Positions 1 through 64,000 of a DNA stretch of 64,000 nt are shown here, one piece after another. The translations under genes were made by a program, and so were the position numbers. How positions within the stretch are numbered: the first letter of the stretch is position 1; every line of letters starts with the position of its first letter. The stretch covers positions 124,001 through 188,000 of the IMG/VR virus record IMGVR_UViG_3300048438_000153. One strand, given 5' to 3'. The notes beneath the pieces were generated by a model, which saw only the letters and a list, made by a program, of their open reading frames with translations, had not been told where the DNA came from and made no database searches.

Positions 1-2769
1 ATAAGACTTTATCAGCTTTTCGAGGAACTCCTGATGATCACTATCTCCCGCTTTACCTCCCTTTAGGACTGCCAAGAAGTCTGCGTTAGAAACACCCTTA
101 CGCTTGAGCTGTTGCCTTAAGAACTCACCACCACCTTCATGCTTTTGAAGTAGACCTGCGAGCTCTTGATCAGCGCCCTCGTCAGTTAATCTATGAATAG
201 CTTCGCCCCTTGCGCTCCCTGTGTCTATATTCGACGCATATACCTTAGCTTCCTCTTTCTTTATTTTAAGCTCAAGCTCTCTTCTCTTAAACCCGTCCTC
301 GGCCAATTTCCTCTTTTTCTCCTCTTCCTTGATAGCCTTTTCCTTAATTTCAGGGTTTTTCATTTTATCTATCTCAAGTCTTCTCTTAGATGCCCTTTCT
401 CTTTCCTTTTTTCTTTCTTGAAATAGCGTTTTCCTCCCAACCCGAACCTCCTGTCTAGTCTTTTGAGCCTTCTCAAGATTTCCCTGACGGCCTGTATCAA
501 ATCTTAAAAACCAAGAAGCAAGCGACAGTATCGGGTCTAAGATGCTTTGCAATAACGACCCTAAGTGGTTGTTGATAACATCTGCGGAGGTCATTGTCGC
601 ATTAACAACTTCTTGAAGGAGATCCATTTGAGTGAGAGAGTCGAGTTTCTGAGCGTCGAGATCTGCGCCCTGTGCGTGAACATAGTCTTGGATGTTGTCT
701 ATGACGCGCCCTTGCTTATCGACGATTTTTCCATTTTGAACACTAACCTTATCAGAAAGACCAGCCTCTTCAATGGCTTTCTTCATATTCGCTTCGTCAA
801 AACCACCTATACCGTCACTTGCGTTGTCTCTAATCTCCTCCAACACTCTGAAGTCATCCCTCATAGCCATATCGAGCAACCTCATCTGCTCTAGCTCATC
901 GAGGCTCTTTCCAGTCATCTGAGATATCTTCTCCATCTCAATCGCAGTAACATCTCTGAAGCCCTTACCCCCCGTGACATTGTAGAGTTGCTTAAACTGA
1001 GCTGAGAGCGCACCCGACATATCAAGATCACCGAGCGCGAGGGCTTGATTACTCAGACCACCCTTACCTGCTCTAGATAATCTTACTGACTGCATAAGTT
1101 TTCTAGCAGCACCCTCACCTTCTGCACCACCCTTTCTGCGAAGCTCCCCCATTTTTTTTTCTAAGTCAGCGTCGCTCATCTTAGAGAAATCAGTGGCTCG
1201 ATCTATGCCGATTTCTGCCATGATTTTCTTAGTTCTCTTGCTCCTAAAAAGAGCAAAAAAGTCTTTCTTAGTCTGATCTGCTGTCCTCTTGAAAGCTCCC
1301 TTCATGCCTCCCGTCAAGATAATCCTCTTAAACCTTTCTTGGATGCCCTCGCCTTTGAAACCGCCCGCCAAGCCCTTGGTGAAAGCTTGGGCCGCTTCAG
1401 GCCCTAAGACCTTAGAGAGATTGACGAAAAGATTAGCGGCTTCACCTATTCTTATGTTCATCGACCCGATGCCCTGAGACAAGTCCTGAACAACACTGAA
1501 GAAATCCTTTGTGTTAAGAGTGGACTGCTTAGAGAGGTCACGGATGCGCCCGAACTCCTGAGACATCCTCTCCATATAAACTCCGCTTTTGACCGAGATA
1601 CCAAGCTCTTTCCGAAACTCGCTTGAAAATGCAACGAGAGTGCCGAAATCGACACCCAAAGACTTAGCTGAGGCTTGGAAAGTAATTGTAAGGTCTTTAA
1701 TGGTTTCGAGGCTCTTTTTAAGACTCATCCCATCATCTTGAAGAGAGCCGAAGTTAATACCTACCTCATTGAAAGTATAAGCGAGTTGCCTAGCTTCTTC
1801 TAGGGTGACTCCAAGGGCGTTCGCGAAGCCTGCATCAGAAAGACCTTTTCTTATCGTATGGACTGTATCACTAACATTGGTCATCCCATCTGCGAGAAGA
1901 TCCGTCGCACCATAAGAGTCAATGAGCTCTTTGTGTATGCCTTTCATGTTCTCTTCGAGAGCCTGTAAGCCCTTAAAGATCGCAAAAGCCCCCGCTAGCG
2001 TACCTACGGCTACAGTAAGAGTCGTAGTTAATCCCGCAAGACCTTTACCCATCCTAAACATAGAAAGTAAACTAGAACCCTCACTCGTTTGACCCTTGGC
2101 CTGACCCTTCGCCTGAAGAATAGCACTCATGCCCCCGAGCGACTTCTGACTTCCTTTTAAGAACTTTTGAGCTGACCCGAAAACACTGTCTAAGTTCCCT
2201 GAAAGAGCCTCAGAGAAAGTATCTGCTACGCCACCTAACTTATCCTCTAGGTACTCAGAAACAGCATCCATGTCTGTGACAGCAGACTTGCTGAGAGGGT
2301 TTACTTTCGGATCGAATATAGTCCCGTCCATATTACGAGCGAGGCGTTCTTGAACCCTCTCGTACTTTATCAGATCTTTTAGAGCCGTCCTTGCTTTCTT
2401 AGCTTCGTCTCTCTCAAGCTTCTGTATATTCTTCAGCTCATATTTAAGCCTCTCGTCTGCGTATCTGAGGGCTTGAGAATTCCCTCGTGCCTCAAGCTCG
2501 TTTCTTTCTTTCACTAGCCCTACAATGTTCGCGTACTGAGCAGCCACACTCTCCGCAACACCCACTAAGTTCCTAGAAAGCCCTAACGCACCTTTACTAC
2601 TAGCTCTCTTAAGACCTGAAGATATGCGCTCAATCTCATCATTGAGCTTTTGAGCATTTTTTAGCTCATCTCCAAAGAGAGCTCCCGAAGTCTTAGCGAT
2701 CTTCTCGATCTCTTTTAGGGTCTTCGGGAGAGTTTTTTGTAGGTCTACGAAGTTGTCCATCGAGCCCAT
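1..2769 (-). CDS. Tape measure protein, 3' end outside window (not in ORF track)
   Basis: Starts at ATG 2769 (MGSMDNFVDLQKTLPKTLKEIEKIAK...) with SD GAGGTG. I translated the first ~350 and last 20 codons by hand; they are open and in the same frame (implying >920 aa). Helical/coiled-coil with a Gly/Ala hydrophobic stretch (GLAGLTTTLTVAVGTLAGAFAIF); follows tube and chaperone genes. Confidence 0.8.
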   Translation of the reverse strand, partial: MGSMDNFVDLQKTLPKTLKEIEKIAKTSGALFGDELKNAQKLNDEIERISSGLKRASSKGALGLSRNLVGVAESVAAQYANIVGLVKERNELEARGNSQALRYADERLKYELKNIQKLERDEAKKARTALKDLIKYERVQERLARNMDGTIFDPKVNPLSKSAVTDMDAVSEYLEDKLGGVADTFSEALSGNLDSVFGSAQKFLKGSQKSLGGMSAILQAKGQAKGQTSEGSSLLSMFRMGKGLAGLTTTLTVAVGTLAGAFAIFKGLQALEENMKGIHKELIDSYGATDLLADGMTNVSDTVHTIRKGLSDAGFANALGVTLEEARQLAYTFNEVGINFGSLQDDGMSLKKSLETIKDLTITFQASAKSLGVDFGTLVAFSSEFRKELGISVKSGVYMERMSQEFGRIRDLSKQSTLNTKDFFSVVQDLSQGIGSMNIRIGEAANLFVNLSKVLGPEAAQAFTKGLAGGFKGEGIQERFKRIILTGGMKGAFKRTADQTKKDFFALFRSKRTKKIMAEIGIDRATDFSKMSDADLEKKMGELRRKGGAEGEGAARKLMQSVRLSRAGKGGLSNQALALGDLDMSGALSAQFKQLYNVTGGKGFRDVTAIEMEKISQMTGKSLDELEQMRLLDMAMRDDFRVLEEIRDNASDGIGGFDEANMKKAIEEAGLSDKVSVQNGKIVDKQGRVIDNIQDYVHAQGADLDAQKLDSLTQMDLLQEVVNATMTSADVINNHLGSLLQSILDPILSLASWFLRFDTGRQGNLEKAQKTRQEVRVGRKTLFQERKKERERASKRRLEIDKMKNPEIKEKAIKEEEKKRKLAEDGFKRRELELKIKKEEAKVYASNIDTGSARGEAIHRLTDEGADQELAGLLQKHEGGGEFLRQQLKRKGVSNADFLAVLKGGKAGDSDHQEFLEKLIKSY

Positions 2770-2777
2770 AAATCACC

Positions 2778-3890
2778 TCAATCTAACTTAGGAGTTCTAT
2801 TAGAAATCTGATCCATCAGAGACTTCTTCTGAGGGACATCAGAGACAAGATTGCCCTCTTCATCCACTGAGACATTAGGGCTGACCTCGCGCGCCGTAAT
2901 GTAACGCTCTTTAACGTGCTCAAACTTCTCGGCGTGTTCATCATAGCTCCTGTACGTCTTAGTCTTACTCGCAATACGAGAGACTTCCTCATCAGTCAGA
3001 CCCATAATAGGATTTGAAATAGATGAGTTATTTCTGAGCGTCGAGATGTCCTCCATCCTCTTGATGTTTCTTTCCCTAGCCTCCGCCACTCTCTTCTTCT
3101 CACCCTCGATCTTCTTATACATCGACTGCTTGTACTCGCGCACTACCCTGTCATGCTCATCCTCTTCCCCTGAAACCCATCTCTTCATCTCTTCTTTCAG
3201 ATCATCATAGTTGTCTTTCTTCTTTCTCTGCTCCCTAAGATAAACAGGGTCGATCTTCCCTTCCCTAGCCTGTTTCATCAGGTTATCCCTATACTCCTCC
3301 GTCCTCATATCCTCGTTCTCCCAACCCCCCCTGATCTCTTTCGCGCCCTTAGCGTTCATAGCAGAGGTTACTAAGAGTGCTTGCTCCCACTCAGTACGGA
3401 CTTTCTTTCTCTCGTCCTCCATCTGATTCCATATGATCCAATTGAGCTGTACGCTGTTCAGCTCCTTCTCTGTTGGCGCTGAGAAAGCAGATCGGGCTCT
3501 CCAAGACATCCACATAGAGCGAGACTCGTTCTCATAAGAATAAGCCTCTAAATACTCATAGGCTCGTTGACTCTCCCCTATCAGTGAGTTGAGGGTGATC
3601 AAGAGCCTACGATAAACAGGTATAGGGAGCGCGGAGACTTCCTCTAAGACCGAATAGACAGAGTAGCCCATCTCATCAAACACACGCCCATTGATCGAGT
3701 GTATACACCGAGAGAGGAGAGCGGTTTCTCTTTCTTGAGGGACAAAGGGCGAGTGTTCATACGCCCAATCTATGTCTCTAGGGTCGGGATTTCTTAACTT
3801 CACATGAAGGTTGTTCACCTTCGACGTGAAAGACCTATAAAGAACGCCCTCAGAAATGAGAGCTCGCACCTCGGCATAGTAGTCCCTCAT
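2778..3890 (-). CDS. Putative tail assembly chaperone 2
   Basis: Directly upstream of the tape measure gene; N-terminus (VKLRNP...ALLSRCIHSING) resembles the adjacent 193-aa protein. Confidence 0.55.
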   Translation of the reverse strand: MRDYYAEVRALISEGVLYRSFTSKVNNLHVKLRNPDPRDIDWAYEHSPFVPQERETALLSRCIHSINGRVFDEMGYSVYSVLEEVSALPIPVYRRLLITLNSLIGESQRAYEYLEAYSYENESRSMWMSWRARSAFSAPTEKELNSVQLNWIIWNQMEDERKKVRTEWEQALLVTSAMNAKGAKEIRGGWENEDMRTEEYRDNLMKQAREGKIDPVYLREQRKKKDNYDDLKEEMKRWVSGEEDEHDRVVREYKQSMYKKIEGEKKRVAEARERNIKRMEDISTLRNNSSISNPIMGLTDEEVSRIASKTKTYRSYDEHAEKFEHVKERYITAREVSPNVSVDEEGNLVSDVPQKKSLMDQISNRTPKLD

Positions 3891-3893
3891 CCC

Positions 3894-4475
3894 TCATTTG
3901 TCCATGTCCTGTAGAGCCTCAGAATACTCTGAAACCTTCTTGGTCATGCCCTGAGCGAGCTCATCTGACTCCTCGATGTTCTGAGCTTGGTTAATCTCAA
4001 CGATACGCGCCTCTAAGACCTTCTTCTCTTCCTCAAGGTCTTTCCTCTGAGGGACAAGCTTGGAAACAGCATCTTCAGCCTCACTCGTAAGGTCAGTGAG
4101 TTGAGTAAAAAGCTCATTGGCGACGGCGCGACTGAGGTCATCAAGAATGTCAGAAACAGCCTCGATCTTCTTAACCTTGACAGAAGTACCATCAGCGAGA
4201 AGATCTCCTGTCTCGATGTACTCCTGATCAAGATTAAGATCGCCAACACGAACAATCGCTCGGCTCAGAGCCTCTTTCCTAAAGAGGTCGAGGTACTCCA
4301 TCGTAGTGGTGTCCTCATCCTCTCTTAAGATCGCTAGCGCCTTTTGGATTTCTGCATCCTCTCTTGCATTGAGCGTCCTGAGAGTCAGAGAAAGACCAAA
4401 AACTTCGACCTCTTTACGGAGACTACCGATCTCCGCAAGGGGCGAGAAAGCCTTTTTGAGTTGCGACAAATTCAT
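3894..4475 (-). CDS. Putative tail assembly chaperone 1
   Basis: Acidic 193-aa protein between tube and tape measure genes; LTLRTLN...EALSRAIVRVG pattern. Confidence 0.6.
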   Translation of the reverse strand: MNLSQLKKAFSPLAEIGSLRKEVEVFGLSLTLRTLNAREDAEIQKALAILREDEDTTTMEYLDLFRKEALSRAIVRVGDLNLDQEYIETGDLLADGTSVKVKKIEAVSDILDDLSRAVANELFTQLTDLTSEAEDAVSKLVPQRKDLEEEKKVLEARIVEINQAQNIEESDELAQGMTKKVSEYSEALQDMDK

Positions 4476-4523
4476 GATGTAAATCCTATCCGTTTATTTG
4501 ATGAGAGGGTACGGCTACCCCCT

Positions 4524-4531
4524 GTTATACC
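4524..4531 (-). promoter_or_regulatory. GGTATAAC, sigma70-like -10 box (also at 13403-13410 and 56500-56507)
   Basis: Identical 8-mer ~30-50 nt upstream of three minus-strand gene starts. Confidence 0.4.
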
Positions 4532-4540
4532 AAGCTAATC

Positions 4541-5380
4541 TTAGTTTACGGGAAAGACACCGCCCTGATTACCTTGACCGACTCTCTCAGAATCTATCCT
4601 ATCAGAACCTGACTGAGCAGCAGTAAATTCTGCTGCGAGTGTGTTGTGTCTAATCGTAGCCACTTGACCCTTAGTAGGATCATTGCCACTAGGCAAGAAC
4701 TCGCCGTAAGTAGAGAAGAGATCATGCACGTCTTGAGCGGCTGCCGAGATACTCTGAGTCATGAGAGACGAGTCAGCAGAAGGGTTAGCACCTGAAATAG
4801 AGGTCATCCAACACGCCTCGAAATAGGTGATGATCGCCTTATGACTTTGTTCTGCGCCATAAGCTTCAGTCGCTCCCGTGACATTTTGACCGCTGAAGTC
4901 AATGTCTCGGATGCCTTTCTGATGATCCTCGTTTGTCGTACCTGACTCAGCATCTGCAATCGTTGAGAATACCAACTGTTGCTCGATGTCGAAAGGCCAC
5001 CTGTGGTGCTGAAGAGTACGGACAGGACCGTCCACACCGCCCGCAAAACCGAAGGCTTGGTGTCCGTTAGAAAGATATAAGAGTGTGCGCTCGATAGAAA
5101 CGTCAACGGGGTCTGAGACGCCAGGGACGCGCTCTGCGATCTGATCACCGAAGCCGATACCGCGAATGTCCTCTACGCCCCTGTTGAAGTCAGCGTTCAT
5201 ACTAGAGCAAACACCCAACTGATAAAGAAGAGAGTTGTTATCAGCTCCGGGTCGGTAAACAGGGCTGAGAAGTCTTACTTTCTGAGAAATCGCGGCTCTA
5301 GTGTTTGGACTGGCGTTGTAGTCGTAAATATGACTTGAGCCTTGAGCTCCGTTTGCGGGCTTTGAGTCAGTGTTCGCCAT
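4541..5380 (-). CDS. Tail tube protein
   Basis: 279 aa; RGVEDIRGIGFGDQIAERVPG...VSIERTLLY pattern as in myovirus tube proteins; synteny with chaperones and tape measure. Confidence 0.7.
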   Translation of the reverse strand: MANTDSKPANGAQGSSHIYDYNASPNTRAAISQKVRLLSPVYRPGADNNSLLYQLGVCSSMNADFNRGVEDIRGIGFGDQIAERVPGVSDPVDVSIERTLLYLSNGHQAFGFAGGVDGPVRTLQHHRWPFDIEQQLVFSTIADAESGTTNEDHQKGIRDIDFSGQNVTGATEAYGAEQSHKAIITYFEACWMTSISGANPSADSSLMTQSISAAAQDVHDLFSTYGEFLPSGNDPTKGQVATIRHNTLAAEFTAAQSGSDRIDSERVGQGNQGGVFPVN

Positions 5381-5429
5381 GACGCATCTCCTCTTTCTTA
5401 ATATTGTCCACTCATACTGAGTCGGCTGA

Positions 5430-5483
5430 TAAGTGTTTTATCAATAAGCCTTACATAAATGTTCTATCAATAAGCCTCACATA
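5430..5483 (+). promoter_or_regulatory. Tandem duplicated promoter-like motif (24-bp direct repeat, period 26)
   Basis: tgttttatcaataagccttacata (5434-5457) and tgttctatcaataagcctcacata (5460-5483); each overlaps a TAA-N4-T[TC]TATC site (5430, 5456). Confidence 0.6.
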
Positions 5484-5511
5484 GAATAACTATCGCACAG
5501 GAGAAAAGAGA

Positions 5512-6402
5512 ATGAAATTCTTCGACTTGAACGACAAAGATGACTTCGATTACTTAGCTTTTAAATTCACACGCTCACCTGAGTTTAAGATTTGGAAGTC
5601 TGAAGAAAGAAAGAAAGAGAAGGAAAGAACTAAGAGACATACTCTTGAAGATCTTGAGATCCTGTCTGCCATGCTAACCGCAGAGAATCAGAACCATAGG
5701 AAATGGGTGAAAGACACATCGGGGAAACTCTATGCGAGACTCTATATAAGAGGCACGAACTCATACGTCACTCCAACAGGGGATCTTAACGCGAACGGAG
5801 AGGGCGGTGTGTACCCATCTCAATTAAGAAAGATCAACAAAGCCCTCCGCGCATATCTCACTTACCTAGAAAAGATTATAGATGTCAGAGGAGATGAAGC
5901 AGAAATGGAGTTCATGAGATCGCTAGTAGATTGGGCTCAAGAAAGATACACCATCGAGGGTATTGTCGAGGACACAAAAAAGTACATGGTGAAGAGAGCC
6001 TTTGACTCCTATGGAAAAGCCTACGGAGGCTACTCCACCCACTCCCTACCGACAAGGAACGCGGAGAAGATGGGCGAGAGCAAGCCTAAGAAGAAGAGAA
6101 AAGAGAACCCTAAGTCCATTGACAGGTACGTCAAAGAATACGCAGAGCAGAAAGGCTACAGCTCCGCAGAAGACATCCCTAAGAATGAGAAGGGAAAAGC
6201 CTACGCGATTGCTTGGTCTAGGTACTGCTCAAAGCGCCCTAACTCTCCGCGCTGTCAGAAAGAAAAAGACACTTACTTCCCGAACCGCCCTAATGTGGCT
6301 AAGGGCATCGAGAAGAGCATGGCAGAGAAAAGAAAGAAGCGTCAGAAGAAAGCGATGGCAGAGAGAATCGCGTACCTCTACGAGACATCAAAAGACCTTT
6401 AA
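5512..6402 (+). CDS. Hypothetical basic protein with C-terminal KKAMAERIAYLY motif
   Basis: 296-aa ORF with SD AGGAG; C-terminus matches the R[VI]AxxYL motif family. Confidence 0.7.
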   Translation: MKFFDLNDKDDFDYLAFKFTRSPEFKIWKSEERKKEKERTKRHTLEDLEILSAMLTAENQNHRKWVKDTSGKLYARLYIRGTNSYVTPTGDLNANGEGGVYPSQLRKINKALRAYLTYLEKIIDVRGDEAEMEFMRSLVDWAQERYTIEGIVEDTKKYMVKRAFDSYGKAYGGYSTHSLPTRNAEKMGESKPKKKRKENPKSIDRYVKEYAEQKGYSSAEDIPKNEKGKAYAIAWSRYCSKRPNSPRCQKEKDTYFPNRPNVAKGIEKSMAEKRKKRQKKAMAERIAYLYETSKDL

Positions 6403-6972
6403 GACTACTTGTTTTACAATCTCAGTCATCTCCTCATCACTCATATCTTTCCAATCAACATGGATGACCTGAGTGTCGGGTCTGAGCCGATAAGGGATAT
6501 TCTCAATCTCTCTCTTCAAGTTCTCAAGGTAAGTCAAGCTCAGACCTGACTCATAGCTCCTGTCTCTCTTATGGACTCTTTCTAGCGCGACTTGAGGAGT
6601 AGTGTTAAGAAAGATGCAAGCCGATAAAGTTGGGATCTTAGGCTCAAGTATCTCGTAGTGAGAGACATAACAGTCATGCTCTCTCGCAGACATGATGCCG
6701 TCTTGATGGAGCATATCTGCGAATGGGATATCCCCATACAAAGAGCGGTCAAGAATGAGATCTCCCTCCTCTGTATGGTCTTGGTATCTCCTGTAGAGAA
6801 AGTAAGACTGAAGAGTGTAAGCCCATCGCTTAGGGTCTTCATAGAAGAGGGGGAGGAAAGGGTTGTCGTCAACACTCTCATACTTTGGCGTAAAGTGAGT
6901 GATCTCAGAGAACTTCTTAACGAAAGTAGACTTCCCGACCCCTATTAGCCCTTCAACGGCAATATGCATCAT
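6388..6972 (-). CDS. Deoxynucleoside kinase (dNK family)
   Basis: P-loop IAVEGLIGVGKST, YEDPKRWAYTLQSYFL, DRSLYGD, lid R-x-R-x-x-E. Confidence 0.92.
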   Translation of the reverse strand: MMHIAVEGLIGVGKSTFVKKFSEITHFTPKYESVDDNPFLPLFYEDPKRWAYTLQSYFLYRRYQDHTEEGDLILDRSLYGDIPFADMLHQDGIMSAREHDCYVSHYEILEPKIPTLSACIFLNTTPQVALERVHKRDRSYESGLSLTYLENLKREIENIPYRLRPDTQVIHVDWKDMSDEEMTEIVKQVVLKVF

Positions 6973-7210
6973 GCGCTCCCATTTATCATCAGTAGATGTG
7001 ATGATGGGTTTACCGAATGAAGCCTTAACTTTGAACAGTAATATCTGAGATCACCGAACCGCTTTCTGACGTGATTTGGAGGGTTGACCTCCTAGCCCCT
7101 AATGACTACCCATGTAATCAAACATAGGCTGACACGGTGGTACTATGTTAATAGGAACACACCTCCACATTCGATCCCGTAAGACATGATCTCAGAAAAA
7201 GGAGATATTT

Positions 7211-8299
7211 ATGATTGAAAGCATTCTAGCTCATAACCCTAAAGTCATGTACGGCGCGCTCACGCTCTACGCCATTTCTATTGGGAGTCAGATATACACC
7301 AACCACAGAGTGAACCAAGTACAAAACAGGATCACCGAACAGATTGAGGGGAAGCTCGATAGAAAGGCTCAAGAGCTTCAGAGTAAAATAGAGAAGATAG
7401 GTACGGCTCAAGCTCGCATGGTCAGCAAAGAGGAGCTTGAAAGGAAAACCGAAGAAGCTCTCAGTCAGCTCTCAAAAGACACGAAAGACCGACTCGAACA
7501 ATATAAAAGAGACACGAACGCTCAGGTGACAAGTGTTTCCACGAGAGTCAGGAACATTAGAGCAAATCTGAATAAGGGGCGCGCTCAAATCGGACAGAAA
7601 GTTAAAGTAACCACGCCCGCCCCTAAAGATTGGAAGGGTGTCAAAGCAAAAGACGTGTCATGGTGTAAGCAGAACCCATCTAAATGCGATGCTTTTCCTA
7701 TTAGGTGGGACTACCCCCTCAATGGTAGACCTGTGGTTTCTTTTCTTTCAGACAATGTGTTTACAAGGAGCTTTAATCTAAGCTTAGACCTCGGACTCAA
7801 GGTAACTACTGTAGGACTCAGAGACAGGGAAGGAGTTGTCGAGAACCAAGCTGTTTTCTTTGATGTCGGATATCGAGACGAGAGGGGTCGGTTTAAGACT
7901 CTTCAGCACTTCGAGATTAAAGAGGGAGATGGGAAAGAAACCGACGTTTTCTTCCATAAACCCGCTATCAACCCTTTCCTATTCAACGACAAGCTTAGTA
8001 CGTTTGATTTCTCACTCTTACTAGGAGCTTCTTTCGCCCCCACTTTCGAGAGTGGGTCGAGTCTTTCTTTCCGAACAGGAATGAGCATAGGCGGTGGGAT
8101 TGCCAACTTCAAGGAAGGGCAAATTAGAATAGGCGCGAATGCAGTGATCTCTAAGGAAATCTTAGGCGTAGGTTTGTTTACTACCTACCACCCGAAGATT
8201 CTCGGAAAGCACTTCAATCTCGCGCCTATGCTCGGAGTCTTGTACGACTCTAATCTTAACCCGTCTTTACAAGTCGGGTTGAGCTATCAGCTATATTGA
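7211..8299 (+). CDS. Membrane-anchored coiled-coil protein with C-terminal beta-strands (spanin-like candidate)
   Basis: N-terminal hydrophobic segment, ~110-aa coiled coil, C-terminal amphipathic strands ending QVGLSYQLY; SD AAGGAG. Confidence 0.55.
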   Translation: MIESILAHNPKVMYGALTLYAISIGSQIYTNHRVNQVQNRITEQIEGKLDRKAQELQSKIEKIGTAQARMVSKEELERKTEEALSQLSKDTKDRLEQYKRDTNAQVTSVSTRVRNIRANLNKGRAQIGQKVKVTTPAPKDWKGVKAKDVSWCKQNPSKCDAFPIRWDYPLNGRPVVSFLSDNVFTRSFNLSLDLGLKVTTVGLRDREGVVENQAVFFDVGYRDERGRFKTLQHFEIKEGDGKETDVFFHKPAINPFLFNDKLSTFDFSLLLGASFAPTFESGSSLSFRTGMSIGGGIANFKEGQIRIGANAVISKEILGVGLFTTYHPKILGKHFNLAPMLGVLYDSNLNPSLQVGLSYQLY

Positions 8300-9100
8300 T
8301 TAGCGACGTGAAGCTCGGAGAGCCTTAATAGCCTGAGCTTGGAGACGAGATTGTCTCTTAGTAACAGCAGTCTCGATGTCAGCCATGCGCTCCGCAAAGT
8401 TCATGAAACGCTCATGGAGGTTCATACCGCCGACCATACCACGAATAGTCGCAACAGCCTGACCGCGCTTGAGGTTAGGACCTGTGAAGGTGAACTTGAT
8501 GTTTTGAGGAGTCTGCTTAAGGACGAGAGTGTAGTCTCCAGTGCCTGACACGATAGTGTCGTCACCCATGCGTCTCCAACGCTCATTGAACAAGCCATAG
8601 TTGCTAAGAAGATCATGGACGAGGTTAAACTCAGTGGTGAGATCTACTTGACCCATGCCCGTCTCTTCCATGCCAGCATCCTCGTGAAGAGGAGAAGCAT
8701 CAGGGACATCACGAAGGCCGAGATCATAAGCTTTACGAGCAAGGAGAACCTTAACTTCGTCATACTTCATGATGGTCAGAGTGCGAGCGGGTGGGAAAAT
8801 GAGATGATACCCAACCATATCCACATAGATTTTGTGCTGACGAATGCCAAGGTCAATCACAGGATTATCATCATCAAAATCAAGAGTGGCTCTTTTAAAG
8901 CCTAGCATACGAGCAGACCTAAGAAGGTCTTTCGCATTCTTTCTCATCTCAACGAGGCTCAACCGACCCGGAGCACGCTGTCGGCGTTTCTTATTAGGAG
9001 CAACGTCCATCTGCTTTGAAGGGTAAAGGGCTTGGCGCTCAAGGTGAGCGATCCTGATTTCAAGATCAGAGAGGATTTCTGAAGCTGTTCTTCTCATCAT
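8300..9100 (-). CDS. Leader-bearing protein (MRRTASEIL leader), putative head cargo
   Basis: Starts MMRRTASEILSDLEIRIAHLERQA. Confidence 0.7.
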   Translation of the reverse strand: MMRRTASEILSDLEIRIAHLERQALYPSKQMDVAPNKKRRQRAPGRLSLVEMRKNAKDLLRSARMLGFKRATLDFDDDNPVIDLGIRQHKIYVDMVGYHLIFPPARTLTIMKYDEVKVLLARKAYDLGLRDVPDASPLHEDAGMEETGMGQVDLTTEFNLVHDLLSNYGLFNERWRRMGDDTIVSGTGDYTLVLKQTPQNIKFTFTGPNLKRGQAVATIRGMVGGMNLHERFMNFAERMADIETAVTKRQSRLQAQAIKALRASRR

Positions 9101-9176
9101 AGACTCCTATAGTCTCAATCGAGGTGTGTTAGAAAACGTCACCTATAAAAGTAGTATAAAGAGAGTAAAAACTCTC

Positions 9177-9374
9177 TTAGGAAGGGTTCTTAGTCTTAGG
9201 GTCTTTCTCGACTGCCTTGATGAGAACGGTATCGCCCTCAAAAATAACTTGGAAATGCCCCTCAAACTGAAACTTGTGGTTTTTGAGATCACTCAAGATT
9301 ACTTTCTTAAAGACCTCTCCCTCGTCTAATCGAAAATCCACCCACTTTTCTTTCTTCATGTTTTGCACTTTCAT
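9177..9374 (-). CDS. Small hypothetical protein
   Basis: 65-aa ORF filling a gap on the dominant coding strand. Confidence 0.4.
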   Translation of the reverse strand: MKVQNMKKEKWVDFRLDEGEVFKKVILSDLKNHKFQFEGHFQVIFEGDTVLIKAVEKDPKTKNPS

Positions 9375-9433
9375 ATTTAAACCGTATGCGTATGCAACAT
9401 CCTTGATCAGAAAGAAGAGGGGCGCAAGGACTT

Positions 9434-10804
9434 TCAGAAAAAGTCGGGTAGTTTCTTGGCTCTATTGTTAATCATTCTCACGACATCAAAGGCATCACTG
9501 ATCTCTTGCTGATAGATCTCGATCTTTGTGATAGCCGACTCTAGATCATTCCCTAGCCCCTGACCGTGATTAGAGAGGCGAGCCATACTCCCTAAAAGTT
9601 CACCCATTTCACTGCTGAAATGTTGCTCGGCTACAGGGTTAGCCTCAAGCTCAGAAACAATAGAGTAGAGCATATTCACATTCTGCTCAAAATGAGCTCT
9701 CAGGTCAGACAACTCTTTCATGCTCGCGGTACGAGATGCTTTCTTAAGCATCGCTCGAATCTCACCCCTAGAGTAAGACCCTTGAAGCCTGTTTGTGTTC
9801 TTGTAGAGAAGATGCCTAAGCCTCTTAGCTTCATCTTCCGTGAGTGCTGAGAGGTTTCTCCTAGCCTTACGGATGATCATGTAATCATCTCTAGAAAGAT
9901 ACCTTCCATTAGACTCTAAGTCTGAGAGCATATCTGACTGCGGTTGCTCGCTTTCTGAGAGGATGTCTTTCACAACAGCGAGCTGTTTCGGAGAAAGAGT
10001 GCGCCCCCCATCAAGAACAGCCTTGAGCTTACCTAAGAATGCGCTATTAGGCTGATGAGAAAGAGCCTCCTCAATGAGCTTTGACTGAGCCTCGATCTTG
10101 GGATTCGCAGGAGGGTTGATGATGTCCTGAACGACTTGAGCCTGAGCGTCTGAAAGAACACGTCCTCCGTCAAGAACAGCCTTGAGCTTACCTAAGAATG
10201 CGCTATTAGGCTGATGAGAAAGAGCCTCCTCAATGAGCTTTGACTGAGCCTCGATCTTGGGATTCGCAGGAGGGTCAATAATGTTCTGAACTGCTTGAAT
10301 CTGAGCGTCAGACAACTCCCTACCACCCTCAAACTGAGCCTTAATGTCTTTTAAGAAAGAACTTCTCGGAAGGATCGCGAGAGCACTATCCAAGAGAGCC
10401 TCGATCTGAGGATCAGGATTCGCGATACGATCTTCGACCTCATAGAGAATCGCCTCCGCGCCACCACCAAGAGGATCTCCATTCTTAAGGTCTGTAAGGA
10501 CGCTCTCGAAGAACTTGCTTTTGGGATTGAGCGCGAGAACCCCCTCGACCCTAGAAATAGAAAGGTTATCTACGAGGTGATCTCGTAAGCGCATACGGAC
10601 TTCAGCCGCGCCCATTTCATCATCTGAGAACCCATCAGAAGACTCGACAGTCACCATCGTCTGTTGACCTCTGTTCTTTAGAGTCACTAGGTACTCATCA
10701 AGAAACACGCCCTTGTTTCTCTTAAGACCCAATGTCTCTCGGATCTTCTTGGCGGGTAAAAAGACCCTGAAAGTAGTCTCAATGTCGTTCGCTTTTCTTA
10801 TCAT
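9434..10804 (-). CDS. Hypothetical protein with tandem helical repeats (FLxxIxxxxxGGRxLSxxQ)
   Basis: 456 aa, starts MIRKA; 3-4 repeats of ~50 aa; internal KKASRTAS linker. Confidence 0.75.
   Translation of the reverse strand: MIRKANDIETTFRVFLPAKKIRETLGLKRNKGVFLDEYLVTLKNRGQQTMVTVESSDGFSDDEMGAAEVRMRLRDHLVDNLSISRVEGVLALNPKSKFFESVLTDLKNGDPLGGGAEAILYEVEDRIANPDPQIEALLDSALAILPRSSFLKDIKAQFEGGRELSDAQIQAVQNIIDPPANPKIEAQSKLIEEALSHQPNSAFLGKLKAVLDGGRVLSDAQAQVVQDIINPPANPKIEAQSKLIEEALSHQPNSAFLGKLKAVLDGGRTLSPKQLAVVKDILSESEQPQSDMLSDLESNGRYLSRDDYMIIRKARRNLSALTEDEAKRLRHLLYKNTNRLQGSYSRGEIRAMLKKASRTASMKELSDLRAHFEQNVNMLYSIVSELEANPVAEQHFSSEMGELLGSMARLSNHGQGLGNDLESAITKIEIYQQEISDAFDVVRMINNRAKKLPDFF
10011..10275. 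repeat. Intragenic tandem duplication, period 159 bp (53 aa)
   Basis: 10011-10116 is identical to 10170-10275. Confidence 0.9.
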
Positions 10805-10852
10805 AGCTCTTTCTTTCTCTTAGGTAATCAAAGAAAGAGCTTCTATAAAAGA

Positions 10853-11809
10853 TCAAGTGAAGTCTTCTACGAGATCCTTAACCGCTCTCTTGTACTTAGC
10901 GCGGTCGTGCTTCTTCAGGGCTTTAAACCACTCAGAAACCATGATGAACACCATATCCTCTTCAGCGACTCTAGGAGACAACTCCCCGATTACTTTCTTA
11001 ACCGCAGTGTTGAAGTCATTTCCATGATCTTCCATAAGACACTGAACGGCGTGGCAAGAGTCATTAATGCGTGGGTCATATTCGATCTCAGCGAGAGAGT
11101 GACCCTCGTACCCTGAGCCATAATCAAAGCTACTGTGAGAGCCTACATCAGCACCCCCACTGTCGATCTGCAATATGTGGATAAGCTCATGTTCTAAGAC
11201 TGCCCTGAGAGTCCTTCGACCACTTACTAAGTTGAAATCTTGGGCAAGGTTAATCTCAATACTTCGATCTCTCTTGGAGGTCTGAGCTAGAAAGTTTCTA
11301 GAGCTACGAACAAAGAGGAGCTTGATCCCTTCAACTTCACGCTCTGTTTCCTGAAGATCCTTAGAAAGAATCTTGAGAGGAACGACTTTATCCCAATCTG
11401 ATCGGGCTATTTTCTTAAACTTGTTCCATCCGAGCTTGTACTTTCTCAGACCTGACTCCCCATACACATCTTCCCTCTCTAAAAGCTTAGTGAGGTGGTG
11501 TATAGCGGGGATCATATACCCGAAAGCCCATGAGATCTCGTCTTGAAACTCCTCGACCATCTTGATTAAGAGTTTTGCCGAGTGCTTCTCGATCTCAGCG
11601 TAGTCCTTTGAAGAGAGAGCGCGGTCAATCGCCCTCATACGAGGGAACTGCGTGGGATCACGATACATCCCTAAGCCTGTCTCATCTACGTTGCGTCGAA
11701 AGAGCTCTTGTGAAAGCTCTCTTGACTTAGCTAAGACTTGGCTCACTTCGTCGTAAACTGCATCAGCTACGACTTGATCAGGCTTTCTCCTAGATGCGTA
11801 CCTAAACAT
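10853..11809 (-). CDS. Zincin-like metalloprotease-domain protein (paralog family)
   Basis: VLEHELIH followed by HSLAEIEYDPR and WFKALKKH...KYKRAV, matching the paralogs at 47-54 kb. Confidence 0.7.
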   Translation of the reverse strand: MFRYASRRKPDQVVADAVYDEVSQVLAKSRELSQELFRRNVDETGLGMYRDPTQFPRMRAIDRALSSKDYAEIEKHSAKLLIKMVEEFQDEISWAFGYMIPAIHHLTKLLEREDVYGESGLRKYKLGWNKFKKIARSDWDKVVPLKILSKDLQETEREVEGIKLLFVRSSRNFLAQTSKRDRSIEINLAQDFNLVSGRRTLRAVLEHELIHILQIDSGGADVGSHSSFDYGSGYEGHSLAEIEYDPRINDSCHAVQCLMEDHGNDFNTAVKKVIGELSPRVAEEDMVFIMVSEWFKALKKHDRAKYKRAVKDLVEDFT

Positions 11810-11865
11810 CTTTTTCTCCTTTCTGTAATAGAAACGAGAAAGGATAAAAAGTCTATTCCACCATT

Positions 11866-11977
11866 AAGTATTTCAGTGCTTCTTTTCGACCAATGTTTCT
11901 AGGGAGGAGAGCATCATCCCTCTGTATAATACGACACGAAGTATTTCAGTGCTTCTTTTCGACCAGTGTTTCTAGGG
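11866..11977. repeat. 39-bp direct repeat (1 mismatch)
   Basis: aagtatttcagtgcttcttttcgacca[a/g]tgtttctaggg at 11866-11904 and 11939-11977. Confidence 0.85.
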
Positions 11978-12309
11978 TAAAGATAAACAAAATTCTGCTC
12001 TCCGTCTTGATCCACCGCTATGATGACGTGAAAGCTCTCTTCCTCACCCTGAGCTGTACTCATTAAAATTTCAAGTAAGATCTGATCGTCGTCTCCATAA
12101 TCATAATCGACGTGTCTCCTGATCACATCAACATTATCGATAATAGAAAACCCTGTCTTAGTCTTGATCTTGCGCTCAATAAAACCTAAAAGATCAATCT
12201 CTTCCGCAGTTGTATAGGGGCGCATATGACTAGTGTAGCCTGATGTTTTCTCAAGCCGAGCAACTCGGACTTGAAGTTCTCTTAAGATAGATGTGGCGGT
12301 TCTTCTCAT
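11914..12309 (-). CDS. Leader-bearing protein, putative head cargo
   Basis: Starts MRRTATSILRELQVRVARLEKTS. Confidence 0.7.
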   Translation of the reverse strand: MRRTATSILRELQVRVARLEKTSGYTSHMRPYTTAEEIDLLGFIERKIKTKTGFSIIDNVDVIRRHVDYDYGDDDQILLEILMSTAQGEEESFHVIIAVDQDGEQNFVYLYPRNTGRKEALKYFVSYYTEG

Positions 12310-12368
12310 GACGATTCTCCCATGAAGTAAAAAAAAACGTACAGCCCTGGACGAATATAAAAGATATA

Positions 12369-13364
12369 TTAATCTTCGTCGTACTCTTGCTGTGCTAAAA
12401 CTAGCATACCCTTAGACACCGCATGGAAAGGGTCGGAGGCATGACGTACTTCAGAGATCTCAATCGGGAATCTCTTCTTCTTAGTCTCAAACACCTCCTT
12501 GAAGAAATCCATGAATCCACCCGCGAGACTCGTTCCCCCACCCACTACAATAGGGATAGGTTTATTCAGAGTGAGATGACCACCCTTCATCACAAACTGC
12601 TGTGCGATGTTATCAAGGGCGTACTCGATGAGAGCCTTGTAGTAGAAAGAAATCGCCTCCTCTTCGCGATTCTTAGGGTCGTTCAAGTCGATACCTTTCT
12701 CCTTTACCGCACACATCTTAGAAGCAGTCCCACCCACTGATCGAGCCGCGCCTTGATCAATCCAATCACCACCCCGAGCCACTGAGAATGAAAGACCCTC
12801 AATGGTGTTGATAGCGAGAGCAATGTTAGTCATCCCCGAACCGAAAGAAATGCCGATCCCTGAGAAGCCCTCTTTGGCTGTCTCAGAAAATACAATCGCC
12901 ATCGCCTCATTTGCAGGATGTGCGGTGTAACCACACTCTTGAACGATGCGCGTAAACACACCCTTATGGTAGACCACATCCATCTGCACGTCTACAGGAG
13001 CAGCAGGGATTGAGAAATAGCAGTGTTCTCCCTCATGGCTAGGCTCACCGAGCACGTCTTTAACCATGTGTCCTAAGACTGTGAGTGAGTCAATCTCATC
13101 AGGTGAAACAAGACCCGCCTTCAGAGGTCTGCGCCCCTCCCGACCAAACATATTAGCTACCTCCATCGCCTCGTCACCGAGTACAAGAAGATGCTCGTCA
13201 GACTCGATGTATGAAACAGAGCCGAGCTTGAGCATTTTCTTAGCTGTGGCGGGGAGGTCGATGAAGAGATCGCGCATACGGCGGATCTTGATTTCTTTCT
13301 TAGCACCTAATCGCGAAGAGACGAGGTTCATTGTGCCGATGTCTAGTCCTACACCTTTACTCAT
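12369..13364 (-). CDS. Actin-like ATPase (MreB/FtsA/ParM superfamily)
   Basis: Phosphate-1 VGLDIGT, connect-1 NEAMA, phosphate-2 ISFGSGMTN, adenosine VVGGGTS. Confidence 0.85.
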   Translation of the reverse strand: MSKGVGLDIGTMNLVSSRLGAKKEIKIRRMRDLFIDLPATAKKMLKLGSVSYIESDEHLLVLGDEAMEVANMFGREGRRPLKAGLVSPDEIDSLTVLGHMVKDVLGEPSHEGEHCYFSIPAAPVDVQMDVVYHKGVFTRIVQECGYTAHPANEAMAIVFSETAKEGFSGIGISFGSGMTNIALAINTIEGLSFSVARGGDWIDQGAARSVGGTASKMCAVKEKGIDLNDPKNREEEAISFYYKALIEYALDNIAQQFVMKGGHLTLNKPIPIVVGGGTSLAGGFMDFFKEVFETKKKRFPIEISEVRHASDPFHAVSKGMLVLAQQEYDED

Positions 13365-13412
13365 GGTGGGAATCCCTTTCTTTATATGTGGGGCGGTTGT
13401 GGGTTATACCCA

Positions 13413-14006
13413 CTATTTCTGAGCTTTTCTCATGGCTTTTAGAGCGTTCATAGCATCCGATAAGGATGTGTCCTCACCGCTCGTTTCGTTTACTGTAGAT
13501 GCCGAAGAGGACTTCACATCGTCAGATAAAATCTTAGAGGGGATGAAAGTCATCTCCTCTGTCTGCTGTGCTTGATAGGTCTGTGTAGCCGTAGGAGACT
13601 GCTGTACGATAGTCTGTTGCTGAGGGAGCTGACTCGCCACTGCTTGAGCGATCATCTCAGGAGAAAGAACGCCACTCAGCTTCTCTAAGAGTTTACCCAC
13701 AAGATCGTCGAGGTCAACTTGGCTGTCGTGATGGTGAACCTCTGTCTTGTGTATCACCTGTTGCTGAGGCTCTTGGATGGGTACTTTCGGCACACCTACC
13801 CTAGCCACGAGCCCTTTGCTCTTAGACTCTTTCACGATGGGTAACTTTGGGTGCGAGGAAAGAACGCCTGTGGTGACGAGGGTCTTGATCTCTCTGTTAG
13901 TGTCGTAGAGTCGCTTAGGACACTCAAAAGAGTCGCCTTTCTTTAGCTTTATCTTAAGAGAGGGGATCAAGATATTCTCTACCTGACACTTGATTACATA
14001 TATCAT
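13413..14006 (-). CDS. Hypothetical protein, low-complexity middle and C-terminal helix
   Basis: 197-aa ORF coupled to the upstream gene (ATGA overlap). Confidence 0.7.
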   Translation of the reverse strand: MIYVIKCQVENILIPSLKIKLKKGDSFECPKRLYDTNREIKTLVTTGVLSSHPKLPIVKESKSKGLVARVGVPKVPIQEPQQQVIHKTEVHHHDSQVDLDDLVGKLLEKLSGVLSPEMIAQAVASQLPQQQTIVQQSPTATQTYQAQQTEEMTFIPSKILSDDVKSSSASTVNETSGEDTSLSDAMNALKAMRKAQK

Positions 14007-14590
14007 CTCGTCAACGACCCTTCTCTTATCTTAAAGTCTATTAGCCTCTGTACGTCCACCATGGCTCTCCTTATACCTTTCTCTATGCCTTTCTCAAGCC
14101 ATGTACCCTTCGCAATCCCTGGATGAATCCAAGCTTGCTTAGTGGTCAAGGGCGCGGTGCGAACTACCATCTCCCCTGTTTTCTTGTCTCGGAAAGAAAC
14201 AACAGCTCTTTTCCTGTTCTGCTTCTTGTTAAGAACAGGGTGAGTGAGCCAAGTCATAGGAAAGGGCTTCCCTGAGCTCTCAAGGTAGCTACACACCCAA
14301 GACCATCTCTCGTTATATGGGATAGTAATCTTAAAGCTCAGCTTACCTCTCTTGTTTTCGACAATCTCATAGGTGAGCGCAGAGAGAAAGTCAGAGCTTC
14401 TCAAGATCGAGGGCGCGCCCTTATAAGTCGCTTTGATCGCCTCATCCTTGATGTAGAAAAGAGCAGAGTCAGCGAAGATCTTAACGATGTCTTTGTCTTT
14501 GACAGGCATTTTCGATGAACCTATCTCGTTCTTTATCTGAACTCTAGGCGCGTTCCTCTTTTTAAGGACAAAGGGCTTCCTACTAGCCAT
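14003..14590 (-). CDS. Putative neck/tail completion protein (HK97 gp10-like)
   Basis: Basic 195-aa protein with C-terminal WIHPG...WLEKG motif; follows the neck-like gene. Confidence 0.45.
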   Translation of the reverse strand: MASRKPFVLKKRNAPRVQIKNEIGSSKMPVKDKDIVKIFADSALFYIKDEAIKATYKGAPSILRSSDFLSALTYEIVENKRGKLSFKITIPYNERWSWVCSYLESSGKPFPMTWLTHPVLNKKQNRKRAVVSFRDKKTGEMVVRTAPLTTKQAWIHPGIAKGTWLEKGIEKGIRRAMVDVQRLIDFKIREGSLTR

Positions 14591-14602
14591 GAGTCACCTC
14601 CC

Positions 14603-15964
14603 TTAAGAGTGATGGTTTTCCCATGTTCCTGTGCGCCCTCTTACCTCATAGGCATTGGGCTTATCTTTCCTGTCCGTCTCAAGAGGGTAGGCTTGAGTTG
14701 AAGAGGTTAAGAAAGGAGCGTCTGACCTAGCGTGGTAGGTGTCTCTATACGGTCTGTAAGTGTACCTCACGTCTCCCCATGATACAGGCACTCCCACTAC
14801 AGGAACTTTGTACCTGATGTCTCCTGAATCGAGGTATGAGACATTGAAAGTCTGATGGAGGATGTTGCCCCTGTTAGAAGCGAAAGAAACAGGGCCGATA
14901 GAGTATCTGTCGTTGTTCTGTTTAACTACAAAATCGCGCTGATTCACCACAGGGCTAGGGCCAATCCACACACCGTAGTTGTGAGTCTTTCTGCGACCCT
15001 GACTTTCTTGTGTGATCGCTTTCTCACCATCATCAGGTCCAATAATGATGTCGTATGGACCGTCGTAGCCTCCGCGAATACCTGTACCGAAGCACATCAT
15101 ACACAGCGAGTCAGGCTGTTTTGCGTAAATAAGAGTTTCCCGATTGAAGTCACCACACCCACAAGGCTCACCTGTGACTCTACGGACAAAGAGTTTTACT
15201 CTTTCCCCGCCTTGATCGAGAATCCAATTGTTCCTACGGATGCCCTCTCTCCACATATAGTCAACGCGCTCTATTTCTCTATCAGAGAAAGGGGCGCACT
15301 GATCTAGAGGCGTTTCATATAAGTCGCCTGTGGAGGGGTCTTCAGCTACAGTGGTGATCCTGTAGTAGTCTTTCTTATCCGCGCCTACTCGGATGCGACG
15401 ATCAAGGGCGTAAGCTACATAGCTCACAAGCACCTCTGAGTCATCTGAAATGGCTTGAGGGAAGGACTCTTCTCTTAAGTTCTTTGGGTTAGGGTAGGTG
15501 TACTCTCTGAGGGACACCTCGCCTAGCTCCCCGAGCACTGTATGAACAGGCGCGATCTGACCATCTATTGTGACGAGAACATCTTTAGGAGAAACTGAGG
15601 GAGTCCCTAACTCTGATGAGCTAGAGATGGGGTTAGCCGTCCGAAAGCGATACGCTCTCTCGGCTTGATCATCTTTCGCTATCCAATTACGAACGACTTC
15701 ATTGTGAACAGTGAAAGTCTTATTCTCGTCACGAAAGAAAGTCCCACCTACAGGAGTGAGGTTCACTCTGTGGTAAGGACCGAGATCAGAAGCAGATGAT
15801 CTGTATATGTTCACTCCCCTGATGATCCACCCTTCATTCTCATGACGGACGGAGGGGCTCTCCCATCTCAGGTCAATCTTATTCTTGAGATAAGGAGAAA
15901 TGGCGCTCGTAGAAAGCGGGGACAGAGGATATGCTGTCCTGTTTTTATACCAACCTGCTACCAT
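14603..15964 (-). CDS. Putative head closure/neck protein with FN3-like N-terminus and Cys cluster
   Basis: LRWESP...GVNIYRS (FN3-like); CxC...CxxCFGTG..GGY; beta-rich C-terminus. Confidence 0.5.
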   Translation of the reverse strand: MVAGWYKNRTAYPLSPLSTSAISPYLKNKIDLRWESPSVRHENEGWIIRGVNIYRSSASDLGPYHRVNLTPVGGTFFRDENKTFTVHNEVVRNWIAKDDQAERAYRFRTANPISSSSELGTPSVSPKDVLVTIDGQIAPVHTVLGELGEVSLREYTYPNPKNLREESFPQAISDDSEVLVSYVAYALDRRIRVGADKKDYYRITTVAEDPSTGDLYETPLDQCAPFSDREIERVDYMWREGIRRNNWILDQGGERVKLFVRRVTGEPCGCGDFNRETLIYAKQPDSLCMMCFGTGIRGGYDGPYDIIIGPDDGEKAITQESQGRRKTHNYGVWIGPSPVVNQRDFVVKQNNDRYSIGPVSFASNRGNILHQTFNVSYLDSGDIRYKVPVVGVPVSWGDVRYTYRPYRDTYHARSDAPFLTSSTQAYPLETDRKDKPNAYEVRGRTGTWENHHS

Positions 15965-15981
15965 AGCGCACCATTTCTTTC

Positions 15982-16278
15982 TTAGCCCTCCGCGCTCTCA
16001 TCTTCAGCGGAAGTCTGAAGAGCGAAGATCGAACCATCATCACGAATCTGCCAAGGGGTGTCGTCAGTAAGACCCGCGCGCTCACGAGCACTCGCTAAGA
16101 GTGTCTGAGCCTTCTGCTCGTTTGCCTCAAGATCAGCGATCAAGCGTGACTTACGGAGCTCAAGCGATCCGAGCTGTTGGATCATCTGTGAGGCGAGGTT
16201 TCTGACTTGTGTGAACTCTGCGAGCTCTTCTTCTGTAAGTGAACCGACTTGAGTGGGGGTCTGAGATGCGTCACTCAT
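15982..16278 (-). CDS. Small acidic coiled-coil protein
   Basis: 98-aa ORF with SD AAGGAG and ATGA overlap. Confidence 0.7.
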   Translation of the reverse strand: MSDASQTPTQVGSLTEEELAEFTQVRNLASQMIQQLGSLELRKSRLIADLEANEQKAQTLLASARERAGLTDDTPWQIRDDGSIFALQTSAEDESAEG

Positions 16279-16643
16279 TTAGCTTTCTCCTTCATGATCA
16301 GTGCCTCAATAATCTGACACTTTTCTTTGAAACTCTTAGCCTGACTCACAGGATTGGAGTCAGATCCGCTAAGTTGTACCGAGCTAAGATCACGAATCTC
16401 AGGAGACATCAATATAAATCTTGGAGAGCGCGACGACTCAAAGAAAGAGATCTCTTGGTTGAAGCTAGTAGGGTAGATTTGTTTGACCCTAGAAATCCCA
16501 TCCTTAATTTTGCCGAGTTGTCGTTGAGCCTCTTGAGCTTCCGATGCGACGACCTCAATCTGAGGTATTGTCGAAGAGGGCGCTGAAGAGACGAAGAGAA
16601 GTCCGATAACCACGACGGAGAAATAAATGATTGCACTTTTCAT
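16275..16643 (-). CDS. Membrane-anchored/secreted protein
   Basis: Probable start MKSAIIYFSVVVIGLLFVS (hydrophobic anchor), then a short coiled coil. Confidence 0.6.
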   Translation of the reverse strand: MKSAIIYFSVVVIGLLFVSSAPSSTIPQIEVVASEAQEAQRQLGKIKDGISRVKQIYPTSFNQEISFFESSRSPRFILMSPEIRDLSSVQLSGSDSNPVSQAKSFKEKCQIIEALIMKEKAK

Positions 16644-16663
16644 GAGTGAAGCTCCAACAGAAA

Positions 16664-16885
16664 TCACTTTGTGATGTGAAAGAAGATTTTGTTAAGAGTC
16701 TCGTCAGCATCCTTAATGTCCCCCTTGATCTCCTCGATCTCTTTCTGCTGATTATCCACTTTAGTGGCGAGCACAGCAACCTCTGTTGAAAGCTTGAAAG
16801 ACCAAACAATCGCGGGGATCGCGAGCGCGGTCGCGATCTTAAATGTCCAATCTAGTGCTTTTTCCGTTTGCTCTGATAAAGGCAT
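16664..16885 (-). CDS. Small single-TM coiled-coil protein (holin/XhlA-like candidate)
   Basis: 73 aa; hydrophobic IATALAIPAIVWSF followed by heptad repeats. Confidence 0.5.
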   Translation of the reverse strand: MPLSEQTEKALDWTFKIATALAIPAIVWSFKLSTEVAVLATKVDNQQKEIEEIKGDIKDADETLNKIFFHITK

Positions 16886-16933
16886 GACTTAACCCCCCCT
16901 TAACCTATCGTAAAATATGAGTAGATAGAAAAA

Positions 16934-17641
16934 CTATCTAAAGCGTCTCAGTGAAGCGAACTTGTTTCTGTGGTACTCAGACAGCATACGCTGAGCCCTC
17001 GCCCTATTTACCTTGAACTTCCTCATGAGCTTCTCTTCAATCAAGTCCTCACGAAGACTCATTTTGAGCCAAGTGCGAATCTCACTGTTGACCTCAAAGG
17101 GGGGGATGAAAGCATATCTGTCTAGATCACGATTCAGGTAGTCGAAAGAGGCTTTCTTAGCTGTGAACTCGTCTGCGAGATACAACCCAAGCCCTTTTCT
17201 AACGACCTTGCGAATAACAGATTGACTTACGCCCCTGACCTTAATCTTCAACCTACGCATCACATCAACTACTTCTTTACCTGTGTTGGAAAGAAGCGTC
17301 TCTGCTGAGACAAGGTACTTAATACCAATCAATGGAGTGCTCTCGTTGCGAATGAGAACAAACTCATTACCGGGATAATCCTCGAAAACTGAGTCAGGTC
17401 TGACGTCTACTTTTCTTTTTGCTTCAGATAAAGGGACAAGAAAGTAGTCTTCAAAAGAAGAAACTGACTTACTTTCCGCGAGTTCTTCGAGGTCTAGTTC
17501 TCTTGGGTCGTAGATAGATTCTCTGAGAAATCTTTTCACGCTTGACAGGTCTGCCTCTGTTTCTGAGGCAGTGAGGTTTTCTAAGCGAGCGATCCTAATC
17601 TCTAGATCACTAAGGATTTCTGAAGCTGTTCTTCTCATCAT
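16934..17641 (-). CDS. Leader-bearing protein, putative head cargo
   Basis: First 30 aa identical to those of 17744-18307; remainder only weakly similar at best. Confidence 0.75.
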   Translation of the reverse strand: MMRRTASEILSDLEIRIARLENLTASETEADLSSVKRFLRESIYDPRELDLEELAESKSVSSFEDYFLVPLSEAKRKVDVRPDSVFEDYPGNEFVLIRNESTPLIGIKYLVSAETLLSNTGKEVVDVMRRLKIKVRGVSQSVIRKVVRKGLGLYLADEFTAKKASFDYLNRDLDRYAFIPPFEVNSEIRTWLKMSLREDLIEEKLMRKFKVNRARAQRMLSEYHRNKFASLRRFR

Positions 17642-17677
17642 AGAGCCTTTCTTTTTCTCTGAACGAAAGAGATCACT

Positions 17678-17691
17678 CTATAAACAATCTA
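17678..17691 (-). promoter_or_regulatory. Putative late promoter TA[AG]-N4-T[TC]TAT (representative of ~17 sites)
   Basis: TAGATTGTTTATAG. Same pattern at 11843, 16924, 18344, 19299, 21720, 22523, 25540, 27106, 32978, 43273, 44626, 52127, 58870, 60608 (minus) and 5430, 5456, 33081, 56515 (plus). Confidence 0.7.
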
Positions 17692-17743
17692 CTCACTCAA
17701 GATTCAGGATCTCACCGCCCATATACAGGACTGATCAGATGAC

Positions 17744-18307
17744 CTAAATCTTCCTCCTAGATTCTTCTATTACCTTATCCCATTTTTCTTCGTTTGTAAG
17801 ACGACGTGAGTAGATAAATTGACCTAAGCCACTCCTCTCAAACTTTTTCTGATCTGAGTTCGGAACGCAAAACTGCAAGTCCAACTCCTCACAATATTCA
17901 CCCAAAGATCCTCTGCCTGACTTGTTTTTTAAAAGATCATCGGAGTTGGTAATGCGAGCTCCAAAGTAACTTCCTTCTCGCGGATCTCCCATGACGAAGA
18001 CAACCACCCCCCATGTCTTAACACCTCTGAGATGGCAGAAAACCATTTCATTTTCCTCAACCTTCACATAGGGCTTAACGTCTTTAAGGTGGCAGAAAAT
18101 AAGACTACGGTATGGGTTAAGGTAACTCTCCGTGTCGATTTGGTCATCTTCTAAAAGCTTCTGAAGAATCTCCGTTCTTTCGTCAAATACTTTTCTCTTG
18201 AGCCAACCCCCCAAACCAGCCTCTGTTTCTGAGGCAGTGAGGTTTTCTAGGCGAGCGATCCTAATCTCTAGATCACTAAGGATTTCTGAAGCTGTTCTTC
18301 TCATCAT
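17744..18307 (-). CDS. Leader-bearing protein, putative head cargo
   Basis: Starts MMRRTASEILSDLEIRIARLENLTASETEA. Confidence 0.75.
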   Translation of the reverse strand: MMRRTASEILSDLEIRIARLENLTASETEAGLGGWLKRKVFDERTEILQKLLEDDQIDTESYLNPYRSLIFCHLKDVKPYVKVEENEMVFCHLRGVKTWGVVVFVMGDPREGSYFGARITNSDDLLKNKSGRGSLGEYCEELDLQFCVPNSDQKKFERSGLGQFIYSRRLTNEEKWDKVIEESRRKI

Positions 18308-18362
18308 AGAGCCTTTCTTTTTCTCTGAACGAAAGAGAGCACTATATAAACAATCTACTCAC

Positions 18363-19259
18363 TCAAAGAAAGTTTCTCGGACTCAGAACACCCTTACCAA
18401 CATGAGGCCCGAACGCAGACCTGATACCAATGCCGTACTTCGGCTGAGAAAGACCTCTCATGAACTTGGTTGTTCTCGTTTTAGCTTCTACTGACATAGA
18501 CCACATCTGCTCCGCGCTTGACTTAAGACCTTCATATTTAGAAGATCGGTCAAGAGAAAGAGAAATACCGCCTATAGAGTAGTCGAACTCGTCTACAATC
18601 CAATTGGCTTGAAGCGCCATCGCCGCGAACTGAATCGCGCCCTGTAAGATAGGCGTTCTCCACGCGGGCTTCTGCTGAACTAGCTGTGAGAGATTCCTCA
18701 GATTTTCAGTCTCAGGTGGTTGCATATTCCACCAGTCTAACGCCCTCTCTAGGTACTCAAGAAACTCAGCATCCTCCCATACCTGACCGAACACCCTGTT
18801 GTACGCCCCAATACTAGACTCATGCTCAGGTGGCCTGAAGTGATAATACTTGTCAGGGTTCTGATCCCTCAGAAGAAGCCTGAGCTTATCTACCATTTCT
18901 TTCTCTGCTCGGTTCATCGTAGCCACGAGGGTAAGGTCATTCGAGACGATCTCGAACTCTTGAACCACTGTCTGAGGAGGACTGTTTACAAGCTCTTTCA
19001 ACGTCCACCTGATCCTGTAAGTGCCGTAGCTCGCTGTCGGAGGTATTCTTACACTCGCATAGTATTCCCCCACAGAAGGGTTCTCAGGTATACGCGTAGG
19101 ATCTCCAATTAAGACCTCAGCTTCAGGAGGTGTCGGGTCTACATAGTATAGTGCGTATGTGATCTCGGACGCATTTGAGACGTTCCCACTTGAGTTAGTG
19201 AGAAAGATGTCCAAGTCACCTCGACCAAGTATCTGATTTCTCTTAAACAAGACAGCCAT
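18363..19259 (-). CDS. Putative head-tail adaptor protein with N-terminal Ig-like domain
   Basis: Beta-rich N-half (GEYYAS...GTYRIRW); helical C-half (LRLLLRD...LEYLERALD...FDYSIGGISLSLDRS) like adaptor proteins. Confidence 0.55.
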   Translation of the reverse strand: MAVLFKRNQILGRGDLDIFLTNSSGNVSNASEITYALYYVDPTPPEAEVLIGDPTRIPENPSVGEYYASVRIPPTASYGTYRIRWTLKELVNSPPQTVVQEFEIVSNDLTLVATMNRAEKEMVDKLRLLLRDQNPDKYYHFRPPEHESSIGAYNRVFGQVWEDAEFLEYLERALDWWNMQPPETENLRNLSQLVQQKPAWRTPILQGAIQFAAMALQANWIVDEFDYSIGGISLSLDRSSKYEGLKSSAEQMWSMSVEAKTRTTKFMRGLSQPKYGIGIRSAFGPHVGKGVLSPRNFL

Positions 19260-19308
19260 CGCCAAACCCTCTCTTCCTATGTGTGAAAGAGAGAGTGATA
19301 TAAAGGCA

Positions 19309-19743
19309 TTATATGTCTAAGGGGTGACGGAAATCGTACTCTCGACTCTTAAGAGCCCTCAAGATGCTCACCACATCCTTGAAGCTCCATCTCACACCAC
19401 CTGAATCCTGAGCCGTCTCTTGTAAGTCAGGATAAGGTTTGAAGGTAGACAGGTCAATCGCTTGTATGTGTGTATCTCCCTGAGAAAGAGCCTTACACAC
19501 GCGATGACAACCATCCACGATCTCCCCATCCCAAATAAGAATAGGTCGGCTTAGGTCAGCGTCGAGACAACCGCCCAAGTGATCCGCGATGTGATCTTCA
19601 CCCCAAGACCAACCCTCTAAGAAAGAAGGGGGGATTCTCCACATCTGTGAGGGGAGGTCTTGGGAGAGCTGATGTAGACGCTCTACATACCAAACATCAT
19701 TCTTAGAAGGGTCATTCTTCGATCTCTGAGAGAACGTCTGCAT
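19309..19743 (-). CDS. ParB/Srx-like N-terminal domain protein
   Basis: ADLSRPILIWDGEIVDGCHRVCKAL. Confidence 0.65.
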   Translation of the reverse strand: MQTFSQRSKNDPSKNDVWYVERLHQLSQDLPSQMWRIPPSFLEGWSWGEDHIADHLGGCLDADLSRPILIWDGEIVDGCHRVCKALSQGDTHIQAIDLSTFKPYPDLQETAQDSGGVRWSFKDVVSILRALKSREYDFRHPLDI

Positions 19744-19755
19744 AAAGGTAGACTC

Positions 19756-21687
19756 CTAGTCATCAAGATAGTCGCCTAACCCTATATCATCTATGATCGT
19801 TAAGGAAGCCTCTTTCTGCTGAAGGGCAATCTCATCGAAGATGTCTAAATCTGAGGCTTTTTTCTGCTGAGATCTTTCCTTCTTTCTTTGGCGCTTCTTA
19901 TCCGCTCTCTCCTGACGCTTCTTTTTCTTAGAAGCATCCCCGTCCCCCCCCCAAGGGCTACGATTAATACCTAGAGTATTCTCAACAGTATTCCTCTTTC
20001 CAAAGAGTCGGCTAATAGCGCCCTCAGCATTAAAGTTGATGTTCATGTCCTTTTCGATTTCTTTAAGATTGTTCTCGACTTTAACAGGGGAAATCAAACC
20101 TTTGTCCATCGCGCCCTCATACTTCTTCCAAAGAATGTGAGACTTCTGATCCTTGATCTGAGTGTCCCTCCATTTCTTGAAAGCTGTCTCAACGTCTTTC
20201 TTAGTCCACACGTCGCAGTTCTGAGGATTTCTAGGTCTAATAGGTACTTTCTTACCTTTAGCATTAGTGCGTGTCCAACCCTCTGAATGAGGCTTACACG
20301 TCTCTCTCTTAATCTCCCCCACGCTAGGAATACGAGCCATCTTCAAGCTCGCGACCCTCGCGGGATTACCCCCTACTTTACGGATCGAGAAAGAACCATC
20401 GTCATCAAAGTGACTGATCCTCTTAACCTCGAAAGAACACACACCGCGCTCATCGAAGTCTTTATGGAAGCCTAGATACTCACAATCTTCAGGAATGAGA
20501 TAGAGGGAGATCTTTCTCTTATCGAAGTCATAGATGAGCTGAGAACTCGTGAACATATTATCTGTCCGACGCACCACGTTGCGAGGCGAGTTAAAGTCCT
20601 CAAACCTCTGAGCGTAGAGTCTCTCAATCAGCTCTTCGGGAGAAGATATCTGAGGGAGAAGGTCGAGCACTTTCTGAAGCCGAGCTTCAGAGCTTTTCTT
20701 GTTCTCGCCAAGTGTATAGCCCGCGTCAGGATACCTAAGACCGTGATTGGACATCGCGTGATGCTTGTCCTTTCCTGTGAGGTCAGTGATATACGCTTCA
20801 TGCTTAGCTGTATGCTCTATAGAAACAGCCTGTACGCCATCGCTAACAATCGTATGACCCCTGACCCCTCCCTCGTAAGCTAAGGCTGATTCAAGAGCAT
20901 CCTCGAACGTCCTACACTTGAGAGCATTGAGAATCCTAGAGGCATCTCTTGACCCGACAGCGCCTAAGTGACCATTTTCTTTCTTCTTCCCCTTAGATCC
21001 TTCTTTCTCATCCCACAGAACCATAAGCGCCGAGTTCGCGACGGCGATGCCGAACTCGTTGATGCCCTCTAGCCAACCTGTGTTCTCATCCCGAAAGAAA
21101 ACGACCTCTACACCTCCACGATGGGTGTGGAAGACCTTAAGCTGAGGAACGTAGTTTCTGTCCCTATTTTTGAACATGAACTTCTTCCCACCGACTTCAG
21201 AAAAAGCGATGACGCAAGATTGCTTTAACATATTTGCTCGACGGTACATACGCGCCTCTTTCTTGATATATTTTTCATTCCAAGATTCCCACTTGCTATG
21301 TTGTGGGCTAGATTTAAGTGAAGGGTCATGTCCCCAATTTTTAAGACTGATTTCCCACTTAGACATCCCCGTTTCCTCTACGGGCTGACCTGGTTTACCC
21401 CCTAGCATACGGGAGTTAAATCCTATCTCTTGTTTAGAGTTCACAAAATCGTCATCGGACCATTCAGAGAAAGGCTTACTCTTTCTGCGCTTGATGCGGT
21501 GAAAAGAGTCATACCCTGACTGAATCCCACCCTCTTCTTTCGCCTCTTGTCGATTGATAGAGGCGAGTAGGCGGTCTTCATCTTCCGCCCACGAATCAAG
21601 GGCTTTCTGACTCATATTGATGAGCCCATGCCACTTGTCGTAGACCTCTTTCTTCTCTTCTTCTGAAAGTGCTGAATACCTATACAT
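19756..21687 (-). CDS. Multi-module protein: DUF3140-like + Ntn-hydrolase (Cys nucleophile) + basic domain
   Basis: INMS...SLKNWGHDP (DUF3140-like); C158 VIA...FKNRDR...EGINEFGIAV...SNH (Ntn fold); KxA/RVA linkers. Confidence 0.7.
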   Translation of the reverse strand: MYRYSALSEEEKKEVYDKWHGLINMSQKALDSWAEDEDRLLASINRQEAKEEGGIQSGYDSFHRIKRRKSKPFSEWSDDDFVNSKQEIGFNSRMLGGKPGQPVEETGMSKWEISLKNWGHDPSLKSSPQHSKWESWNEKYIKKEARMYRRANMLKQSCVIAFSEVGGKKFMFKNRDRNYVPQLKVFHTHRGGVEVVFFRDENTGWLEGINEFGIAVANSALMVLWDEKEGSKGKKKENGHLGAVGSRDASRILNALKCRTFEDALESALAYEGGVRGHTIVSDGVQAVSIEHTAKHEAYITDLTGKDKHHAMSNHGLRYPDAGYTLGENKKSSEARLQKVLDLLPQISSPEELIERLYAQRFEDFNSPRNVVRRTDNMFTSSQLIYDFDKRKISLYLIPEDCEYLGFHKDFDERGVCSFEVKRISHFDDDGSFSIRKVGGNPARVASLKMARIPSVGEIKRETCKPHSEGWTRTNAKGKKVPIRPRNPQNCDVWTKKDVETAFKKWRDTQIKDQKSHILWKKYEGAMDKGLISPVKVENNLKEIEKDMNINFNAEGAISRLFGKRNTVENTLGINRSPWGGDGDASKKKKRQERADKKRQRKKERSQQKKASDLDIFDEIALQQKEASLTIIDDIGLGDYLDD

Positions 21688-21729
21688 ACTGCGCTCCTAA
21701 TCTTTATCTACTAGAAAGAGATAAAGCGT

Positions 21730-22482
21730 TTACCAACGATATCTCAAGAGGAGCTTTGTTTCAGAGTCATCCACCTGAATATCAGTAGGAGGGCGCGAGT
21801 CATAAGAATAGCTGAAAGTAGGCACTAGAGAGAGCTTCCCAATCACAGACACCTCAAGCTGACCGATAGCGATGATCCGATAGTCTGAGAGTAGCCCCAC
21901 TTTCGGCTGATAGTAGCCTGTGAGGGAGATCTTGACCTTCTTATCCATGAGCGCCTCTGAGAGAGACGCATAAGAAGTGTATCTAGCAGTGAACCCCTCT
22001 CCACCCCCATCCTTGAGTTTTTCGTAGTCAGACATTGCACCTAAGCCGAGCGCCACTTGACCGTCAAACAAGGGAGAAACAAAACGAATATAACCGCCCT
22101 CAAGCTGACGTAAGACTAAATCCTTGAAAGAGTCGTACTGACTCTGCACGAACAGGTCTGTACCTACCCAACCACCCCACATCGAAGTCCATCTCAAGTG
22201 AGCGAAAGCCTGATCTTTGAAAAGCTCGTCACGGCTCTCCCCTCTCGTACCCTCTAGGACGAGAAAGAAGTGGTTGTAGGAGCGAACGTAGTCTGTTCTA
22301 CTCTTTAAGAAATAAGACAGGGTGTCGTTGTTTCCTGAGAGTCTCTCGAAGCCTAAGTCTACGCGTCCTGTAAACCCTTGCTTGGCTTCGCCTCTCGTAT
22401 CTTCTATGTTGACCTGAGCATGGGCGTCAAAAGCATAGAAGCAGATCATTAGGGACAGTAAGATTTTTCTCATAGGCCACAC
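21730..22482 (-). CDS. Outer-membrane beta-barrel protein, DUF481/YdiY-like
   Basis: Signal peptide (..AHA|Q), SGNNDT motif, amphipathic strands, C-terminal LRYRW. Confidence 0.75.
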   Translation of the reverse strand: MWPMRKILLSLMICFYAFDAHAQVNIEDTRGEAKQGFTGRVDLGFERLSGNNDTLSYFLKSRTDYVRSYNHFFLVLEGTRGESRDELFKDQAFAHLRWTSMWGGWVGTDLFVQSQYDSFKDLVLRQLEGGYIRFVSPLFDGQVALGLGAMSDYEKLKDGGGEGFTARYTSYASLSEALMDKKVKISLTGYYQPKVGLLSDYRIIAIGQLEVSVIGKLSLVPTFSYSYDSRPPTDIQVDDSETKLLLRYRW

Positions 22483-22532
22483 GGTTTTTCTTTCTCTAGT
22501 TAATATCCTAAGAGAAAGAAACTATAAATGAC

Positions 22533-22769
22533 TTACGAGTCTGTCCTCGTCATGTAAGTGAGACTTTTCATGTTCCTGATCTCATCGACAAAAGAGAGCG
22601 CAGGGATCTTGGCAGTCCTGTTGAAATACTCTCTCTTAAGATCCCTAATCATATCGCTCTTCTCAAAGAGAAAGAAAACCTTTTGACCTTCTCTCTCCGC
22701 GCCTATGAACCGAACTCCTGCGGTCTTAAGATAAGCTGAGAAATAGAGGTCGGAGGTCTTGTACTTCAT
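22533..22769 (-). CDS. DUF5659-like small protein
   Basis: YKTSDLYFSAYL..G.....KVFFLF pattern. Confidence 0.6.
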   Translation of the reverse strand: MKYKTSDLYFSAYLKTAGVRFIGAEREGQKVFFLFEKSDMIRDLKREYFNRTAKIPALSFVDEIRNMKSLTYMTRTDS

Positions 22770-22990
22770 TAGGACTTGATCTCCAAGATTAGGTCTTGAG
22801 CCTTTCGGACTCCTCGATCATCTGAGGGGATAATGACGAGCTTCCCTTTCTTATCCCACTTGGCGACCAAAGGGAGCTTGCCCCACTTCGCTGTGAGACA
22901 TTCCCCATCAGAAACGAGAACTCGACCATCGTAAGATTTATTATCGAGGAAAGCTCTCACCGCCTTCTTGTCCTGTAAAGCTATCTTCAA
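22769..22990 (-). CDS. Small hypothetical protein
   Basis: 73-aa ORF overlapping its neighbours at start and stop. Confidence 0.6.
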   Translation of the reverse strand: MKIALQDKKAVRAFLDNKSYDGRVLVSDGECLTAKWGKLPLVAKWDKKGKLVIIPSDDRGVRKAQDLILEIKS

Positions 22991-23277
22991 AAGAAATACT
23001 CCTGTGTTTGATTTATTCTCTTTTGTGCTATCTTAAAATAATCTTCGTGAATCTCCGACCCTATGTATTTCCTATTCATTTCTTTAGCGACCTTGGCTGT
23101 AGTTCCACTCCCTAAGAATGGATCGTAAACTACGTCTCCCTCGTTAGACCAAGAAATGATGTGGTCGTGAGCTAGGTTTTCGGGGAATGTGGCTGAGTGC
23201 TTATACGCAATACTGTCAGAATGACCATACCCACCCCCTACAATAAATCTCCAAATATTAAACCTACGGCCAACCAT
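22987..23277 (-). pseudogene. C-terminal fragment of a beta-class N4/N6 DNA methyltransferase
   Basis: HSATFP..L..VYDPFLGSGTT (SAM-binding motif). No catalytic (S/D)PPY; in-frame TGA 24 codons upstream; AT-richer than flanks. Confidence 0.7.
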
Positions 23278-23385
23278 TTTTGGACCTAAGTTTTTGTCGC
23301 CTCTTGGAAGATTTCTGCTGTTAGCACTTTCACTTCTGCAAGAGGTTCAAAAGGTAGCCACGAAGCACCTTGCTCTAAACCTTTC

Positions 23386-24060
23386 TTAGAGTACGTTACC
23401 TGATCCATCGTAGACTACTACGAGTGGGTCAAGTGTTGTACCGCTAACAGGGTCGATTCTAACACTCTTAGCTTTAGAAAGTGCTCCCCTAGCAAGAGAA
23501 AGATAAAAGCTAGAGTCGCTCTCATCAATCGCCTTAAAGACAGTCGTATCAAAAAAGCTGATTGTAGGGAGTGTGAGACCGGGATCAGCATCGAAGATGT
23601 GACCCGTAGGGACAGTGTAGGACGCACCGCTAAGAATAGAAAGGATCTCAGCAGTAGTGGTGCTCGCGTTGTTACCCTCGATCTCGACATTAGGAAGGTT
23701 GAGATCACCTAGACCACCACCCTGAATCAGACCGTTGATCGTAGCCAAATCTAGCGCAAGACCATCCCTCATGCGAGAGATGTAGAGGTCAGCGATACGA
23801 GAGGCATCAGTGACGCTCAGAATGTCTGCATTGTCATCTTGGTTGACGAGGATGTAAGCAGTAAGACCGCTCACCTCTCTCGCGATAGTCAAGCCGTCCA
23901 CTACAGGAGTAGTGTTCACAGGCTGACGAAGGTAACGAGGACCTTGCGCTACAGGATCAACAACAGGGTTGAGCTGTGAGCGGTTAGGGAAGAGGTCTAC
24001 AATCTGAAAGACGTTGTTAGGGATCGTCACATCCCTCATGCAAATAACAGGACTAGCCAT
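23386..24060 (-). CDS. Putative virion structural protein, paralog 1 of 3
   Basis: Shares QI.DLFP..SQ.N..P..GP.Y.R and a C-terminal VVY..xG motif with the next two genes; acidic, Lys-poor. Confidence 0.6.
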   Translation of the reverse strand: MASPVICMRDVTIPNNVFQIVDLFPNRSQLNPVVDPVAQGPRYLRQPVNTTPVVDGLTIAREVSGLTAYILVNQDDNADILSVTDASRIADLYISRMRDGLALDLATINGLIQGGGLGDLNLPNVEIEGNNASTTTAEILSILSGASYTVPTGHIFDADPGLTLPTISFFDTTVFKAIDESDSSFYLSLARGALSKAKSVRIDPVSGTTLDPLVVVYDGSGNVL

Positions 24061-24078
24061 GTCTATTTTCTCCTATTC

Positions 24079-24777
24079 TTACTGAAGGATGAGTGTGCCG
24101 TCGTTGTTATACGCAACGAGGACAGGTGTAGGACTACCCACTGAGTCAGTCTTAGACTGAGCAACAGAGATTTGACCCTGACGAGATGAGATGAAGAAGC
24201 TACCGTCGTTGCTAGAAATATCCTTCACGCCCGTAGGGATTGTAAAGAAAGCATTGACTACGTTAGGGATGAAAGCATCTCCGTTATTCTCATCACCGAC
24301 GTCTGTGTTGGTAGGGAGAGTGAAGATACGAGTCTCAGAAACAATCTGAAGGATCTGCTCAACAGTCGCAGTAGTAGCGCCGTTACCGATGCCGACAGCC
24401 CCTCCTGTGACAGCCTGAATAGCTGTGTTGATCCCTGTAGCGTCGAGAGCCTCTACGCTAGCAACCCTATCGAGAATACTCTGAGCGATAGTGTCAGCCT
24501 GAACAGGCGTAAGTGCGATGTCTCCCGCGTTGCTGTTCTCTACGGTAGCTACGAGATAAGCAGAAAGACCACTCACCTCTTTTTGGACTACAAAAGTAGC
24601 GTCAAGAGAAACAGTCTGAATGAGGTCTCCCGTCCAAGGAGCTCGGAAATAGCGAGGGCCTTGAAAACGAGGTGTGAGAACCGCGTTTGACTGAGACTTG
24701 TGTGGGAAAAGATCAGTAATCTGAACGAGTACTTCATCGGTGCTGTTGGTCACAGCGGGCATACAAATAAAAGGCAT
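24079..24777 (-). CDS. Putative virion structural protein, paralog 2 of 3
   Basis: QITDLFPHKSQSN...QGPRYFR; SGLSAYL. Confidence 0.6.
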   Translation of the reverse strand: MPFICMPAVTNSTDEVLVQITDLFPHKSQSNAVLTPRFQGPRYFRAPWTGDLIQTVSLDATFVVQKEVSGLSAYLVATVENSNAGDIALTPVQADTIAQSILDRVASVEALDATGINTAIQAVTGGAVGIGNGATTATVEQILQIVSETRIFTLPTNTDVGDENNGDAFIPNVVNAFFTIPTGVKDISSNDGSFFISSRQGQISVAQSKTDSVGSPTPVLVAYNNDGTLILQ

Positions 24778-24789
24778 TTTAGACTCCTA

Positions 24790-25494
24790 TTAAGCGAACA
24801 GACTTCCGTCTGAGAGATAGATAGTGACGATAGGGTCTGCGGTCAAAACGCCCGCAAAGCCCCTATCAGCATCCTGAGCTGACGCAAACCCTGCAAGCGC
24901 ACCCTCTTCAGCAGAAATCGCCCAAGAAGAGTCGCCGTTCACAGGGTGACGCACGTCATTCTGAAAGCGAGCGTCTGTGTTCACGTCAGGGATGAAAGCG
25001 CCTGCTTGCTCGACCACAGAGCCGACCGTAACGAGATAAGTCTCGCCCGCCAAAACACGGAGAAGGTTCTCGACTGAACCTGTTGAGAGGTTAGCAGTAA
25101 GAGTCGCTCCCACAGCAACACCGCCGATGATCGCATCGACCGCAACAAGATCAAGAGCGCCACCTGTGCGAATCTCAGAAACCATGAGGCTTGCAATCTC
25201 TCTCGCTTCAGAAAGAGTAAGCGCGGGGCCGTTATTACCTACTTGAATGTTGTTCAAGAGGTAAGCAACAAGACCCTTTGAGTCACGAGCGAAAGAAATA
25301 ACACCCGCCGCAGTTGCGAGCTGAGCGCGGAAAGCGCCTCTAAAGCCCAAGTCAAGCTGACGGACGTAAATAGGTCCTGATGCGGGAGGGTCGATAGAGG
25401 TGTTCCTCTGACTCTCGTTAGGCGAAAGGTCAGTCACCATAACTGATCCATTCTGAACTTCTTTTCTGCGAGCTACCAAGTAAACCTGTGGCAT
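24790..25494 (-). CDS. Putative virion structural protein, paralog 3 of 3
   Basis: VTDLSPNESQRN...SGPIYVR; KGLVAYL. Confidence 0.6.
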   Translation of the reverse strand: MPQVYLVARRKEVQNGSVMVTDLSPNESQRNTSIDPPASGPIYVRQLDLGFRGAFRAQLATAAGVISFARDSKGLVAYLLNNIQVGNNGPALTLSEAREIASLMVSEIRTGGALDLVAVDAIIGGVAVGATLTANLSTGSVENLLRVLAGETYLVTVGSVVEQAGAFIPDVNTDARFQNDVRHPVNGDSSWAISAEEGALAGFASAQDADRGFAGVLTADPIVTIYLSDGSLFA

Positions 25495-25553
25495 AACATT
25501 TTCTCCTTTGGGAAAGAACTGAGTCTGAAAGTGGAGTCACATAAAGGAATTAT

Positions 25554-26282
25554 TTAGCCTCTATTGATAATCCCACATCGAATCGAGAATAGGGGCGTAC
25601 CTCCATCAGAGCCTACGAACACTTCAGGCACAGACACGCCTGTAAGAGAAAGCTCTTCCCCCGGCCTCAACATCGAAGGACTCATCCCCGCAGAAAGAGA
25701 GAAAAAGATGTTCTGCCCTCCCTGCGCCTGAGAAAAGTTCTTAATGTTAAAAGTACCGCTAAAGTAAGGGAGGTGGAGGTTGAGCGCGCCAGCTCCTAAT
25801 GCATCAGGGATCACACCGTTAGTATCTAAGTCAGGCACATTCCCAATCGTAGTGAAATAAGGCACTGTCACGCCGAAGAAATCATACGGAGGCACGACTA
25901 CAATAGGTCCGAACGCTGTGGTTGACCCATCAGACAAGACACCCCTTAGTCTGAGGTAAGCAACGTCGCTATCAGGGGGAGTCCTCGTCTGACCCGCCTG
26001 TGGGACAGAGGCGAAGTCATCGAAGTTGAAAAGAAAACGAGTCTGATCCCTCTTCGTATCTTCCTGACCCCTGATCCGCGCTTGGCGGAGAGATTTAGAG
26101 ACAAAGCTTCTACCTGTCCTTACGGAGAACATCAGAGATGGGTTCAAGAAAGCATCATTTAAGTTGCTTGCGCCATGAACCTCAACATCTGTGATGTTCC
26201 TAAGAATGGTGTTGCTAACGGACATATCAACTACGTTCTTTGAACGATAGTTAAGGCTAGGTAGTAATCGACCTCTAGACAT
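25554..26282 (-). CDS. Hypothetical beta-rich protein (possibly structural)
   Basis: 242-aa ORF within the late-gene run. Confidence 0.6.
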   Translation of the reverse strand: MSRGRLLPSLNYRSKNVVDMSVSNTILRNITDVEVHGASNLNDAFLNPSLMFSVRTGRSFVSKSLRQARIRGQEDTKRDQTRFLFNFDDFASVPQAGQTRTPPDSDVAYLRLRGVLSDGSTTAFGPIVVVPPYDFFGVTVPYFTTIGNVPDLDTNGVIPDALGAGALNLHLPYFSGTFNIKNFSQAQGGQNIFFSLSAGMSPSMLRPGEELSLTGVSVPEVFVGSDGGTPLFSIRCGIINRG

Positions 26283-26285
26283 GGG

Positions 26286-26672
26286 TCACTTCGCTTTCTT
26301 TTCTTTCTCGACCATAGGGGCGTAAGAATCAGTGTTCTTACCCTTAGATTTAGCGAGCTTCTGTGCGTCTGACCACGAGCCCACGCGCTCGCCATCTACG
26401 TTAGGGGCGAGCCGACCACCTACATTAGTGTCTCTCTTCATCTCGTTCTGACGTTGATCGAGCTTCGCGTTCTTTGCTCTCATCTGTTTCTTGATGCGCT
26501 CATTCTTAGTAGACCAACCGTCACCCTTGAAGATCATGTTCGTGGTCGGCTTGAAGAGCTTGAAGGTTTCTTTCCCACACTCAGGACAGGGCTGTGGGGT
26601 CTTGTACTCAGACATAGGTACTTGGCAAGAATACTCAGTGTTGCAGTCAGAACATTTGTAGTCGTAGATCAT
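26286..26672 (-). CDS. FmdB-family zinc-ribbon protein
   Basis: YDYKCSDC...CPECG...FKGDGW. Confidence 0.8.
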   Translation of the reverse strand: MIYDYKCSDCNTEYSCQVPMSEYKTPQPCPECGKETFKLFKPTTNMIFKGDGWSTKNERIKKQMRAKNAKLDQRQNEMKRDTNVGGRLAPNVDGERVGSWSDAQKLAKSKGKNTDSYAPMVEKEKKAK

Positions 26673-26689
26673 GGTTCTCTCTCTTTCTC

Positions 26690-27070
26690 TTAGAAGAAGT
26701 CTCTCAAGACGGCATAGACGTGCTTACACACTTTATGACTACCTTGAGGGTCGCGCTTAGTGGGTTCTTCTGCTGACCCTCTAGGTGTACCAAAAAGATA
26801 ATCATTCTTAAGTGCATGGAACTCACATCCTTGATACCGCCAATAAGAGCAAGTACAAGAAAGAAAGAGGTCGGGCGATGATGAGTCACCCTTTGCATCT
26901 ACAGTGACCTCATACTTATCTACAGTGAAAGTAAGGGGCTCTTTATAGACCTTCTGCTCAAACTCTGAAATCACAGCAGAGATAGACTGAGCTTTAGATA
27001 CGACAGAAGAGTCCAAACCCTCAAGGATCTGACTCTTCTGAGCTGATGTTTTAAATCGTAGGCTATTCAT
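26690..27070 (-). CDS. SWIM-type zinc finger protein
   Basis: SCTCSYWRYQG...VCKHVYAVL. Confidence 0.7.
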   Translation of the reverse strand: MNSLRFKTSAQKSQILEGLDSSVVSKAQSISAVISEFEQKVYKEPLTFTVDKYEVTVDAKGDSSSPDLFLSCTCSYWRYQGCEFHALKNDYLFGTPRGSAEEPTKRDPQGSHKVCKHVYAVLRDFF

Positions 27071-27276
27071 TTATCTAGTCTCCCTATCTCTAGTAAGAAA
27101 GACTAGATAGAAAGACTATCGCTTCGAGTCGTCTTTGTAGGACTTATAAGCCCCTACAAAGAAGAGAGAGTAGGTCATCAAGGTGGCGGAAGATAAGAGT
27201 ATTTCGATAAATCCCATTAGGATGTCTCCTGTTAATATATGTGTTTGCGTGAGGCTTTAGCAAAGGAGACAGCCTA

Positions 27277-27705
27277 ATGCAAACTTTCGTGCCGTATGCG
27301 AGTATAAAAAAATCCGCTGAATCGCTTGACCGCGCTAGATTAGGAAAACAGCGTTCTGAATCGAAGATTATCCTACAAGTCTTAGAGAGAAGGAAGCGGT
27401 CACCCGACGAGAAGTTCGGATGGAAAAACCATCCCGCAGTCCTCATGTGGGAGGGTCACGAAGACTTTCTCCGCGCCTACTCCCTAGCGATCTGCTTAGA
27501 ATGGCGTAAGAGGGGCTATAAGGACACAACCCTCCCCTTCTTCTTAGAGGGGGTCAAACCCAACCCTCAGCCCCCATCTTGGTGGGGAGATGAGAAAGTT
27601 CACGAGTCTCACCGCTCAAAGTTGATTGCAAAATTACCCGATCACTACGAGAATATATTTACTAAGACTCTTCGAGGCTTAGACTACCATTGGCCTACAC
27701 CATAA
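27277..27705 (+). CDS. Pyrimidine-dimer DNA glycosylase-like (MSMEG_6728/DenV-related) protein
   Basis: MQTFVPY...LD..RLGKQR.E...HPAVLMWEGH...PSWWG...HESHRSKL. Confidence 0.8.
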   Translation: MQTFVPYASIKKSAESLDRARLGKQRSESKIILQVLERRKRSPDEKFGWKNHPAVLMWEGHEDFLRAYSLAICLEWRKRGYKDTTLPFFLEGVKPNPQPPSWWGDEKVHESHRSKLIAKLPDHYENIFTKTLRGLDYHWPTP

Positions 27706-27716
27706 GGAGGAGATAA

Positions 27717-27788
27717 ATGTGTGATCACTCAGATGAAGAATGGCGTGATATCCTAGACGACATTCTCAATCCAGTCAGAGATGACTAG
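27717..27788 (+). CDS. 23-aa acidic micropeptide MCDHSDEEWRDILDDILNPVRDD
   Basis: Strong SD AAGGAGGAG directly after the upstream stop; below the ORF-track cutoff. Confidence 0.45.
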   Translation: MCDHSDEEWRDILDDILNPVRDD

Positions 27789-27889
27789 GGAGATAAGATA
27801 ACTGACGCTCAAGTCGAGAAAGACGACGATCAATGTCTCTAAGAACATCAGCCGATCAAGTCAGAACAATCTACTGAATAAAGGGGATG

Positions 27890-28228
27890 TTAAGGCTTGT
27901 GAGCAATCAAAGCAGAGAGCGCGCACAAGAGAAGAGCAACCACTCCTCTCAAGTTGAAGCCAAAGTAGACTGTGTTCAGAATCAAGTCTATGGTCAGACT
28001 ACACACGCCCCATGTCACCCCCGCCCTCCACACGTCTCCGACCTCGATAAGCTTCCACCATGCGTAGAGGGTCATGTAGTTAGTGATAAGACTTGTATAG
28101 AGCCACCAATGGAACGGACTCCAATCAAGACCGTAGAGCTCTTTCGAGTTACCTTTGAACCAAAAGATAATATTCGCCACACAGAGAAGGGCGATGGGTA
28201 CTGTGTATGAGTTTATCAATTGAGACAC
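27890..28228 (-). CDS. Small multi-pass membrane protein
   Basis: 112 aa with ~4 hydrophobic segments. Confidence 0.65.
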   Translation of the reverse strand: MSQLINSYTVPIALLCVANIIFWFKGNSKELYGLDWSPFHWWLYTSLITNYMTLYAWWKLIEVGDVWRAGVTWGVCSLTIDLILNTVYFGFNLRGVVALLLCALSALIAHKP

Positions 28229-28246
28229 CTAATAGGGGTAGTGGGA

Positions 28247-28672
28247 ATGACTAAAGACGTTTTTATGAGCTTTCTTAAAGAATACGTCGTGACGTATAAT
28301 ATAGACCTCAAGAAAGAGCCTCCCCAAGCATCTATCTTTGAGAGGGGGTTGATCGAAGAGAGAGAGGTTCTCGCGCTCTCCTACCCTCATTTACTCTTAG
28401 ATGAAGTGCCACAGGAGTCATGGAGCACTCTGATTCGACTCCACATGAAAGAAACGCCCTCATGCGAAGGCGCTGTCTTTTGGTGTGTAGCAGAAGATAC
28501 TGAGGATGAAAAGAAATCGCATTACTTAATCTTTCTCATCTACAGGAAAGAGAACGATGAGTTGCTCACTTACAAGTCAGATCTCTTTCTCACTACAGCA
28601 GAAGAAGTGTCTCTCGAAGAGACTCTTCCGCTTCTAATGGATGATTACGGGATCGAGATCATGATCCACTAG
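28247..28672 (+). CDS. Hypothetical acidic protein
   Basis: ORF with probable ATG start at 28247; ends ..MIH, similar to the ending of 29105-29572 (..IYH). Confidence 0.6.
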   Translation: MTKDVFMSFLKEYVVTYNIDLKKEPPQASIFERGLIEEREVLALSYPHLLLDEVPQESWSTLIRLHMKETPSCEGAVFWCVAEDTEDEKKSHYLIFLIYRKENDELLTYKSDLFLTTAEEVSLEETLPLLMDDYGIEIMIH

Positions 28673-28848
28673 TAGCCACCTGTCTTAAACCACCCTGAGC
28701 CTTTCAAGATGAAAGAACCCTGAGCAATGGCGCGGTCTGTCTCACCTTTGCACTTAGTACAAGGAGGAGGAGGGTCATCAAACTTTTGGATTTTACTCTG
28801 AGTCTCCGCGCACTTTTTGTCTTTGCACTTGAATACATACATCGGCAT
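28669..28848 (-). CDS. FmdB-family zinc-ribbon protein, 59 aa (not in ORF track)
   Basis: Manual translation MPMYVFKCKDKKC...CTKCKG...SFILKGSGWFKTGGY. Confidence 0.85.
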   Translation of the reverse strand: MPMYVFKCKDKKCAETQSKIQKFDDPPPPCTKCKGETDRAIAQGSFILKGSGWFKTGGY

Positions 28849-28849
28849 T

Positions 28850-29116
28850 TCAACTACCTTCTTTCTTCTTAGATCGTTGATCTTTCTTCTTAGATCGTTG
28901 AGCTTCCTCTTTATACCGCAAGTCTAGCTCTCTCAACACCTGATCTGTTTCTTTCAAAAGATTCGCTAATCTTAGAGTTAAGTCGTCACTCGCTCGCCGA
29001 TTACGATATCTAGGTAAAGAAGCAGAGTCTCGAACTGATGTTCTGAGTATATGCCTACAACCCTCAAGACGAGCAAGTAAGCTCCGAAATAAGCGAGATT
29101 TTTTATGTTCCATCAA
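28850..29116 (-). CDS. Small basic hypothetical protein
   Basis: 88-aa ORF abutting the FmdB gene; 21-bp tandem repeat (QRSKKK x2). Confidence 0.45.
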   Translation of the reverse strand: MMEHKKSRLFRSLLARLEGCRHILRTSVRDSASLPRYRNRRASDDLTLRLANLLKETDQVLRELDLRYKEEAQRSKKKDQRSKKKEGS

Positions 29117-29572
29117 GAACCTCCTCAGAATGAAGTGAGAAGCCTATCGAGAGAGGATGTCGAACGTATCCTCTCAGAAGGCGTAAGTGAGTGTAAGAAG
29201 ATCATGTGCTCTATGATAGAGCAAAGATTACCACTGAATGAAGCGCCAAGTTTCTTTTACACCGTCACCTCTTTCCTACCGAAAGAATTCAACGCGGTGA
29301 TCACAAGAGAAGAGCAAGATGACATGACTCAGCAAATAAGATCAGTCTTAAAGGGAAAAAGCGACCCTATTCTCTCCGCGATGTGCCTGAGATCCGTAGG
29401 AGGACTCACTCAATTTGTAGTGAGTCTATTCTGCCCTTCAGGTGACATATACGCGCTTGTGATCACTCCCCCGTCTCTTAAAGAAGGTATTTACAGATTT
29501 GCTAAACCCACACCATTATCTCAGCCTAAAGTTGCGCTGTCTTTCTTAACCGATGAAGAAATCTACCACTGA
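29105..29572 (+). CDS. Hypothetical protein
   Basis: 155-aa ORF. Confidence 0.6.
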   Translation: MFHQEPPQNEVRSLSREDVERILSEGVSECKKIMCSMIEQRLPLNEAPSFFYTVTSFLPKEFNAVITREEQDDMTQQIRSVLKGKSDPILSAMCLRSVGGLTQFVVSLFCPSGDIYALVITPPSLKEGIYRFAKPTPLSQPKVALSFLTDEEIYH

Positions 29573-29864
29573 TCTAGTTGACCACCCCAATTGGAAGTTT
29601 CTAGTTGGGATGCTCATACACCCGAGCTTCAAAAAAACTCAGAGAATGAGAGTCTCACAGGAGTACACATATGAGGGTTGGTTGCCTGTATTAGAGGACA
29701 AGGCCACCCTAGCGATCTTAAGTCTAATGCTCATTGAATCAGGGGGGCTCTTGAGGTTCTCTGAGGGGTGTTACCACATCGGAGATGACTTCAAGTCTGA
29801 AAGCCTTCAGGAGATCATCTGCGAGGGGCTGATAGAGGCTTGGGATCAGTCCTCTGACTCGTAA
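29553..29864 (+). CDS. Hypothetical protein
   Basis: 103-aa ORF overlapping the upstream gene. Confidence 0.55.
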   Translation: MKKSTTDLVDHPNWKFLVGMLIHPSFKKTQRMRVSQEYTYEGWLPVLEDKATLAILSLMLIESGGLLRFSEGCYHIGDDFKSESLQEIICEGLIEAWDQSSDS

Positions 29865-30421
29865 AACTCGAAAGGAAGATCGAACTTGTCTCCATCACCA
29901 CGCCCGTCGAAGTAGCCGACCTTTACTCTGAGCTTACCTTTAGCCTCAATGATGTTGCCCTTCTCTAAGAGATCATTGCTGTAAGAGGGCTTCACGCCAT
30001 TGACAGCTACCGTGATGTGAGGGTTGTCATTCTGAACAGGTAGGTTCGTGTCGATAAGGACTGCAACACAGTTCTCATCGAAGGCGTAACCTACGATGTT
30101 AATCGTGTAAGAGTTCCCGAGAAACTGCTTGTACCTCTCAAGGTCTTTCGCCTTGCCCTTACCGCCAAGAAACTCCATCGTCATGTGGTGACTCTTAACG
30201 TCCCAACCTGTGATGCTCGGAGCGCCGTCTTGCTGACTGAGCCATGAGGTTAGATCGGTAGGGTTATCAAGAACAGCCTCGATGAAAGTCACCTTAGTGG
30301 GCTTCTTTTTCTTAGCCGCTTGCTTGACCGTAGACTCTCCTGTCACGACAGGGAGAATCTTATTACGGAGATGTGGGTTTTCGTATGCGATACGAATCAG
30401 CTTCGCTCTTAGCTCGCTCAT
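29846..30421 (-). CDS. 2H phosphoesterase with N-terminal LIRIAYENP leader
   Basis: Two HxT motifs (HHMTM, PHITV); leader MSELRAKLIRIAYENPHLRNKILPVV, then KQA. Confidence 0.75.
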   Translation of the reverse strand: MSELRAKLIRIAYENPHLRNKILPVVTGESTVKQAAKKKKPTKVTFIEAVLDNPTDLTSWLSQQDGAPSITGWDVKSHHMTMEFLGGKGKAKDLERYKQFLGNSYTINIVGYAFDENCVAVLIDTNLPVQNDNPHITVAVNGVKPSYSNDLLEKGNIIEAKGKLRVKVGYFDGRGDGDKFDLPFEFYESED

Positions 30422-30490
30422 AAGTCACCTTTTCTTTCTCTATTGAGTGCTGTCTCTGTAGACACATAAATAAAGTAAAGAGAGGGTCAA

Positions 30491-31144
30491 ATGAAGATAC
30501 TCGTGATCAGCACCACCACACATAAAGAAAACTCGACCTCAAAACTCATCTTAGAAGAGGTCATGAGTAAAATTAAGAAAGACCACGACATCGACTACAT
30601 CGACGCCGATCAGCTTCACATCGTAAAGAACCTTTCTTGCTACTCATCGGGGGGAGATAACTGTGCGTCAAAAGACGCAGGGAAGTACCGCTGTTGGGCG
30701 CACAAGCTCAGTCAAGAAAGCCCCTCAGAGTATGGGGGAAAAGACGAGATGGGGATCATATACGATGGTTTAGAGTGGTGCGATGCTGTCATCTTCGCGA
30801 CGAGTGTTCGATGGGGTAGCCACTCTGCGCTCATGCAGAAAATCTTAGAGCGCATGAACACCCTCGAAAACCGAGTCGTAGTCTACAATGAGAAGAACAC
30901 TCTTAAGGGAAAGAAATGCGGAGTCGTGGTGACAGGTCAGCACTACATGGCGCAGTCTGTGGCAGATCACCTACTGACTCAGCTCACCTTTTGGGGCTTC
31001 GAGGCTGAGTCTCGTCTCTGTTGGCAAAAGACACTCGACTTGAGCAAAGAGCAAGAGGGAGACAACAACAAAAGTCTGAAAGAATATCTTTCAAGTGATG
31101 ATGGGAAAGAACAGATAGACTCTTTCCTCAAGACCCTCCTGTGA
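30491..31144 (+). CDS. Flavodoxin-fold NAD(P)H-dependent oxidoreductase (iron-sulfur flavoprotein-like)
   Basis: MKILVIS...ENSTS; Cys cluster; DEM..IY..L...DAVIFATSVRWG; LKGKKCG. Confidence 0.8.
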   Translation: MKILVISTTTHKENSTSKLILEEVMSKIKKDHDIDYIDADQLHIVKNLSCYSSGGDNCASKDAGKYRCWAHKLSQESPSEYGGKDEMGIIYDGLEWCDAVIFATSVRWGSHSALMQKILERMNTLENRVVVYNEKNTLKGKKCGVVVTGQHYMAQSVADHLLTQLTFWGFEAESRLCWQKTLDLSKEQEGDNNKSLKEYLSSDDGKEQIDSFLKTLL

Positions 31145-31751
31145 AGGCATCCCAACGCTTCTGCACGTTATCCCAATTGATCTTCCCTACAATGGCCTTA
31201 AGAAAACCTTCTCTGTCGCTCTTGTAGTCGAGATAGTAAGCGTGTTCCCATAGGTCGATACAGAGAAGAGGGAAATGACCCCTCATGAGGGGAGTGAGCT
31301 GATTATCAAGTGACTGAACTCTTAGTCCTGTGTCAGTGACGATCAGCCAAACCCAACCGCTCCCGAAGTGGCTCTTTCCTGACTCTATGAGTTTCTTCTT
31401 AAGCTCATAGATGCCTCCGAAGTCTTTCTCTATCTGCGCTCCAAAAGACCCACTGAAATAGGGTTCTTTCGTATAGGGAGAAATAGATTTCCAAAAGAGG
31501 TTATGAGTGTAGACACCGCCTCCGAAGTTGACGACATCTTTCTTAACATCTAGGGGAATGTATTTCGGGTTGGCGAGGAGCGCGCCGAGCCCCCCTACTC
31601 TTTCTAGGAGGGTAGGGTATGAGGAGAGAGTCTTATTGAGTTTCTCGACATATCCTTTGTGGTGTTTTCTGTGGTGCTCCCACATAGCTTCCTTACCGAT
31701 GATCGGCTCTAGGTCTTCGTAGTCGAAAGGTAGTGGAGGTAAGCGCACCAT
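31128..31751 (-). CDS. sodA: Fe/Mn superoxide dismutase (Mn-type signatures)
   Basis: LPPLPFDYEDLEP, HHRKHHKGYV, GGG..HNLFW, FGSGWVWL, NQ, DLWEHAYY. Confidence 0.93.
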   Translation of the reverse strand: MVRLPPLPFDYEDLEPIIGKEAMWEHHRKHHKGYVEKLNKTLSSYPTLLERVGGLGALLANPKYIPLDVKKDVVNFGGGVYTHNLFWKSISPYTKEPYFSGSFGAQIEKDFGGIYELKKKLIESGKSHFGSGWVWLIVTDTGLRVQSLDNQLTPLMRGHFPLLCIDLWEHAYYLDYKSDREGFLKAIVGKINWDNVQKRWDAFTGGS

Positions 31752-31771
31752 GAGAAACCGCTCTTTCTTTC

Positions 31772-32929
31772 TTAAAAGATGATGTCGAAATCTAAGCTTG
31801 CCGTTTTAGCAGATACTTCGACATCAACTTCTGCGTCAGTTCCCGTAACACTCTCTTCGGTGGGCTTTGCTGAACCTTTACTCTTACCAAAGAGATACTT
31901 TCTCACTTCGTCAGCATCTTTACCTTCACTTAACATTGCCTCTGCTTTCGCCTTCTTTTTAGGGTCTTTTATGCCGTCAAGGAGCTTCTTTTTCTTATCC
32001 TCTTCAGACACTTCTTTCTTCGCGCCATCTGCGCCATCTGACTTAGGAGCTGAACCACCCTCTGACTTAGGAGCTGAATCACCCTCTGACTTGTCGCCCT
32101 CAGAGTCGCTGGATCCGATCTCTTTCTTAGCTAAGGTAAATAAGGGCTTAACCCAAAGTTCAGTTCTCTTTCCTATAGCGTATTCTCTAGTCTCTTCTTT
32201 GTTCATTAATGTGTTCCATTGAACCTCCTCGCTACCCCTACCACTATCACGGTCATAGCTCGGATCTTTAAGAAGCGTCTTCCCATTAAGATAATCATTC
32301 CATTTATCTATAAGAGCCTTCAATCTCGGTGTTTGAGAGATTTTCTTACCACCTCTGATCATAGCTTTGACCTTCTTGATAATCGCGTTCCTTCTCACTT
32401 TATTCGTTGAGTCATCCTTGTATTCGTTCTCAAGCCTCGCCAGCTCGGCTTTAGGATTTAAGTTTTGCGCTTCAAGTCGCTCTTGCTTCCTATCGCTTTT
32501 TCTGCCCTCTGCTTTCGGAGCTCTGTCCTGAGTTCTCTTGAGATCCCTCCCTCGTAGCTTCGCATCTTGTTGAGCTGCCGCAGAAATAACTCTCTTCAAA
32601 AGAGGATAAGAGTCAATAAGATTTGTTAAAGAAGCCCCCCCCACACTAGCAACACGATTATTGTGATGCGACTCTAGAGCCTCTGTGTATAACTCAACGG
32701 TGTCTGAGGCGTAAGGGGTCTGAGTAGCCCATTTGTGTGTAGCGAAAGCCCTCTGCCAATACTCTGAAGGCTGACTCGCAACACGAGATCCCCTCTCAGA
32801 AAGAAAAGCTACGCGAGCATTATGCTCCCTCTCCGCCTCCGCCATAGAAAGAAGGTAGTCACCCGTCACCTGACTGACCGCACCATGTGGAATCTCCGCA
32901 GAGATCTTAATCAAAGCCGTAATGTTCAT
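31772..32929 (-). CDS. Linker-motif-rich protein, putative head cargo
   Basis: RVAFL, RVAS x2, terminal KTAS-LDFDIIF; 24-bp repeats (SEGDSAPK/SEGGSAPK). Confidence 0.65.
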   Translation of the reverse strand: MNITALIKISAEIPHGAVSQVTGDYLLSMAEAEREHNARVAFLSERGSRVASQPSEYWQRAFATHKWATQTPYASDTVELYTEALESHHNNRVASVGGASLTNLIDSYPLLKRVISAAAQQDAKLRGRDLKRTQDRAPKAEGRKSDRKQERLEAQNLNPKAELARLENEYKDDSTNKVRRNAIIKKVKAMIRGGKKISQTPRLKALIDKWNDYLNGKTLLKDPSYDRDSGRGSEEVQWNTLMNKEETREYAIGKRTELWVKPLFTLAKKEIGSSDSEGDKSEGDSAPKSEGGSAPKSDGADGAKKEVSEEDKKKKLLDGIKDPKKKAKAEAMLSEGKDADEVRKYLFGKSKGSAKPTEESVTGTDAEVDVEVSAKTASLDFDIIF

Positions 32930-33006
32930 GTCTCACCTCTATGTGGTTGATCGTTTATCATTCTCTGAATGTGAGAACATAAAGACTCTATTAAAGGAGG
33001 TAAGTT

Positions 33007-33075
33007 ATGAGCTGTTTCTACTCAGAAGAACTACAGATGTGCTTATGCATCATCTATGAAATAATCGTGGCCTAG
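33007..33075 (+). CDS. 22-aa Cys-containing micropeptide MSCFYSEELQMCLCIIYEIIVA
   Basis: Perfect SD AAGGAGGT 5 nt before the ATG, in an intergenic gap. Confidence 0.4.
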   Translation: MSCFYSEELQMCLCIIYEIIVA

Positions 33076-33138
33076 ACCTATAGACGCTTTATCTTTCTTA
33101 TATGAAAGAGTAACACCACAGACAGAAAGGATCAGAAG

Positions 33139-34212
33139 ATGTCTAGAGTACTCTCCACATCAGTACAGATCATGGGCGGAGATGACACCCCGAGAGAGAT
33201 TCAATCAACGCTCGGCATTCGCATCAACACAGTAAGAATGGTAGACGTTGATGACAACAGTAGACCAAGCTCTTTCTTATTAGACGGACTAGAGTTCAAA
33301 GGTTGGCTCGCCCCTTTCGGATCAGGATTTGGTCTTAGCCTTGTAGATGGGGATTTACCCGCAGAAATCGGGGCGTCTCACATCGCGAGCAAACTTAAAG
33401 AAGAGCGCATAAATGTTGAGGGTATCTTTGACATGAAAGACCCTTCAGATAAGAACCGCTTTCAGCGATGGGTGACAGGGAAGCTCGTAGGAAGCAACAG
33501 CTCACCCCAAGCCCCTAGCCCTCGTAATCCAGGACTAAAAGCTCGGCTAGACGCTATCCAAGCGCAAATGCCGAATGACCGCTTTATCAAGTCTCTACAA
33601 GATCATCTTAAGAGGCGAGGGGGACTCACCCAAAATCAAATCAATGCTATCACTAAGATTGAGAACAAACTTGCCAACCCTCAACCGATAGATCAGGCGA
33701 CAATCGACAGGATCAACGCAGTTCTTTCTAAGATGAATCAAGGCAACTCTTTCCTAGAGAGTATCCGAGATCAAGTCGCCAACGGCAGATCTCTTTCCAC
33801 GAAGCAACTCGAAGCACTCGCTAAGTTCGAGCAACCTAAGAAGTCTAGGACTCGTAGGACTCGTAGGACTCGACAAGATGGGGGTCAGTACGTCAATCTT
33901 AGTGAGTTCCACACTTGGGACTTGTATCATCAGCTCAACGCGCTCGCGGGTGGGCACGTCGCTAGGGCTTTGTACGGCGTTCCTGAAATGGGTAGTGATG
34001 AAGAAAGAATCTTCATTCTCTTGGCAGACGTAGCGAGCGCAAGCCATGCTCAGATGAACACCCTGACTCGTCTCTCGGCGCTGAGGAAGATTCTCCCTCA
34101 TCTCAGGAAGCACCCTCTTCTTAAGAACCTCCCTGAAGACATCGCAAAAGACATTCTCAGAAAAGTCATCGTAGACGGACAGCCTTGGCGAGATGATGTC
34201 TCTATGCTCTAA
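33139..34212 (+). CDS. Hypothetical protein with two FLxS..GRxLSxKQ repeats
   Basis: Shares the repeat with 9434-10804; preceded by the TAG-N4-TTTATC motif. Confidence 0.7.
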   Translation: MSRVLSTSVQIMGGDDTPREIQSTLGIRINTVRMVDVDDNSRPSSFLLDGLEFKGWLAPFGSGFGLSLVDGDLPAEIGASHIASKLKEERINVEGIFDMKDPSDKNRFQRWVTGKLVGSNSSPQAPSPRNPGLKARLDAIQAQMPNDRFIKSLQDHLKRRGGLTQNQINAITKIENKLANPQPIDQATIDRINAVLSKMNQGNSFLESIRDQVANGRSLSTKQLEALAKFEQPKKSRTRRTRRTRQDGGQYVNLSEFHTWDLYHQLNALAGGHVARALYGVPEMGSDEERIFILLADVASASHAQMNTLTRLSALRKILPHLRKHPLLKNLPEDIAKDILRKVIVDGQPWRDDVSML

Positions 34213-34886
34213 GAGAAGTACCTTCTCATCAGAGCCTCGCCACCCGTAGACCAAACCTCATTGGGATCTTTCCCTCTGTAGTTGCACAGGTAAACACGAC
34301 CGCCGAGCGCCGTCAACTTGGCCTTGAGCCAATCGGCTTTCTTACGTCCTGTCTCATCGTTATCGTAGGCGATGTAGATCGAGTTTCGGGGCGTAATGAA
34401 GCGAGAGATCATGTTGACTGAGTTGTTGTCCATACCCGCCCTGAGCGTAGAGATAACTGCATCAGAGTTAGGCACGACTTTCTCTAGGGCGATCATGTCA
34501 AAGATCCCCTCAACTACCCACAGATCGTAGCCCTCATAGAGAGTCTCAAAGGCTCTTGGAGCGCCTAGAAAGTAGGGATTCCACTGAGCCTGATCAGTCC
34601 GATACTGAAGGACTTTCTTATTGCCGTTATCGAGGTGTCGAGCTTCCATACCCAACAGCGCGCCTCTAGGTGAATAGATAGGTGTGATCAAGTTACCTTG
34701 AAGCCTACGTCCTGTGTAGCCAAAGTTAGCGATGAACCTCTCGCAAGGGCAAGACGACTTAGGGGAATCCCATGTGTAGAAAGAAACAGAGGAGTTCCGA
34801 TCAACCCCCCTCTTCTTAAGGTACTTCTTGTGCTGAGAAGAGAGGGGATTGAAGCCTTGCTCAAGCCAAGAGGTCACACCGCCCAT
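34209..34886 (-). CDS. DnaG-like primase, TOPRIM core
   Basis: YLKKRGV, PIYSPRG.LLGMEAR, VVEGIFDMIAL, IAYDNDETG, KDPNE. Confidence 0.85.
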   Translation of the reverse strand: MGGVTSWLEQGFNPLSSQHKKYLKKRGVDRNSSVSFYTWDSPKSSCPCERFIANFGYTGRRLQGNLITPIYSPRGALLGMEARHLDNGNKKVLQYRTDQAQWNPYFLGAPRAFETLYEGYDLWVVEGIFDMIALEKVVPNSDAVISTLRAGMDNNSVNMISRFITPRNSIYIAYDNDETGRKKADWLKAKLTALGGRVYLCNYRGKDPNEVWSTGGEALMRRYFS

Positions 34887-35635
34887 GAGGGTGCTGTCTC
34901 CTCTCCATTCTTTACTTTCTCAGCGAGGTTATAGCCCGACATATAGACTTCGCTGTCTTTATTCTGAGGCTCTTTACCCGCCATGTAATCAAGGTAGCCT
35001 TGAATCTTATCAATCGGGGCGGTAGGTGTGGGAGATCCTGTTCTCATCATAGCCATAGTGTTCTGAACCCTTTCATCACAAACAAATTTAGAAGTCTCGA
35101 AAAATGCAATCCAAAAGTCAACGCGCTCATCGTACCACTCGTCACAAGTGCCGTAAACTCCGCTGTTATGGTGACAGGAGGGCTTACCCTTTCGATCAAG
35201 AATATCGAGCAACTTAGACATAGTTTCCACAGCGTAAGTTACTCCCCTTAGCTTATTACATTCACGCCTTATAAGGCGCTTATTATCAGGGTCTTTCGCA
35301 TCCCAACCTACATACCCTCTCTTCCTACGAAAGAGAGGGTATGAGTGCCGAGCGTGAATCTGAAAGATCCCACAAGCCTGACCTCGATCTCCCAATCTCG
35401 GGAAGGGGCGTAAGCGACTCTCCATCCAAGCAAGAGCGAAGTAGCGCACGTCGAGGCTTTCGCCTTCACTCTCCTTAAGAGAGAGCTTGTAGAGATTCTC
35501 AAGGAAACGACGGTTTCTCATAGGGCGACCCACATGAGTCCTGAAGGGCTTAAGGATCTCGATGCTTGACGCGGTAATCATGTGGTCAATAAAGCACTGC
35601 ATTGAAATGGAAGATGCGAGGATAAATGAAAGCAT
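34874..35635 (-). CDS. Lytic transglycosylase (SLT/lysozyme-like fold)
   Basis: AWMESRL (catalytic Glu), GDRGQACGIFQI, HNSG. Confidence 0.65.
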   Translation of the reverse strand: MLSFILASSISMQCFIDHMITASSIEILKPFRTHVGRPMRNRRFLENLYKLSLKESEGESLDVRYFALAWMESRLRPFPRLGDRGQACGIFQIHARHSYPLFRRKRGYVGWDAKDPDNKRLIRRECNKLRGVTYAVETMSKLLDILDRKGKPSCHHNSGVYGTCDEWYDERVDFWIAFFETSKFVCDERVQNTMAMMRTGSPTPTAPIDKIQGYLDYMAGKEPQNKDSEVYMSGYNLAEKVKNGEETAPSWAV

Positions 35636-35640
35636 TGGTC

Positions 35641-36675
35641 TTAGTCTCCGCTGATGTTGTAGTCTATAATCATACAGGCGATGAGGTATACAAACCCTGA
35701 GATAGTAGAGTCAAGGGAAGTCCAATCATCATCAAAGATACTCTGAGACACCTTGATCTGCTGAAGAGTCTTTCTAACGAGAGCCTTGATCTCTGACCGC
35801 CTCTCAGGATCATCTACTCTTTCCGCCACGAGCCTCTTAAGTGGAGTCATAGGGAAAGCCATCATCATCGCCGTAGAAAGAAGGAACTTATTCATGCCGT
35901 CATTCTTGACGAGAGTATCAAGCGACTCACCATAGACTTTCTTGTAGAGCGGTCTGAGCGTGTTACGGAAGCGGTCGAAGTTGTAACTCTGAAGAACGAT
36001 GCTGACGTCTTCCCCTAAAGCGTCATTGACAAAGCGGAAGCCCGATTCCGTACCGTCGAGGTAGTCATAGAGCGCGATAGGCACTTTCCAACTCTTTGCC
36101 TCTCGGCGCTCAATCAAGAAGACCCACAGATCAGAGAGTCCATCGAGCTGAGAGAGATCAACCGTGTAGAAGCGCGTTCGAGTCCTGATAGGTCTAGTAG
36201 GGTCGTTCTCTAAGCGACTCTTAAAGCCCACTAAGTCCAACTCGCTTGTGATCTTCCGAAGCACACCCTTTGTAGGTTCAACGTCAGCTAGACAGCAAAT
36301 CTGAAGACCCGAGATGCTGATGTTGTTATCGTGTGCTAGGCTCGACAGAAAGAGGTGTATCTCAGAGTCGTTCAAGAACCAACTCTTAGGCTCACTCGCC
36401 TCGCCTACCACTACCTCTGACAGATCACGTAAGACCCCATCCACATCAAGTGAGGTTTCAGGTTCGGGATCAGGTATCGAAACAGGTGCAGACTCAGGCT
36501 TAGAGAAGAGGGATTTGAGCGCATCTTGAGGCAAGCCGTACTCAAGACCCTTCTCATAGAGGGAGAGTGTCTCAGAGGCTTTATCAAGCCCCTGAGAGGA
36601 TAGAAATTCTCTTGGAGAGAGGAGCTTTTGCTCTTCTAGCCTCTCAAGTGTTCGGATCAAGTCAGAAATATCCAC
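35641..36675 (-). CDS. Hypothetical protein
   Basis: 344-aa ORF, GTG start with SD AAGGA. Confidence 0.7.
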   Translation of the reverse strand: MDISDLIRTLERLEEQKLLSPREFLSSQGLDKASETLSLYEKGLEYGLPQDALKSLFSKPESAPVSIPDPEPETSLDVDGVLRDLSEVVVGEASEPKSWFLNDSEIHLFLSSLAHDNNISISGLQICCLADVEPTKGVLRKITSELDLVGFKSRLENDPTRPIRTRTRFYTVDLSQLDGLSDLWVFLIERREAKSWKVPIALYDYLDGTESGFRFVNDALGEDVSIVLQSYNFDRFRNTLRPLYKKVYGESLDTLVKNDGMNKFLLSTAMMMAFPMTPLKRLVAERVDDPERRSEIKALVRKTLQQIKVSQSIFDDDWTSLDSTISGFVYLIACMIIDYNISGD

Positions 36676-36739
36676 TTGACATCCTTTCTTAGTAAAGATT
36701 AGCTGTTGAAGTCATTATCCCGAGGAGGACACCAACTCA

Positions 36740-37429
36740 ATGCTTACATATACTAATGCAGAGCGCCCTAAGCTGAAAAAATGGCAGATAGGGGTGATAG
36801 CACTATCCTCTTTCTCCTTTAAGAAACCACAGAAAAAAGCACACTCAGCCCCTCTCAGAGTGATCAACACAAACAAGACCAAGAAGAGAGAAGAAAGAAG
36901 TGCTAAGGGAATCGACCTCAGCCTGAGACACAATGAGGTTAAGAAGATCTTCCTAAAGCACTGCTCTAAAATGTGCCTCGACAACAGGTGTGATCCTGAA
37001 GATGTTCTCCAAGAAGTCTACAAAGGAATCATCATCAGAAACAGTGGTAAATGCCCCTTTGATGAGAGCAAGTCTGCGTTCAGCACCTACGTCGTTATGG
37101 TCTCCAAGTGCGTCACTATCAACTACGTTAATAAGATTGGAAAGAAAACCTATGGCGAAGTCTATGGGAAAGAAGACACGATTGAGAATGAAGACCACAA
37201 TATCGGAGGGTGCGAAGAGTCCTCTGCGGAAGACGTGATGTATTTCAGTGAGCTCAGGAATCTCCTTAAGAAAGAACAAGCAGAGATTTATGATGACCTG
37301 TTAGACGGCCATAAGATTAGCCACATATCTAGGCGAAGAAGCATCGACTCTCGTAAGGTAAACAAGTATATCAGTGAGATCAGAAAGATCCTCCAACCCT
37401 ACATGGAAAGTGAAATGAGCCCATGCTGA
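36740..37429 (+). CDS. Phage sigma70-family RNA polymerase sigma factor
   Basis: Region 2 DPEDVLQEVYKGI...FDESKSAFSTYV; region 4 HTH-like C-terminus. Start uncertain. Confidence 0.75.
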   Translation: MLTYTNAERPKLKKWQIGVIALSSFSFKKPQKKAHSAPLRVINTNKTKKREERSAKGIDLSLRHNEVKKIFLKHCSKMCLDNRCDPEDVLQEVYKGIIIRNSGKCPFDESKSAFSTYVVMVSKCVTINYVNKIGKKTYGEVYGKEDTIENEDHNIGGCEESSAEDVMYFSELRNLLKKEQAEIYDDLLDGHKISHISRRRSIDSRKVNKYISEIRKILQPYMESEMSPC

Positions 37430-38013
37430 CTTTTATCTACTCCACCGTCAACGCTGGGAAGTCTGCTAACCTACTTATGAGAGCCCATTCCTGTTCAGAA
37501 AGAGGAATGAAGTTCCTTATCCTCGCACCTGACATAACAGAGAGCAGAGATGGAGTTGGTCAGGTTGCATCCCGAATCGGGTTCAAGCACGAAGCAGTAC
37601 CTCTTTCTAAGAATTGCGACCCTCTTGAGATCGTCTTCAGGAAGCAACTGAAACAATCTACCACATATGACGTGATCTTCATTGATGAGTCTCAGTTCTT
37701 AACGAGAGAACAGGTAATGCAAGTCACTCGAATCACGGACAATCTGAGTATCCCTGTGTTCGCCTATGGACTTAGGACAGATTTCATGGGAAACCCGTTT
37801 GAGGGCGCTAGTTTCTTAATGGCTTGGTCAGACAAGATTGAGGAGATCGCTACCTTCGCTGTGGGCGGAGAGAAAGCCATCTTCAATCAGAAAGTGGGCG
37901 TAAACGGAGAGCGCGTCACTGAAGGTGAAGTGGTAGACGTGGGCTTCCACTACCTCCCTGTGACGCGCTCAGAGTTTGACCTCCAATCATATTGGAAGTC
38001 AGACCTCTCTTAG
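37423..38013 (+). CDS. tdk: Thymidine kinase
   Basis: YSTVNAGKS, ASRIG, IDESQFL, YGLRTDF..PFEGA. Confidence 0.93.
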   Translation: MLTFIYSTVNAGKSANLLMRAHSCSERGMKFLILAPDITESRDGVGQVASRIGFKHEAVPLSKNCDPLEIVFRKQLKQSTTYDVIFIDESQFLTREQVMQVTRITDNLSIPVFAYGLRTDFMGNPFEGASFLMAWSDKIEEIATFAVGGEKAIFNQKVGVNGERVTEGEVVDVGFHYLPVTRSEFDLQSYWKSDLS

Positions 38014-41000
38014 ATTGAGCTACGGACGTTGAACGTAAACTGAATGTAGAGGAGAGGGAAGATCGGCTTGTAGTAAACCTCTACAAGCAACCCAGTTGGG
38101 TCTTCAGGATCGCGGTCAACAGAAAGACCTGTGTAAGAGTCAATAATCTGCTCTTTCACGAGATCCTTAAACATCATGTTCACGCGACCCTCCACTTGAC
38201 CAACAACGCTAGGGAGGTACTTCTCGCCAATGTAACCATTAAGAAGGTTACGAGCGCGGAGGTGAACCTCATCTGCGATCTGAACTACCGTAGGAGTCTT
38301 AGAAAGAATAGAAGTTCCGTCAGTGGTAAGACCCTGACGCACGTTCAAGACTGCGCCCTGTTGCTGAAGAATCGTCACACCTGATGAAGCAGCCTTATTG
38401 GCGTCAACCGCATCAAGATTTCTCAAGAGCCCATTGAAGCCAACCACTGTGCGGTTCGTCCAAGGCGTAGCTACGTCGATGTTCGCTGAGGTAGTTACGA
38501 AAGCCAACGCAACTGCGAGGTAACGACCATCTACAATCACATTCTGAGACACGCCGTTGGTGTCCGTGAGAGTGAGGCTCACGATGTCAGGATAGATCAA
38601 GCGAACTCGACTATTTCTGACGTTCCTCGCGAGAGTAGATGCTTGCTCAGGTGAAGTCCCTGCGGGAACACCCAAGATCGCTGTGCGCTCAGAGCGGAAT
38701 CTCAAGCTAGACTGAACATCACAGTGAACTGAGATGTCAGAAAGAAGCTCAGAAGAAGCTGGAATGAGAGGCACGATCACAGATGGAGAAACACCTACAG
38801 CGATCTCTCCCTCAACCTCGATGAGCGCCTGACTCATCTGAGCGACAGAAGGCTCAGCTTGACCCTCTTCAAGAGGGATCTGCTTGAGAGCGATGGTCTG
38901 CGCTCCGTTTAAGAAAGCAATGTACGCACCGAGAGAAAGTGGGTTGTCTACAGCAACAGGCCCGTAAGCAGAAACCACGTCAGAAAGACGATTGAAGATG
39001 CCTGTGTTGTAAACAGTCTTTCTGCGAGTCACATCCATGAAGTACGGAGTGCCGATAGAAGGCTCTTTACCATCCTTAAGATATGTCTCGATGATCGCTG
39101 TGTCTCCAACCTCTGTACCCACCGTGTTTGACACGATGAGGCTCACGCCTGTAATCGCGCTCACAGGGATGTTAGCGTTCGCCCTGATTGCACGAGAAAC
39201 CTTGAAGCTCAGAGTTGAGTTGACGCCTGTAGGATAAGGCTGAGCGCCCACTCTAGGGAGAAGCGTGAAAGAGAAGCCTGTCACTGCGTCAACGTAAGTC
39301 TGACCGATCACGCCGTCTGCACCTGTTCCGTCATTAAGAACTGAGGTGTTCGCAGACCCCGATCCTGATGCGTTTGTAGAGGTTACGAAGAAGCCCTGAT
39401 AAGCGTTCTCACCTACTTCGCCGTCACCTGAAACAACACCCAATCTCGTGGTGTGCCTGAGAAAAGCTGTAGCACTGCCGAAAGAAAGGATTGAAGAGAT
39501 GCCTGTAGTAAGAGACTCGAAAGCAACGAAGCTCTCACCGATAGCGTTCTTCTCGATGTAAGAAATACCCTGAGATCCGAAGCCGCCTACGGGAAGAACA
39601 CTCGTCATCACCGCGCCTACGCTCGCTGAGCTGTGTTGCATGACCGCAGAAGAAAGAGCGGTTGCTGAAACGAGAGTCGCCACTTCAGTCTGATCCCCAA
39701 ACAAGCCGAGAAGATCATTAGCAGTACCCTCTAAGACTCTGATGTAGTCATCCTCAGTGTTGCCTGTAGCGACAATCCTGAGTCGATCACCTTCAATGAC
39801 GACAGAGCCGAGAGCGCCGAGCGCAGTGTTAATCTGAGCCCATGCGGTACCAGCATCCGTCAAGCCGTCCTTGAACAAGTCTGTGTCAGTACCCGCGCCT
39901 GATGCTGAGAAAGTAACAGAGACAGTCTCACCTGATATATCGAGGTTAAGCGTATTATTCTGAGCGAACAGAGCATTCGTTCCGTCATAGAAAGTAATCT
40001 CAGGACTACCGTTCACAGCAGACTGAGCATTCCTACCTACTCTTAAGAGGAGAGAAGGACTCTCGACCACTGAACTACGCGCAGAAAGAACTTCTTCAAG
40101 CTCAAGACCTGACTCCGCCAACAGTGATCCGCCTGTTACCTCAAGACCAAGCTGAACAGGTGCAGTATAGTTTGCACCGACACGAGTTCTGTTTCTGAGG
40201 ACGAGCCTATCCTTGAGCGCGTTAGAGTCAGCAGAAAGGTCGGTAGAAACGAAGCTCGCTACAGGGAGAATACCGAACTTAGTCTGAGCACCGCCAACGC
40301 CCGTGTCTGTGTCGATACCTGAGATCAGAGCAAAGTCGGTGTCGTCTCCTGTAGAAAGGAACTCGATGTAACCGCTCGTATCTCCCGCCTCAAGACCGTC
40401 AAGAGTAAAGACGAGGAAACCATCTTCTACAGATACGTTGAGGTCAACCGCCCCATTGAAGTTAGCAAGATCGTCAATCTGAGTCTCTATCTCTGTCGCC
40501 ACATCACTTGCGTTGTCGTAAGCCTGAGCTGTGAGAGTGAGGTCATGCTGAGTCGCACCGTTAGCATCACCTACATAGTTAACTCTAAGGACGTTGTGCC
40601 TACCTGATGAGAGATCAACCGCGCCCATTGTGACCATTGAGTAGTATTTAGCGCCAACAGCGTTGAACGCAGTGTTGATCGCTAAAGCGAAGTCCGTTGC
40701 AGTGGCGTTAGCAACAGCGAGGAGGTTCACAGAAACGTCCACGTTGTCGATCTTTAAGAAGATGTCACCGCTGATCGCGTCATTACCCAAGTCAGCGTTG
40801 TCAGTCTCAGGTACATATGGGAGAGGGTTGCCCACATGATAAGTGAAGAGACTTGACCCTTGAGTGGAAGGCGAGCTGAGGTTGATTGTGTTCTCACCGT
40901 TGCTATCTACTGTAATCTTAAATTCGTCTGAGTTGCCCGAAATGAACGCGAAAGGCGCTGGGTTCGGAGCGACGAAGATAGAGGGAGTCGGATCGAAACT

Positions 41001-42809
41001 TCCGATCTGAACAGAAACGGTTTCTTCAACTGCCCTACCTGAACCGAGAGTCGCATCAGAGAGCGTCTCACTACCTGAAGGGAAGTTAAGACTGATGAGA
41101 GAGAGGTCAGAACCCTTACCCTCGAAAGAAACGCCGTAGAGAGGCAATCCTGAGCGCGAGAGGCTGTATGTACCGACGTTTGACCCACCGATAGAAGCCA
41201 CTGTGACCTCATAGCCACCGCCTGCAATCTCAAACTCATCTTGGATGTTGTTGTAGTAGAAAGTAGCAAACACTTTTTGACCGAAAGGAACAGTCTCGCT
41301 GAGGGTGACTGTTGAGTCGGTGGGGTTAACTCTTACAACGTCTACAGGATCGTTTTCGAGCGCGTCTGAAATATTAGACCCAATGCGAACGATGACCTTT
41401 GTCGTGTTGCTTGTAGGAGTCCCCATCCCAGTACCGTCAGTAGGCTGATGAGGGAGCTTGAACACGTTCGGGAGAACGCGAGGAGGCACGACTGAGGTGT
41501 CAGAAACAGGAGTACACTCTGCTAAGAATATTCTCTCGTCTTTGAGGGTCGCAGTGATCTGATTTCTACCGAAAGAAACCTGACCGTTCTGAGTCGTACC
41601 CTCAGAGACAGATGCGAAAGTACCCCAATAAATCTTGTCGTCCTTGAGCACCCAACTGACACCCTCAATGAAGATCGAGTCTGCGCCACCGCCTTCAGGG
41701 ATGAGAGACACTCGATTGACTGAGGTCACGTCCCTTGAAGGGATATAGTCGAAGTTGTCACGGAAAGAGTTGAAGAAGTAAGAAATAGCTACTGTCTGAC
41801 CGACTCTAGGAGGCTGTGCGAGCGTTACCGCGCCTGTCGCGGGATCAAGTGATACAGGGATCACAGGCGCGCCGTCTACAGTTAATGTGACGTCGCTCAC
41901 CTCAGAGGTAGTAATACCACCGTTAGTGCCGTCTACAATCGGAGCTTGGTCGGTGAAGAAAGTAGCGTTTCTAGCTGATCCGCGCTGACCCTCGAAAAGA
42001 CCGACGACCTCATTTGCTGAGCCTGTCCCTACGAGGATAGACCCATCAGCAACGAGCTTAAGATTCGTCGATCCCTTGTGGTCAACGTATGAGCTCGCAA
42101 CGAGAGTTCCGATGCTAGATGCGTTGATCTTTCCGAGGATCGCGTTGAGGTGATTCTCGCGAGTGGTGTTCTGAGGCTTAAGAGGAAGCTCAACCACACT
42201 CGCTGTTCCGTCAACGGTAATGATCAGAGTTCGTGTATTAACACCAACCTCCATAGATCCTGACGCGCCGAAGATATCTGATGTCTCAGCAGAGACTTGA
42301 TCAGTAATATCTTCTGAATCCACGAAGGTATCAGTACGGTTAAAGAAATATGAAATACGAACGTCATCGCCCTCATTAGGGGCTTCAGAAAGAGTCACAA
42401 GACCATCTGCGCCCTTGATCGCGAGCACCACTACAGGAGAGCCGTTGATCGTAGCAGAAACAGATCCCGCTGACGTCGCTGTTGAGCCTGAGCCGTCTCC
42501 TGTGACGATAGGCCAATGGAGGGTTCTCACTACGTTAGTCTGACCGTCGAAAGCACCTAAGTTATAAGTGCCGTTCGGGTTCTGAGAAAGAGCAACGCGA
42601 CCTGACGCATCCTCCTCAACTATTTCCTGATCAACGGTAGCACTCGACCCTCGAACGAGAGTGATCCCATTCTGAGCAAAAGTCTCAGTACCCGATCCGA
42701 TAAGAAGGGGGAGTCTCCCCGAAAAGTTACTCTGAGGAGTAGGAGACTCAAATACTGTCTCCGTATATACTCCGGGTGGTGCGTATCCGCCACGAATAGC
42801 CATAGTCAT
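38010..42809 (-). CDS. Tail sheath protein, very large with inserted domains
   Basis: N-terminal YAPPGVYTE; C-terminal sheath core (SERTAILG, RVRLIYPD, VRQGLTT, VYYKPIFPLLYIQFTF). Confidence 0.88.
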   Translation of the reverse strand: MTMAIRGGYAPPGVYTETVFESPTPQSNFSGRLPLLIGSGTETFAQNGITLVRGSSATVDQEIVEEDASGRVALSQNPNGTYNLGAFDGQTNVVRTLHWPIVTGDGSGSTATSAGSVSATINGSPVVVLAIKGADGLVTLSEAPNEGDDVRISYFFNRTDTFVDSEDITDQVSAETSDIFGASGSMEVGVNTRTLIITVDGTASVVELPLKPQNTTRENHLNAILGKINASSIGTLVASSYVDHKGSTNLKLVADGSILVGTGSANEVVGLFEGQRGSARNATFFTDQAPIVDGTNGGITTSEVSDVTLTVDGAPVIPVSLDPATGAVTLAQPPRVGQTVAISYFFNSFRDNFDYIPSRDVTSVNRVSLIPEGGGADSIFIEGVSWVLKDDKIYWGTFASVSEGTTQNGQVSFGRNQITATLKDERIFLAECTPVSDTSVVPPRVLPNVFKLPHQPTDGTGMGTPTSNTTKVIVRIGSNISDALENDPVDVVRVNPTDSTVTLSETVPFGQKVFATFYYNNIQDEFEIAGGGYEVTVASIGGSNVGTYSLSRSGLPLYGVSFEGKGSDLSLISLNFPSGSETLSDATLGSGRAVEETVSVQIGSFDPTPSIFVAPNPAPFAFISGNSDEFKITVDSNGENTINLSSPSTQGSSLFTYHVGNPLPYVPETDNADLGNDAISGDIFLKIDNVDVSVNLLAVANATATDFALAINTAFNAVGAKYYSMVTMGAVDLSSGRHNVLRVNYVGDANGATQHDLTLTAQAYDNASDVATEIETQIDDLANFNGAVDLNVSVEDGFLVFTLDGLEAGDTSGYIEFLSTGDDTDFALISGIDTDTGVGGAQTKFGILPVASFVSTDLSADSNALKDRLVLRNRTRVGANYTAPVQLGLEVTGGSLLAESGLELEEVLSARSSVVESPSLLLRVGRNAQSAVNGSPEITFYDGTNALFAQNNTLNLDISGETVSVTFSASGAGTDTDLFKDGLTDAGTAWAQINTALGALGSVVIEGDRLRIVATGNTEDDYIRVLEGTANDLLGLFGDQTEVATLVSATALSSAVMQHSSASVGAVMTSVLPVGGFGSQGISYIEKNAIGESFVAFESLTTGISSILSFGSATAFLRHTTRLGVVSGDGEVGENAYQGFFVTSTNASGSGSANTSVLNDGTGADGVIGQTYVDAVTGFSFTLLPRVGAQPYPTGVNSTLSFKVSRAIRANANIPVSAITGVSLIVSNTVGTEVGDTAIIETYLKDGKEPSIGTPYFMDVTRRKTVYNTGIFNRLSDVVSAYGPVAVDNPLSLGAYIAFLNGAQTIALKQIPLEEGQAEPSVAQMSQALIEVEGEIAVGVSPSVIVPLIPASSELLSDISVHCDVQSSLRFRSERTAILGVPAGTSPEQASTLARNVRNSRVRLIYPDIVSLTLTDTNGVSQNVIVDGRYLAVALAFVTTSANIDVATPWTNRTVVGFNGLLRNLDAVDANKAASSGVTILQQQGAVLNVRQGLTTDGTSILSKTPTVVQIADEVHLRARNLLNGYIGEKYLPSVVGQVEGRVNMMFKDLVKEQIIDSYTGLSVDRDPEDPTGLLVEVYYKPIFPLLYIQFTFNVRSSI

Positions 42810-43240
42810 TTCTCCTGTTTGTTAGTGGATGAGCTAGATTTCATATTGTCCATAGCAGTGACCCTGCTAGTGCGGAGTGTCTCTCCCATCTTAGGGAGAA
42901 CTTCATAGGTTTGGTCAGGCATTCTTATAAGGTCATTTCCTGTGACCTTATAAGACTCGATGATGTCCCACTTGTCTCTCCGCCTCTTGTAAATCTGCTC
43001 CCATTTCTGACGAGCATCCTCACCGATCACTCGGTCATAGTCTAAATCGAAAGACTCAACCCCTGTGGCCTGAGCTTTCATCGACTGACCTACTTTTCCT
43101 GTGAAGCCCACAGAAGCAGAGACGCTGTTTTCAACGCGAGCTTGATCGCCACAGTCACACTTAAGAGTGCCTGTGCCTCTACGCACTCTCTTTCTCGACG
43201 AAAGGCCGCACGATCCGCATTGAAACTTCAAGATAGGCAT
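42806..43240 (-). CDS. Zinc-ribbon protein (FmdB-like N-terminus)
   Basis: MPILKFQCGSCG...CDCG. Confidence 0.65.
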   Translation of the reverse strand: MPILKFQCGSCGLSSRKRVRRGTGTLKCDCGDQARVENSVSASVGFTGKVGQSMKAQATGVESFDLDYDRVIGEDARQKWEQIYKRRRDKWDIIESYKVTGNDLIRMPDQTYEVLPKMGETLRTSRVTAMDNMKSSSSTNKQEK

Positions 43241-43282
43241 AAAGAGTCCTCCTTCTATATTCTTATGCTTGAGATAGAATAA

Positions 43283-44395
43283 CTATAAAAGACGCTGAAC
43301 AAAGTCAGGGGAGCGATTTCCAAGACCCGTGACAGGACTCGTAATCGAAGTGAGCTCAATGCCCTGTTTAGAAATACTATGGATCGGCACAACGAGAGGG
43401 AAATGAATAAACCAATCTACCTGAAGAGAGAAACTTAAACTCGCCGTGTAGAAATAGTCATCCCCATTGTCGTCGTAGACCTCCTCAGACTCACCGCCTA
43501 AAGAAACATCAGAGAGCTCTAGCCCCAAGTTCGTGAGCTTAGGTCTGAGCTGAGCCCATAACCACACCGCAGTCTGATCCGCAATATCAGCCTGTGAATG
43601 AACGTCTCTTGTGATTAAGTCTATGTCCACACTCACATCCCATCGACCACCGTATTCGTGAGCAACCTGTTCTCTTTCTTCAGCTACGATGATCGCTACT
43701 TCATCACCTTTTCTTAAACGCCTCCCGAAAGAAATAACCACACCTTTGATGATCTTTCTGTACGCAACTGCGGGCTTCACTCTGAAAGGACCTTGTTGGG
43801 TGTTCTCCTCGGTATAAAGCGCCCTTAGACGCAACCCTCTACGCACTTCTTCCATCAGCGTGACCGCACTATCCTGTAAGACGTACTCAGACATCCCTAG
43901 AATACGGCCTGACGGCTCTTCTATAATCCTAAGAGAATCCTCTATAGGAGTGCCGTTAAGTGTGATCTCTGTAGGTGACGAGAACATTAAGTTGTCCTCT
44001 ACTACGCGCCGATACCTTGTGTAGTAGACATCGAACTCTCTCGACGCGGGATCAACACCCTCAGCCTCGTGAACAGAAAGCACGTAGACTCCAGGCTCAT
44101 CGGGCATCTGATGAGAATCCTCTCTAACCCAATCTACTGATCCCAAGTAATTCTTATCAGGAAGCCTCGCGAGGCTCACATAGCCTTCAACCGTACCTAT
44201 AAAGTTGTCGGGAGAAAGAACCACGTTATTAGCACCCCCTGTCCTCACAACCATGCCGAACTGAGGACGCTCTTCAAAGCTGTACTTACCCTGTATATTC
44301 TGAGCGAAATCAGGGTAGCGTGGGTGATCAGACCAAAAGTCTCTCAGCTCCCGAATCACTCTGTCTCGGACAGCTAAAGTTAAATGGTGGAACAT
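43283..44395 (-). CDS. Putative tail completion/terminator protein
   Basis: Just upstream of the sheath; beta-rich C-terminus (WDVSVDIDLITRD...YTASLSFSLQVDW). Confidence 0.45.
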   Translation of the reverse strand: MFHHLTLAVRDRVIRELRDFWSDHPRYPDFAQNIQGKYSFEERPQFGMVVRTGGANNVVLSPDNFIGTVEGYVSLARLPDKNYLGSVDWVREDSHQMPDEPGVYVLSVHEAEGVDPASREFDVYYTRYRRVVEDNLMFSSPTEITLNGTPIEDSLRIIEEPSGRILGMSEYVLQDSAVTLMEEVRRGLRLRALYTEENTQQGPFRVKPAVAYRKIIKGVVISFGRRLRKGDEVAIIVAEEREQVAHEYGGRWDVSVDIDLITRDVHSQADIADQTAVWLWAQLRPKLTNLGLELSDVSLGGESEEVYDDNGDDYFYTASLSFSLQVDWFIHFPLVVPIHSISKQGIELTSITSPVTGLGNRSPDFVQRLL

Positions 44396-44400
44396 AACGT

Positions 44401-44592
44401 CTACTCCTCTTTAACGAACACAATAAGAGTGTCGTTGACCATCTGTACGGACACAGCACCCTTCAAGTGGAGATCAGAGACGTGTAGTCCATCTCGACTC
44501 TCTTGAACGACTTTGAGCCTCTGAAAGCCTATGCTTTCTTTCTTGTCTACACCCACTAAGATTACGGGATATGTCGGGTTTTTTTCTCTCAT
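44401..44592 (-). CDS. Small hypothetical protein
   Basis: Start likely MREKNP (44592), because the promoter motif lies at 44626-44638. Confidence 0.55.
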   Translation of the reverse strand: MREKNPTYPVILVGVDKKESIGFQRLKVVQESRDGLHVSDLHLKGAVSVQMVNDTLIVFVKEE

Positions 44593-44635
44593 GCTAGACT
44601 CTCTTTCTTTTATAAGAAAGTCTAGCATAAATGTT

Positions 44636-45655
44636 TTATCCTAGAGCGATCTTCGTAGAAAGAACAAGCTCCTTAGAAACCCTGTATGGGTCAGCGTTCG
44701 CGTTGGGTCTTCTATCCTCGAAATAGCCCTTAGAATTCTGAACTGTCTCAAGAGGTATTCGGACGCTCGCGGTACGGTCAGACGCGCCCCACCTAAACTC
44801 GTCATAGCGACACGTCTCATGCTTACCCGTGAGGCGGATCTCGTAGCCGTCTCCATAGGCTTCAAGGTGACCTGTCAGTCGCCCTGACATGGTTTTAAGA
44901 ATCTTCTCTATGTTCGAGAAGCCCACGCCGTCCTCTCTAGTGCTCGCAGTAGAGAAGTTAGTGTGCATACCCGCGCCATTCCAATCTCCGGGGACGGGCT
45001 TAGGGTCAAGGGTCGCAGAGAGATTGAACTCTTCCCCAACACGATATAAGAGCCATCTTGCGATCCACACATAGTCTGAAGAATCAACGATGTCTATGTG
45101 TGGACCTCCAACTTGGAACTCCCACTGACCGGGCATGACCTCAGCGTTCACACCTGTGATGGGGATGTCTGCTTTAAGACAAAGCTCAAGATGCTTTTCT
45201 ACAAGAGCGCGTCCCGCCACCTCATCTGAGCCCACTCCGCAGTAGTAAGGTCCTTGAGCGGGTGGGAATCTTCTTTCTGAGGGAAAACCCACAGGCTTCG
45301 ATCCCTCAAAAAGAGTATACTCTTGCTCAAAGCCTCCCCACGCCATCATTTCTCTATCGTAGACGCTCGTTAGCTGAGATCTGTAGTTAGAGGGGTGAGG
45401 AGTCACACCATCTGCGAGAAAGACTTCACAGAGGACGAGCACATTCTGATCTCCCCGAATAGGGTCGCTTACGACCTTTACAGGGCGTAAGACGCAATCA
45501 GAGTTGTCTCCCACAGCTTGCTCTGTGGACGAGCCGTCGAAAGACCAATCAGGGAATTGAGGGAGTCCGTTTACAGGAGGAAGAACCCTAGTCTTAGAAC
45601 GAACTCTCGCGGTGGGCGAGCCTCCATCAATCCAAATATATTCTGCAATCACCAT
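44636..45655 (-). CDS. glnII: Glutamine synthetase type II
   Basis: AEYIWIDG, WSFDGSST.QA, QGPYYCGVG, NAEVMPGQWEFQVG, DWNGAGMHTNFS, RLTGKHET, GYFEDRRP. Confidence 0.96.
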   Translation of the reverse strand: MVIAEYIWIDGGSPTARVRSKTRVLPPVNGLPQFPDWSFDGSSTEQAVGDNSDCVLRPVKVVSDPIRGDQNVLVLCEVFLADGVTPHPSNYRSQLTSVYDREMMAWGGFEQEYTLFEGSKPVGFPSERRFPPAQGPYYCGVGSDEVAGRALVEKHLELCLKADIPITGVNAEVMPGQWEFQVGGPHIDIVDSSDYVWIARWLLYRVGEEFNLSATLDPKPVPGDWNGAGMHTNFSTASTREDGVGFSNIEKILKTMSGRLTGHLEAYGDGYEIRLTGKHETCRYDEFRWGASDRTASVRIPLETVQNSKGYFEDRRPNANADPYRVSKELVLSTKIALG

Positions 45656-45736
45656 TGGCGCAGTCCTTTACGTTCGGGGGAAGAAAGAAACCACTGTACC
45701 ATATATCCACTAAGATTTAATCCTAGCGGATGCAAA

Positions 45737-47383
45737 TCATACGACTTGATCCAAGAGATGAGTGACCACCGCGCTCTTGATGTACTTGAAGCTCTTGGGT
45801 GTTAAGACTCCGCCGATCTCAAAGTACGTTTTAGATCTTTTCAGAGCCTCCATGAAATGATCTCTAATCGACTCTTTAGAAAGACCGTAGTTCTTTCTCA
45901 GATACTCTTCGGACTCAGACGCAATCTGCTGTAGAAAAGCCTTAACCTCTGAGCTGTGGTTCACATACCTCCGAGCCTCAGCTACTGACTTATTCTTTCT
46001 CCCGTATCCCTCCATATTCTTATGGTAAAGAATCTTGTCGTAGGCATGAGTCACCTCATGCTCAAGGATACCTAAGAACTCTCTTTTGAATTTAGCCTCG
46101 AAGTTTGAATATTTACGAGTCAAAGGGTGTGTCAGGTTCGCGGGGTAGTCCTTTATCCGAATGATGATGTGATGGTCATTAAAGATATATAGCCCACTAC
46201 CTTCTCTATCTTTATCAATCTCAGCAGTGACATAGACACTCTCTTCACCGACACTAAGTTTGCCTACTAGAAAGTGAGGAAACCTAGAAGCCTCAGAGAT
46301 ATAAGACACACCCTTCTCTGTAGCTTTCTCGGCGCGTTTCTCAATCTGACCCCAAGCTTGGTCTGTAAGCTCTCTTAAAGGGCGCTTATCTATACGGATG
46401 GGGCGAGCCGCCGATTTGTCTTTGATCAAGTCCTTGCCCTCTTCAGAGAACGTCGGTGTGAGAACAGGCTTCTGACCCTCACTCTTAGCCTCCTCACTCC
46501 TCTTCTTGCGCGCCAACGTAGCCCTCTGTTCTTTCGTGAGATCGTGGGCTTTGTCTCTCGGCATACACTTGAGTGGGTTCTTTCCTCCATCCGTGACGCT
46601 TCTCCAACTCGGCTCACTAGAGATGGCACATGGGCCAACAATGTCTCCTGCCTCATAAGTCTTAGACTCCCCGTTTTCTTTCTCTACGGTGTGTTTGATC
46701 GGAGTGATCGCGATCCAATCACCCCATGTAGCTCGCTCATCGGGCTTACCCCCACCATGACCCGCAAACCAAGTGGAAAGACCGCCATGACCTGTATTCT
46801 TAAGTTTGGGGCCATCTCTCTGTGCTGATCGTAGATATCGGGAAGCTACCCTATATGGACTACTAGACCCTTTTTTGACCCCATAGCAGTTCTTATATGG
46901 TCTACAAGACGCTTTCTCTGAGAAGCCCATCTCGCCACAGATCTTGGACTCACAGTGCTCTTTATCCCACTTACGAGGCTTCTTGTACGAAGTATCTTTC
47001 CCCGAAGAGTTCTTTCTCAGAGAAGGGTTTCTGAGCATGGTATCTCTTGTCCTGAAATCTTTGTTCCTACCCTTGTTAGGCTTGAACCCAAATCTCCTAT
47101 AAAACTTAGTCAAACGAGACACGGAGCTCGCGCCGAAGTCTGTTGAAGGAGAAAGAGATAACATAACACCATGATCATCAGCCCAAGAGATAATCTGAGA
47201 CATGACCTCTGAACCCAAACCTTGCTTTCGATTTTCTGAGGGGATCTGAACTGTCATGATCCTGACGATAGGGGCGTGATATTCATCCCCGCTCGATAGG
47301 AAAGAAGTCCATAAAACAAGACCCTGATATCGTCTCTCTAAGTTATCTTCTAGTGTCTTTAGCGACTGCTCTAAAATAGACAT
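45737..47383 (-). CDS. Multi-module protein: GNAT-like + small Cys domain + basic domain + zincin
   Basis: RKQGLGS...LTKFYRRFGF (GNAT); RVASRYLRSA and KSA linkers; ILEHEVTHAYD...YVNHSSEVKAF. Confidence 0.7.
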   Translation of the reverse strand: MSILEQSLKTLEDNLERRYQGLVLWTSFLSSGDEYHAPIVRIMTVQIPSENRKQGLGSEVMSQIISWADDHGVMLSLSPSTDFGASSVSRLTKFYRRFGFKPNKGRNKDFRTRDTMLRNPSLRKNSSGKDTSYKKPRKWDKEHCESKICGEMGFSEKASCRPYKNCYGVKKGSSSPYRVASRYLRSAQRDGPKLKNTGHGGLSTWFAGHGGGKPDERATWGDWIAITPIKHTVEKENGESKTYEAGDIVGPCAISSEPSWRSVTDGGKNPLKCMPRDKAHDLTKEQRATLARKKRSEEAKSEGQKPVLTPTFSEEGKDLIKDKSAARPIRIDKRPLRELTDQAWGQIEKRAEKATEKGVSYISEASRFPHFLVGKLSVGEESVYVTAEIDKDREGSGLYIFNDHHIIIRIKDYPANLTHPLTRKYSNFEAKFKREFLGILEHEVTHAYDKILYHKNMEGYGRKNKSVAEARRYVNHSSEVKAFLQQIASESEEYLRKNYGLSKESIRDHFMEALKRSKTYFEIGGVLTPKSFKYIKSAVVTHLLDQVV

Positions 47384-47384
47384 A

Positions 47385-48515
47385 TTACACGACCTCATTC
47401 ACGAAGATGCCCACCGCTTTCTTCCAATTTCTAGGCTTGTACCTTTTAAGAGATTGAAAGAACTTCCTGTGGTTTAAGTAGCTTCTAATGTCACTGTTCT
47501 TAGGCTGAGGATTTCTCTCCCTAAAGTTAGTCACCTCATCTAAGAGACGAGAATAAAACTCAATGTCGTCGAGCGCATGGATCGAAATGAGACTAGGATC
47601 AAGACCCTCAGATCTGTACTGATTTCTGAGGGTCTTTTCTTTCTCCCTGTCGTGTTGCCGAAAAGTTCTGTCTCTACTTGAGGTAGGTAAACCCGCTTCA
47701 GAAACTCCCGCATTTAAAGCCATCTGTCTCTGAAAAGCATGGACAAGCTCATGTCGGGCAAAGTCCTCAATCTCTCTCAGCTCTTCCACACCTAAGTTTC
47801 TTTCCTCTGAGAACATGACCACGCCTATAATATGCTTTTTCTCTCTAGAAAGAGAAATCGAATCTTGACTCGGATCATAGAGCTTATAGTAAGCAGGACT
47901 CTTTTCAGAACTCTTAGACCCCTGTTCTACTTTCCCTACTAATGTGAGATCTCCAAGCTCCTCTGTATGAAGTACATTAGTCTTAATAGAATCCTGAATC
48001 TTGGCAAGTCTCTCATATAAAGGTCTTGCCGAAGCAGATATGAAAGGAGTCCGACCCTTGTAAAGACTCTTAAGGTCGGACATCAGACTGAAAAAGTCCC
48101 CCTCTAAATCACCAACGGAGCGCCTAAAATCTCTAGGGCTGTCCGAATAGCTTAAAGACTTCAGATCACGGATCTTCGCCTTCACCCTGTTAAGAGAAGA
48201 TGGCTGTTTCAAGCCCCCTCTCCAAGACGATGTGAGCTCATCAAGAAAAAGCTCGGCGCGATCTAACAGCCTGATGTAGCGAACACCATTATCTCTCCTA
48301 AGCGAGTCAGAAGCGTCTTCTAAATCCTCAAAAGACTCGTTTAGGTCTGATATCAGATCCTTATTTAAGAAAGAACTCTCTTCTAGGAGATTCTGCTTGT
48401 TGACCCAATAGCTCGCAAACTTAGCCTGAAGCCTTTCAGTAACTTCTTCTACGAGGTGTCTTGGAGGTCTTATCAAGCCCGCACTTTTAGGTTCAGATGC
48501 TCTTACTCTCATCAC
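47385..48515 (-). CDS. Zincin-like metalloprotease-domain protein
   Basis: KSA-GLIRPP start; RHELVH; HALDDIEFYSRL. Confidence 0.75.
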   Translation of the reverse strand: MMRVRASEPKSAGLIRPPRHLVEEVTERLQAKFASYWVNKQNLLEESSFLNKDLISDLNESFEDLEDASDSLRRDNGVRYIRLLDRAELFLDELTSSWRGGLKQPSSLNRVKAKIRDLKSLSYSDSPRDFRRSVGDLEGDFFSLMSDLKSLYKGRTPFISASARPLYERLAKIQDSIKTNVLHTEELGDLTLVGKVEQGSKSSEKSPAYYKLYDPSQDSISLSREKKHIIGVVMFSEERNLGVEELREIEDFARHELVHAFQRQMALNAGVSEAGLPTSSRDRTFRQHDREKEKTLRNQYRSEGLDPSLISIHALDDIEFYSRLLDEVTNFRERNPQPKNSDIRSYLNHRKFFQSLKRYKPRNWKKAVGIFVNEVV

Positions 48516-48750
48516 ACAACCTCATCCACGAAGATGCCCACCGCTTTCTTCCAATTTCTAGGCTTGTACCTTTTAAGAGATTGAAAGAACTGACTGCGGT
48601 CTAGGTGAGCGCGTATATCCCTGTTCTTAGGCTGAGGATTTCTCTTCCTAAAGTTAGTCACCTCATCTAAGAGACGGGAATAAAACTCAATATCATCGAG
48701 CGCATGAACAGAAATAAGACGAGGGTCTAGACCCTCAGATCTGTACTGAT
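47387..48750. repeat. ~237-bp near-identical 3' ends of adjacent zincin genes (47387-47623 and 48514-48750)
   Basis: Long identical blocks at offset 1127. Confidence 0.88.
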
Positions 48751-50512
48751 CCCTCATTGACTTCAGTAGCTCTTTCTTATCTTCAACATCATCCGAGTCA
48801 AAGATGTTAGGTTGCCTGAAAGTCTTGTCATATCTTGAGCGTGGGAGCCCTGTATCTCTGTATTCTCTAGGAGAAACATTCGGCTTACTTAAGTGGCGCT
48901 GAATAGCGATTTCTTTCTGCATGAGGTGAACTAACTCATGTCTCGCCACATCCTCTATCTTATCAAGCTCAAAAGCCCCCCAAGTGGTCTTCCCTGAATC
49001 GAAATAGAAAGTGATGATGTGTGCCGTATTACCGAAACCATAAGACCCTCCCGCCCTAAGAGGACTCTTAAACTCTACATTCACATAGAGAGGGTGAGAA
49101 AGAGATGGATCACTCAATCGCCACGAGTAGCCCGACCTTGAAACCTTACGTCTGTGTGAGTTCTTCTGAAAAGCCTCTTCGTACTTCTCTTTCGCGTAAG
49201 GATTGATCAGGCTCATGCCTGAGCCATTCGCGCCCTCAAAAAGATCTCTGAACAAGTCTGAAAGAGTCCTGATATCCTCTTTGTACAAGCTCACTTTTTC
49301 TAAGAGGTCTTGAGGGTTGAGCCTAGAAATGATCTCGTGCGCGTCTATGATCTTAGAGAGATCATCGCTGTCTGTAACTTTCCCACTGAGAGTGTTCAAG
49401 TAGTTCTTTCCGCTCTTGAGTTGGAAAGAAACATCGCTCAGAGACTCCTCACCTCTCTTAATACCTTTCGGAAGATAGGCGAAATCATCAGCAAAAGCCT
49501 CAAGGATGTCTAGGTCGTCTGAGCTGTAGGGGCTACTGTTTCTAGCTTCCATATCGAGTAGATACTCAGCGAGCGCGCCCTTAGCAATCTCGGTCAGCTC
49601 TTTGACGAGGTGTTGAGGTGGTCTAATCAACCCTGCTTTTCTTAAAGCAGATCCGTTGTTCGCGAATCCACTGTCGTAAGGGATAACACGCGCAGAACCG
49701 CTACCGCTGTCATGGACGTATCCCAAGTCGAGTCGGTTGGCGGGAGTCCTCCCGTTAGCCTCAGACTTATCGAGATTTCGGTACTTCAGATTGGGTGAAT
49801 CAGGGGAAGGTCTACCTATGTTTCTTGCCGAGTCTCCATTGGGGAGCGCGCTGTGTGCGTCCGTTCCATCGGGATTGTCTGAACGACCGATGGGAGTACC
49901 TTGTGTCAGGCTTGAGAGCTGATCAGGTGGAGTGACTTCTCTATAGAAATCAGCCCTTCTTTCTAGCGAAGCAGTCTTACCTGTGTCTGCGATATGGTTG
50001 AGCCAAACACTCTCTAGGTCTGTGTTGAAGACAGAAATCTCTATGGGCTTAGAATAGCGCCATGTGGAGACAGTCGTTTTCTGCTCTGTAGTCCACTGAG
50101 AGTTCCCCCAACCAGGTTCTTGAGAATAGGTAGTCTCTACTTGATAGAAAGCGTTCCCTTTGAAAGTGACCTTTGGAGATCGGGAGTAGAAATCGACCTC
50201 AAGCTCTCCCGCTAGACCGATAATCTGAGGATCGACTTTAGACGAGGTGAGTCTATCGGCGATCCTCTTCATTTCTGTCGTGCTTACATTGAAAGGGGAT
50301 ACTGCGTAAGACCAAGGTACGTTACCATTCTTATTAAACCACGCAGACGTGAGAGACTTGATCTCACTCTCTACTTCGGCGTACCTGTTGAACGTAGAAA
50401 TGTTGCTGAGAAGAGCGGTCTTGACGGCTTCCCTGAGATCAGGGTTATCGTGCTTAACAGTTACCGAAATATCATTAGGACTTGAGTACCAATCAGATGA
50501 CGTTCTTCTCAT
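48512..50512 (-). CDS. Multi-module protein with C-terminal zincin domain
   Basis: Starts MRRTS; linkers RYA, KTAS, RRA; RKA-GLIRPP, then RHELVH and HALDDIEFYSRL. Confidence 0.75.
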   Translation of the reverse strand: MRRTSSDWYSSPNDISVTVKHDNPDLREAVKTALLSNISTFNRYAEVESEIKSLTSAWFNKNGNVPWSYAVSPFNVSTTEMKRIADRLTSSKVDPQIIGLAGELEVDFYSRSPKVTFKGNAFYQVETTYSQEPGWGNSQWTTEQKTTVSTWRYSKPIEISVFNTDLESVWLNHIADTGKTASLERRADFYREVTPPDQLSSLTQGTPIGRSDNPDGTDAHSALPNGDSARNIGRPSPDSPNLKYRNLDKSEANGRTPANRLDLGYVHDSGSGSARVIPYDSGFANNGSALRKAGLIRPPQHLVKELTEIAKGALAEYLLDMEARNSSPYSSDDLDILEAFADDFAYLPKGIKRGEESLSDVSFQLKSGKNYLNTLSGKVTDSDDLSKIIDAHEIISRLNPQDLLEKVSLYKEDIRTLSDLFRDLFEGANGSGMSLINPYAKEKYEEAFQKNSHRRKVSRSGYSWRLSDPSLSHPLYVNVEFKSPLRAGGSYGFGNTAHIITFYFDSGKTTWGAFELDKIEDVARHELVHLMQKEIAIQRHLSKPNVSPREYRDTGLPRSRYDKTFRQPNIFDSDDVEDKKELLKSMRDQYRSEGLDPRLISVHALDDIEFYSRLLDEVTNFRKRNPQPKNRDIRAHLDRSQFFQSLKRYKPRNWKKAVGIFVDEVV

Positions 50513-50526
50513 GAGGTAGCTCTTTC

Positions 50527-52077
50527 TTAGTTAGAGAGACAAGCTCTAATATCAGCGAGCGCGTAGTGACTCCGAGGAACTTGGAGGAGCTGAAGAAGCT
50601 GAGGTCGATACTTAGGGTTCTCGTAAGCGAGCTTAACGACAGCAGTCTTAGCTACAAAGGCGTCCTCTCCAAGCTCGTCCTTAACTACTTCTACTTCTCT
50701 CTTAGCTTCCTCTCCCTTTTCTTTCTTAGCCTCAGAAACAGCTTTATCAAGGTTCTTCTTAACCTCAGCGTGGAAAGCCTCAGTCTGCTTTTTCATATCG
50801 GCCTGAAATGCTTTTAAGTCAAAGCCGTTCGGAGTGACAAACTGAGAAAGGTAGTCAATCTGATCAGCATCAATTGTTGAATAATACTCAATGATTTTCT
50901 GCTTGAGAGATTCAATGTCCTCTTCAGAAGCACTCTTAAACCAGCTCTTTAAACCTGACACACCTTTACTGCCCTTCCCCACTCCTTTCTGAGTTAAACC
51001 TCCAATACCCTCAGCGATACCTTTAACTCCTTTTAAAGCGATTGCACTAACACCCGCAACGGAGGTTACAGCCATTGCGACTGCTTGTGCTCCAGCCACC
51101 GCACCTCCTGCTGAAAGTCCGACTGCACTTCCAAATGCTTCTATGCCCATATCAGCAAAACTTGAGCTCGCTTCTGAAGCACCCTCAGCTTGAGCGTCAT
51201 TAAGACCATTCTTCTTAAAAATGGAATGATGGGCTTTTTTTATCTTATTTCGACTCTCTTCCCCCCACTTACCAATCGCCTTTAATTTTGTTTGTAACTC
51301 TTCAGCACTCTCAGGAATAGATTCGGTGAGAGTTTTTCCCGCTTGACTAAGAGTATTACTACCCTTTTCATCTAGCTTACTCGCCTCCTCAAGAGCCATA
51401 TCTATCGCGATACCTACGTCTTGAGAGCTGTCGAGAACTAACTGTCTCTTCACTTCAGCAGAAATCTCTGAAGCTAACTGAGCTCCGCCCTCTTTAAGAG
51501 CAGACACAGCTTTCTCCTCACCCTCAGTCAGTTGCTTTTGCTTGTTCCACTTTTCTGCAAGATCTGCGATAGCTTTCTTAGCTTGTTCATGGAGACTAGA
51601 TGCCTCATCAAGCGCATAACCTATTGCAGTAGAAACGGCTAGTGATCCCTCCATAGCCTCAGAGATTTCGACCCTTTGGTTTTGCAAAGACCTCTCAAAC
51701 TCAGATTGACTCTCAATAGGTACACCTATCGCAGTCTCTAGTTTAGACTTCTTTTTGTCTTTTTTGTTCTTGTTGTCTTTCTTATTCTTGTCGTCCTTCT
51801 TATTGCGCTTATCCGCTCTGTTCTGTTTTCTCTTCTCTCCCTTGTTACCCCTATTCTTAGTCTTCTTCGCCTTAGACCTACCTGCCTCTTTAAAGATGTC
51901 TCCCGTGAAGAAAGGAAGCACATAATCCCTGATCTCAGGGTTCGCATAAGCGAGCTTGATGACCCTCGAAATAAGATCTTCTTCTGAAGCTGTCCTGAGA
52001 GAGATCAGAGGGAGGATATCGCCTCTAGTTTCCTCGTTTTCGTAAGCAGTACGGATCAAGTATTCTCTAATGTTCAT
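50527..52077 (-). CDS. Protein with three xAY(E/A)N motifs and a Gly/Ala-rich hydrophobic segment, putative head/ejection protein
   Basis: LIRTAYENEETR, VIKLAYANPEIR, VVKLAYENPKYR; AVGLSAGGAVAGAQAVAMAVTSVAGVSAIAL. Confidence 0.65.
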   Translation of the reverse strand: MNIREYLIRTAYENEETRGDILPLISLRTASEEDLISRVIKLAYANPEIRDYVLPFFTGDIFKEAGRSKAKKTKNRGNKGEKRKQNRADKRNKKDDKNKKDNKNKKDKKKSKLETAIGVPIESQSEFERSLQNQRVEISEAMEGSLAVSTAIGYALDEASSLHEQAKKAIADLAEKWNKQKQLTEGEEKAVSALKEGGAQLASEISAEVKRQLVLDSSQDVGIAIDMALEEASKLDEKGSNTLSQAGKTLTESIPESAEELQTKLKAIGKWGEESRNKIKKAHHSIFKKNGLNDAQAEGASEASSSFADMGIEAFGSAVGLSAGGAVAGAQAVAMAVTSVAGVSAIALKGVKGIAEGIGGLTQKGVGKGSKGVSGLKSWFKSASEEDIESLKQKIIEYYSTIDADQIDYLSQFVTPNGFDLKAFQADMKKQTEAFHAEVKKNLDKAVSEAKKEKGEEAKREVEVVKDELGEDAFVAKTAVVKLAYENPKYRPQLLQLLQVPRSHYALADIRACLSN

Positions 52078-52136
52078 TGGGTTTGCCCTTTCTAAGCGCA
52101 AGTTTCTTTTCTTAACTTAACGACGAGATAAAAAAA

Positions 52137-54785
52137 TTACTCAACCCTCTGTCTGAGGAGATAAAGGTTAGTCTCGTGAGCGTTCGCCATAGACATAATA
52201 AAGTCGTCCATCCCTAGAGTGAGAACGTCCATTTCTTTCAGCGCCTTATAGATATTCTTGAAGGCTACCTGTAGAGCTTCCTCCACAATCAGAGCGCGGA
52301 GAATAGGGTTGTCTTCAGCCTGAACCTCAGCGATAGGGAGAATCGTGTTCGCCATCAACTGTGCCTGATCTACAGGAGAGACAGCTCGACCTCCGTATGT
52401 ACCCACGATCTTCTCAGCGAGCGTGTCGATCTCTTCGATAAGACTTTGGTAAATCCTCTCTAGTAAGAGATGATCTCCATACTGACTCTCACCCTTCACT
52501 TGCCAATGACTCGTCCAATGAGCCCAATGCGCGCCCCTCAATATGGCGAGCAGAACTTGGAGCGTAGAGAGGGCCATGTCTTTCTCAGAGGCTTTCTTTC
52601 TCCAACCCCCACCTAGCTCTTTGTAAGACTTACTAGCCCAACCGTTCGCATAGGCGCTAGGGTACTTCCTAAAGCCTTCTCCGCCACGAACAGGATTGAT
52701 AATCTTATCACCCCTAGAAACAGGGTTCTTTCTATCGCCTTTAGCGAGGTCTATAATCTCGCCCCACAGCTTAGGGTCAGTAGGCATATTCTCAGCCCCC
52801 CTCTCTATGAAGTTAATGTGCTGAAAAGAGTCCACAGGGATTTGACGATACATCCTAGAAAGAATAGACCTCACGGCCTCTCTCTGCATCGCTTTCTTTC
52901 TTAGTTGCACTTTTCTCGATTTTTGGTTCTTCTGAGTCACGGTCGAACTCCCCCCACCTTCTAGGCGTTTATATCTTTTAGGGTTGTCTCTTCTCCTCTT
53001 ACCTGAAAGGAGAAGCTTGGTCTTATTTCGGAGGTAGTACCTCTTGTTGTCTCTCTTCATCTGACCACGATCTCTACGTTTTTTCTTAACATAGTCGATC
53101 TTGTTCTTTCTGTTGAGAGTCCCCTTAGTATCTCTTTGCTTTCTTCTAGGTGGGCGCAAAGTGATCTTAGCTCTCCCCCGATGCTTCGGGTCAGCTATTC
53201 TTTCTTCTTGAGCCATCTTAGGTCTGCGAGCTAAGCCTGTGGTTTTATTAGCGTCCACATAGGGGTGTCCATATTGATCTCCAGGTATGCCTGAGCTTCT
53301 AGGGCGTTGATGAAGAGGCTTACCATCAGGCTGATTAGGTAGTGCGTTCGGATTCGGTGCTTTCCCGTAGTTAAGAGAAGCTCCTGAGCTGTCTGAAGGC
53401 GTGTTGGAAACAGGAGGCCCTGATCGGTACTCGTCACGCCCTTTCGGATGACCGCTAGGAAGGGGCAGAACTCTATCTCTTTGCGACTTACCATCCTCAT
53501 AGTCTTGACGGCTAGGTTCGGGGGCAGAGGTGTCGTTATCGAGTCCGTCTTGACGACTCTTGCTAACCCAAGTCTGAACGCCCGCTAAGTCCTGTATAAG
53601 TTGCCTAGCAACACGGGTGTTAGAGTCCTCCGTGACAGCCTGATAGAACAAGCCAACAGCTTTGTCCCAAGACTTTCTCTTAAAGTGCTTGAGAGCCCTA
53701 AAGAAAGGACTACTGTTGATGTGTCTACGAACGGTGGAGTTGTTTTTTCTGAGAATGGGATTTCTGAAGTAGCGAGATCTGAACTCCTCAACCTCGTCTA
53801 AGAGTCTCGTATAAAACTCAACGTCATCAAGGGCATGGAAGTTAGCTAAGTTAGGGTCTAAGCCTAAGTCCTTGAGCTCCTGACGCACTTGACGCTCTTT
53901 TGACTTATTATGCTGAGTGATCTTAGTGTCTCTTCTCTTAAAGGGTAAGCCCCCTCTATCTGACAAGCCCTCTCTCTGCCCTATTTCTGACTGAACCGCG
54001 TGGACTAACTCATGCCTAACAGTGCCCTTCACCTGAGCCAAGTCATCTCGGCTGTAATCGGTCTTCTCAGGGATCATAATCTTGATGTGGTGAGCGGAGT
54101 TCCGAAAGCTGTGCGTACCGAGTACGTTTGAATCCATAAACTTAAAAGACAGGACTATGGGATAAACAAATTCAGGGTGAGTGATTCTCGCCTCCACACC
54201 CAAGTCTATGTGGGTGTGGGAGGTCTTAAGATACTCTCGGGGAAACCGACTTTGAGCGAGCTCAAACATATCCTTATCTTGATAAGGATATGACTCTTTC
54301 TTTTCCTTCAGATTTTTAGACACATATAGAAGGCATAAAGAGAGCTTCATAACATCTATCTTGTTATCCCTAAGAACCTTGAGCGACTTATCTGAATTTG
54401 AAAGAGTTTCGAGGTCATTCCAACTAAGAATCTTCTCAAAGAGAGTAAGTGCAAGGTTAGCGTCGTCTCTTATGTTCTTATTTTTATAAGTGTTTTTCTT
54501 AGTGTCTGCGATGACTATTCGGAGTACGTCATGATAGTCATGAAGGAGATCTTCGAGAAGCTCGAATAGCTCTTCCATGTCTTCGTTTTCAAAGTCTTTA
54601 AGATACTCCGAAATCTCTTTCGCCATGCCTTCAAGGTCTTCGATCTCCTCTTCGCTCACTATAGAACTAAAAATTTTAGTGAGAACGTGATCAGCTAACA
54701 CACCCTGAGCTATTTCAGCCACTATTCTAAAAAGCTCGGGAGGAGGCTTCATTAAGCCTGCTTCTTTGTCTGAGAACCTTGCCAT
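52137..54785 (-). CDS. Multi-module protein: zincin + basic modules + Dps/ferritin-like domain
   Basis: KEA-GLMKPP, RHELVH, HALDDVEFYTRL; C-terminal HWQVKG...DHLLLERIY....EIDTLAEKI. Confidence 0.78.
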   Translation of the reverse strand: MARFSDKEAGLMKPPPELFRIVAEIAQGVLADHVLTKIFSSIVSEEEIEDLEGMAKEISEYLKDFENEDMEELFELLEDLLHDYHDVLRIVIADTKKNTYKNKNIRDDANLALTLFEKILSWNDLETLSNSDKSLKVLRDNKIDVMKLSLCLLYVSKNLKEKKESYPYQDKDMFELAQSRFPREYLKTSHTHIDLGVEARITHPEFVYPIVLSFKFMDSNVLGTHSFRNSAHHIKIMIPEKTDYSRDDLAQVKGTVRHELVHAVQSEIGQREGLSDRGGLPFKRRDTKITQHNKSKERQVRQELKDLGLDPNLANFHALDDVEFYTRLLDEVEEFRSRYFRNPILRKNNSTVRRHINSSPFFRALKHFKRKSWDKAVGLFYQAVTEDSNTRVARQLIQDLAGVQTWVSKSRQDGLDNDTSAPEPSRQDYEDGKSQRDRVLPLPSGHPKGRDEYRSGPPVSNTPSDSSGASLNYGKAPNPNALPNQPDGKPLHQRPRSSGIPGDQYGHPYVDANKTTGLARRPKMAQEERIADPKHRGRAKITLRPPRRKQRDTKGTLNRKNKIDYVKKKRRDRGQMKRDNKRYYLRNKTKLLLSGKRRRDNPKRYKRLEGGGSSTVTQKNQKSRKVQLRKKAMQREAVRSILSRMYRQIPVDSFQHINFIERGAENMPTDPKLWGEIIDLAKGDRKNPVSRGDKIINPVRGGEGFRKYPSAYANGWASKSYKELGGGWRKKASEKDMALSTLQVLLAILRGAHWAHWTSHWQVKGESQYGDHLLLERIYQSLIEEIDTLAEKIVGTYGGRAVSPVDQAQLMANTILPIAEVQAEDNPILRALIVEEALQVAFKNIYKALKEMDVLTLGMDDFIMSMANAHETNLYLLRQRVE

Positions 54786-54829
54786 AAGAACCTACCTAAA
54801 GCGCAGTTAAGGAAATGTAGAAAGTAACC

Positions 54830-55396
54830 TTAAGAAAGAAACTCGCTTACACCTTCAGGAGTAACTACGACGTAAGACCCGAAGTTCTGCACAAACCCCT
54901 CTCTCTCGTACTCCAAGAGAGCGCGGAAGTAGTTACTTGGTAACTCTCCTCTAGTGATGACAACCTCACCATCATCAATCATCTTTTCTGAGATGATGTC
55001 AGCGATCTCCTGAAAGAAAGCACCCGAAGCGCCCGCCACCCTAACCTCAGAGTTAATATTCCTCGCCGCTTCGGGGGCGGGGTTATACTTAGAGGCGATG
55101 TCTACAGTCTCACGATCACTGTGAGGGAGGCGTTGACGGTAGAAATCAGCACCCATCGTGATGAGAGCGTAGTTAGTCTTATCTAGGTGTCTCTCGATCT
55201 TAGCGAGGGTGTCGGGGATCGTGAGAAAGGTATCTCCACAGAGACGGTAGACTTCTTCGATAGCGGGCGAGTCTTGAAGCGCCTTAACCATCTGATCTAC
55301 TGCTATTCTTAGACGGTAAGCCTCAACCCTTGCGTCAGAGACGCCACCCGCCAAAATTGACCAAGATGCTTGGCTCGATGCTTTCTTATCTCTCAT
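54830..55396 (-). CDS. Linker-motif protein, putative head cargo
   Basis: Starts MRDKKAS; internal RVA-G linker. Confidence 0.65.
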   Translation of the reverse strand: MRDKKASSQASWSILAGGVSDARVEAYRLRIAVDQMVKALQDSPAIEEVYRLCGDTFLTIPDTLAKIERHLDKTNYALITMGADFYRQRLPHSDRETVDIASKYNPAPEAARNINSEVRVAGASGAFFQEIADIISEKMIDDGEVVITRGELPSNYFRALLEYEREGFVQNFGSYVVVTPEGVSEFLS

Positions 55397-55447
55397 TGTC
55401 TTTCTCCTACTTTGAGTGTCTGAGAAAGACTGAGTATCAAGAGAGTA

Positions 55448-56467
55448 TTAAGCCCCGACCCCTTTCTTGATTACCTTCACTACGCCGTCGCTCTCGACTT
55501 CCATGATCGCCTCAAGAATCTCAGGATGACCCTTATAAAGCTCAAGGGCGAGAGACGCTCTCTTACGCCAGTGTGGAGACATATCCCAATCAATCCCTAC
55601 AGGTAGACTCTTAACCTTACTATTGTCCTCGCCTACTGTGACTGCTCCCTGAGTAGGCTGAACCTCACCCTCAACAGCAGAAAGGATCTGCTGTGCTTCT
55701 TTCTCTTGCTCGTCTGCAAGAGAAATCTCAGGCTCAGAAGCCTCCTCCTCAACAACAAATTCTTCTACGTCATCGTCGAGTAAGTCTGAAAGCTCGATGT
55801 CTTCTTCAGCGGAGGGCTCTTTAACAGGCTTCTCAGAAGCAAGAGCCTCTCTCTGTAGGTTCTCAAGGCGAGAAATCTCAGAACTCGCTTGTGATCCATC
55901 AGAAATCACAGTCTTTTGCTTAGAAGCTGTCTTAATCTTGATCTTCCCTACTGACTCAGCACCCTGAGACTCAGCGAGTCCTCCATCAGATGTTTCCGCG
56001 CTTGAAGCTGAGTTAATGGTAGCGCCACTCTTAGTCTCAACCTTAGAGACTGCGATCATGTCATCGTCCTGAGACTCTACGACCAAAGGGAACTTCTTTG
56101 TTGTGGGCTCAATCTTATCCGAAATCGTGACGTCATTCTTAGAAGAGGTCTTAGAAGAGGTCTTAGAGACTTCTGCGACAGCACGCTCCTCGTCATAGAC
56201 AGTCTCGATCTTCATAACTTTCTTAGCTGGTGCGGGGGCGGTGATTTCTTTCTCAACAGGAGCTGAAGCAGTCCCATCTGAGAGCTTGAGCCAACCGCGC
56301 TTGATTCCCGCCTTAAGCTCAGGCATCGGAGTCTCCTTGCCTGAAAACTTAAGGGTGTAGCCATCGAACTCTACGAGATCGCCTTTGGTGAGGTTGCGCT
56401 CAAGACGACCTAAGTGAACGGTGGTCTGTGCCTCCAAAGTCTGATAGTTTCCTCTAACGAACTCCAT
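55448..56467 (-). CDS. Acidic low-complexity hypothetical protein
   Basis: ORF with SD GGAGG; 12-bp repeat (SKTS). Confidence 0.7.
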   Translation of the reverse strand: MEFVRGNYQTLEAQTTVHLGRLERNLTKGDLVEFDGYTLKFSGKETPMPELKAGIKRGWLKLSDGTASAPVEKEITAPAPAKKVMKIETVYDEERAVAEVSKTSSKTSSKNDVTISDKIEPTTKKFPLVVESQDDDMIAVSKVETKSGATINSASSAETSDGGLAESQGAESVGKIKIKTASKQKTVISDGSQASSEISRLENLQREALASEKPVKEPSAEEDIELSDLLDDDVEEFVVEEEASEPEISLADEQEKEAQQILSAVEGEVQPTQGAVTVGEDNSKVKSLPVGIDWDMSPHWRKRASLALELYKGHPEILEAIMEVESDGVVKVIKKGVGA

Positions 56468-56555
56468 TGTTTCCTCCAATGTGTCATGGTTTAGTGTCAG
56501 TTATACCCTTACCATAAGAGTTTTATAAATAAACATAGGGTGAGGGGACACAAAC

Positions 56556-57011
56556 ATGGAATCCTCACTCAAGTACAGTACCGAAAGGATAAGAGTTACC
56601 ATGAAAAACGTCTATTACTTCGCATACGGAACGAACCTCGAAGAACACTCTATGAAAGATAGATATCCCTCAGCAGAAATCTTCAAGTTCGGTGTTCTTA
56701 AAGGGTTCAAGCTCAAGTTCAAGAACGGAGTGAGCTCAGTAGAAGAAAGAGAGCGATCCGACTATGTTGAAGGACTCATTTACACCATCAACGAAAACGA
56801 TATTGAAGATCCCTTGAAAGGGTCAACCCGATGTGAGGTAGACGTGATTACGGACTGCGGAAACACAGTGCGCGCTATCCTCTTCTTCGCCAAGAAGAAA
56901 GAAGAGTCTCGACCCTCTGAAGAATACCTCTCAAGGATGCTTAAGAAATACGGAGACTATGGGTTCAATAAGAGGCACTTGGAGAGCGCGTTTCTTTCGG
57001 CAGATAGTTAA
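56556..57011 (+). CDS. Gamma-glutamylcyclotransferase (AIG2/GGCT-like)
   Basis: YYFAYGTNL, VEGLIY, PSEEYL. Confidence 0.75.
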   Translation: MESSLKYSTERIRVTMKNVYYFAYGTNLEEHSMKDRYPSAEIFKFGVLKGFKLKFKNGVSSVEERERSDYVEGLIYTINENDIEDPLKGSTRCEVDVITDCGNTVRAILFFAKKKEESRPSEEYLSRMLKKYGDYGFNKRHLESAFLSADS

Positions 57012-57514
57012 CGGTCGAGTAATATCACCATATCTTTGGATTTATACACCCTAGAAAGAGACTTCCACACACGACGGGCGTGTTCTGATGTAGTTGCGTT
57101 GTCACTTGGGTTGCAATAGTTAGGGATGAAGAGAAAAGGCTTCCCATTTGTCCGACTATTTAAGGTGTGTCGAGCTAGTCTTAAATACCCTTCCAAGCCA
57201 CACTTTTTTCCCCAAAAGTCTTTACTTAGCTTGGAGTACACGACTTCAACCACATAAACCTCCCCATTAGAGTTTGATAGAGAAGGGTTCGCGTCGATCA
57301 GTTGAAGCATTTCGTCTGCACAGTAATACTCAGAAATACTCTCACGATCTAATAGATAAACGGTAGCCTCAAACTCACCCACTTCTTTTCCGTCTATTGA
57401 GTATGCCTCAATCAGAGTCGTGGGTTCGCCCCACTCAAACCCCGTTGTTTCTTTGAAAGTGACTCCTGAGCACTGCCTCAGATAAGCATTCGCAACTCTT
57501 TGTATTAGGTTCAT
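57008..57514 (-). CDS. RVAxxYL-leader protein, possibly GNAT-like
   Basis: Starts MNLIQRVANAYLRQC; WGKKCGLEGY...SEHARRVWKSL. Confidence 0.6.
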   Translation of the reverse strand: MNLIQRVANAYLRQCSGVTFKETTGFEWGEPTTLIEAYSIDGKEVGEFEATVYLLDRESISEYYCADEMLQLIDANPSLSNSNGEVYVVEVVYSKLSKDFWGKKCGLEGYLRLARHTLNSRTNGKPFLFIPNYCNPSDNATTSEHARRVWKSLSRVYKSKDMVILLDR

Positions 57515-57529
57515 ATCTACTCTCCATTC

Positions 57530-58192
57530 CTAGCTTATCTTGATCATATCAGATTCAATTCTCTTAGTTGACTGAAACCATTTCACAGAACCTGACTTCG
57601 TTTCTAAGAGAAACCTACGAGGGATCTTCACCTGATATACTTCTCTCCCCCTGTCACGAGCTAATCCAAAAGCATCACTCGCGTCAGAGGTGAAGAACAT
57701 CCCCTCACGGATAAACCTCTCTTTCTCGAAACCTCTCGGTTGCGCCGTGTAGAGCGTGAGAGTCTTAGTAGTTCGAGTCGAGTTCGGCTCAAGAATCTCA
57801 CTAACGAGGTTCTGATAGTCTTTCATCTCCTCCTGTGAAGAAAAATCCTGAAACTCCTCTAGGATGTCTCCAATACTCTTATCACCTAAGTGCGTGAAAG
57901 AAGCCTCTCCCACGTACACAGAGAGCGCCCAAGAGTACCCACCCTGACCCTCGTTATATATATCTTCAGAAAGACTAGAAACAGCCACCTCAATAGGTGA
58001 TCCATTCCAATGAGGGATGCGCCTTTTGGCTGAGTCTGCTTTTCTCTCCAAAAACTCCATGTCAGATAGAATCCAACCGCTTACTCTGATCACCTCATCG
58101 TCTAGCTCTTCTTGAGAAAGAAAATCACCCCTAGCGTCAAGGATTATGAAGTTGAGAATAGAGGTGATGTCTTTATTGTTTCTTAACCTCAT
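57530..58192 (-). CDS. Hypothetical protein
   Basis: Probable start at the TGATG overlap (58192); C-terminus LYTAQP...GMFFTSD..DA...VYQVKIP. Confidence 0.6.
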   Translation of the reverse strand: MRLRNNKDITSILNFIILDARGDFLSQEELDDEVIRVSGWILSDMEFLERKADSAKRRIPHWNGSPIEVAVSSLSEDIYNEGQGGYSWALSVYVGEASFTHLGDKSIGDILEEFQDFSSQEEMKDYQNLVSEILEPNSTRTTKTLTLYTAQPRGFEKERFIREGMFFTSDASDAFGLARDRGREVYQVKIPRRFLLETKSGSVKWFQSTKRIESDMIKIS

Positions 58193-58743
58193 CAGAAACG
58201 CTTCCCCATGCCATAGACCAATCCCCAAACGATCTCTCCATCAGAGTTATAGGGGGATGTGGTCAGACCTATGAAAGCCGAGCTCCTGTCGCCCATGAGA
58301 AACTTAAAGCGCGACGCTCCTACAGGAAAGAAAAGACCTTCTAAAGCGATGGTTCTCCCTATAGATAGTCCTATGTCCATGCCGAAAGTATCCGTTTCAG
58401 AGACATCAATCTTAAAGAGTTGATAACTCCCCCCTAACATGAAAGAAGGAGGGGTCAAAGTCTCTTCAATCAAACCCTCGCCATTCACTTTCCTATTAGG
58501 AGAAAGAGGAAGGTTAAACACAGACCAAAGACTGAAGCTCTCAGAAAGAGAATATCCTAGTACGACAGTAGCTGAGGAGGTCGGCACAGGGAGAGATCCC
58601 TTTCCATACCAACCGATAACCATCTGCGTAGTGCCGAAGGTCAGCTCCCAAGGTCTAGAAGTCTTAGTAGGCTCAGGGCAGACCTCTTGAGCGTGAGCTA
58701 AAGGGGCTGTCATCAAGAGAAGTAACGTGATCAGTCTGTTCAT
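58192..58743 (-). CDS. Small outer-membrane beta-barrel protein
   Basis: Signal peptide (..AHA|Q), ~8 amphipathic strands, C-terminal YGMGKRF. Confidence 0.65.
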   Translation of the reverse strand: MNRLITLLLLMTAPLAHAQEVCPEPTKTSRPWELTFGTTQMVIGWYGKGSLPVPTSSATVVLGYSLSESFSLWSVFNLPLSPNRKVNGEGLIEETLTPPSFMLGGSYQLFKIDVSETDTFGMDIGLSIGRTIALEGLFFPVGASRFKFLMGDRSSAFIGLTTSPYNSDGEIVWGLVYGMGKRF

Positions 58744-58802
58744 AGTTGTTATCCTTTCTAGTGTCGTTCTTAATGAACGAATAGAAAGACAAAAAATATT
58801 GT

Positions 58803-58882
58803 TTACCTACGAGTTCTTCTCATGCCATTTCTCCTTACAAGGTAATTATAGATAACACCTAACGGAGACCATAAATGATCTA
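58803..58882 (-). other. Promoter + RBS + 6-codon minigene MRRTRR
   Basis: TAGATCATTTATG (58870-58882), SD AAGGAG, ATG AGA AGA ACT CGT AGG TAA (58823-58803). Confidence 0.45.
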
Positions 58883-58899
58883 AAGAAACCCGAGAAACG

Positions 58900-58933
58900 A
58901 AAAAAGCCCCGTCTCCATCAGGAAACGAGGCTT
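58900..58933 (-). terminator. Intrinsic terminator after the major capsid gene
   Basis: AAGCCTCGTTTCC-TGAT-GGAGACGGGGCTT stem followed by a T run. Confidence 0.85.
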
Positions 58934-58993
58934 CTTTCTGATCACCTCTAAGCCCACTAAAAGCGAGCTGAGTTACAAGCTATTTCTTAAAGA

Positions 58994-59872
58994 TTAGCGA
59001 GTAACGGTGAGGCGAGCAAGACCGCGTGGGTTGTACGCGCCGATACCCAAATTCTCAAAGACTGAGAAACCGATGGTGCGAGCCTTCGGATCGTCAGCAG
59101 AAAGAACAGTAAGCTCAGTACGGACAGGGATGCGTCCGAACATCTCAGGCTCACAGCAGACGTACACAGTGCCGACAGGAACTAGACGGCTAGTGATGAT
59201 CTGTGCGCCCCAAAGAGTAGCCTGAAGACCAGTCTTAAGGAGCGCTGCTTGGCTCTCGATGTCGAGAATGTCGCGACCAAACTTACGGATGTCAGCGTAG
59301 TCACGAGCGTTCATGAAGACGCGAGAGACACGGAGGTCGTGACGCTCGATAAGAGCGTATGCGTCAGCGAGAACAGCACCGTTAAGAGGAGCGATGACAG
59401 GAATGTCAGCGTTAGTCTGACCAGGGAGACTGTCGAAGCCTTGAGTCGCAACCGCGTCGAGGATAGCGAATACACGCTCGTCCTCAGCCGCCTGAATCTG
59501 AGCGCGAGCCAAGTCTTGAGCCCTCTCGATCAGATCGAAGCGACGCTCCTTGATCTGAGTGAGTGGGATCTCAGGGTTTGATGCGATCTCGAAAAGAGGG
59601 AAGATCACACGACGTGGCTTGGTGATAGCGAGGATGTTCTCGCCCTCTTCACCTACCACGAACGCGGTCACGTCAGGGTCTTTGTCGTAGATCGGAAGCG
59701 CACCATCAGGAAGTTGCTCTACGAGGAAAGTCTTACGACCAACGCTCGTATAGTCACGACGGAGACGGAGAGGTTGTGTCATTGAAGCGGCTAGCTTCGC
59801 ACGACCTTGTGGGGTCTTAATGTAGTCAGCAATGATCTTTTGCTTTACTGCGTTATCGACGTTGTTACTCAT
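58994..59872 (-). CDS. Major capsid protein (HK97 fold)
   Basis: 292 aa; order protease-scaffold-decoration-MCP followed by a terminator; IQAAEDERVFAILD spine helix, VFMNARDYADI, LWGAQIITS. Confidence 0.82.
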   Translation of the reverse strand: MSNNVDNAVKQKIIADYIKTPQGRAKLAASMTQPLRLRRDYTSVGRKTFLVEQLPDGALPIYDKDPDVTAFVVGEEGENILAITKPRRVIFPLFEIASNPEIPLTQIKERRFDLIERAQDLARAQIQAAEDERVFAILDAVATQGFDSLPGQTNADIPVIAPLNGAVLADAYALIERHDLRVSRVFMNARDYADIRKFGRDILDIESQAALLKTGLQATLWGAQIITSRLVPVGTVYVCCEPEMFGRIPVRTELTVLSADDPKARTIGFSVFENLGIGAYNPRGLARLTVTR

Positions 59873-59888
59873 TGTAGACTCCTTTCTA

Positions 59889-60497
59889 TCAGATGCGTTG
59901 GTCGTAGACTAACTCATCAGAGTTTGAGTCAGGAACAATTTTAAGAATACCGATGGTAAGAGCAGTCGCCTTCGAGACAGCACCTGCGATGGTGACGTCA
60001 GCGTCAGTCACATCTGCGTTGCTACTAGAAGTCAAGTAACCATTGATAGAAGCACAGAGAGTCTCACCTACAGAATAAGTGAGATCAACACCAGCGTTAG
60101 CGAGATCGCCCTTAGTCTCATAGAGCTTGTTGCCATAAGTACCTTGCGCTGAAACGTAAGGACCTCTGTTCGATGCAACACCAGGCTGATTCTCAAAAGC
60201 ATTTCCAACAGCGTTGTTGATAAATACACCGAGAACAGCAGTAGCGTTAAGAACGCCACCGTGAGTGTTGTCGCCTGAGTTATCGGCAAAAGCGATAGAA
60301 CCACTAAGTACACCGCGAACTACGCCATCAAGAAGACCTGATGCCTCAGTTGCATTTGTTGCGTTCGTAGGGGGGTTAGTCTGAGTGAAAGCACTCGCAG
60401 AAAGCTGACCGACGGTGTTACGAACACCGACGTGCAAAATTCTGAGAGCAGAGCTTGCTTCAGTAAACCCACCACTAGCTTGTCCAAGTAGAGCCAT
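59889..60497 (-). CDS. Putative capsid decoration/cement protein
   Basis: Immediately upstream of MCP; Gly/Ala/Thr-rich; YSVGETL...GYLT pattern. Confidence 0.6.
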   Translation of the reverse strand: MALLGQASGGFTEASSALRILHVGVRNTVGQLSASAFTQTNPPTNATNATEASGLLDGVVRGVLSGSIAFADNSGDNTHGGVLNATAVLGVFINNAVGNAFENQPGVASNRGPYVSAQGTYGNKLYETKGDLANAGVDLTYSVGETLCASINGYLTSSSNADVTDADVTIAGAVSKATALTIGILKIVPDSNSDELVYDQRI

Positions 60498-60639
60498 AGT
60501 ATTTCTCCTAGAAGCTCATACTCTCTGTTTTCAAGAGAGTAGTGTGTTAATAAAGATAGGGGCGGGAAACCCAACCCCCCGAAAGGTTCAATAATAAAGC
60601 AGAGAGATATAAAGGAACTAAAGTACCCTTATTTCTTTC

Positions 60640-62649
60640 TTAACCGAAGTACTTGCTGACGTCGGGAGCTGACTCCCAAAGCTTAGAAAGCTCGTCAGAA
60701 GCAGAGCTTGCTTCACGGCTGATGTTACCGAGTGTCTTAACAGACGCTTGGCGAGCCTGAGTCTGAGGGCGGAAAGAAGCTGATTTCTGAGTAGTAGCGG
60801 TAGCCTCCTCTTCAGACGCCTCCTCCTCAGATGCCTCTTCATCAGCGGCTTGGAAGATACGAGCGAGCTTAGGATCGACATCGACATTATCTGAAGCCAT
60901 GTGAAGACCCATTACGTCCTCAGCCATGTCCTCAGCCATATCCTCAGCCATATCCTCAGCCATCATGGTTGCCTCGTGATCCTCAGCCATCATGGTTGCC
61001 TCGTGATCCTCAGCCATATGATGCATCGCCATTTCTTCTTCAGCAGTCATGTCGAATTGGCTAGGATCATTCTGATCAGCCATCATCATCTCTGCTTCCA
61101 TCTCAGCGAGCATCTCATTAAGCATTGCTTGCTCTTCAGAAGCTAGACGCATCTCATCGAAATGAGCTTTCTTCTTCTTAGGAACACGTTGACCTTCAAC
61201 ATTGTGCTTGTAAGGGCGAGGTCTTGCCTTCTGACCCTGTGGGTTTGACTTTGAAGGCCAACGCTCAGGGTTGTTCACATAGTAGGTGTGGTTGTAACTA
61301 GCCTTTGATCCAGGCTCTTGCAACAATTCTTTGCGAGCTTTAGTCTTAGGTCGTTTACCCTTCTGACCACTGCGATTCCAATTCCAAATAGCCTTTCTAT
61401 CTTCATCAGAAAGATAGTCTTGCCAATCGGGATTAGCCTTACCGTAATCCTTAATGCCCTTACCGCGACGACCCCAAGCCTCTTTGTCCTCAGCCATCAT
61501 GTCCATCTCAGCCATGATCTCTGCGAACTCTTCATCAGAAAGAATATCCTCAGCCATCAACTCGTCGTTGGCTTTTTTCTCTTTTTTTCCTTCTGATTGA
61601 GGAACACCCCAAAAGAGATGTTTGTACTTCTGATAGTACTCTTTGTTGTGCTCTTGCTTGTCCTCATCAGTCCAACCCGTAGTTCCGGGAGAAGAGCGGT
61701 ACTGACCTCTCATCTTGGAGTCCATATACTCAAATTTGTCTAGAGTTTTTCCGTAGGGCTCTTGCGTGTGAGGAGATTTAAGTTTGCCTGGATCCGTGAA
61801 TGACTTCCATCCATCTTCTTTCTTGCCCCAAGCACCTTTAGCAACGATGTTCATCTCAGCCATGATCTCAGCCATGCGGTCTGCATCGCCCATGTGAGAA
61901 GCCTCGTGCATCATCTCAGCGAGAATGGCCATGTCCTCTGACATCATTTCTGAGGCGAGTTTCTTAGTAGGACCTTCGCCCTCTTCCTCGTCGAGAACCT
62001 CAACGCTCTCGTCGTCGCCCTCATGACCTGTCTCTTGCTGAACTACGTCCTCTGCCATGCGACGCATTTTAGAAGCGAGACGGGCGTTAGCCGCTTTGAG
62101 CATGGCGATTTCTTCAGCCATGTCTTCTTCAGCCATCATCTCAGCCATGACGTTATCTACGCCCTCGTCATCACCCTCGTAGCCTGTAGCCTCTTGCATC
62201 GCATCCTCTCCAAGAAAGTCTGAAGCGATACGCTGGATCTTGGCATTGATCTGACGTGATGGGAGATCCATGTAACGAAGGGCAAGATCCTCGATCTCAT
62301 CCTGTGATGCAGTCCTACCGAGACGGCTCTCAGCAATCTCGATGCACTTAGAAGCCTTGCGCTCCATAGCCTTGCGGAGATTCTGCTCGTAGAGGTCAGA
62401 AGTCTCCTCATAGTCTGAAATGATGTCCTCAGTAGCTGCGGGATGATCTGCTTCCCAACTGTATGAAGCGGGGGCAGGTCCTGAGCGGTAAGGACCTTCG
62501 TGAACGCCCTCGCCAAATTCTGAGTCGATGCCATAAGCGTCAACTGAGGGCTGTGCTTGTGATGCGGGATGACCGAAGCTCTCGAAGCCCTGATCATCAT
62601 AACCTGGTAGGCTAGAAGTGTTAGCCCTACGGAAACTATTCCTAGACAT
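60640..62649 (-). CDS. Putative scaffold/core protein with MAE repeats
   Basis: Between protease and capsid genes; very acidic and Met-rich with many MAE(D) units; probable start MSRNSFRRA with SD AAGGA. Confidence 0.65.
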   Translation of the reverse strand: MSRNSFRRANTSSLPGYDDQGFESFGHPASQAQPSVDAYGIDSEFGEGVHEGPYRSGPAPASYSWEADHPAATEDIISDYEETSDLYEQNLRKAMERKASKCIEIAESRLGRTASQDEIEDLALRYMDLPSRQINAKIQRIASDFLGEDAMQEATGYEGDDEGVDNVMAEMMAEEDMAEEIAMLKAANARLASKMRRMAEDVVQQETGHEGDDESVEVLDEEEGEGPTKKLASEMMSEDMAILAEMMHEASHMGDADRMAEIMAEMNIVAKGAWGKKEDGWKSFTDPGKLKSPHTQEPYGKTLDKFEYMDSKMRGQYRSSPGTTGWTDEDKQEHNKEYYQKYKHLFWGVPQSEGKKEKKANDELMAEDILSDEEFAEIMAEMDMMAEDKEAWGRRGKGIKDYGKANPDWQDYLSDEDRKAIWNWNRSGQKGKRPKTKARKELLQEPGSKASYNHTYYVNNPERWPSKSNPQGQKARPRPYKHNVEGQRVPKKKKAHFDEMRLASEEQAMLNEMLAEMEAEMMMADQNDPSQFDMTAEEEMAMHHMAEDHEATMMAEDHEATMMAEDMAEDMAEDMAEDVMGLHMASDNVDVDPKLARIFQAADEEASEEEASEEEATATTQKSASFRPQTQARQASVKTLGNISREASSASDELSKLWESAPDVSKYFG
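60916..61017. repeat. Coding tandem repeats (12-bp MAED and 27-bp MAEDHEATM units)
   Basis: Repeated tcctcagccat units. Confidence 0.85.
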
Positions 62650-62674
62650 AGGATTTCCTTTCTGCATGAAGGGC

Positions 62675-64000
62675 TTACCGCCCATGAACGAATGTGATAA
62701 GCTTGGAAAGTCTTACCAAGCGAAGTGAGTCTTTGCGAGTTAACTTTGAACCATGACACTCCTCAGCGTCAGAGATAAAGCTAGCCACTTTATTATACCT
62801 GTCTGCTGAGTCTATTTGACTAGCAATACGGTACAGGTAAGAAGGTAGGTAGACGTCGAAACGATCATTGACGAGTCTGATGTTATCGACTGCCTCTTTC
62901 TTAGAGGAGGCGATCTTCACAGCGGTGTCAAGAGCTGAGAAATAGAGATTCTTTCTCTTTATCTTTCTCTTACTCTTGCCCTCTTTAATGATTGTATCGT
63001 CAGCGGTAGTAGGGTCGCCTGTTGCGGGTACATTAACCGCTTTCTGAGCGAGCTCCTCTTTGATCTCCTTTTCGAGCTTCTTTCTCATGCGACCAACGAG
63101 AGCTTCAGTCACTACGCCCTCAAGTTGATCGAGAATAGAATCAGGAGTCTCTTCTTTCTTAGTGGATTCACCCTCTTCATCGCCCTCGCCATCTCCGAAG
63201 TCGAAAGGACCTGCGAGATGGGATGAAGCAGACTTGCTCAACCACTGCGGAGGAACTTGATTAAGTTTTTCCTCTTGTGGGTTGGCGTCAGCGGAAGGGA
63301 TTTCAAGAGTATTCCTAGCGACCGCGCCCTTAAAGGCAGGTATGGCAACCCAAGAAGCCTCAATGAAGGTTACGCCACCTGTTTCCCCCGTAGTCTCATG
63401 ACCACAAAGCTCGGCAACACGGTGCTTGTTTCCATTCTCATCGAAGAAAACATTACCCTTCTCATACTTAACGTGTCGGCACATCTGAGGCTCATCAGCC
63501 GCGACGTGACCGCACTTGGTGCAGATGGTGAAATCGACAGAACAACCCATCGACATACCGTTCATTTCACCCGATAAGATTTGTCTAACGAGATCTTCGT
63601 GCTTTCTATCTGTGGCTACAAGAATATCCACATAGATAGATTCACCAATATCTCGCATAACAGCATCAATGATACGCCCTTTAGAGAGCTCTTCAACTTG
63701 AACGTGTTCAACAAAGTTATGCGCCCCCACAAACGTCTTATAAGACTTCTTAATAACGCCCCTAGACCAACAGTCGAGGTTGTTATTGATGTACTTATCT
63801 GTCTCGGAGGTGACTCGATAGTCTGCATACTTTCTGTTAATATTCTGACCCTCTTCCTCAACTGAACCTGTCTTTACATTAGGGACAGAAACAGCGTCTA
63901 CGGAGCACACAATCGTAGAGTGTGTGAGTAGAAACCGATCAGGAGTGAAGGGCTCGCCTAAAAGCTCTTCTGCTTTCTTCTTAAGGCTCGAATCGAGGCG
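62675..64000 (-). CDS. Prohead maturation protease (HK97/assemblin-type, with Zn-binding insert), 5' end outside window
   Basis: Frame open to 64000; FVEH...GRIIDA, GMSMG, CxxC..C.H insert, FIEASWVAIPA. Confidence 0.8.
   Translation of the reverse strand, partial: RLDSSLKKKAEELLGEPFTPDRFLLTHSTIVCSVDAVSVPNVKTGSVEEEGQNINRKYADYRVTSETDKYINNNLDCWSRGVIKKSYKTFVGAHNFVEHVQVEELSKGRIIDAVMRDIGESIYVDILVATDRKHEDLVRQILSGEMNGMSMGCSVDFTICTKCGHVAADEPQMCRHVKYEKGNVFFDENGNKHRVAELCGHETTGETGGVTFIEASWVAIPAFKGAVARNTLEIPSADANPQEEKLNQVPPQWLSKSASSHLAGPFDFGDGEGDEEGESTKKEETPDSILDQLEGVVTEALVGRMRKKLEKEIKEELAQKAVNVPATGDPTTADDTIIKEGKSKRKIKRKNLYFSALDTAVKIASSKKEAVDNIRLVNDRFDVYLPSYLYRIASQIDSADRYNKVASFISDAEECHGSKLTRKDSLRLVRLSKLITFVHGR

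What the first reader, a model, noticed from the sequence alone, without database searches (positions are those of the whole stretch)
29846..30421. Leader-tagged 2H phosphoesterase, candidate injected anti-defence enzyme
Motif-B leader plus KQA precedes a compact domain with two HxT motifs. Established: phage 2H enzymes include Acb1, which degrades CBASS cyclic nucleotides, and RNA-repair phosphodiesterases. Inference: virion delivery would let it act before phage genes are expressed.
Basis: inference. Interest (0 to 1): 0.65.

Follow-up and report, generated by a model that had tools for sequence, protein, structure and literature searches.

The report
Leader-tagged RNA-end phosphodiesterase of marine jumbo phage
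A marine jumbo phage encodes a small 2H phosphoesterase of the RNA-end-healing (CNPase/tRNA-ligase CPD) type behind a short helical leader that the same phage clade also puts on many unrelated proteins; the leader looks like a capsid-loading tag removed by the head protease, so the enzyme is probably delivered with the DNA, but this rests on sequence evidence only.

Summary
Window 29846-30421 (minus strand) is a 191-aa ORF with a helical leader (res 1-28), a disordered basic linker containing K-Q-A-A (res 33-36), and a compact 2H domain with HHMT (78-81) and HIT (135-137).

The enzyme is not Acb1-like. It passes Pfam PF08302 (tRNA-ligase CPD). Its model matches CNPase (Z 13.1) and fungal Trl1 CPD (Z 11.1), well above Acb1 (6.6) and LigT (6.3). 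In other phages the same domain is fused to polynucleotide-kinase-like, CCA-adding and 'Swiss-army-knife' RNA-repair HAD domains.

The leader is a modular tag. It occurs on four proteins in this genome, including a SAM-lyase-family protein, and on 11 unrelated proteins in a related 485-kb phage. Two sister leader classes bring the total to 18 of 259 genes.

All leader classes end in [KR]-x-A-[S/A/G]. This motif is 10- to 13-fold enriched in the scaffold-like protein and the prohead protease, so it is probably the protease site. Leader genes, the 2H gene included, carry the promoter-like motif of structural genes.

Virion loading and injection are therefore plausible but unproven, and the substrate is unknown. 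I rate it a new variant of a known kind (T4 CTS/internal proteins).

The parts
29846..30421 (-). ORF P0001, 191 aa: leader + linker + 2H phosphoesterase domain + conserved acidic C-terminal tail
30338..30421 (-). Leader-B, res 1-28: two short helices (3-14, 16-26), core [LI]-[IV]-[RK]-[LI]-A-[YH]-x-N-P-x-[LIM]-R-x-x-[ILV]-L-P
   Evidence: AF2 model pLDDT 79-86 in this part. HMM and alignment hits to other proteins. Conserved at protein level, not DNA level.
30314..30325 (-). K-Q-A-A (res 33-36) in the disordered basic linker: a variant of the [KR]-x-A-[S/A/G] junction motif and the candidate prohead-protease site
   Evidence: pLDDT<50 at res 30-36. Orthologues have K-E-A-A, R-E-A-S and K-T-A-A at this place. 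Motif statistics.
29882..30292 (-). 2H phosphoesterase domain (res 44-180), CNPase/Trl1-CPD type
   Evidence: PF08302 above cut-off. VIA-align Z 13.1 to mouse CNPase, 11.1 to fungal Trl1 CPD.
30179..30190 (-). First catalytic motif H78-H79-M80-T81
   Evidence: read from the sequence; invariant
30011..30019 (-). Second catalytic motif H135-I136-T137
   Evidence: read from the sequence; invariant
30470..30475 (-). CTTTAT promoter-like motif 54 nt upstream of the ATG, the class found upstream of structural genes
50527..52077 (-). P0020, 516 aa, in the head module: two N-terminal leader-B copies (51997-52074, 51904-51981), a K-rich basic stretch, an A/G-rich hydrophobic stretch and a C-terminal leader-B copy (50581-50658). 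Candidate internal/ejection protein.
62675..63910 (-). Head maturation protease. A longer reading of the ORF may start beyond the window end. Carries five [KR]-x-A-S motifs.
   Evidence: phrog_18299 E 1e-15. Homologous to Tunturi_5 gp331, annotated head maturation protease. Motif counts.
60640..62685 (-). P0022, 681 aa, acidic M/A/E-rich scaffold-like protein between the protease and MCP genes, with nine [KR]-x-A-S motifs
58994..59872 (-). Major head protein (HK97 type)
   Evidence: phrog_2522 E 4e-51
8300..9100 (-). Leader-A protein (N-terminus M-M-R-R-T-A-S-E-I-L-S-D-L-E-I-R-I-A-H-L-E-R-Q-A)
11914..12309 (-). Leader-A protein
16934..17641 (-). Leader-A protein
17744..18307 (-). Leader-A protein
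31772..32929 (-). 385-aa charged low-complexity protein two genes from the 2H gene. It has three [KR]-x-A-S motifs and the CTTTAT motif. Its orthologue in a related phage carries an internal leader-B.

Best explanation
P0001 is a late-expressed cargo protein of a marine jumbo myovirus.

Shown:
- It is a catalytically intact 2H phosphoesterase of the CNPase/Trl1-CPD clade.
- It is preceded by a ~28-residue helical leader and a disordered basic linker.
- The leader is a modular tag shared by unrelated proteins of this phage clade.
- Every leader class ends in [KR]-x-A-[S/A/G].
- That motif is strongly enriched in the scaffold-like protein and in the prohead protease.
- Genes with leaders are enriched for the promoter-like motif of structural genes.

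Inferred:
- The leader docks the protein into the assembling procapsid.
- The prohead protease cuts at K-Q-A|A (about res 35/36) and frees a ~155-aa enzyme.
- The enzyme is packed with the DNA and ejected into the host at infection.
- There it hydrolyses 2',3'-cyclic phosphodiesters, most likely the cyclic-phosphate ends left on tRNA/RNA by metal-independent host nucleases, or free 2',3'-cyclic nucleotides.
- In that role it would act as an immediate counter-defence, alongside a tagged SAM-lyase-family enzyme that would act against SAM-dependent restriction.
For: Enzyme type:
- PF08302 scores 32.7 bits against a cut-off of 23.
- The AF2 model has pLDDT 88.6.
- VIA-align gives Z 13.1 (rmsd 2.5 A, 135 aa) to CNPase and Z 11.1 to the Trl1 kinase-CPD structure 6u05. 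The next matches fall to Z 6.8 or lower.
- HHMT, PHIT and S-N are invariant across all architectures.
- The same domain is fused to an AAA_33 kinase, to PolyA_pol/CCA-adding domains and to HAD_SAK_1 RNA-repair domains.
- The own genome has a separate AAA_33 kinase homologous to the fused kinases (blastp E 1e-13 to 5e-10).

Leader as a modular tag:
- Four proteins of the own genome carry it.
- Eleven proteins in LR745208.1 carry it, E 9e-12 to 5e-7; at least six carry it at the very N-terminus, several more have it internal to the longest reading frame, and the C-terminal parts are unrelated.
- Extra carriers occur in two related contigs, plus P0025.
- Leaders A, B and C together are on 18 of 259 genes.
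- Identical residues are encoded by different codons (14 of 17 in one pair).
- Phages whose MCP is 96-97% identical carry the 2H enzyme behind leader C instead of B.

Protease link:
- [KR]-x-A-S occurs 9 times in the scaffold-like protein against 0.68 expected (0 of 300 shuffles reach it), and 5 times in the protease against 0.44.
- The same pattern holds in LR745208.1: 6 against 0.61 and 3 against 0.47.
- The motif sits at leader/cargo junctions.
- In P0001 it lies in the disordered linker.

Timing:
- CTTTAT lies 39-62 nt upstream of the baseplate, tail-fibre and head-decoration/MCP genes, and of P0001 (d=54).
- Replication genes have a different motif.
- Leader genes carry CTTTAT in 8 of 18 cases against 17 of 241 for the rest, Fisher p 5.6e-5.
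- The 2H genes of relatives have a one-base variant of the element, GTTTAT within TAGATTGTTTATA.

Second cargo:
- The SAM-lyase family hit is PF23780, 30.6 bits against a cut-off of 28. The Atlas look-alikes agree.

Precedent:
- T4 internal proteins are diverse anti-restriction proteins that share only a capsid targeting sequence (PMC3012670).
- SPN3US has short N-terminal propeptides of 20-24 residues on head proteins (PMC10052503).
Against: - There is no virion proteome, no N-terminal mapping and no enzyme assay; every step after 'modular tag' is inference.
- P0001 has K-Q-A-A, not the commonest K/R-x-A-S, and lies 20-30 kb from the head genes.
- The CTTTAT motif also precedes a UvrD-like helicase gene, so the class is not purely structural.
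- P0001's site lacks the A/T-rich upstream element seen at many other sites.
- A CPD-type product (2'-phosphate) would need a Trl1-type ligase and Tpt1 for repair. No RNA ligase, RtcB, Tpt1 or CCA-adding enzyme was found in the 88%-complete record.
- Why RNA healing would be needed in the first seconds of infection is unclear.
- [KR]-x-A-S also resembles a basophilic kinase site (R-x-x-S).
- Tunturi_5 and Bacillus phage G, the nearest cultured relatives by MCP, have no leader-B.
Confidence: 0.45

Rival explanations
1. One reading: an injected Acb1-like enzyme that degrades cyclic oligonucleotide immune signals (CBASS cGAMP and others, type III CRISPR cyclic oligoadenylates) before phage genes are expressed.
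For: Acb1 has a 2H fold with an HxT/HxT tetrad and a metal-independent mechanism that passes through a cyclic-phosphate intermediate (PMC9117128). Acb1 structures and models do appear among the matches (Z 6.6; BFVD E about 1e-2). 2H domains in virion-delivered polyvalent proteins were proposed to degrade signalling nucleotides (PMC5512222). No RNA ligase is found in the genome.
Against: No hit to Pfam Acb1 (PF23474) was listed at E<=1 (the model is in the library). The match to CNPase/Trl1-CPD is far stronger (Z 13.1 and 11.1 against 6.6). The fusion partners of this domain family are RNA-repair domains. PADLOC and PHROGs gave nothing. Immune signals are made after infection is sensed, so delivery in the first second is not obviously needed.
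Confidence: 0.15
2. A cytoplasmic late RNA-repair enzyme. The leader is not a capsid tag but a docking or oligomerisation helix, for example for assembly with the AAA_33 kinase, with P0020 or with another hub. The [KR]-x-A-S motif is something else, such as a phosphorylation site.
For: The domain family is embedded in RNA-repair architectures. A homologous kinase is encoded separately. Leader-B also occurs internally and at a C-terminus (P0021, P0020), which is unusual for a propeptide. The motif fits R-x-x-S. The structure-based test of leader binding to MCP gave no verdict and so adds nothing either way.
Against: This does not explain why the motif is concentrated in the scaffold-like protein and the protease in two phages. 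It does not explain why leader genes share the structural-gene promoter motif. It does not explain why a SAM-lyase-family enzyme and about 15 unrelated small proteins would need the same dock, or why a multi-leader protein with a basic and a hydrophobic stretch sits in the head module.
Confidence: 0.25
3. The leader is only shared ancestry of recently duplicated genes or a repeated DNA cassette, with no function of its own.
For: Two leader-A genes (16934-17641 and 17744-18307) are tandem and share near-identical upstream DNA.
Against: Leader-B copies share residues but not codons. The downstream domains are unrelated. The leader persists across phages whose 2H orthologues have diverged to 52-68% identity.
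Confidence: 0.05

Closest known systems
T4 capsid targeting sequence (CTS) and internal proteins IPI*/IPII/IPIII and Alt
   Same: A short conserved N-terminal tag on otherwise unrelated proteins, loading into the prohead core, removal by the prohead protease, and ejection with the DNA. The cargo includes anti-restriction proteins (PMC3012670; PMC5512222).
   Different: There is no detectable sequence relation. The leader here is about 26-30 residues and helical, comes in three classes, and can be repeated, internal or C-terminal. The putative cut is [KR]-x-A|[S/A/G], whereas T4 and phiKZ-type proteases cut after Glu (and my own knowledge). The cargo here is enzymatic (CPD-type 2H, SAM-lyase family). 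Nothing has been shown experimentally.
CNPase / fungal-plant tRNA ligase (Trl1) CPD domain, Pfam PF08302
   Same: Best Pfam and best structural match, both HxT motifs, and association with a P-loop polynucleotide-kinase-like domain in relatives.
   Different: It is much smaller (about 140 aa against about 210). It stands alone behind a leader. No Trl1-type ligase or Tpt1 is found in the genome. It has a clade-specific acidic C-terminal tail.
Acb1 (anti-CBASS 2H nuclease)
   Same: A compact phage-encoded 2H phosphoesterase with an HxT/HxT tetrad.
   Different: It is not in the Acb1 Pfam family. The structural match is weak (Z 6.6, 110 aa, rmsd 3.8 A). The domain contexts differ.
2H domains of phage polyvalent proteins fused to MuF or portal domains (Iyer et al. 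2017)
   Same: These are predicted virion-packaged, injected 2H phosphoesterases that do not associate with RNA ligases.
   Different: In those proteins delivery is inferred from covalent fusion to a head protein. Here it is inferred from a short cleavable leader. The large fusions of this 2H family are RNA-repair multi-domain proteins without MuF or portal domains.
Giant-phage head proteolysis (phiKZ, 201phi2-1, SPN3US)
   Same: Many head and ejection proteins carry N-terminal propeptides removed at a short consensus motif that also occurs many times in the abundant ejection (E) proteins. Some of the propeptides are only 20-24 residues long.
   Different: Those propeptides are not one shared, recognisable leader family. 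The motif there is A/S/G-x-E.

Membership tests
2H phosphoesterase superfamily | Two H-x-T/S motifs | tested here: met
   H79-M-T81 and H135-I-T137, conserved in the alignments
2H phosphoesterase superfamily | Bilobed alpha+beta fold with the two motifs facing a central cleft | tested here: met
   AF2 model pLDDT 88.6. All top PDB and BFVD matches are 2H enzymes. The cleft geometry itself was not inspected.
CNPase / Trl1-CPD clade (PF08302) | Profile match above the curated threshold | tested here: met
   E 7e-8, 32.7 bits against a cut-off of 23. Only res 104-154 align to the profile.
CNPase / Trl1-CPD clade (PF08302) | Closest structural neighbours are CNPase, RICH and Trl1 CPD | tested here: met
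   Z 13.1, 9.9 and 11.1, then a drop to 6.8 or lower
CNPase / Trl1-CPD clade (PF08302) | Hydrolyses 2',3'-cyclic phosphate to 2'-phosphate | not testable with these tools
   Needs an enzyme assay that determines product regiochemistry
CNPase / Trl1-CPD clade (PF08302) | Works with a 5'-OH kinase and a 2'-phosphate-dependent ligase | tested here: inconclusive
   Kinase fusions occur in relatives and the own genome has a homologous kinase. PF09414, PF09511, PF01139 and PF01885 were not found in the 88%-complete record.
Acb1 (PF23474) | Profile match to the Acb1 family | tested here: not met
   Not among the families listed at E<=1 for P0001. The family is in the library, since it hits another protein.
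Acb1 (PF23474) | Structural similarity above that to other 2H clades | tested here: not met
   7t26 Z 6.6, level with LigT and plant CPDase and far below CNPase
Acb1 (PF23474) | Cleaves 3'-5' bonds of cyclic oligonucleotides | not testable with these tools
   Needs an assay
LigT / ThpR (PF02834) | Profile match above the threshold | tested here: not met
   E 0.043, 14.4 bits against a cut-off of 23.3; Z 6.3
CTS-type capsid-targeted, protease-processed internal proteins | One short N-terminal tag shared by unrelated cargo proteins of the same phage | tested here: met
CTS-type capsid-targeted, protease-processed internal proteins | The phage encodes a prohead protease, and the tag/cargo junction carries the protease's site | tested here: inconclusive
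   The protease is present. The junction motif [KR]-x-A-[S/A/G] is enriched in the scaffold-like protein and the protease. Cleavage itself was not observed.
CTS-type capsid-targeted, protease-processed internal proteins | Expressed with the late/structural genes | tested here: inconclusive
   A shared promoter-like motif with a statistical association. No transcript data exist.
CTS-type capsid-targeted, protease-processed internal proteins | Present in the virion and ejected into the host | not testable with these tools
   No cultured member and no proteome

The most novel reading that the evidence does not exclude
A very widespread clade of marine jumbo myoviruses uses a family of interchangeable helical leader peptides. 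There are three classes, they sit on about 7% of genes, and each ends in a [KR]-x-A|S-type protease site. The leaders load a large and mostly unknown set of proteins into the capsid for co-injection. The set includes an RNA-end-healing CPD and a SAM lyase. If so, the leader is a sequence handle that reads out the injected effector and counter-defence repertoire of uncultured phages directly from metagenomes.
Probability: 0.4. Interest if true: 0.75.

Novelty: new variant of a known kind. Interest (0 to 1): 0.6.

Why it matters
Proteins injected with phage DNA act before any phage gene is expressed. They are hard to find because they usually share nothing recognisable. A conserved leader plus junction motif would mark such cargo in thousands of uncultured marine jumbo-phage contigs. 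It would give a ready list of candidate counter-defence proteins, most with no known domain. It would also offer a portable tag for loading foreign proteins into these capsids, as the T4 CTS does. For the enzyme itself, a virion-delivered CPD-type 2H phosphoesterase would imply that 2',3'-cyclic phosphate RNA ends or nucleotides matter at the very start of infection. That is not established for any phage.

Tried and rejected
- Complex prediction of the MCP (alignment A3) with leader res 1-45 (A1): no verdict (ipSAE 0.00, controls not run). This is no evidence either way.
- PHROGs and PADLOC scans of P0001: nothing.
- PDB sequence searches with the protein and with the profile: only chance-level hits.
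- blastn of the neighbourhood against GenBank phages: nothing. tblastn found one 38%-identical hit in a 595-kb uncultured phage.
- Searches of the own record for RNA ligases (PF09414, PF09511), Tpt1, CCA-adding enzyme and RtcB: none. For PF09511 the control genomes did not ring either, so that blank is uninformative.
- Leader-B search in Tunturiibacter phage Tunturi_5 and Bacillus phage G: none. In two relatives that carry leader-C: none.
- Word-based search with leader res 1-40: only three candidates, one of them a new cargo.
- Most leader-bearing proteins have no Pfam domain. One has a WGR domain.
- The SAM-lyase-like protein has no PDB sequence hit and only an identical copy in IMG/VR, so it was not folded.
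- A/S/G-x-E (phiKZ type) and L-x-E (T4 type) were considered as the cleavage motif. They were dropped because many junctions lack Glu, whereas [KR]-x-A-[S/A/G] is general.
- No RNA sequencing run holds the region.
- The large representative-protein search was not used, because the family scans had settled the family.
Full report
**Setting.** The window is bases 124001-188000 of a 275,102-bp IMG/VR virus record that CheckV rates 88% complete. It is a jumbo myovirus. The window holds:
- a head maturation protease (62675-63910, phrog_18299);
- a 681-aa acidic scaffold-like protein (60640-62685);
- an HK97-type major head protein (58994-59872, phrog_2522, E 4e-51);
- a tail sheath homologue (38010-42809).

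The MCP is 47% identical to that of Tunturiibacter phage Tunturi_5 and 38% identical to that of Bacillus phage G. It is 88-97% identical in the best-listed members of a family of more than 2000 metagenomic protein clusters. Near-identical DNA occurs in seawater metagenomes of many studies.

**The observation.** The ORF at 29846-30421 lies on the minus strand and encodes 191 aa. The AlphaFold model, built on 19 homologues, has mean pLDDT 88.6. It shows:
- two short helices (res 3-14 and 16-26);
- a disordered basic linker (pLDDT<50 at res 30-36) that contains K-Q-A-A;
- a compact alpha+beta domain (res 44-180);
- a conserved acidic tail.

The HxT motifs are H79-M-T81 and H135-I-T137.

**What the enzyme is.**
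- Pfam places it in PF08302, the tRNA-ligase cyclic phosphodiesterase family (32.7 bits against a cut-off of 23). LigT is below threshold and no Acb1 hit is listed.
- Foldseek and VIA-align rank the CNPase catalytic domain first (Z 13.1, rmsd 2.5 A, 135 residues). The CPD domain of fungal Trl1 follows at Z 11.1 and RICH at 9.9.
- After a clear gap come plant CPDase (6.8), Acb1 (6.6) and LigT (6.3).
- In BFVD the best matches are giant-virus proteins, among them Trl1-like 'RNA ligase' multi-domain proteins. Acb1 entries appear only at E about 1e-2.

Ninety-two IMG/VR loci encode relatives. In them the same domain, with invariant HHMT, PHIT and S-N, occurs in these forms:
- bare (125-138 aa);
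- fused to an AAA_33 P-loop kinase;
- fused to PolyA_pol/CCA-adding enzymes;
- fused to the HAD_SAK_1 domain of 'Swiss-army-knife' RNA-repair proteins (E 3e-39);
- at the end of giant GNAT-CCA-2H-2H proteins.

The own genome encodes a separate 184-aa AAA_33 kinase homologous to the fused kinases. No RNA ligase, RtcB, Tpt1 or CCA-adding enzyme was found.

The domain is therefore an RNA-end-healing-type 2',3'-cyclic phosphodiesterase. Its actual substrate and product are untested.

**The leader is a modular tag.** An HMM of the orthologues' leaders finds three other proteins in the genome:
- P0020 (window 50527-52077), a head-module protein. It has two N-terminal copies and one C-terminal copy, a lysine-rich stretch and an Ala/Gly-rich hydrophobic stretch.
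- A 217-aa protein whose C-terminal domain passes the Pfam threshold for the SAM-lyase family (PF23780, 30.6 bits against 28). Its Atlas look-alikes are SAM-lyase/DUF3293 clusters.
- A basic low-complexity protein with an internal copy.

The 485-kb uncultured phage LR745208.1 has an MCP 88.6% identical to the window's. It has 11 leader-B proteins (E 9e-12 to 5e-7). At least six carry the leader at the very N-terminus, and several others have it internal to the longest reading frame. Their C-terminal parts are unrelated and without known domains. Two related contigs add further carriers. A word search found one more cargo protein.

A second leader class (A, M-R-R-T-A-S-E-I-L-x-x-L-E-x-R-[IV]-A-R-L-E) heads at least 11 proteins of this genome. 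A third class (C) heads one. Together the leaders are on 18 of 259 predicted genes.

Conservation is at the protein level. In 2H orthologues, 14 of 17 identical residues use different codons.

Four contigs whose MCP is 96-97% identical to the window's carry the 2H enzyme behind leader C instead of leader B. The leaders therefore seem interchangeable on the same cargo and capsid.

**Link to the head protease.** All leader classes end in the same kind of junction: E-K-Q-A, E-R-T-A, E-R-K-A, L-K-E-A, V-K-Q-A, F-K-E-A, T-R-Q-A, followed by S, A or G. Genome-wide, [KR]-x-A-S is concentrated in a few proteins:

| Protein | Observed | Expected from shuffling |
|---|---|---|
| Scaffold-like protein | 9 | 0.68 (0 of 300 shuffles reach it) |
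| Prohead protease | 5 | 0.44 |
| 866-aa protein (G000 197986-200586) | 10 | 0.98 |
| 284-aa protein (G000 205439-206293) | 5 | 0.31 |
| 180-aa protein (G000 208078-208620) | 4 | 0.17 |
| Two of the leader-A proteins (98865-99959, 140934-141641) | 3 each | 0.24-0.27 |

The protease and scaffold-like proteins of LR745208.1 show the same enrichment. The motif sits at leader/cargo junctions:
- R-V-A-S and K-E-A-S in the SAM-lyase-like protein;
- R-T-A-S and K-E-A-G in P0020;
- K-P-A-S immediately before the first strand of the leader-C 2H enzymes;
- K-Q-A-A in P0001, with R-E-A-S in two orthologues.

A short motif that is repeated many times in the scaffold and present in the protease itself is the usual signature of a prohead-protease site, as in T4 and the phiKZ/SPN3US group. 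The Ala|Ser core also recalls the (V/L/I)-x-A|S sites of herpesvirus assemblin, to which phage prohead proteases are structurally related. That comparison is from my own knowledge and was not tested here. I infer that leader proteins are substrates of the prohead protease and hence are inside the prohead. This is inference; a kinase-site reading (R-x-x-S) is not excluded.

**Timing.** Three promoter-like motif classes separate by function:
- a long motif at the genome ends upstream of small genes;
- TTCTGATAT[AG] upstream of the DprA-like, helicase, DNA polymerase and UvsX-like genes;
- CTTTAT, 39-62 nt upstream of the baseplate wedge, the 1832-aa tail fibre, the head-decoration/MCP operon and other large genes.

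CTTTAT precedes 25 genes where about 6 are expected. P0001 has CTTTAT at -54. Leader genes are enriched for it (8 of 18 against 17 of 241, Fisher p 5.6e-5). The leader-C 2H genes of relatives carry TAGATTGTTTATA, with the one-base variant GTTTAT, the same element as leader-A genes here. The class also includes a UvrD-like helicase gene, so 'late' is a label and not a proof.

**Most likely mechanism.** The protein is made with the structural proteins. It docks in the procapsid through its helical leader. It is trimmed at K-Q-A|A and packed with the DNA, then ejected into the host. There the roughly 155-aa CPD-type enzyme opens 2',3'-cyclic phosphates, either on RNA ends made by metal-independent host nucleases or on free 2',3'-cyclic nucleotides, in parallel with a co-delivered SAM lyase. 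My confidence is about 0.9 for the enzyme class, 0.85 for the modular tag, 0.55 for capsid loading and processing, and 0.45 for the whole chain. The main rivals are a cytoplasmic RNA-repair role with a non-capsid docking helix (0.25) and an Acb1-like signal-degrading role (0.15).

**Comparison with what is known.** It works like the T4 capsid targeting sequence system, in which diverse anti-restriction internal proteins share only the tag. It also works like the propeptide-processed ejection proteins of giant phages. Virion-delivered 2H domains were predicted before, as fusions to MuF or portal domains in polyvalent proteins. 2H enzymes of jumbo phages were discussed as specialists for 2',3'-cyclic phosphates.

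The new points are:
- this leader family with its three classes;
- the [KR]-x-A|S-type junction;
- its spread in an abundant marine clade;
- the nature of two of its cargoes.

I rate it a new variant of a known kind, and all of it is predicted.

**Limits.** The binding test between leader and MCP gave no verdict. No transcript or proteome data exist. The record is incomplete, so absent genes are weak evidence. Gene calls for the genome-wide statistics were a simple longest-ORF heuristic.

Noticed in passing
whole genome G000; examples at window 57553 (-), G000 5777, 8262, 266841, 273411: Three promoter-like motif classes sort by gene function. A roughly 40-nt motif (TTGAGGTATTGGTGAGGTAACAGG...) occurs 11 times near both genome ends. 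TTCTGATAT[AG] lies upstream of replication and recombination genes. CTTTAT lies upstream of structural genes.
   Followed up: partly
G000:C1:264770-265423 (+) = L008: A leader-B-tagged protein of the SAM-lyase family (PF23780 above cut-off), with R-V-A-S and K-E-A-S right after the leader. It is a second candidate injected counter-defence enzyme, directed against SAM-dependent restriction.
   Followed up: partly
G000:C1:197986-200586 (-), 205439-206293 (-), 208078-208620 (-): Three further proteins are very rich in [KR]-x-A-S (10, 5 and 4 sites against 1 or fewer expected). The 284-aa one has the repeats K-K-A-S-F-Y-D-D-E-I and R-R-A-S-F-Y-D-D-E-I. They are candidate head-internal protease substrates.
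   Followed up: no
window 30491-31144 (+) and 31128-31751 (-): Beside the 2H gene lie what look, by eye, like a flavodoxin/NADPH-FMN-reductase-like gene and an Fe/Mn superoxide dismutase gene. These domain assignments were not run through a family scan.
   Followed up: no
window 52137-54785 (-): An 882-aa head-module protein whose C-terminus matches Dps-like DNA-binding families (DUF5856, phrog_3636, phrog_858). It may be a DNA-associated internal head protein.
   Followed up: no
window 58994-59872 (-): The MCP is unusually conserved. The 120 best-listed homologues are 88-97% identical, out of more than 2000 clusters at E<1e-5, and come from contigs of up to 438 kb. More than 569 IMG/VR loci encode a relative. 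The clade is abundant in seawater metagenomes.
   Followed up: partly
window 23386-24060, 24079-24777, 24790-25494 (-): Three tandem paralogues of about 225-234 aa with similar N-termini (...V-T-D-L-[FS]-P-N-x-S-Q...). One has the CTTTAT motif. Function unknown.
   Followed up: no
L071 (IMGVR_UViG_3300050014_000823), 1997-aa ORF: A giant GNAT + CCA-adding + LigT/Acb1-like 2H + CPD-type 2H protein. Two different 2H clades sit in one RNA-repair polyprotein.
   Followed up: no
G000:C1:25925-26448: The 275-kb record has only two tRNA genes (Arg-CCT and Arg-TCT). They lie beside a cluster of small leader-A genes (24935-27843).
   Followed up: no
window 12369-13364 (-): By eye this looks like an actin/ParM-like ATPase gene (N-terminus ...G-L-D-I-G-T-M-N-L-V...). 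It lies among leader-A genes and was not verified with a family scan.
   Followed up: no

Follow-up and report, generated by a model that had tools for sequence, protein, structure and literature searches.

Analysis of the window (a 64-kb stretch of DNA, part of a 275-kb contig from a marine jumbo phage) showed five zincin-like modules, and sequence comparisons supported their membership of one divergent family with a gluzincin signature, comprising two subtypes (A and B) and one distant copy. Judging by its modelled fold, the catalytic domain is probably a previously unclassified gluzincin-like metallopeptidase family. The reading that is slightly favoured from gene content and context is that late genes of the head cluster encode polyvalent-type cargo proteins, which would carry this new zincin-like peptidase, be packaged in the head and be injected into the host.

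The original prediction had read HELVH, HELIH or HEVTH motifs in five ORFs, each followed by a conserved downstream Glu, as one expanded family. All five motifs were located as described, on the minus strand (Table 1), and the single family was borne out. Of the 676 ORFs in the phage genome, solely these five were matched by an HMM built from 55 diverse catalytic domains (A5), with E-values of 7e-62 (666 aa, starting at 48512), 8e-61 (376 aa, 47385), 3e-60 (882 aa, 52137), 4e-14 (318 aa, 10853) and 3.5e-5 (553 aa, 45737); the next-best ORF had E = 0.22. Pairwise phmmer connected only the 376-, 666- and 882-aa proteins (E 1e-30 to 1e-58). Profile-profile comparison of the 376-aa type (module A) with the 553-aa type (module B) gave 92% probability and E = 5e-7 in hhalign, which placed the Glu of DDIEF opposite that of SSEVK. 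The downstream Glu, found in HALDDIEFY, HALDDVEFY, HSLAEIEYD and NHSSEV among the five modules, was invariant in the 55 sequences together with the two His and the Glu of the motif (H86, E87, H90 and E150), and the invariant residues of module B in its own alignment (A4) were H, E, H, N and E. The 318-aa ORF was matched by the A5 HMM in two pieces (residues 153-214 and 236-315), its hhalign alignment to the family covered the C-terminal part, and the GLIRPP start was absent from it; this absence, and a location away from the head cluster, speak against the cargo reading.

Table 1. Positions in the window of the zincin-like modules, their motifs and neighbouring genes
Feature	Position	Strand	Basis
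882-aa mosaic protein	52137..54785	-	ORF and translation; A5 HMM E = 3e-60
Zincin module A of 882-aa protein, residues 10-385	53631..54758	-	A5 HMM
GLMKPP start, 882-aa protein	54741-54758	-	
HELVH, 882-aa ORF	54000-54014	-	
HALDDVEFY, 882-aa protein	53811-53837	-	
Dps/ferritin-like (DUF5856) domain, C-terminus of 882-aa protein	52236..52583	-	Pfam, PHROG, NCBIfam
666-aa protein	48512..50512	-	ORF, phmmer, A5 HMM
Zincin module A of 666-aa protein, residues 294-666	48515..49633	-	A5 HMM
GLIRPP after LRKA, 666-aa protein	49616-49633	-	
HELVH, 666-aa ORF	48926-48940	-	
HALDDIEFY, 666-aa protein	48680-48706	-	
376-aa stand-alone zincin module A, 12-residue leader	47385..48515	-	AF2 models, invariant residues
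GLIRPP, 376-aa protein	48462-48479	-	
Four-helix insert, 376-aa protein	about 47991-48377	-	AF2
HELVH, 376-aa ORF	47739-47753	-	
HALDDIEFY (Glu319), 376-aa protein	47553-47579	-	
553-aa mosaic protein	45737..47398	-	Pfam and PHROG GNAT matches; alignment A3
Zincin module B, residues 331-553 of 553-aa protein	45740..46408	-	A4 alignment, hhalign, A5 HMM
HEVTH, 553-aa ORF	46046-46060	-	
NHSSEV, module B	45944-45961	-	
318-aa distant fifth member, outside head cluster	10853..11809	-	A5 HMM E = 4e-14
HELIH, 318-aa ORF	11177-11191	-	
HSLAEIEYD, 318-aa ORF	11075-11101	-	
524-aa non-zincin cluster member	50527..52101	-	Orthologs at same position in relatives
188-aa head-cluster neighbour, not zincin	54830..55396	-	Orthologs with variable leaders
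Major capsid protein (context)	58994..59872	-	phrog_2522 E = 3.9e-51
Prohead maturation protease (context)	62675..64000, ORF continues beyond window to 64093	-	phrog_18299 E = 1.2e-15
1,599-aa tail-sheath-type protein, closes block (context)	38010..42809	-	Pfam Phage_sheath_1C

The proteins showed a polyvalent-type mix of domains in the window, with GNAT joined to module B and module A joined to a Dps-like domain. The 882-aa protein consists of a 9-residue leader (MARFSDKEA), module A, a conserved linker, a very basic stretch, a DUF5872-like segment and the C-terminal Dps-like domain (residues 735-850), which matched phrog_3636 (8.7e-9), NCBIfam Dps (3.7e-5), PHROG 858 and, below the curated cut-off, Pfam PF19174 (E = 4.8e-6). 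Residues 1-293 of the 666-aa protein hold ADFYREV and a conserved GYVHDSGSGSARVIPYDSGF element, followed by the C-terminal module A. The 553-aa protein contains a GNAT acetyltransferase (about 46988-47260), a Cys-rich KWDKEHCESK..RPYKNCY element, an RVASRYLRSA motif (46823-46852), a conserved middle region and the C-terminal module B. The 524-aa protein has three AYENPxxRxxLLP-type motifs (two N-terminal, one C-terminal), an FKEA|G junction, a Lys-rich tract and a Gly/Ala-rich hydrophobic stretch.

Structure prediction, which had been proposed as a check, gave a gluzincin layout of sheet, HExxH helix and Glu helix. The AF2 model of the catalytic domain (pLDDT 91.7, pTM 0.87) has four strands (8-15, 19-29, 39-44 and 58-65) directly before the active-site helix, HExxH within helix 74-100, and the invariant E150 opening helix 148-165. 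Foldseek, proposed alongside it, agreed in part: the recurrent matches were zincins, but they were weak and none was significant against the PDB (E > 0.1; VIA Z up to 5, with zincins at 4.1-4.9, and TM < 0.5). Weak matches that spanned the domain recurred to the ChlB HExxH domain, 3e11, M3 peptidases, lugdulysin, lethal factor, SPRTN, CapP, SprT, M78 and PhageMetallopep, and Atlas TM values were 0.34-0.46 to M3, SprT, M78 and PhageMetallopep. The predicted sheet, HExxH helix and downstream Glu helix are shared with gluzincins and minigluzincins (3e11, the M3 family, the anthrax lethal factor catalytic domain), at that low level of structural similarity and with no sequence-level match; a conserved segment of about 55 residues (GLP..RQ..GLDP) between the two helices is, in contrast, the phage family's own. 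A PDB profile search with the family gave no matches, and no Pfam, NCBIfam or PHROG family covered the catalytic domain or reached a curated threshold. SprT-like membership (Pfam PF10263) was rejected, since the 318-aa ORF scored 17.9 bits against a cut-off of 25.6; matches to it were obtained for 3 of the 55 members (best E = 0.012), and SprT-like similarity overall stayed sub-threshold (best E 0.003-0.012).

A variable helical insert between the module start and the catalytic part, with the insert setting specificity, had also been proposed. The AF2 model of the 376-aa protein and the identities between paralogs both agreed with the variable insert: helix 19-46 is followed by a helical bundle (about 47-157) before the catalytic domain, and this four-helix bundle has diverged almost wholly between paralogs. 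Identity was 15-18% in the insert and 9-26% across the insert and sheet, against 54-85% in the C-terminal 65 residues. The short homologs P0010, P0011 and P0017 do not have the bundle.

Gene order on the minus strand is terminase, portal, a 1,146-aa protein, prohead protease (full ORF 472 aa), scaffold-like protein, major capsid protein (MCP), cargo cluster and tail sheath, the last identified by a Phage_sheath_1C match below the curated cut-off (residues 1509-1596, E = 4e-4). Four of the five module ORFs are adjacent among these head genes, flanked by the portal-protease-capsid genes on one side and the tail sheath on the other, a position shared in many relatives. Genes of the cargo cluster overlap or are separated by 14-81 nt, and no terminator-like sites were found between genes inside the cluster. 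The MCP has 38% identity to phage G gp27 and 88.6% to that of LR745208.1. The scaffold-like protein near the cluster is acidic. The same block also contains a glutamine-synthetase-like gene, so position is no guarantee of a structural role.

Among relatives, module genes were located beside the MCP, portal or protease in L011, L013-L018, L020-L027 and L037-L038, and this position, here and in relatives, fits association of the cluster proteins with the virion. In the window a module can be alone, N-terminal or C-terminal, and modules occur in the orders A-B, B-A and tandem A-A. Phages with MCPs 94-98% identical carried 1-4 modules at the locus, and the architecture also varied; distant homologs are proteins of 2,700-3,400 aa with Topo IB, CCA/polyA nucleotidyltransferase (PolyA_pol) and 2H domains. 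The search detected no member in LR745208.1, Tunturi_5 or phage G, and tblastn against 50,697 phage records found no cultured relative with the family. The pattern of copy number, order and divergence resembles that of an arms race and is counted in favour of injected cargo.

Under the slightly favoured reading, the proteins would be built into the prohead and cut, most simply by the prohead protease, at the conserved [KR]-x-[AS] junction before each module, and the trimmed proteins would leave the capsid along with the DNA. The modules, predicted from their signature to bind zinc and to be proteolytic, would cut host proteins, which in the original prediction, partly supported here, may be defence proteins. 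The hypervariable four-helix bundle and beta-sheet would set the substrate of each paralog, and the companion domains (GNAT, basic linker, Dps-like) may alter host factors or cover the DNA as it enters. The cargo proteins would then be a new family within an already recognised kind of phage weapon.

The junction itself is sharply defined, as had been anticipated from three of the modules: in the 376-aa ORF, a module on its own, GLIRPP comes right after KSA; the C-terminal module of the 666-aa ORF opens with GLIRPP at residue 294, after RKA; and the N-terminal module of the 882-aa ORF opens with GLMKPP at residue 10, after KEA. Of 33 distinct homolog contexts, 30 had K or R at position -3 before GLIRPP, and 31 had A or S at position -1. 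Relative entropy was 2.7 bits at each of these two positions and 0.6-1.3 bits at other leader positions, and both constrained positions fall in a stretch modelled as disordered (pLDDT < 50, residues 1-12 of the 376-aa protein). The junction occurs before every module of both subtypes, tandem modules included, and the residue after it is G, A or S. Module B, which begins ARPIRIDK directly after KSA, has K-x-[AS] before it, and so does the 188-aa neighbour, whose orthologs have leaders of 4-16 residues that all end in K-x-[AS] before a conserved SSQASW. The same K-x-[AS] is also present in the syntenic LR745208.1 protein, which is without the module A block directly after KEA, an exact cassette indel.

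Two readings of this junction were weighed. In the first, the modules are self-processing peptidases that cut their own and their neighbours' precursors at [KR]-x-[AS], in the head or after ejection, with no host substrate; this is possible but considered unlikely. The constancy of the junction before every module speaks for it, as do the interspersion of the modules among other domains and the leading published proposal for polyvalent-protein peptidase domains, which is autoprocessing (PMC5512222). However, the junction also occurs in the 188-aa family and in LR745208.1, a genome in which the search detected no member of the module family, and a shared trans-acting prohead protease explains this better. 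Self-processing likewise gives no account of the near-complete divergence of sheet and bundle beside a constant cut site, or of stand-alone modules with leaders of only 4-12 residues. In the second, broader reading, either the peptidases or the prohead protease would process the multi-domain proteins at the junction; this is an equally live alternative. The junction also stands before an unrelated protein of the head cluster and before a module-less one in that relative.

A purely morphogenetic role, in which the proteins would serve in assembly or inside the head, as scaffold-like or inner-body-like components or as maturation peptidases, and not as host effectors, appears improbable. It suits the location between MCP and tail sheath, near the scaffold-like protein and the protease, and a conserved zincin of another jumbo-phage group has been proposed to act in maturation (PMC7824862), but core morphogenetic proteins are conserved and single-copy, whereas here the modules range from none found to four, in shuffled order, among phages with near-identical capsid proteins, and fusion partners such as GNAT, Dps-like, Topo IB and nucleotidyltransferase domains suit an effector better. 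Non-peptidase metal chemistry, or a SprT/ArdC-style factor acting only on DNA-bound proteins, is very improbable: among structures matched over the whole domain, the HExxH domain of the alpha-ketoglutarate-dependent oxygenase ChlB ranks best (Z 4.9, TM 0.34), SprT-like matches occur and one module shares its polypeptide with a very basic linker and a Dps-like DNA-binding domain, but all these matches are below significance, most modules have no DNA-binding partner, and the invariant two His, catalytic Glu and downstream Glu are the classical gluzincin peptidase set (PMC5512222).

The proposed cargo was compared with known systems. In phage polyvalent proteins, no domain is more common than zincin-like peptidases that have HExxH and, on the helix after it, a Glu; they were proposed to act in autoprocessing or as effectors (PMC5512222). 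The MPTase domains of phage and plasmid polyvalent proteins described by Iyer, Burroughs, Anand, de Souza and Aravind in 2017 (PMC5512222) likewise have the HExxH helix, a Glu on a later helix and variable inserts between them; a single polypeptide holds from one to several of them, near either end or in the middle, among unrelated effector domains, and their genes lie near portal and head genes. Unlike them, the jumbo-phage family matches no curated Pfam, NCBIfam or PHROGs model, has its own N-terminal GLIRPP-plus-helix element, often with the four-helix bundle before the catalytic part, and carries the conserved junction ahead of every module. Its modules are spread across adjacent, overlapping genes, in contrast to the giant polyvalent proteins, and the scanned proteins showed no MuF domain. 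The SprT-like and ArdC-like zincins of jumbo phages (Iyer et al. 2021, PMC7824862) are similarly patchy and differ in copy number between close relatives, which was read as targeting of different host proteins. SprT-like similarity in the cargo-cluster family is sub-threshold only, and the third ligand of SprT is a nearby His, whereas in the modelled cargo-cluster family it would be a distant Glu.

Packaging and cleavage have been demonstrated experimentally for the ejection (E) proteins and paralogs of the phiKZ-like and SPN3US giant phages, the T4 internal proteins and Alt: these enter the capsid, are cut at a short motif by the prohead protease and pass into the host on ejection (PMC5694885, PMC7411985, PMC10052503, PMC9026906). 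Like these, the proteins in the window form paralog sets encoded with head genes, and we infer their packaging and cleavage. The known cargo loses short N-terminal targeting or propeptide sequences, and a loss of the leaders here would be comparable. No sequence relationship to those cargo proteins was found. Their cleavage motifs end in Glu (A/S/G-x-E, L/I-x-E), and such a T4/phiKZ-type motif was rejected for the junction here, which is [KR]-x-[AS].

A wider proposal, put forward tentatively and rated as doubtful, is an address-and-cut cargo system in which short docking peptides would load an HK97-type shell without a delta-domain and the [KR]-x-[AS] code would free interchangeable effector cassettes. 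The candidate docking peptides may be RVAxRYL, which occurs at either terminus as well as between modules, and the N-terminal (L)IR[LI]A[YH]xNPxxRxxLLP; the cargo-loading peptides of encapsulins offer an analogy. If true, the diversified zincins would be the commonest payload, and the proposal would account for a capsid protein far more conserved than the adjoining genes.

The zincin-like motifs listed in the original prediction (HELVH, HELIH or HEVTH followed by a conserved downstream Glu) were all present in the five ORFs, which are named by window start coordinate and lie on the minus strand. ORF 47385 (376 aa) is a stand-alone module A, which is placed C-terminally in 48512 (666 aa) and N-terminally in 52137 (882 aa), while 45737 (553 aa) carries a GNAT domain and a C-terminal module B, and 10853 (318 aa) lies outside the cluster. 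Pairwise searches connected just 47385, 48512 and 52137. The A5 profile, made from 55 diverse catalytic domains, matched exactly the five named ORFs among all 676 genome ORFs, with E-values of 7e-62, 8e-61, 3e-60, 4e-14 (10853) and 3.5e-5 (45737), and the sixth-ranking ORF scored E = 0.22. Module B (45737-type) formed a small family of its own, and its profile alignment with module A (92% probability, E = 5e-7) paired sheet with sheet, HExxH with HExxH, and the DDIEF Glu with the SSEVK Glu. Because the deeper profile and hhalign linked both, 10853 and 45737 were kept as members despite having no pairwise link, and from the A5 genome search and the A/B alignment the five-member family with its downstream Glu was accepted as real.

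Scans of the modules against Pfam, NCBIfam and PHROGs gave nothing above threshold, a PDB sequence-profile search gave no match, and tblastn found nothing matching the module among 50,697 deposited phage genomes. The A5 profile found no module in LR745208.1 (an uncultured 485-kb relative phage), Tunturi_5 or phage G, a result that passed through a first-look filter and does not prove absence. Homologs were gathered by a word-seeded search (13) and then by profile at E <= 1e-3 (565 cluster representatives). With so many metagenome representatives, yet no annotation in those three databases, naming the family would allow many hypothetical proteins to be annotated.

Residues H86, E87, H90, Q93, G106, E150, F151 and A198 were invariant in the 55 A5 sequences, and P108, H144, L146, D148 and Y152 were nearly so. 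The catalytic domain was folded alone, because a four-helix bundle dominated the fold search done with the complete 376-aa model and left it uninformative on the catalytic part. AlphaFold2 on the A5 alignment gave a confident model (pLDDT 91.7, pTM 0.87) with four strands, a long helix (74-100) bearing HExxH, a conserved loop-and-helix segment, and a helix (148-165) starting at the invariant Glu; the same gluzincin layout has been described for the peptidase domains of polyvalent proteins (PMC5512222). Of the checks proposed in the prediction, structure prediction gave this layout, and Foldseek and other comparisons with solved and catalogued structures gave weak matches (Foldseek E > 0.1 against PDB, VIA Z <= 5, TM < 0.5). 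Only unnamed viral clusters gave Atlas TM values of 0.53-0.59. The named whole-domain matches were mostly zincins (ChlB HExxH domain, 3e11, M3 peptidases, lugdulysin, lethal factor, SPRTN, CapP, SprT, M78, DUF4932, eCIS core and PhageMetallopep), and a language-model search added ATLF, SprT-like and a polyvalent-protein-associated domain as leads only. The putative metal site is supported by conservation and topology rather than by geometry.

The variable helical insert described between the module start and the catalytic part was found as a four-helix bundle, 15-18% identical between paralogs and wholly missing from some homologs, preceded by one helix with 35-45% paralog identity. The sheet was almost unrecognisable between paralogs (9-26% identity), while the last 65 residues were 54-85% identical. 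In the adjacent genes 47385 and 48512, the last 240 nt were about 88% identical in DNA, with the same codon at 47 of the 56 identical residues, and the rest of the modules was about 15% identical in protein; this similarity of DNA and codons points to recent recombination or gene conversion of the two 3' ends.

The sharply defined module start also held. The third residue before GLIRPP was K or R in 30 of 33 distinct contexts and the residue just before it was A or S in 31 of 33, giving 2.7 bits at each of the two positions versus 0.6-1.3 bits at other leader positions, and the constraint was the same whether a leader of 4-12 residues, a different domain or an earlier zincin module stood upstream. 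Residues 1-12 of the full-length model were unstructured (pLDDT < 50), and since the constraint falls on this stretch, a linear motif would fit better than a folded cap. Module B starts ARPIRI after KSA, KKA or KTS. In the 188-aa neighbour, which is unrelated, and in its orthologs, the conserved SSQASW comes after a leader of 4-16 residues that always ends K-x-[AS]. The head region of LR745208.1 is syntenic with this one, and there the counterpart of the 882-aa protein kept the M-A-x-x-x-DKEA leader and ran straight into the post-module linker, so the module behaves as an exact cassette that one phage has and the other lacks.

The window covers bases 124,001-188,000 of an IMG/VR virus record of 275,102 bp, estimated to be 88% complete. 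The major capsid protein (MCP) shares 88.6% identity with its LR745208.1 counterpart, 47% with that of Tunturiibacter phage Tunturi_5 and 38% with Bacillus phage G gp27. On the minus strand the large terminase gene is followed by those for the portal, a 1,146-aa protein, the prohead protease, an acidic scaffold-like protein with Met/Ala/Glu repeats, a 202-aa protein and the MCP. Several small genes come next, then the genes for the 343-aa and 188-aa proteins and the five of the interval 45737-54785, and after these a glutamine-synthetase-like gene, two small genes and the gene for a sheath-type protein. Genes of the interval overlapped by 4 and 14 nt or were separated by gaps of 14-81 nt. The promoter/terminator scan found no terminator-like intergenic site inside the cluster, the sole convincing one being after the capsid gene, and promoter-like sites were rarer than in shuffled controls. 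The 4- and 14-nt overlaps, with proper start codons, look like ordinary translational coupling, and the idea that 48512, 47385 and 45737 form one polyprotein through read-through or frameshifting was set aside on that ground.

The MCP was far better conserved than its neighbours, adjacent head genes being 27-69% identical to LR745208.1; among the IMG/VR relatives, MCPs were 94-98% identical versus 32-82% for cargo genes. The glutamine-synthetase-like gene keeps its position in relatives (67-71% identity). Orthologs of the 183-aa ORF in relatives are also signal-peptide-like at the N-terminus, which is unusual among head genes. The HEASH of the scaffold-like protein is unrelated to the zincin family. 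The KYPSAYANGWA..GGGW segment of the 882-aa ORF reappears at the N-terminus of a collected homolog (P0004); a DNA-coating role is suggested. The Gly/Ala-rich stretch of the 524-aa ORF may form a membrane-active region in an ejection protein.

Coordinates of features in the window, the rest of the genome (window-relative) and relatives
Feature	Coordinates	Description
Major capsid protein	58994-59872(-)	HK97-type (phrog_2522); 292 aa, without delta domain
Glutamine-synthetase-like protein	44636-45655	339 aa; Gln-synt_N and Gln-synt_C; shorter than cellular GlnA; inside structural block
Sheath-type protein	38010-42809	1,599 aa; tail-sheath C-terminal domain only at very end; weak DUF2460 match near residue 300
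183-aa ORF	58192-58743	Just downstream of capsid gene; signal-peptide-like N-terminus (hydrophobic stretch ending AHA, then QE)
Scaffold-like protein	60640-62685	681 aa; highly acidic; many MAED/MAEM repeats; between protease and capsid genes
Basic stretch, 882-aa ORF	52593-53156	Residues 544-731, between zincin module and Dps-like domain; extremely Arg/Lys-rich, with KYPSAYANGWA..GGGW segment
Gly/Ala-rich stretch, 524-aa non-zincin ORF	50995-51147	Residues 319-369; hydrophobic; after Lys-rich low-complexity tract
Similar 3' ends	47385-47625; 48512-48752	Last 240 nt
RVAxRYL, 553-aa ORF	46823-46852	Residues 183-192
RVAxRYL, 168-aa ORF	57008-57514	Residue 6
RVAxRYL, genome ORFs	-50118..-49546; -46879..-46370; -44287..-41990; 76591..77271	
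RVAxRYL, relatives		Loci L010, L013, L017, L021, L022, L030, L035, L040, L006
AYxNP-type, 524-aa ORF (50527-52101)	52003-52050; 51907-51954; 50584-50631	Three copies
AYxNP-type, window ORF	29846-30421	N-terminus
AYxNP-type, genome ORFs	77376..78569; 140770..141423	
AYxNP-type, relative L006	26343-27398	N-terminus

The IMG/VR scan yielded 32 loci, and in most placeable loci the module gene was within a few kilobases of a capsid, protease or portal gene. The module was N-terminal in proteins of 1,038 and 991 aa and C-terminal in proteins of 969, 983, 835 and 804 aa; B-A and A-B combinations, a 350-aa stand-alone form, and a two-module protein of 3,032 aa whose gene comes right after that of the portal also occurred, as did module-less orthologs of the 48512 and 52137 proteins. 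Such differences in architecture were seen among phages with MCPs 94-98% identical. Distant members were inside proteins of 2,740-3,381 aa that also have topoisomerase IB and CCA/polyA-polymerase domains, and inside one of 2,904 aa that has a 2H phosphoesterase domain.

A peptidase hub domain among unrelated enzymatic or DNA-binding domains, a location next to the portal and head genes, a patchy occurrence, copy number differing between close relatives, and almost complete divergence in the regions expected to touch substrate together match the five-part pattern described for phage polyvalent proteins (PMC5512222) and variable jumbo-phage zincins (PMC7824862), and the five ORFs are therefore read as a new family of this known kind, as yet without annotation. 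In the most likely course, the proteins would be packaged into the prohead, trimmed at the [KR]-x-[AS] junction, ejected together with the DNA, and would then cleave host proteins. In the leading alternative, processing of the cargo itself would be what the zincins are for. The prohead protease is favoured over the zincins as trimming enzyme, from a handful of cases, because the junction also precedes non-zincin proteins and persists in the relative where no module was found. If packaging, trimming and ejection do take this course, a group of marine jumbo phages packs its capsids with swappable protease cassettes, the set differing between otherwise near-identical phages, and from this set one could read which host factors each phage must destroy on entry.

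Two peptides recurred in this genome and its relatives, at N-termini, C-termini and between modules. R[VI]A-x-x-[YH][LM] (RVAxRYL) had 13 matches in genome ORFs, where composition predicts about 2; four of the matches lie at residue 6 of an ORF, one lies at an extreme C-terminus, and relatives also have it between the two zincin modules of the 3,032-aa protein. The [KR]-x-A junction often follows within 2-4 residues, and RVAxRYL is a candidate docking or targeting peptide. The second, (L)IR[LI]A[YH]xNPxxRxxLLP (AYxNPxxRxxLLP-type), recurred far above chance, mostly N-terminally; orthologs of the 524-aa protein all start with it, and it is followed by LLKEA then AG in LR745208.1 and by FKEA then G in the 524-aa ORF. 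Both peptides and the junction are concrete, testable candidates for the signals by which jumbo phages direct and process their head cargo, and may suggest, with low probability, an addressing and processing code. The parallels are experimental only for T4 internal proteins and phiKZ-like ejection proteins, whose cleavage motifs end in Glu, whereas the junction here is [KR]-x-[AS] (PMC5694885, PMC7411985, PMC10052503).

What the first reader, a model, noticed from the sequence alone, without database searches (positions are those of the whole stretch)
52137..54785. Zincin-to-Dps polyprotein
One 882-aa ORF joins a zincin, a Pro/Gly-rich segment, an Arg/Lys-rich segment, a small AYANGW..YKELGGGW domain and a Dps/ferritin-like bundle. 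The linkers are RVA, KMA, RIA, KKA and KKAS. Established: Dps works as a free oligomer, so the fusion makes most sense if it is cut. A packaged Dps plus basic peptides could protect or condense phage DNA.
Basis: partly seen in the sequence, partly recalled or inferred. Interest (0 to 1): 0.6.

Follow-up and report, generated by a model that had tools for sequence, protein, structure and literature searches.

The report
Jumbo-phage head polyprotein ending in Dps
A 275-kb uncultivated phage encodes, near its capsid genes, one long protein that ends in a Dps iron-storage domain, and the only copy of a probable head-protease cutting motif in it lies exactly where that domain would be released.

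Summary
The C-terminal 150 aa are a genuine Dps-family domain with the four ferroxidase ligands at canonical spacing. At least 149 free-standing relatives of 140-260 aa exist. The N-terminal HExxH domain is zincin-like by motif, topology and weak fold matches, and it recurs inside giant multi-enzyme polyproteins of huge phages. The Pro/Gly segment is not a loose linker: it is the best-conserved part of the family.

New here: the tetrapeptide [KR]-x-A-S is 2.6-fold over-represented in this phage's proteome (147 vs 56, z 12.6). This replicates in two related complete genomes and fails in a T4-like control. The motif is densest in the prohead protease, its scaffold-like neighbour and other morphogenesis proteins. 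I read it as the prohead-protease site.

The ORF has exactly one copy, KKAS at residues 730-733, at the junction before Dps. In fused homologues the motif occurs only at module junctions.

Cutting at KKAS is therefore supported indirectly. Packaging and DNA protection remain inference. Verdict: a new variant of known polyvalent or ejection-protein precursors.

The parts
52137..54785 (-). 882-aa ORF (P0001): modular head-module polyprotein
   Evidence: Fusion conserved in homologues P0004-P0010, P0013 and P0014.
54294..54785 (-). residues 1-164: acidic helical bundle preceding the zincin-like core. The N-terminal motif K7..G10-L11..P14-P15 is invariant in the family.
   Evidence: AF2 model, (helices 16-163). 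Only generic helical-bundle matches. Invariant columns.
53610..54293 (-). residues 165-392: zincin-like core. HExxH is at 54000-54014 and invariant E323 at 53817-53819.
   Evidence: Model pLDDT 85.7, pTM 0.82. Invariant H258, E259, H262, G279, E323 and F324 across 48 sequences. The only long-coverage PDB matches are gluzincins, Z 4.7-6.1. Atlas neighbours are M3, M78 and SprT-like. 160 representative homologues exist, some inside polyproteins of 2924-3381 aa.
53220..53609 (-). residues 393-522: conserved Pro/Gly-rich linear module
   Evidence: Nearly invariant columns 398-499 in alignment A1. No Pfam or Atlas match.
52887..53219 (-). residues 523-633: Arg/Lys-rich segment (39% K+R, pI 11.7)
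   Evidence: Homologues P0012, P0015, P0017 and P0018 end exactly at the end of this segment.
52590..52886 (-). residues 634-732: spacer plus small AYANGW..GGGW domain (DUF5872-like, below threshold)
   Evidence: tblastn to the Synechococcus phage S-BM3 T4-GC_119 protein, E 3e-6. DUF5872 E 3.5e-4 in that protein, below the cut-off. The domain is N-terminal or fused to PAP2 in relatives.
52587..52598 (-). K730-K-A-S733: the only [KR]-x-A-S motif in the protein and the predicted prohead-protease site (cut inferred between A732 and S733)
   Evidence: Conserved as KKAS, KQAS or RRAS at this junction in all fused homologues.
52140..52589 (-). residues 733-882: Dps-family mini-ferritin domain (16.9 kDa, pI 4.9). 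Ferroxidase ligands are H760, H772, D787 and E791.
   Evidence: PHROG 3636/858 and Pfam DUF5856. PDB profile search. Invariant ligands. Homodimer model 0.51 vs control 0.00. NCBIfam Dps E 5e-6, below the cut-off.
62675..64000 (-). prohead (head maturation) protease. The ORF runs on to window-equivalent position 64093. It carries 5 [KR]xAS motifs.
   Evidence: phrog_18299 E 1e-15 / 4e-17. tblastn to the Gordonia phage Pupper capsid maturation protease. Motif counts. Conserved site just after the catalytic domain.
60640..62685 (-). 681-aa acidic, Met/Ala/Glu-repeat, scaffold-like protein with 9 [KR]xAS motifs (0.69 expected)
58994..59872 (-). HK97-fold major capsid protein
   Evidence: phrog_2522 E 4e-51. 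NF042927 E 7e-46, above the cut-off.
48512..50512 (-). 666-aa paralogue: N-terminal domain, one KTAS motif, a Pro/Gly-like module and the zincin-like domain
47385..48515 (-). 376-aa paralogue: zincin-like domain alone, ending where the zincin module of P0001 ends

Best explanation
The ORF encodes a precursor of internal head or ejection proteins of a ~275-kb jumbo phage, built like the 'polyvalent proteins' of phages. It strings together a zincin-like domain, a conserved Pro/Gly peptide module, a strongly basic segment, a small AYANGW domain and a Dps mini-ferritin.

Shown:
- The domain identities, and the position in the same-strand morphogenesis block (terminase, portal, protease, scaffold-like protein, capsid protein, then this gene about 4 kb further on).
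- The modular shuffling of these parts in relatives.
- The proteome-wide excess of [KR]-x-A-S, concentrated in the protease and its neighbours.

Inferred:
- [KR]-x-A-S is the recognition site of the phage's prohead protease, cut between Ala and Ser as in herpesvirus assemblin.
- During head maturation the protease cuts the precursor once, at A732|S733. This releases a 150-aa acidic Dps domain of the same size as the free-standing phage Dps-like proteins, which can then form the Dps dimer and oligomer with an inter-subunit ferroxidase site.
- The 84-kDa N-terminal fragment (zincin, Pro/Gly, basic and AYANGW parts) stays in one piece. It supplies DNA-binding charge and possibly a peptidase that acts after ejection.
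- The Dps product most likely sequesters iron and detoxifies peroxide next to the phage DNA, in the capsid or in the newly infected cell. It is unlikely to bind DNA itself.
For: Domain identities:
- Dps. The H-12-H-15-D-4-E spacing is invariant in 28 sequences and pairs with the Dps ligands in the HMMER alignments.
- Zincin-like domain.
- The same domain sits inside a 3381-aa protein (nucleotidyltransferase + zincin + topoisomerase IB) and a 2924-aa protein (PrimPol + 2H + zincin + 3'-phosphoesterase) of huge phages.

Context: terminase, portal, protease and capsid genes lie on the same strand.

Motif statistics:
- G000: 147 observed vs 56.4 +/- 7.2.
- 22 different Ala/Ser codon pairs are used, so the signal is at protein level.
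- 131 sites remain after collapsing paralogous contexts.
- G001: 146 vs 58. G002: 118 vs 51.
- Partial records L058 and L017: z 6.3 and 6.7. The T4-like control gives z 1.3.
- Position scans: only R/K at P3, only A at P1, S at P1' (z 20).

Where the motif lies:
- Top carriers are the protease-adjacent scaffold-like protein (9 vs 0.69) and the protease itself (5 vs 0.38), and the same is seen in G001 and G002.
- A conserved site lies directly after the protease catalytic domain in 4 of 5 orthologues.
- P0001 has one site, at the Dps junction. In fused homologues every site lies at a module junction.
- Free-standing Dps homologues start at the same place.

Analogies:
- Assemblin sites VQA-S and YLQA-T (PMC4498786).
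- The giant-phage prohead protease motif AXE processes ejection proteins (PMC10052503).
- MPTase-bearing polyvalent proteins are thought to be packaged in capsids (PMC5512222).
Against: - There are no proteomic or biochemical data, so cleavage, packaging and activity are all inferred.
- One motif in an 882-aa protein with 19% K+R is not itself unexpected in number (about 0.6 expected). The argument rests on its position and conservation.
- Many motif copies sit at residues 3-7 of proteins, where a cut would remove only 5-6 residues. That fits a binding or modification signal as well as a cleavage site.
- The capsid and portal proteins carry no site.
- The protease could not be tied to the T4 gp21 or HK97 S78 families, so the assemblin analogy is by function only.
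- In relatives G001 and G002 the Dps junction lacks a canonical site (SRAT, RKAH), and in G002 the gene lies about 60 kb from the protease.
- Zincin fold matches are weak (Z <= 6.1, Foldseek E > 0.04).
Confidence: 0.55

Rival explanations
1. Self-processing polyvalent protein. The protein's own zincin-like domain, not the prohead protease, cuts the chain at several [KR]-x-A linkers (RVA, KMA, RIA, KKA, KKAS). This would happen in the head or after ejection and would free all modules, as the reader proposed and as Iyer et al. propose for MPTase domains.
For: - HExxH plus Glu is invariant in 48 diverse homologues.
- The domain is a hub in giant multi-enzyme polyproteins, and some relatives carry two copies in one chain.
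- This is the published model for MPTase domains (PMC5512222).
- Module boundaries in relatives coincide with RVA (the end of the stand-alone paralogues) and KKA (the C-termini of P0012, P0015, P0017 and P0018).
- [KR]-x-A is kept at the KMA position while the next residue varies.
Against: - [KR]-x-A followed by anything other than Ser is not enriched (z 0.6).
- The [KR]xAR excess is one paralogous leader family.
- The enriched motif is carried by many proteins that have no zincin domain, most densely by the protease and the scaffold-like protein. That points to a trans-acting head protease.
- Coinciding gene boundaries show modularity, not cleavage.
- Peptidase activity of this family has never been shown, and its fold matches are weak.
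Confidence: 0.15
2. Uncleaved multidomain protein. The full-length chain is the working form. The Arg/Lys segment serves as a very long DNA-binding tail for a Dps cage displayed on a larger scaffold, and the KKAS junction is simply a conserved linker.
For: - In G001-type relatives a 353-aa protein keeps a basic segment fused to Dps with no [KR]xAS between them.
- Fusions to Dps-family cage proteins are structurally tolerated, as the engineered Dps-family chimeras among the PDB hits show.
- Classical Dps needs a basic tail for DNA binding (established knowledge), and the isolated domain here is acidic.
- N4 vRNAP, ArdC and TraC1 travel uncleaved although they carry an MPTase domain (PMC5512222).
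Against: - The motif is conserved as KKAS, KQAS or RRAS at this junction while its flanks vary, even when the upstream neighbour differs (P0014).
- The junction coincides with the natural N-termini of at least 149 free-standing homologues.
- Twelve 84-kDa appendages around a 9-nm cage would be very crowded (inference).
Confidence: 0.2
3. [KR]-x-A-S is not a cleavage site. It is instead a phosphorylation site (basic residue at -3 of Ser) or a docking motif that sorts proteins into the prohead, and the polyprotein is merely tagged by it.
For: - The motif is about ten-fold enriched in the first 12 residues of proteins (15 vs 1.4, 25 vs 1.8). It opens a leader shared by at least 10 paralogues. A cut there would remove only 5-6 residues.
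- A basic residue at -3 of Ser is typical of basophilic kinases (established knowledge).
Against: - No protein-kinase domain is found in the genome.
- An invariant Ala at -1 is unusual for kinase motifs but is the rule for assemblin-type A|S sites.
- The highest density is in the protease itself, at the end of its catalytic domain, and in the scaffold-like protein. That is the classic pattern of autoprocessing and scaffold degradation.
Confidence: 0.1

Closest known systems
Polyvalent proteins of phages and conjugative elements with zincin-like MPTase domains (Iyer, Burroughs, Anand, de Souza, Aravind 2017; PMC5512222)
   Same: - Several unrelated modules in one chain with an HExxH..E zincin-like hub domain, sometimes in two copies.
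- Encoded beside late or structural genes of portal-terminase phages.
- Processing into separate units is proposed.
- A solo GNAT lies nearby, as in cluster C mycobacteriophages.
   Different: - No Pfam MPTase-PolyVal or LPD model matches. The only pointer is an Atlas lead to LPD23 at 0.89.
- A Dps or ferritin module is not among the domains named in that paper (0 occurrences).
- The junction carries a motif that points to the prohead protease, not the MPTase, as the processing enzyme.
Head ejection/internal protein precursors of giant phages cut by the prohead protease (SPN3US gp245 motif AXE; phiKZ, 201phi2-1; T4 gp21 with internal proteins)
   Same: - A short linear motif is recognised by one head protease.
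- There are many substrates, including the protease itself and scaffold or ejection proteins.
- Long N-terminal parts are separated from a C-terminal mature part (PMC10052503).
   Different: - The motif here is [KR]-x-A-S, not (A/S/G/L/I)-x-E.
- The protease is of the PHROG 18299 / Bxz1-like mycobacteriophage type and shows no detectable similarity to T4-type gp21.
- The released C-terminal part is a Dps.
- There are no MS data.
Herpesvirus assemblin release and maturation sites
   Same: - Cleavage between Ala and Ser/Thr (VQA-S, YLQA-T; PMC4498786).
- One site lies directly after the protease domain and further sites lie in the scaffold, matching the conserved [KR]xAS after the catalytic domain here.
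   Different: - The basic residue at P3 is specific to this phage clade.
- Homology of the protease to assemblin was not shown here.
Dps family (DNA protection during starvation; mini-ferritins) and phage DUF5856 'DNA-binding ferritin-like' proteins
   Same: - The profile matches 56 Dps structures.
- The H/H/D/E ferroxidase ligands have canonical spacing.
- The predicted two-fold dimer places those residues at the interface.
- Free-standing phage homologues are about 150 aa.
   Different: - The domain is fused to the C-terminus of a 732-aa precursor.
- It is acidic and has no basic tail.
- It scores below the curated cut-offs of Pfam DUF5856 (28 vs 34.6 bits) and NCBIfam Dps (27 vs 114 bits).
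- Its oligomeric state and activity are unknown.

Membership tests
Dps family (ferritin-like superfamily) | Sequence homology to Dps profiles or structures | tested here: met
   A profile of 28 phage homologues hits 56 distinct Dps chains at E <= 1e-3, best 2e-9, and some matches span the full length. The single sequence gives E 6e-4 to 4cyb. PHROG 858/3636.
Dps family (ferritin-like superfamily) | Inter-subunit ferroxidase ligands His-12-His-15-Asp-4-Glu | tested here: met
   H760, H772, D787 and E791 are invariant in A5. They pair with the corresponding residues of 4cyb and 3iq1 in the HMMER alignments. The equivalence to E. coli Dps H51/H63/D78/E82 is from my own knowledge.
Dps family (ferritin-like superfamily) | Two-fold dimer that brings the ligands of two subunits together | tested here: met
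   Homodimer model score 0.51, best control 0.00. That mark was reached by 20 of 30 solved pairs and 1 of 23 single chains. pLDDT 90-91, and runs agree in >= 90% of contacts. The interface includes residues 25-31 and 54-61 of the 149-aa piece. The pass may reflect memory of solved Dps dimers.
Dps family (ferritin-like superfamily) | Dodecameric cage, Fe(II) oxidation, DNA binding | not testable with these tools
   Needs SEC or EM and ferroxidase and DNA-shift assays on residues 733-882.
Dps family (ferritin-like superfamily) | Score above the curated family cut-offs (Pfam DUF5856 / Ferritin, NCBIfam Dps) | tested here: not met
   DUF5856 28 bits vs 34.6. NF006975 26.7 vs 114. It is a divergent phage subfamily, and many homologues do pass PF19174.
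Zincin-like metallopeptidase (gluzincin / MPTase of polyvalent proteins) | HExxH on a helix that follows a beta-sheet, plus a downstream Glu on a later helix | tested here: met
   Strands 22-74 are followed by helix 82-107, which carries HELVH, in the pLDDT 85.7 model. H258, E259, H262 and E323 are invariant in 48 sequences. Metal geometry was not examined.
Zincin-like metallopeptidase (gluzincin / MPTase of polyvalent proteins) | Significant sequence or fold match to a known zincin family | tested here: inconclusive
   - The only long-coverage PDB matches are M3 and M34 peptidases, but Z is 4.7-6.1.
- Foldseek E > 0.04.
- Atlas: M3 TM 0.49, plus M78 and SprT-like.
- Pfam: SprT-like, WLM and eCIS_core at E 0.05-0.2.
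Zincin-like metallopeptidase (gluzincin / MPTase of polyvalent proteins) | Hub domain in multi-domain phage polyproteins | tested here: met
   Found at 987-1137 of a 3381-aa NTase + Topo IB protein, at 1218-1356 of a 2924-aa PrimPol + 2H + 3'-PE protein, and next to an M23 domain. There are two copies in P0012 and P0015.
Zincin-like metallopeptidase (gluzincin / MPTase of polyvalent proteins) | Peptidase activity | not testable with these tools
HExxH domains with other chemistry exist (8s5f appears among the weak hits).
Prohead-protease substrate (internal/ejection protein precursor) | Encoded in the head morphogenesis module | tested here: met
   Same strand and block as TerL, portal, protease, scaffold-like protein and MCP. 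Not so in G002, where it lies about 60 kb away.
Prohead-protease substrate (internal/ejection protein precursor) | Carries the protease's recognition motif at a domain boundary | tested here: met
   There is a single [KR]xAS at 730-733. That the motif is the protease's site is itself an inference.
Prohead-protease substrate (internal/ejection protein precursor) | Processed fragments present in virions | not testable with these tools
   Uncultivated phage with no proteome.
DUF5872 (small AYANGW domain) | Score above the Pfam gathering threshold | tested here: not met
   The window's domain gives no hit. The homologous cyanophage protein scores 21.6 bits vs 27.5, and P0020 gives E 0.09.

The most novel reading that the evidence does not exclude
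A clade of uncultivated huge phages (275 to >500 kb) uses an assemblin-like 'Ala|Ser' cleavage code, [KR]-x-A|S, read by its prohead protease. The code dismantles the scaffold and cuts modular polyproteins inside the head. In this phage it releases a ferroxidase-competent Dps mini-ferritin that is packaged with the genome. That would be the first virion-delivered, protease-released Dps, accompanied by a zincin-like enzyme and a protamine-like basic segment.
Probability: 0.3. Interest if true: 0.8.

Novelty: new variant of a known kind. Interest (0 to 1): 0.66.

Why it matters
If the reading holds, it gives three testable things.

1. A cleavage code for a whole clade of huge phages that nobody has cultured. 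Mature virion proteins could then be predicted from sequence alone, as the AXE and LxE motifs allow for phiKZ-like and T4-like phages.
2. A parallel between tailed-phage and herpesvirus maturation proteases at the level of site specificity (Ala|Ser), beyond the known shared ancestry of their capsid machinery.
3. A new kind of cargo for phage heads. An iron-oxidising Dps cage subunit delivered with, or stored beside, the DNA bears on how very large genomes survive oxidative damage outside and just inside the host.

It also adds Dps to the repertoire of 'polyvalent protein' modules. It further shows that the zincin-like hub domain of this family links DNA- and RNA-repair enzymes in giant polyproteins.

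Tried and rejected
- **DNA similarity.** DNA search of 50000-56000 against 50,697 phage records found no match.
- **Full N-terminal model.** Foldseek vs PDB gave nothing, and VIA-align gave only generic four-helix bundles. I therefore refolded the core alone.
- **Core model.** Foldseek vs PDB had no hit at E <= 0.001.
- **Pfam and PHROG.** They are blank for the zincin-like domain, its two paralogues, and the Pro/Gly and basic segments. The Atlas is blank for the Pro/Gly segment.
- **Literature.** A search for DUF5856 returned 0 papers.
- **Capsid and protease families in the genome.** PF25209, PF05065 and PF04586 gave no hits. The capsid protein was found through PHROG and NCBIfam instead.
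- **Protease relationships.** hhalign of the protease family against a T4-type gp21 gave no relationship, and phmmer of the protease against the PDB found nothing. The 'assemblin-like' label therefore stays an analogy.
- **Kinase.** A Pkinase search of the genome found nothing.
- **Secondary motif variants.** [KR]xAR looked enriched when pooled (z 7.1), but about 11 of 55 copies in G000 are the leader DLE[IM]R[VI]ARLE and the rest are at expectation. It was rejected. [KR]xAQ is modestly enriched (z 3.4 in G000, 5.7 in G002), so KMAQ at 523 cannot be excluded as a minor site.
- **DNA-level explanation.** A DNA-level cause for 'AS' was rejected because 22 different codon pairs are used.
- **Giant polyproteins.** Motif sites in P0077 and P0111 all lie outside the annotated domains. 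Those domains cover only about 17% of the chains, so this is not significant.
- **Intein-like insert in L013.** Pfam did not recognise it at E <= 0.01.
- They were not used. Independent contigs already confirm the fusion.
Full report
**1. The observation**

The ORF at 52137..54785 (minus strand) runs from ATG to stop and encodes 882 aa. The window is bases 124001-188000 of a 275,102-bp IMG/VR virus record estimated 88% complete. The identical protein, and relatives 85-91% identical, occur on independent ENA, Logan and JGI contigs. The same five-part fusion persists in homologues only about 48-54% identical in the N-terminal domain. The fusion is therefore real.

**2. The C-terminal domain**

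Residues 733-882 match Pfam DUF5856 (E 5e-6, below the cut-off) and PHROGs 3636 and 858, annotated as DNA-binding and starvation-inducible proteins. Searched alone, the domain finds at least 149 proteins of 140-260 aa at 43-93% identity. Many of these are named 'DNA-binding ferritin-like protein' by JGI.

A profile of 28 of them hits 56 distinct PDB sequences, all Dps family, with a best E of 2e-9. H760, H772, D787 and E791 are invariant. Their spacing of 12, 15 and 4 is that of the Dps ferroxidase ligands, and they align with the corresponding residues of 4cyb and 3iq1.

A homodimer model scores 0.51 against a best control of 0.00. That mark was reached by 20 of 30 solved pairs and by 1 of 23 single chains. 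pLDDT is 90-91 and the runs agree in at least 90% of contacts. The interface includes the ligand-bearing helices. This pass may simply reflect likeness to solved Dps dimers. The domain is acidic (pI 4.9) and has no basic tail.

**3. The N-terminal domain**

No Pfam or PHROG model matches it. It has two tandem paralogues just downstream on the same strand, at 48512..50512 and 47385..48515.

An exhaustive search with residues 165-392 found 160 representative homologues at E <= 1e-3, in proteins of 72 to 3381 aa. In 48 diverse members H258, E259, H262, G279, E323 and F324 are invariant.

The core folds with pLDDT 85.7 and pTM 0.82 as a beta-sheet followed by the HExxH helix and a helical subdomain. 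Foldseek finds nothing significant. With VIA-align the only matches covering most of the model are gluzincins:
- M3 oligopeptidase 4ka8: Z 6.1, rmsd 3.8, 128 aligned.
- Dcp: Z 5.2, 143 aligned.
- Neurolysin: Z 4.8, 147 aligned.
- Anthrax lethal factor: Z 4.7, 139 aligned.

All of these are below the level that is convincing on its own. Atlas neighbours that carry family names are Peptidase_M3, M78 and SprT-like. Individual homologues give weak Pfam hits to SprT-like, WLM and eCIS_core. I call the domain zincin-like. Peptidase activity is unproven.

The domain is embedded in giant polyproteins. One is a 3381-aa protein with a poly(A)-polymerase-type nucleotidyltransferase and a topoisomerase IB, on a 520-kb contig. 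Another is a 2924-aa protein with LigD PrimPol, a 2H phosphoesterase and a LigD 3'-phosphoesterase. A third protein carries an M23 peptidase. This is the architecture that Iyer et al. call polyvalent proteins, in which a zincin-like MPTase is the hub domain (PMC5512222).

**4. The middle segments**

The Pro/Gly-rich stretch (393-522) is the most conserved part of the family, with columns 398-499 nearly invariant. It is a functional linear module of unknown role and not a loose linker.

The basic stretch (523-633) is 39% Lys+Arg.

The AYANGW domain recurs in a T4-like cyanophage protein next to the small terminase gene. It is weakly DUF5872-like. It is N-terminal in some relatives and fused to a PAP2 phosphatase in another.

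In relatives the modules are shuffled or encoded separately:
- Several homologues end exactly at the end of the basic segment.
- The stand-alone zincin paralogues end just before RVA.
- In G003 the Dps is a separate gene directly downstream.
- In LR745208.1 it is a lone 161-aa gene.

**5. Context**

On the same strand lie, in order:
- the large terminase and the portal;
- a 1146-aa protein;
- the only head-maturation-protease candidate in the genome (phrog_18299; tblastn to a mycobacteriophage-type capsid maturation protease);
- an acidic 681-aa Met/Ala/Glu-repeat protein that looks like a scaffold;
- the HK97-fold major capsid protein;
- several small genes;
- this ORF;
- a Lys-rich 524-aa protein;
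- the two zincin paralogues;
- a GNAT protein.

**6. The junction motif**

Counts:
- [KR]-x-A-S occurs 147 times against 56.4 +/- 7.2 in per-protein shuffles (z 12.6).
- [KR]-x-A followed by any other residue is at expectation (z 0.6), and x-A-S without the basic residue gives z 1.8.
- Twenty-two different Ala/Ser codon pairs are used, so the signal is at protein level.
- 131 sites remain after collapsing paralogous contexts.

Replication and controls:
- The excess replicates in two related genomes fetched whole: G001 (375,691 bp, 146 vs 58) and G002 (296,642 bp, 118 vs 51).
- It also appears in 50 kb of LR745208.1 (z 6.3) and on the 520-kb contig (z 6.7).
- It is absent from 50 kb of the T4-like cyanophage S-BM3 that include its head genes (z 1.3).

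Specificity, from pooled positional scans:
- only Arg or Lys three residues before the Ser (z 20.6 and 9.2);
- only Ala at the position before it (z 20);
- Ser itself at z 20.

Where the motif is densest:
- the scaffold-like protein: 9 vs 0.69, Poisson p 5e-8;
- an 866-aa protein near the terminase: 10 vs 0.95;
- the protease itself: 5 vs 0.38;
- the protease and its neighbour again rank near the top in G001 and G002.

In 4 of 5 protease orthologues a [KR]xAS lies directly after the catalytic domain. Dense sites in the scaffold, self-sites in the protease and a release-type site after the protease domain are the pattern expected of a prohead-protease recognition motif. Herpesvirus assemblin cuts Ala|Ser or Ala|Thr (PMC4498786). 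Giant-phage proteases use similarly short motifs on ejection proteins (PMC10052503).

**7. What this means for the ORF**

P0001 has exactly one [KR]xAS, at K730-K-A-S733. It lies between the GGGW end of the small domain and the first Dps helix.

In the fused homologues the motif is kept at this junction while its flanks change:
- It reads KKAS, KQAS or RRAS.
- It is kept in P0014, whose upstream neighbour is a different module.

Every other copy in these proteins also lies at a module junction:
- before the extra FFEYP module;
- at the end of the basic segment in P0012;
- just before the zincin start in P0020;
- just after the AYANGW domain in G002.

A cut between A732 and S733 would give a 150-aa, 16.9-kDa product. 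Its N-terminus would coincide with those of the free-standing homologues.

The other four 'linkers' are followed by Arg, Gln, Asp and Met:
- The [KR]xAR excess is one paralogous leader.
- [KR]xAQ is only modestly enriched, so KMAQ may be a minor site.
- RIA and KKA have no support as cleavage sites. KKA does mark a module boundary.

**8. Weighing**

The domain composition and modularity are shown. That [KR]xAS is a functional motif of this phage clade is shown statistically. That it is the protease's cleavage site, and that the Dps is thereby released and packaged, is inference.

Points against:
- There is no proteome.
- Many motif copies sit at residues 3-7 of proteins (15 proteins vs 1.4 expected), where a cut would remove almost nothing.
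- The capsid and portal proteins have none.
- The protease could not be linked to gp21 or S78 families.
- G001 and G002 lack a canonical site before Dps.

The main rivals are self-processing by the zincin-like domain, an uncleaved protein whose basic segment serves as a Dps tail, and a non-proteolytic role for the motif. No kinase domain was found.

**9. Novelty**

Polyvalent proteins, protease-processed ejection proteins and phage Dps-like genes are each known. Three things are new here:
- a Dps as the terminal module of such a precursor;
- the predicted [KR]-x-A|S code shared by several uncultivated huge phages;
- the zincin-like hub family that links them.

I rate this a new variant of a known kind, of above-average interest because the predictions are sharp and cheap to test.

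Noticed in passing
window 8300..9100, 16934..17641 and 17744..18307 (all -), plus at least 7 more ORFs elsewhere in the genome: At least 10 otherwise different proteins begin with the same ~20-aa leader, M(M)RRTASEILSDLEIR[VI]ARLE. It opens with a [KR]xAS motif. This looks like a shared targeting or oligomerisation leader. G001 has 25 proteins with the motif in their first 12 residues.
   Followed up: partly
window 45737..47398 (-) residue ~183; C-terminus of the 1146-aa ORF at L019:597-4037; several N-termini elsewhere in the genome: A second short motif, [KR]VAS[RAM][YH][LM] (for example RVASRYL), recurs at protein N- and C-termini. It also appears as RVA[QEH]RYLESAKRDDPK at the start of a conserved module in relatives.
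   Followed up: no
L013:5998-8985 (G002), inside the AYANGW motif: An insertion of about 330 aa splits PSAY | NGW. It starts with Cys, ends in GN followed by Ser, and contains a LAGLIDADG-like FFAGCVMCDGW stretch. It looks like an intein with a homing endonuclease in the most conserved motif of the small domain. Pfam did not recognise it at E <= 0.01.
   Followed up: partly
P0077 (L017:8001-18146, 520-kb contig) and P0111: These are giant polyproteins of huge phages that combine a CCA/poly(A)-type nucleotidyltransferase and topoisomerase IB, or LigD PrimPol, a 2H phosphoesterase and a LigD 3'-phosphoesterase, with the same zincin-like domain. They may be packaged nucleic-acid repair kits.
   Followed up: partly
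window 50527..52101 (-): A 524-aa protein directly downstream carries a Lys-rich run, Ala/Gly-rich hydrophobic stretches, three copies of an (A/L)AYENPExR..LLP-like motif and two [KR]xAS-EED sites. It has no family match.
   Followed up: no
window 62675..64000 (-) and orthologues L020-L022, L058: The head protease has conserved GAHNFVEH and SMGCS motifs, which are candidate His and Ser catalytic residues. It also has an inserted four-Cys CTKCGH..C..C element, apparently a zinc ribbon inside the protease domain.
   Followed up: no
window 44636..45655 (-), 45737..47398 (-), 56556..57011 (+): A glutamine-synthetase-like protein (Gln-synt_C E 2e-16), a GNAT protein that matches a 3925-position PHROG profile, and a gamma-glutamyl cyclotransferase-like gene on the opposite strand all lie in or beside the head block.
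   Followed up: no
L014:5986-7341 (G003): In this relative the AYANGW domain is fused to a PAP2-superfamily phosphatase (E 1.4e-8), and the Dps is a separate gene directly downstream.
   Followed up: no
genome C1:41035-53649 (-), outside the window: A 4204-aa ORF and several other ORFs of more than 1000 aa have no family matches. Most proteins scanned in this genome have no PHROG hit.
   Followed up: no
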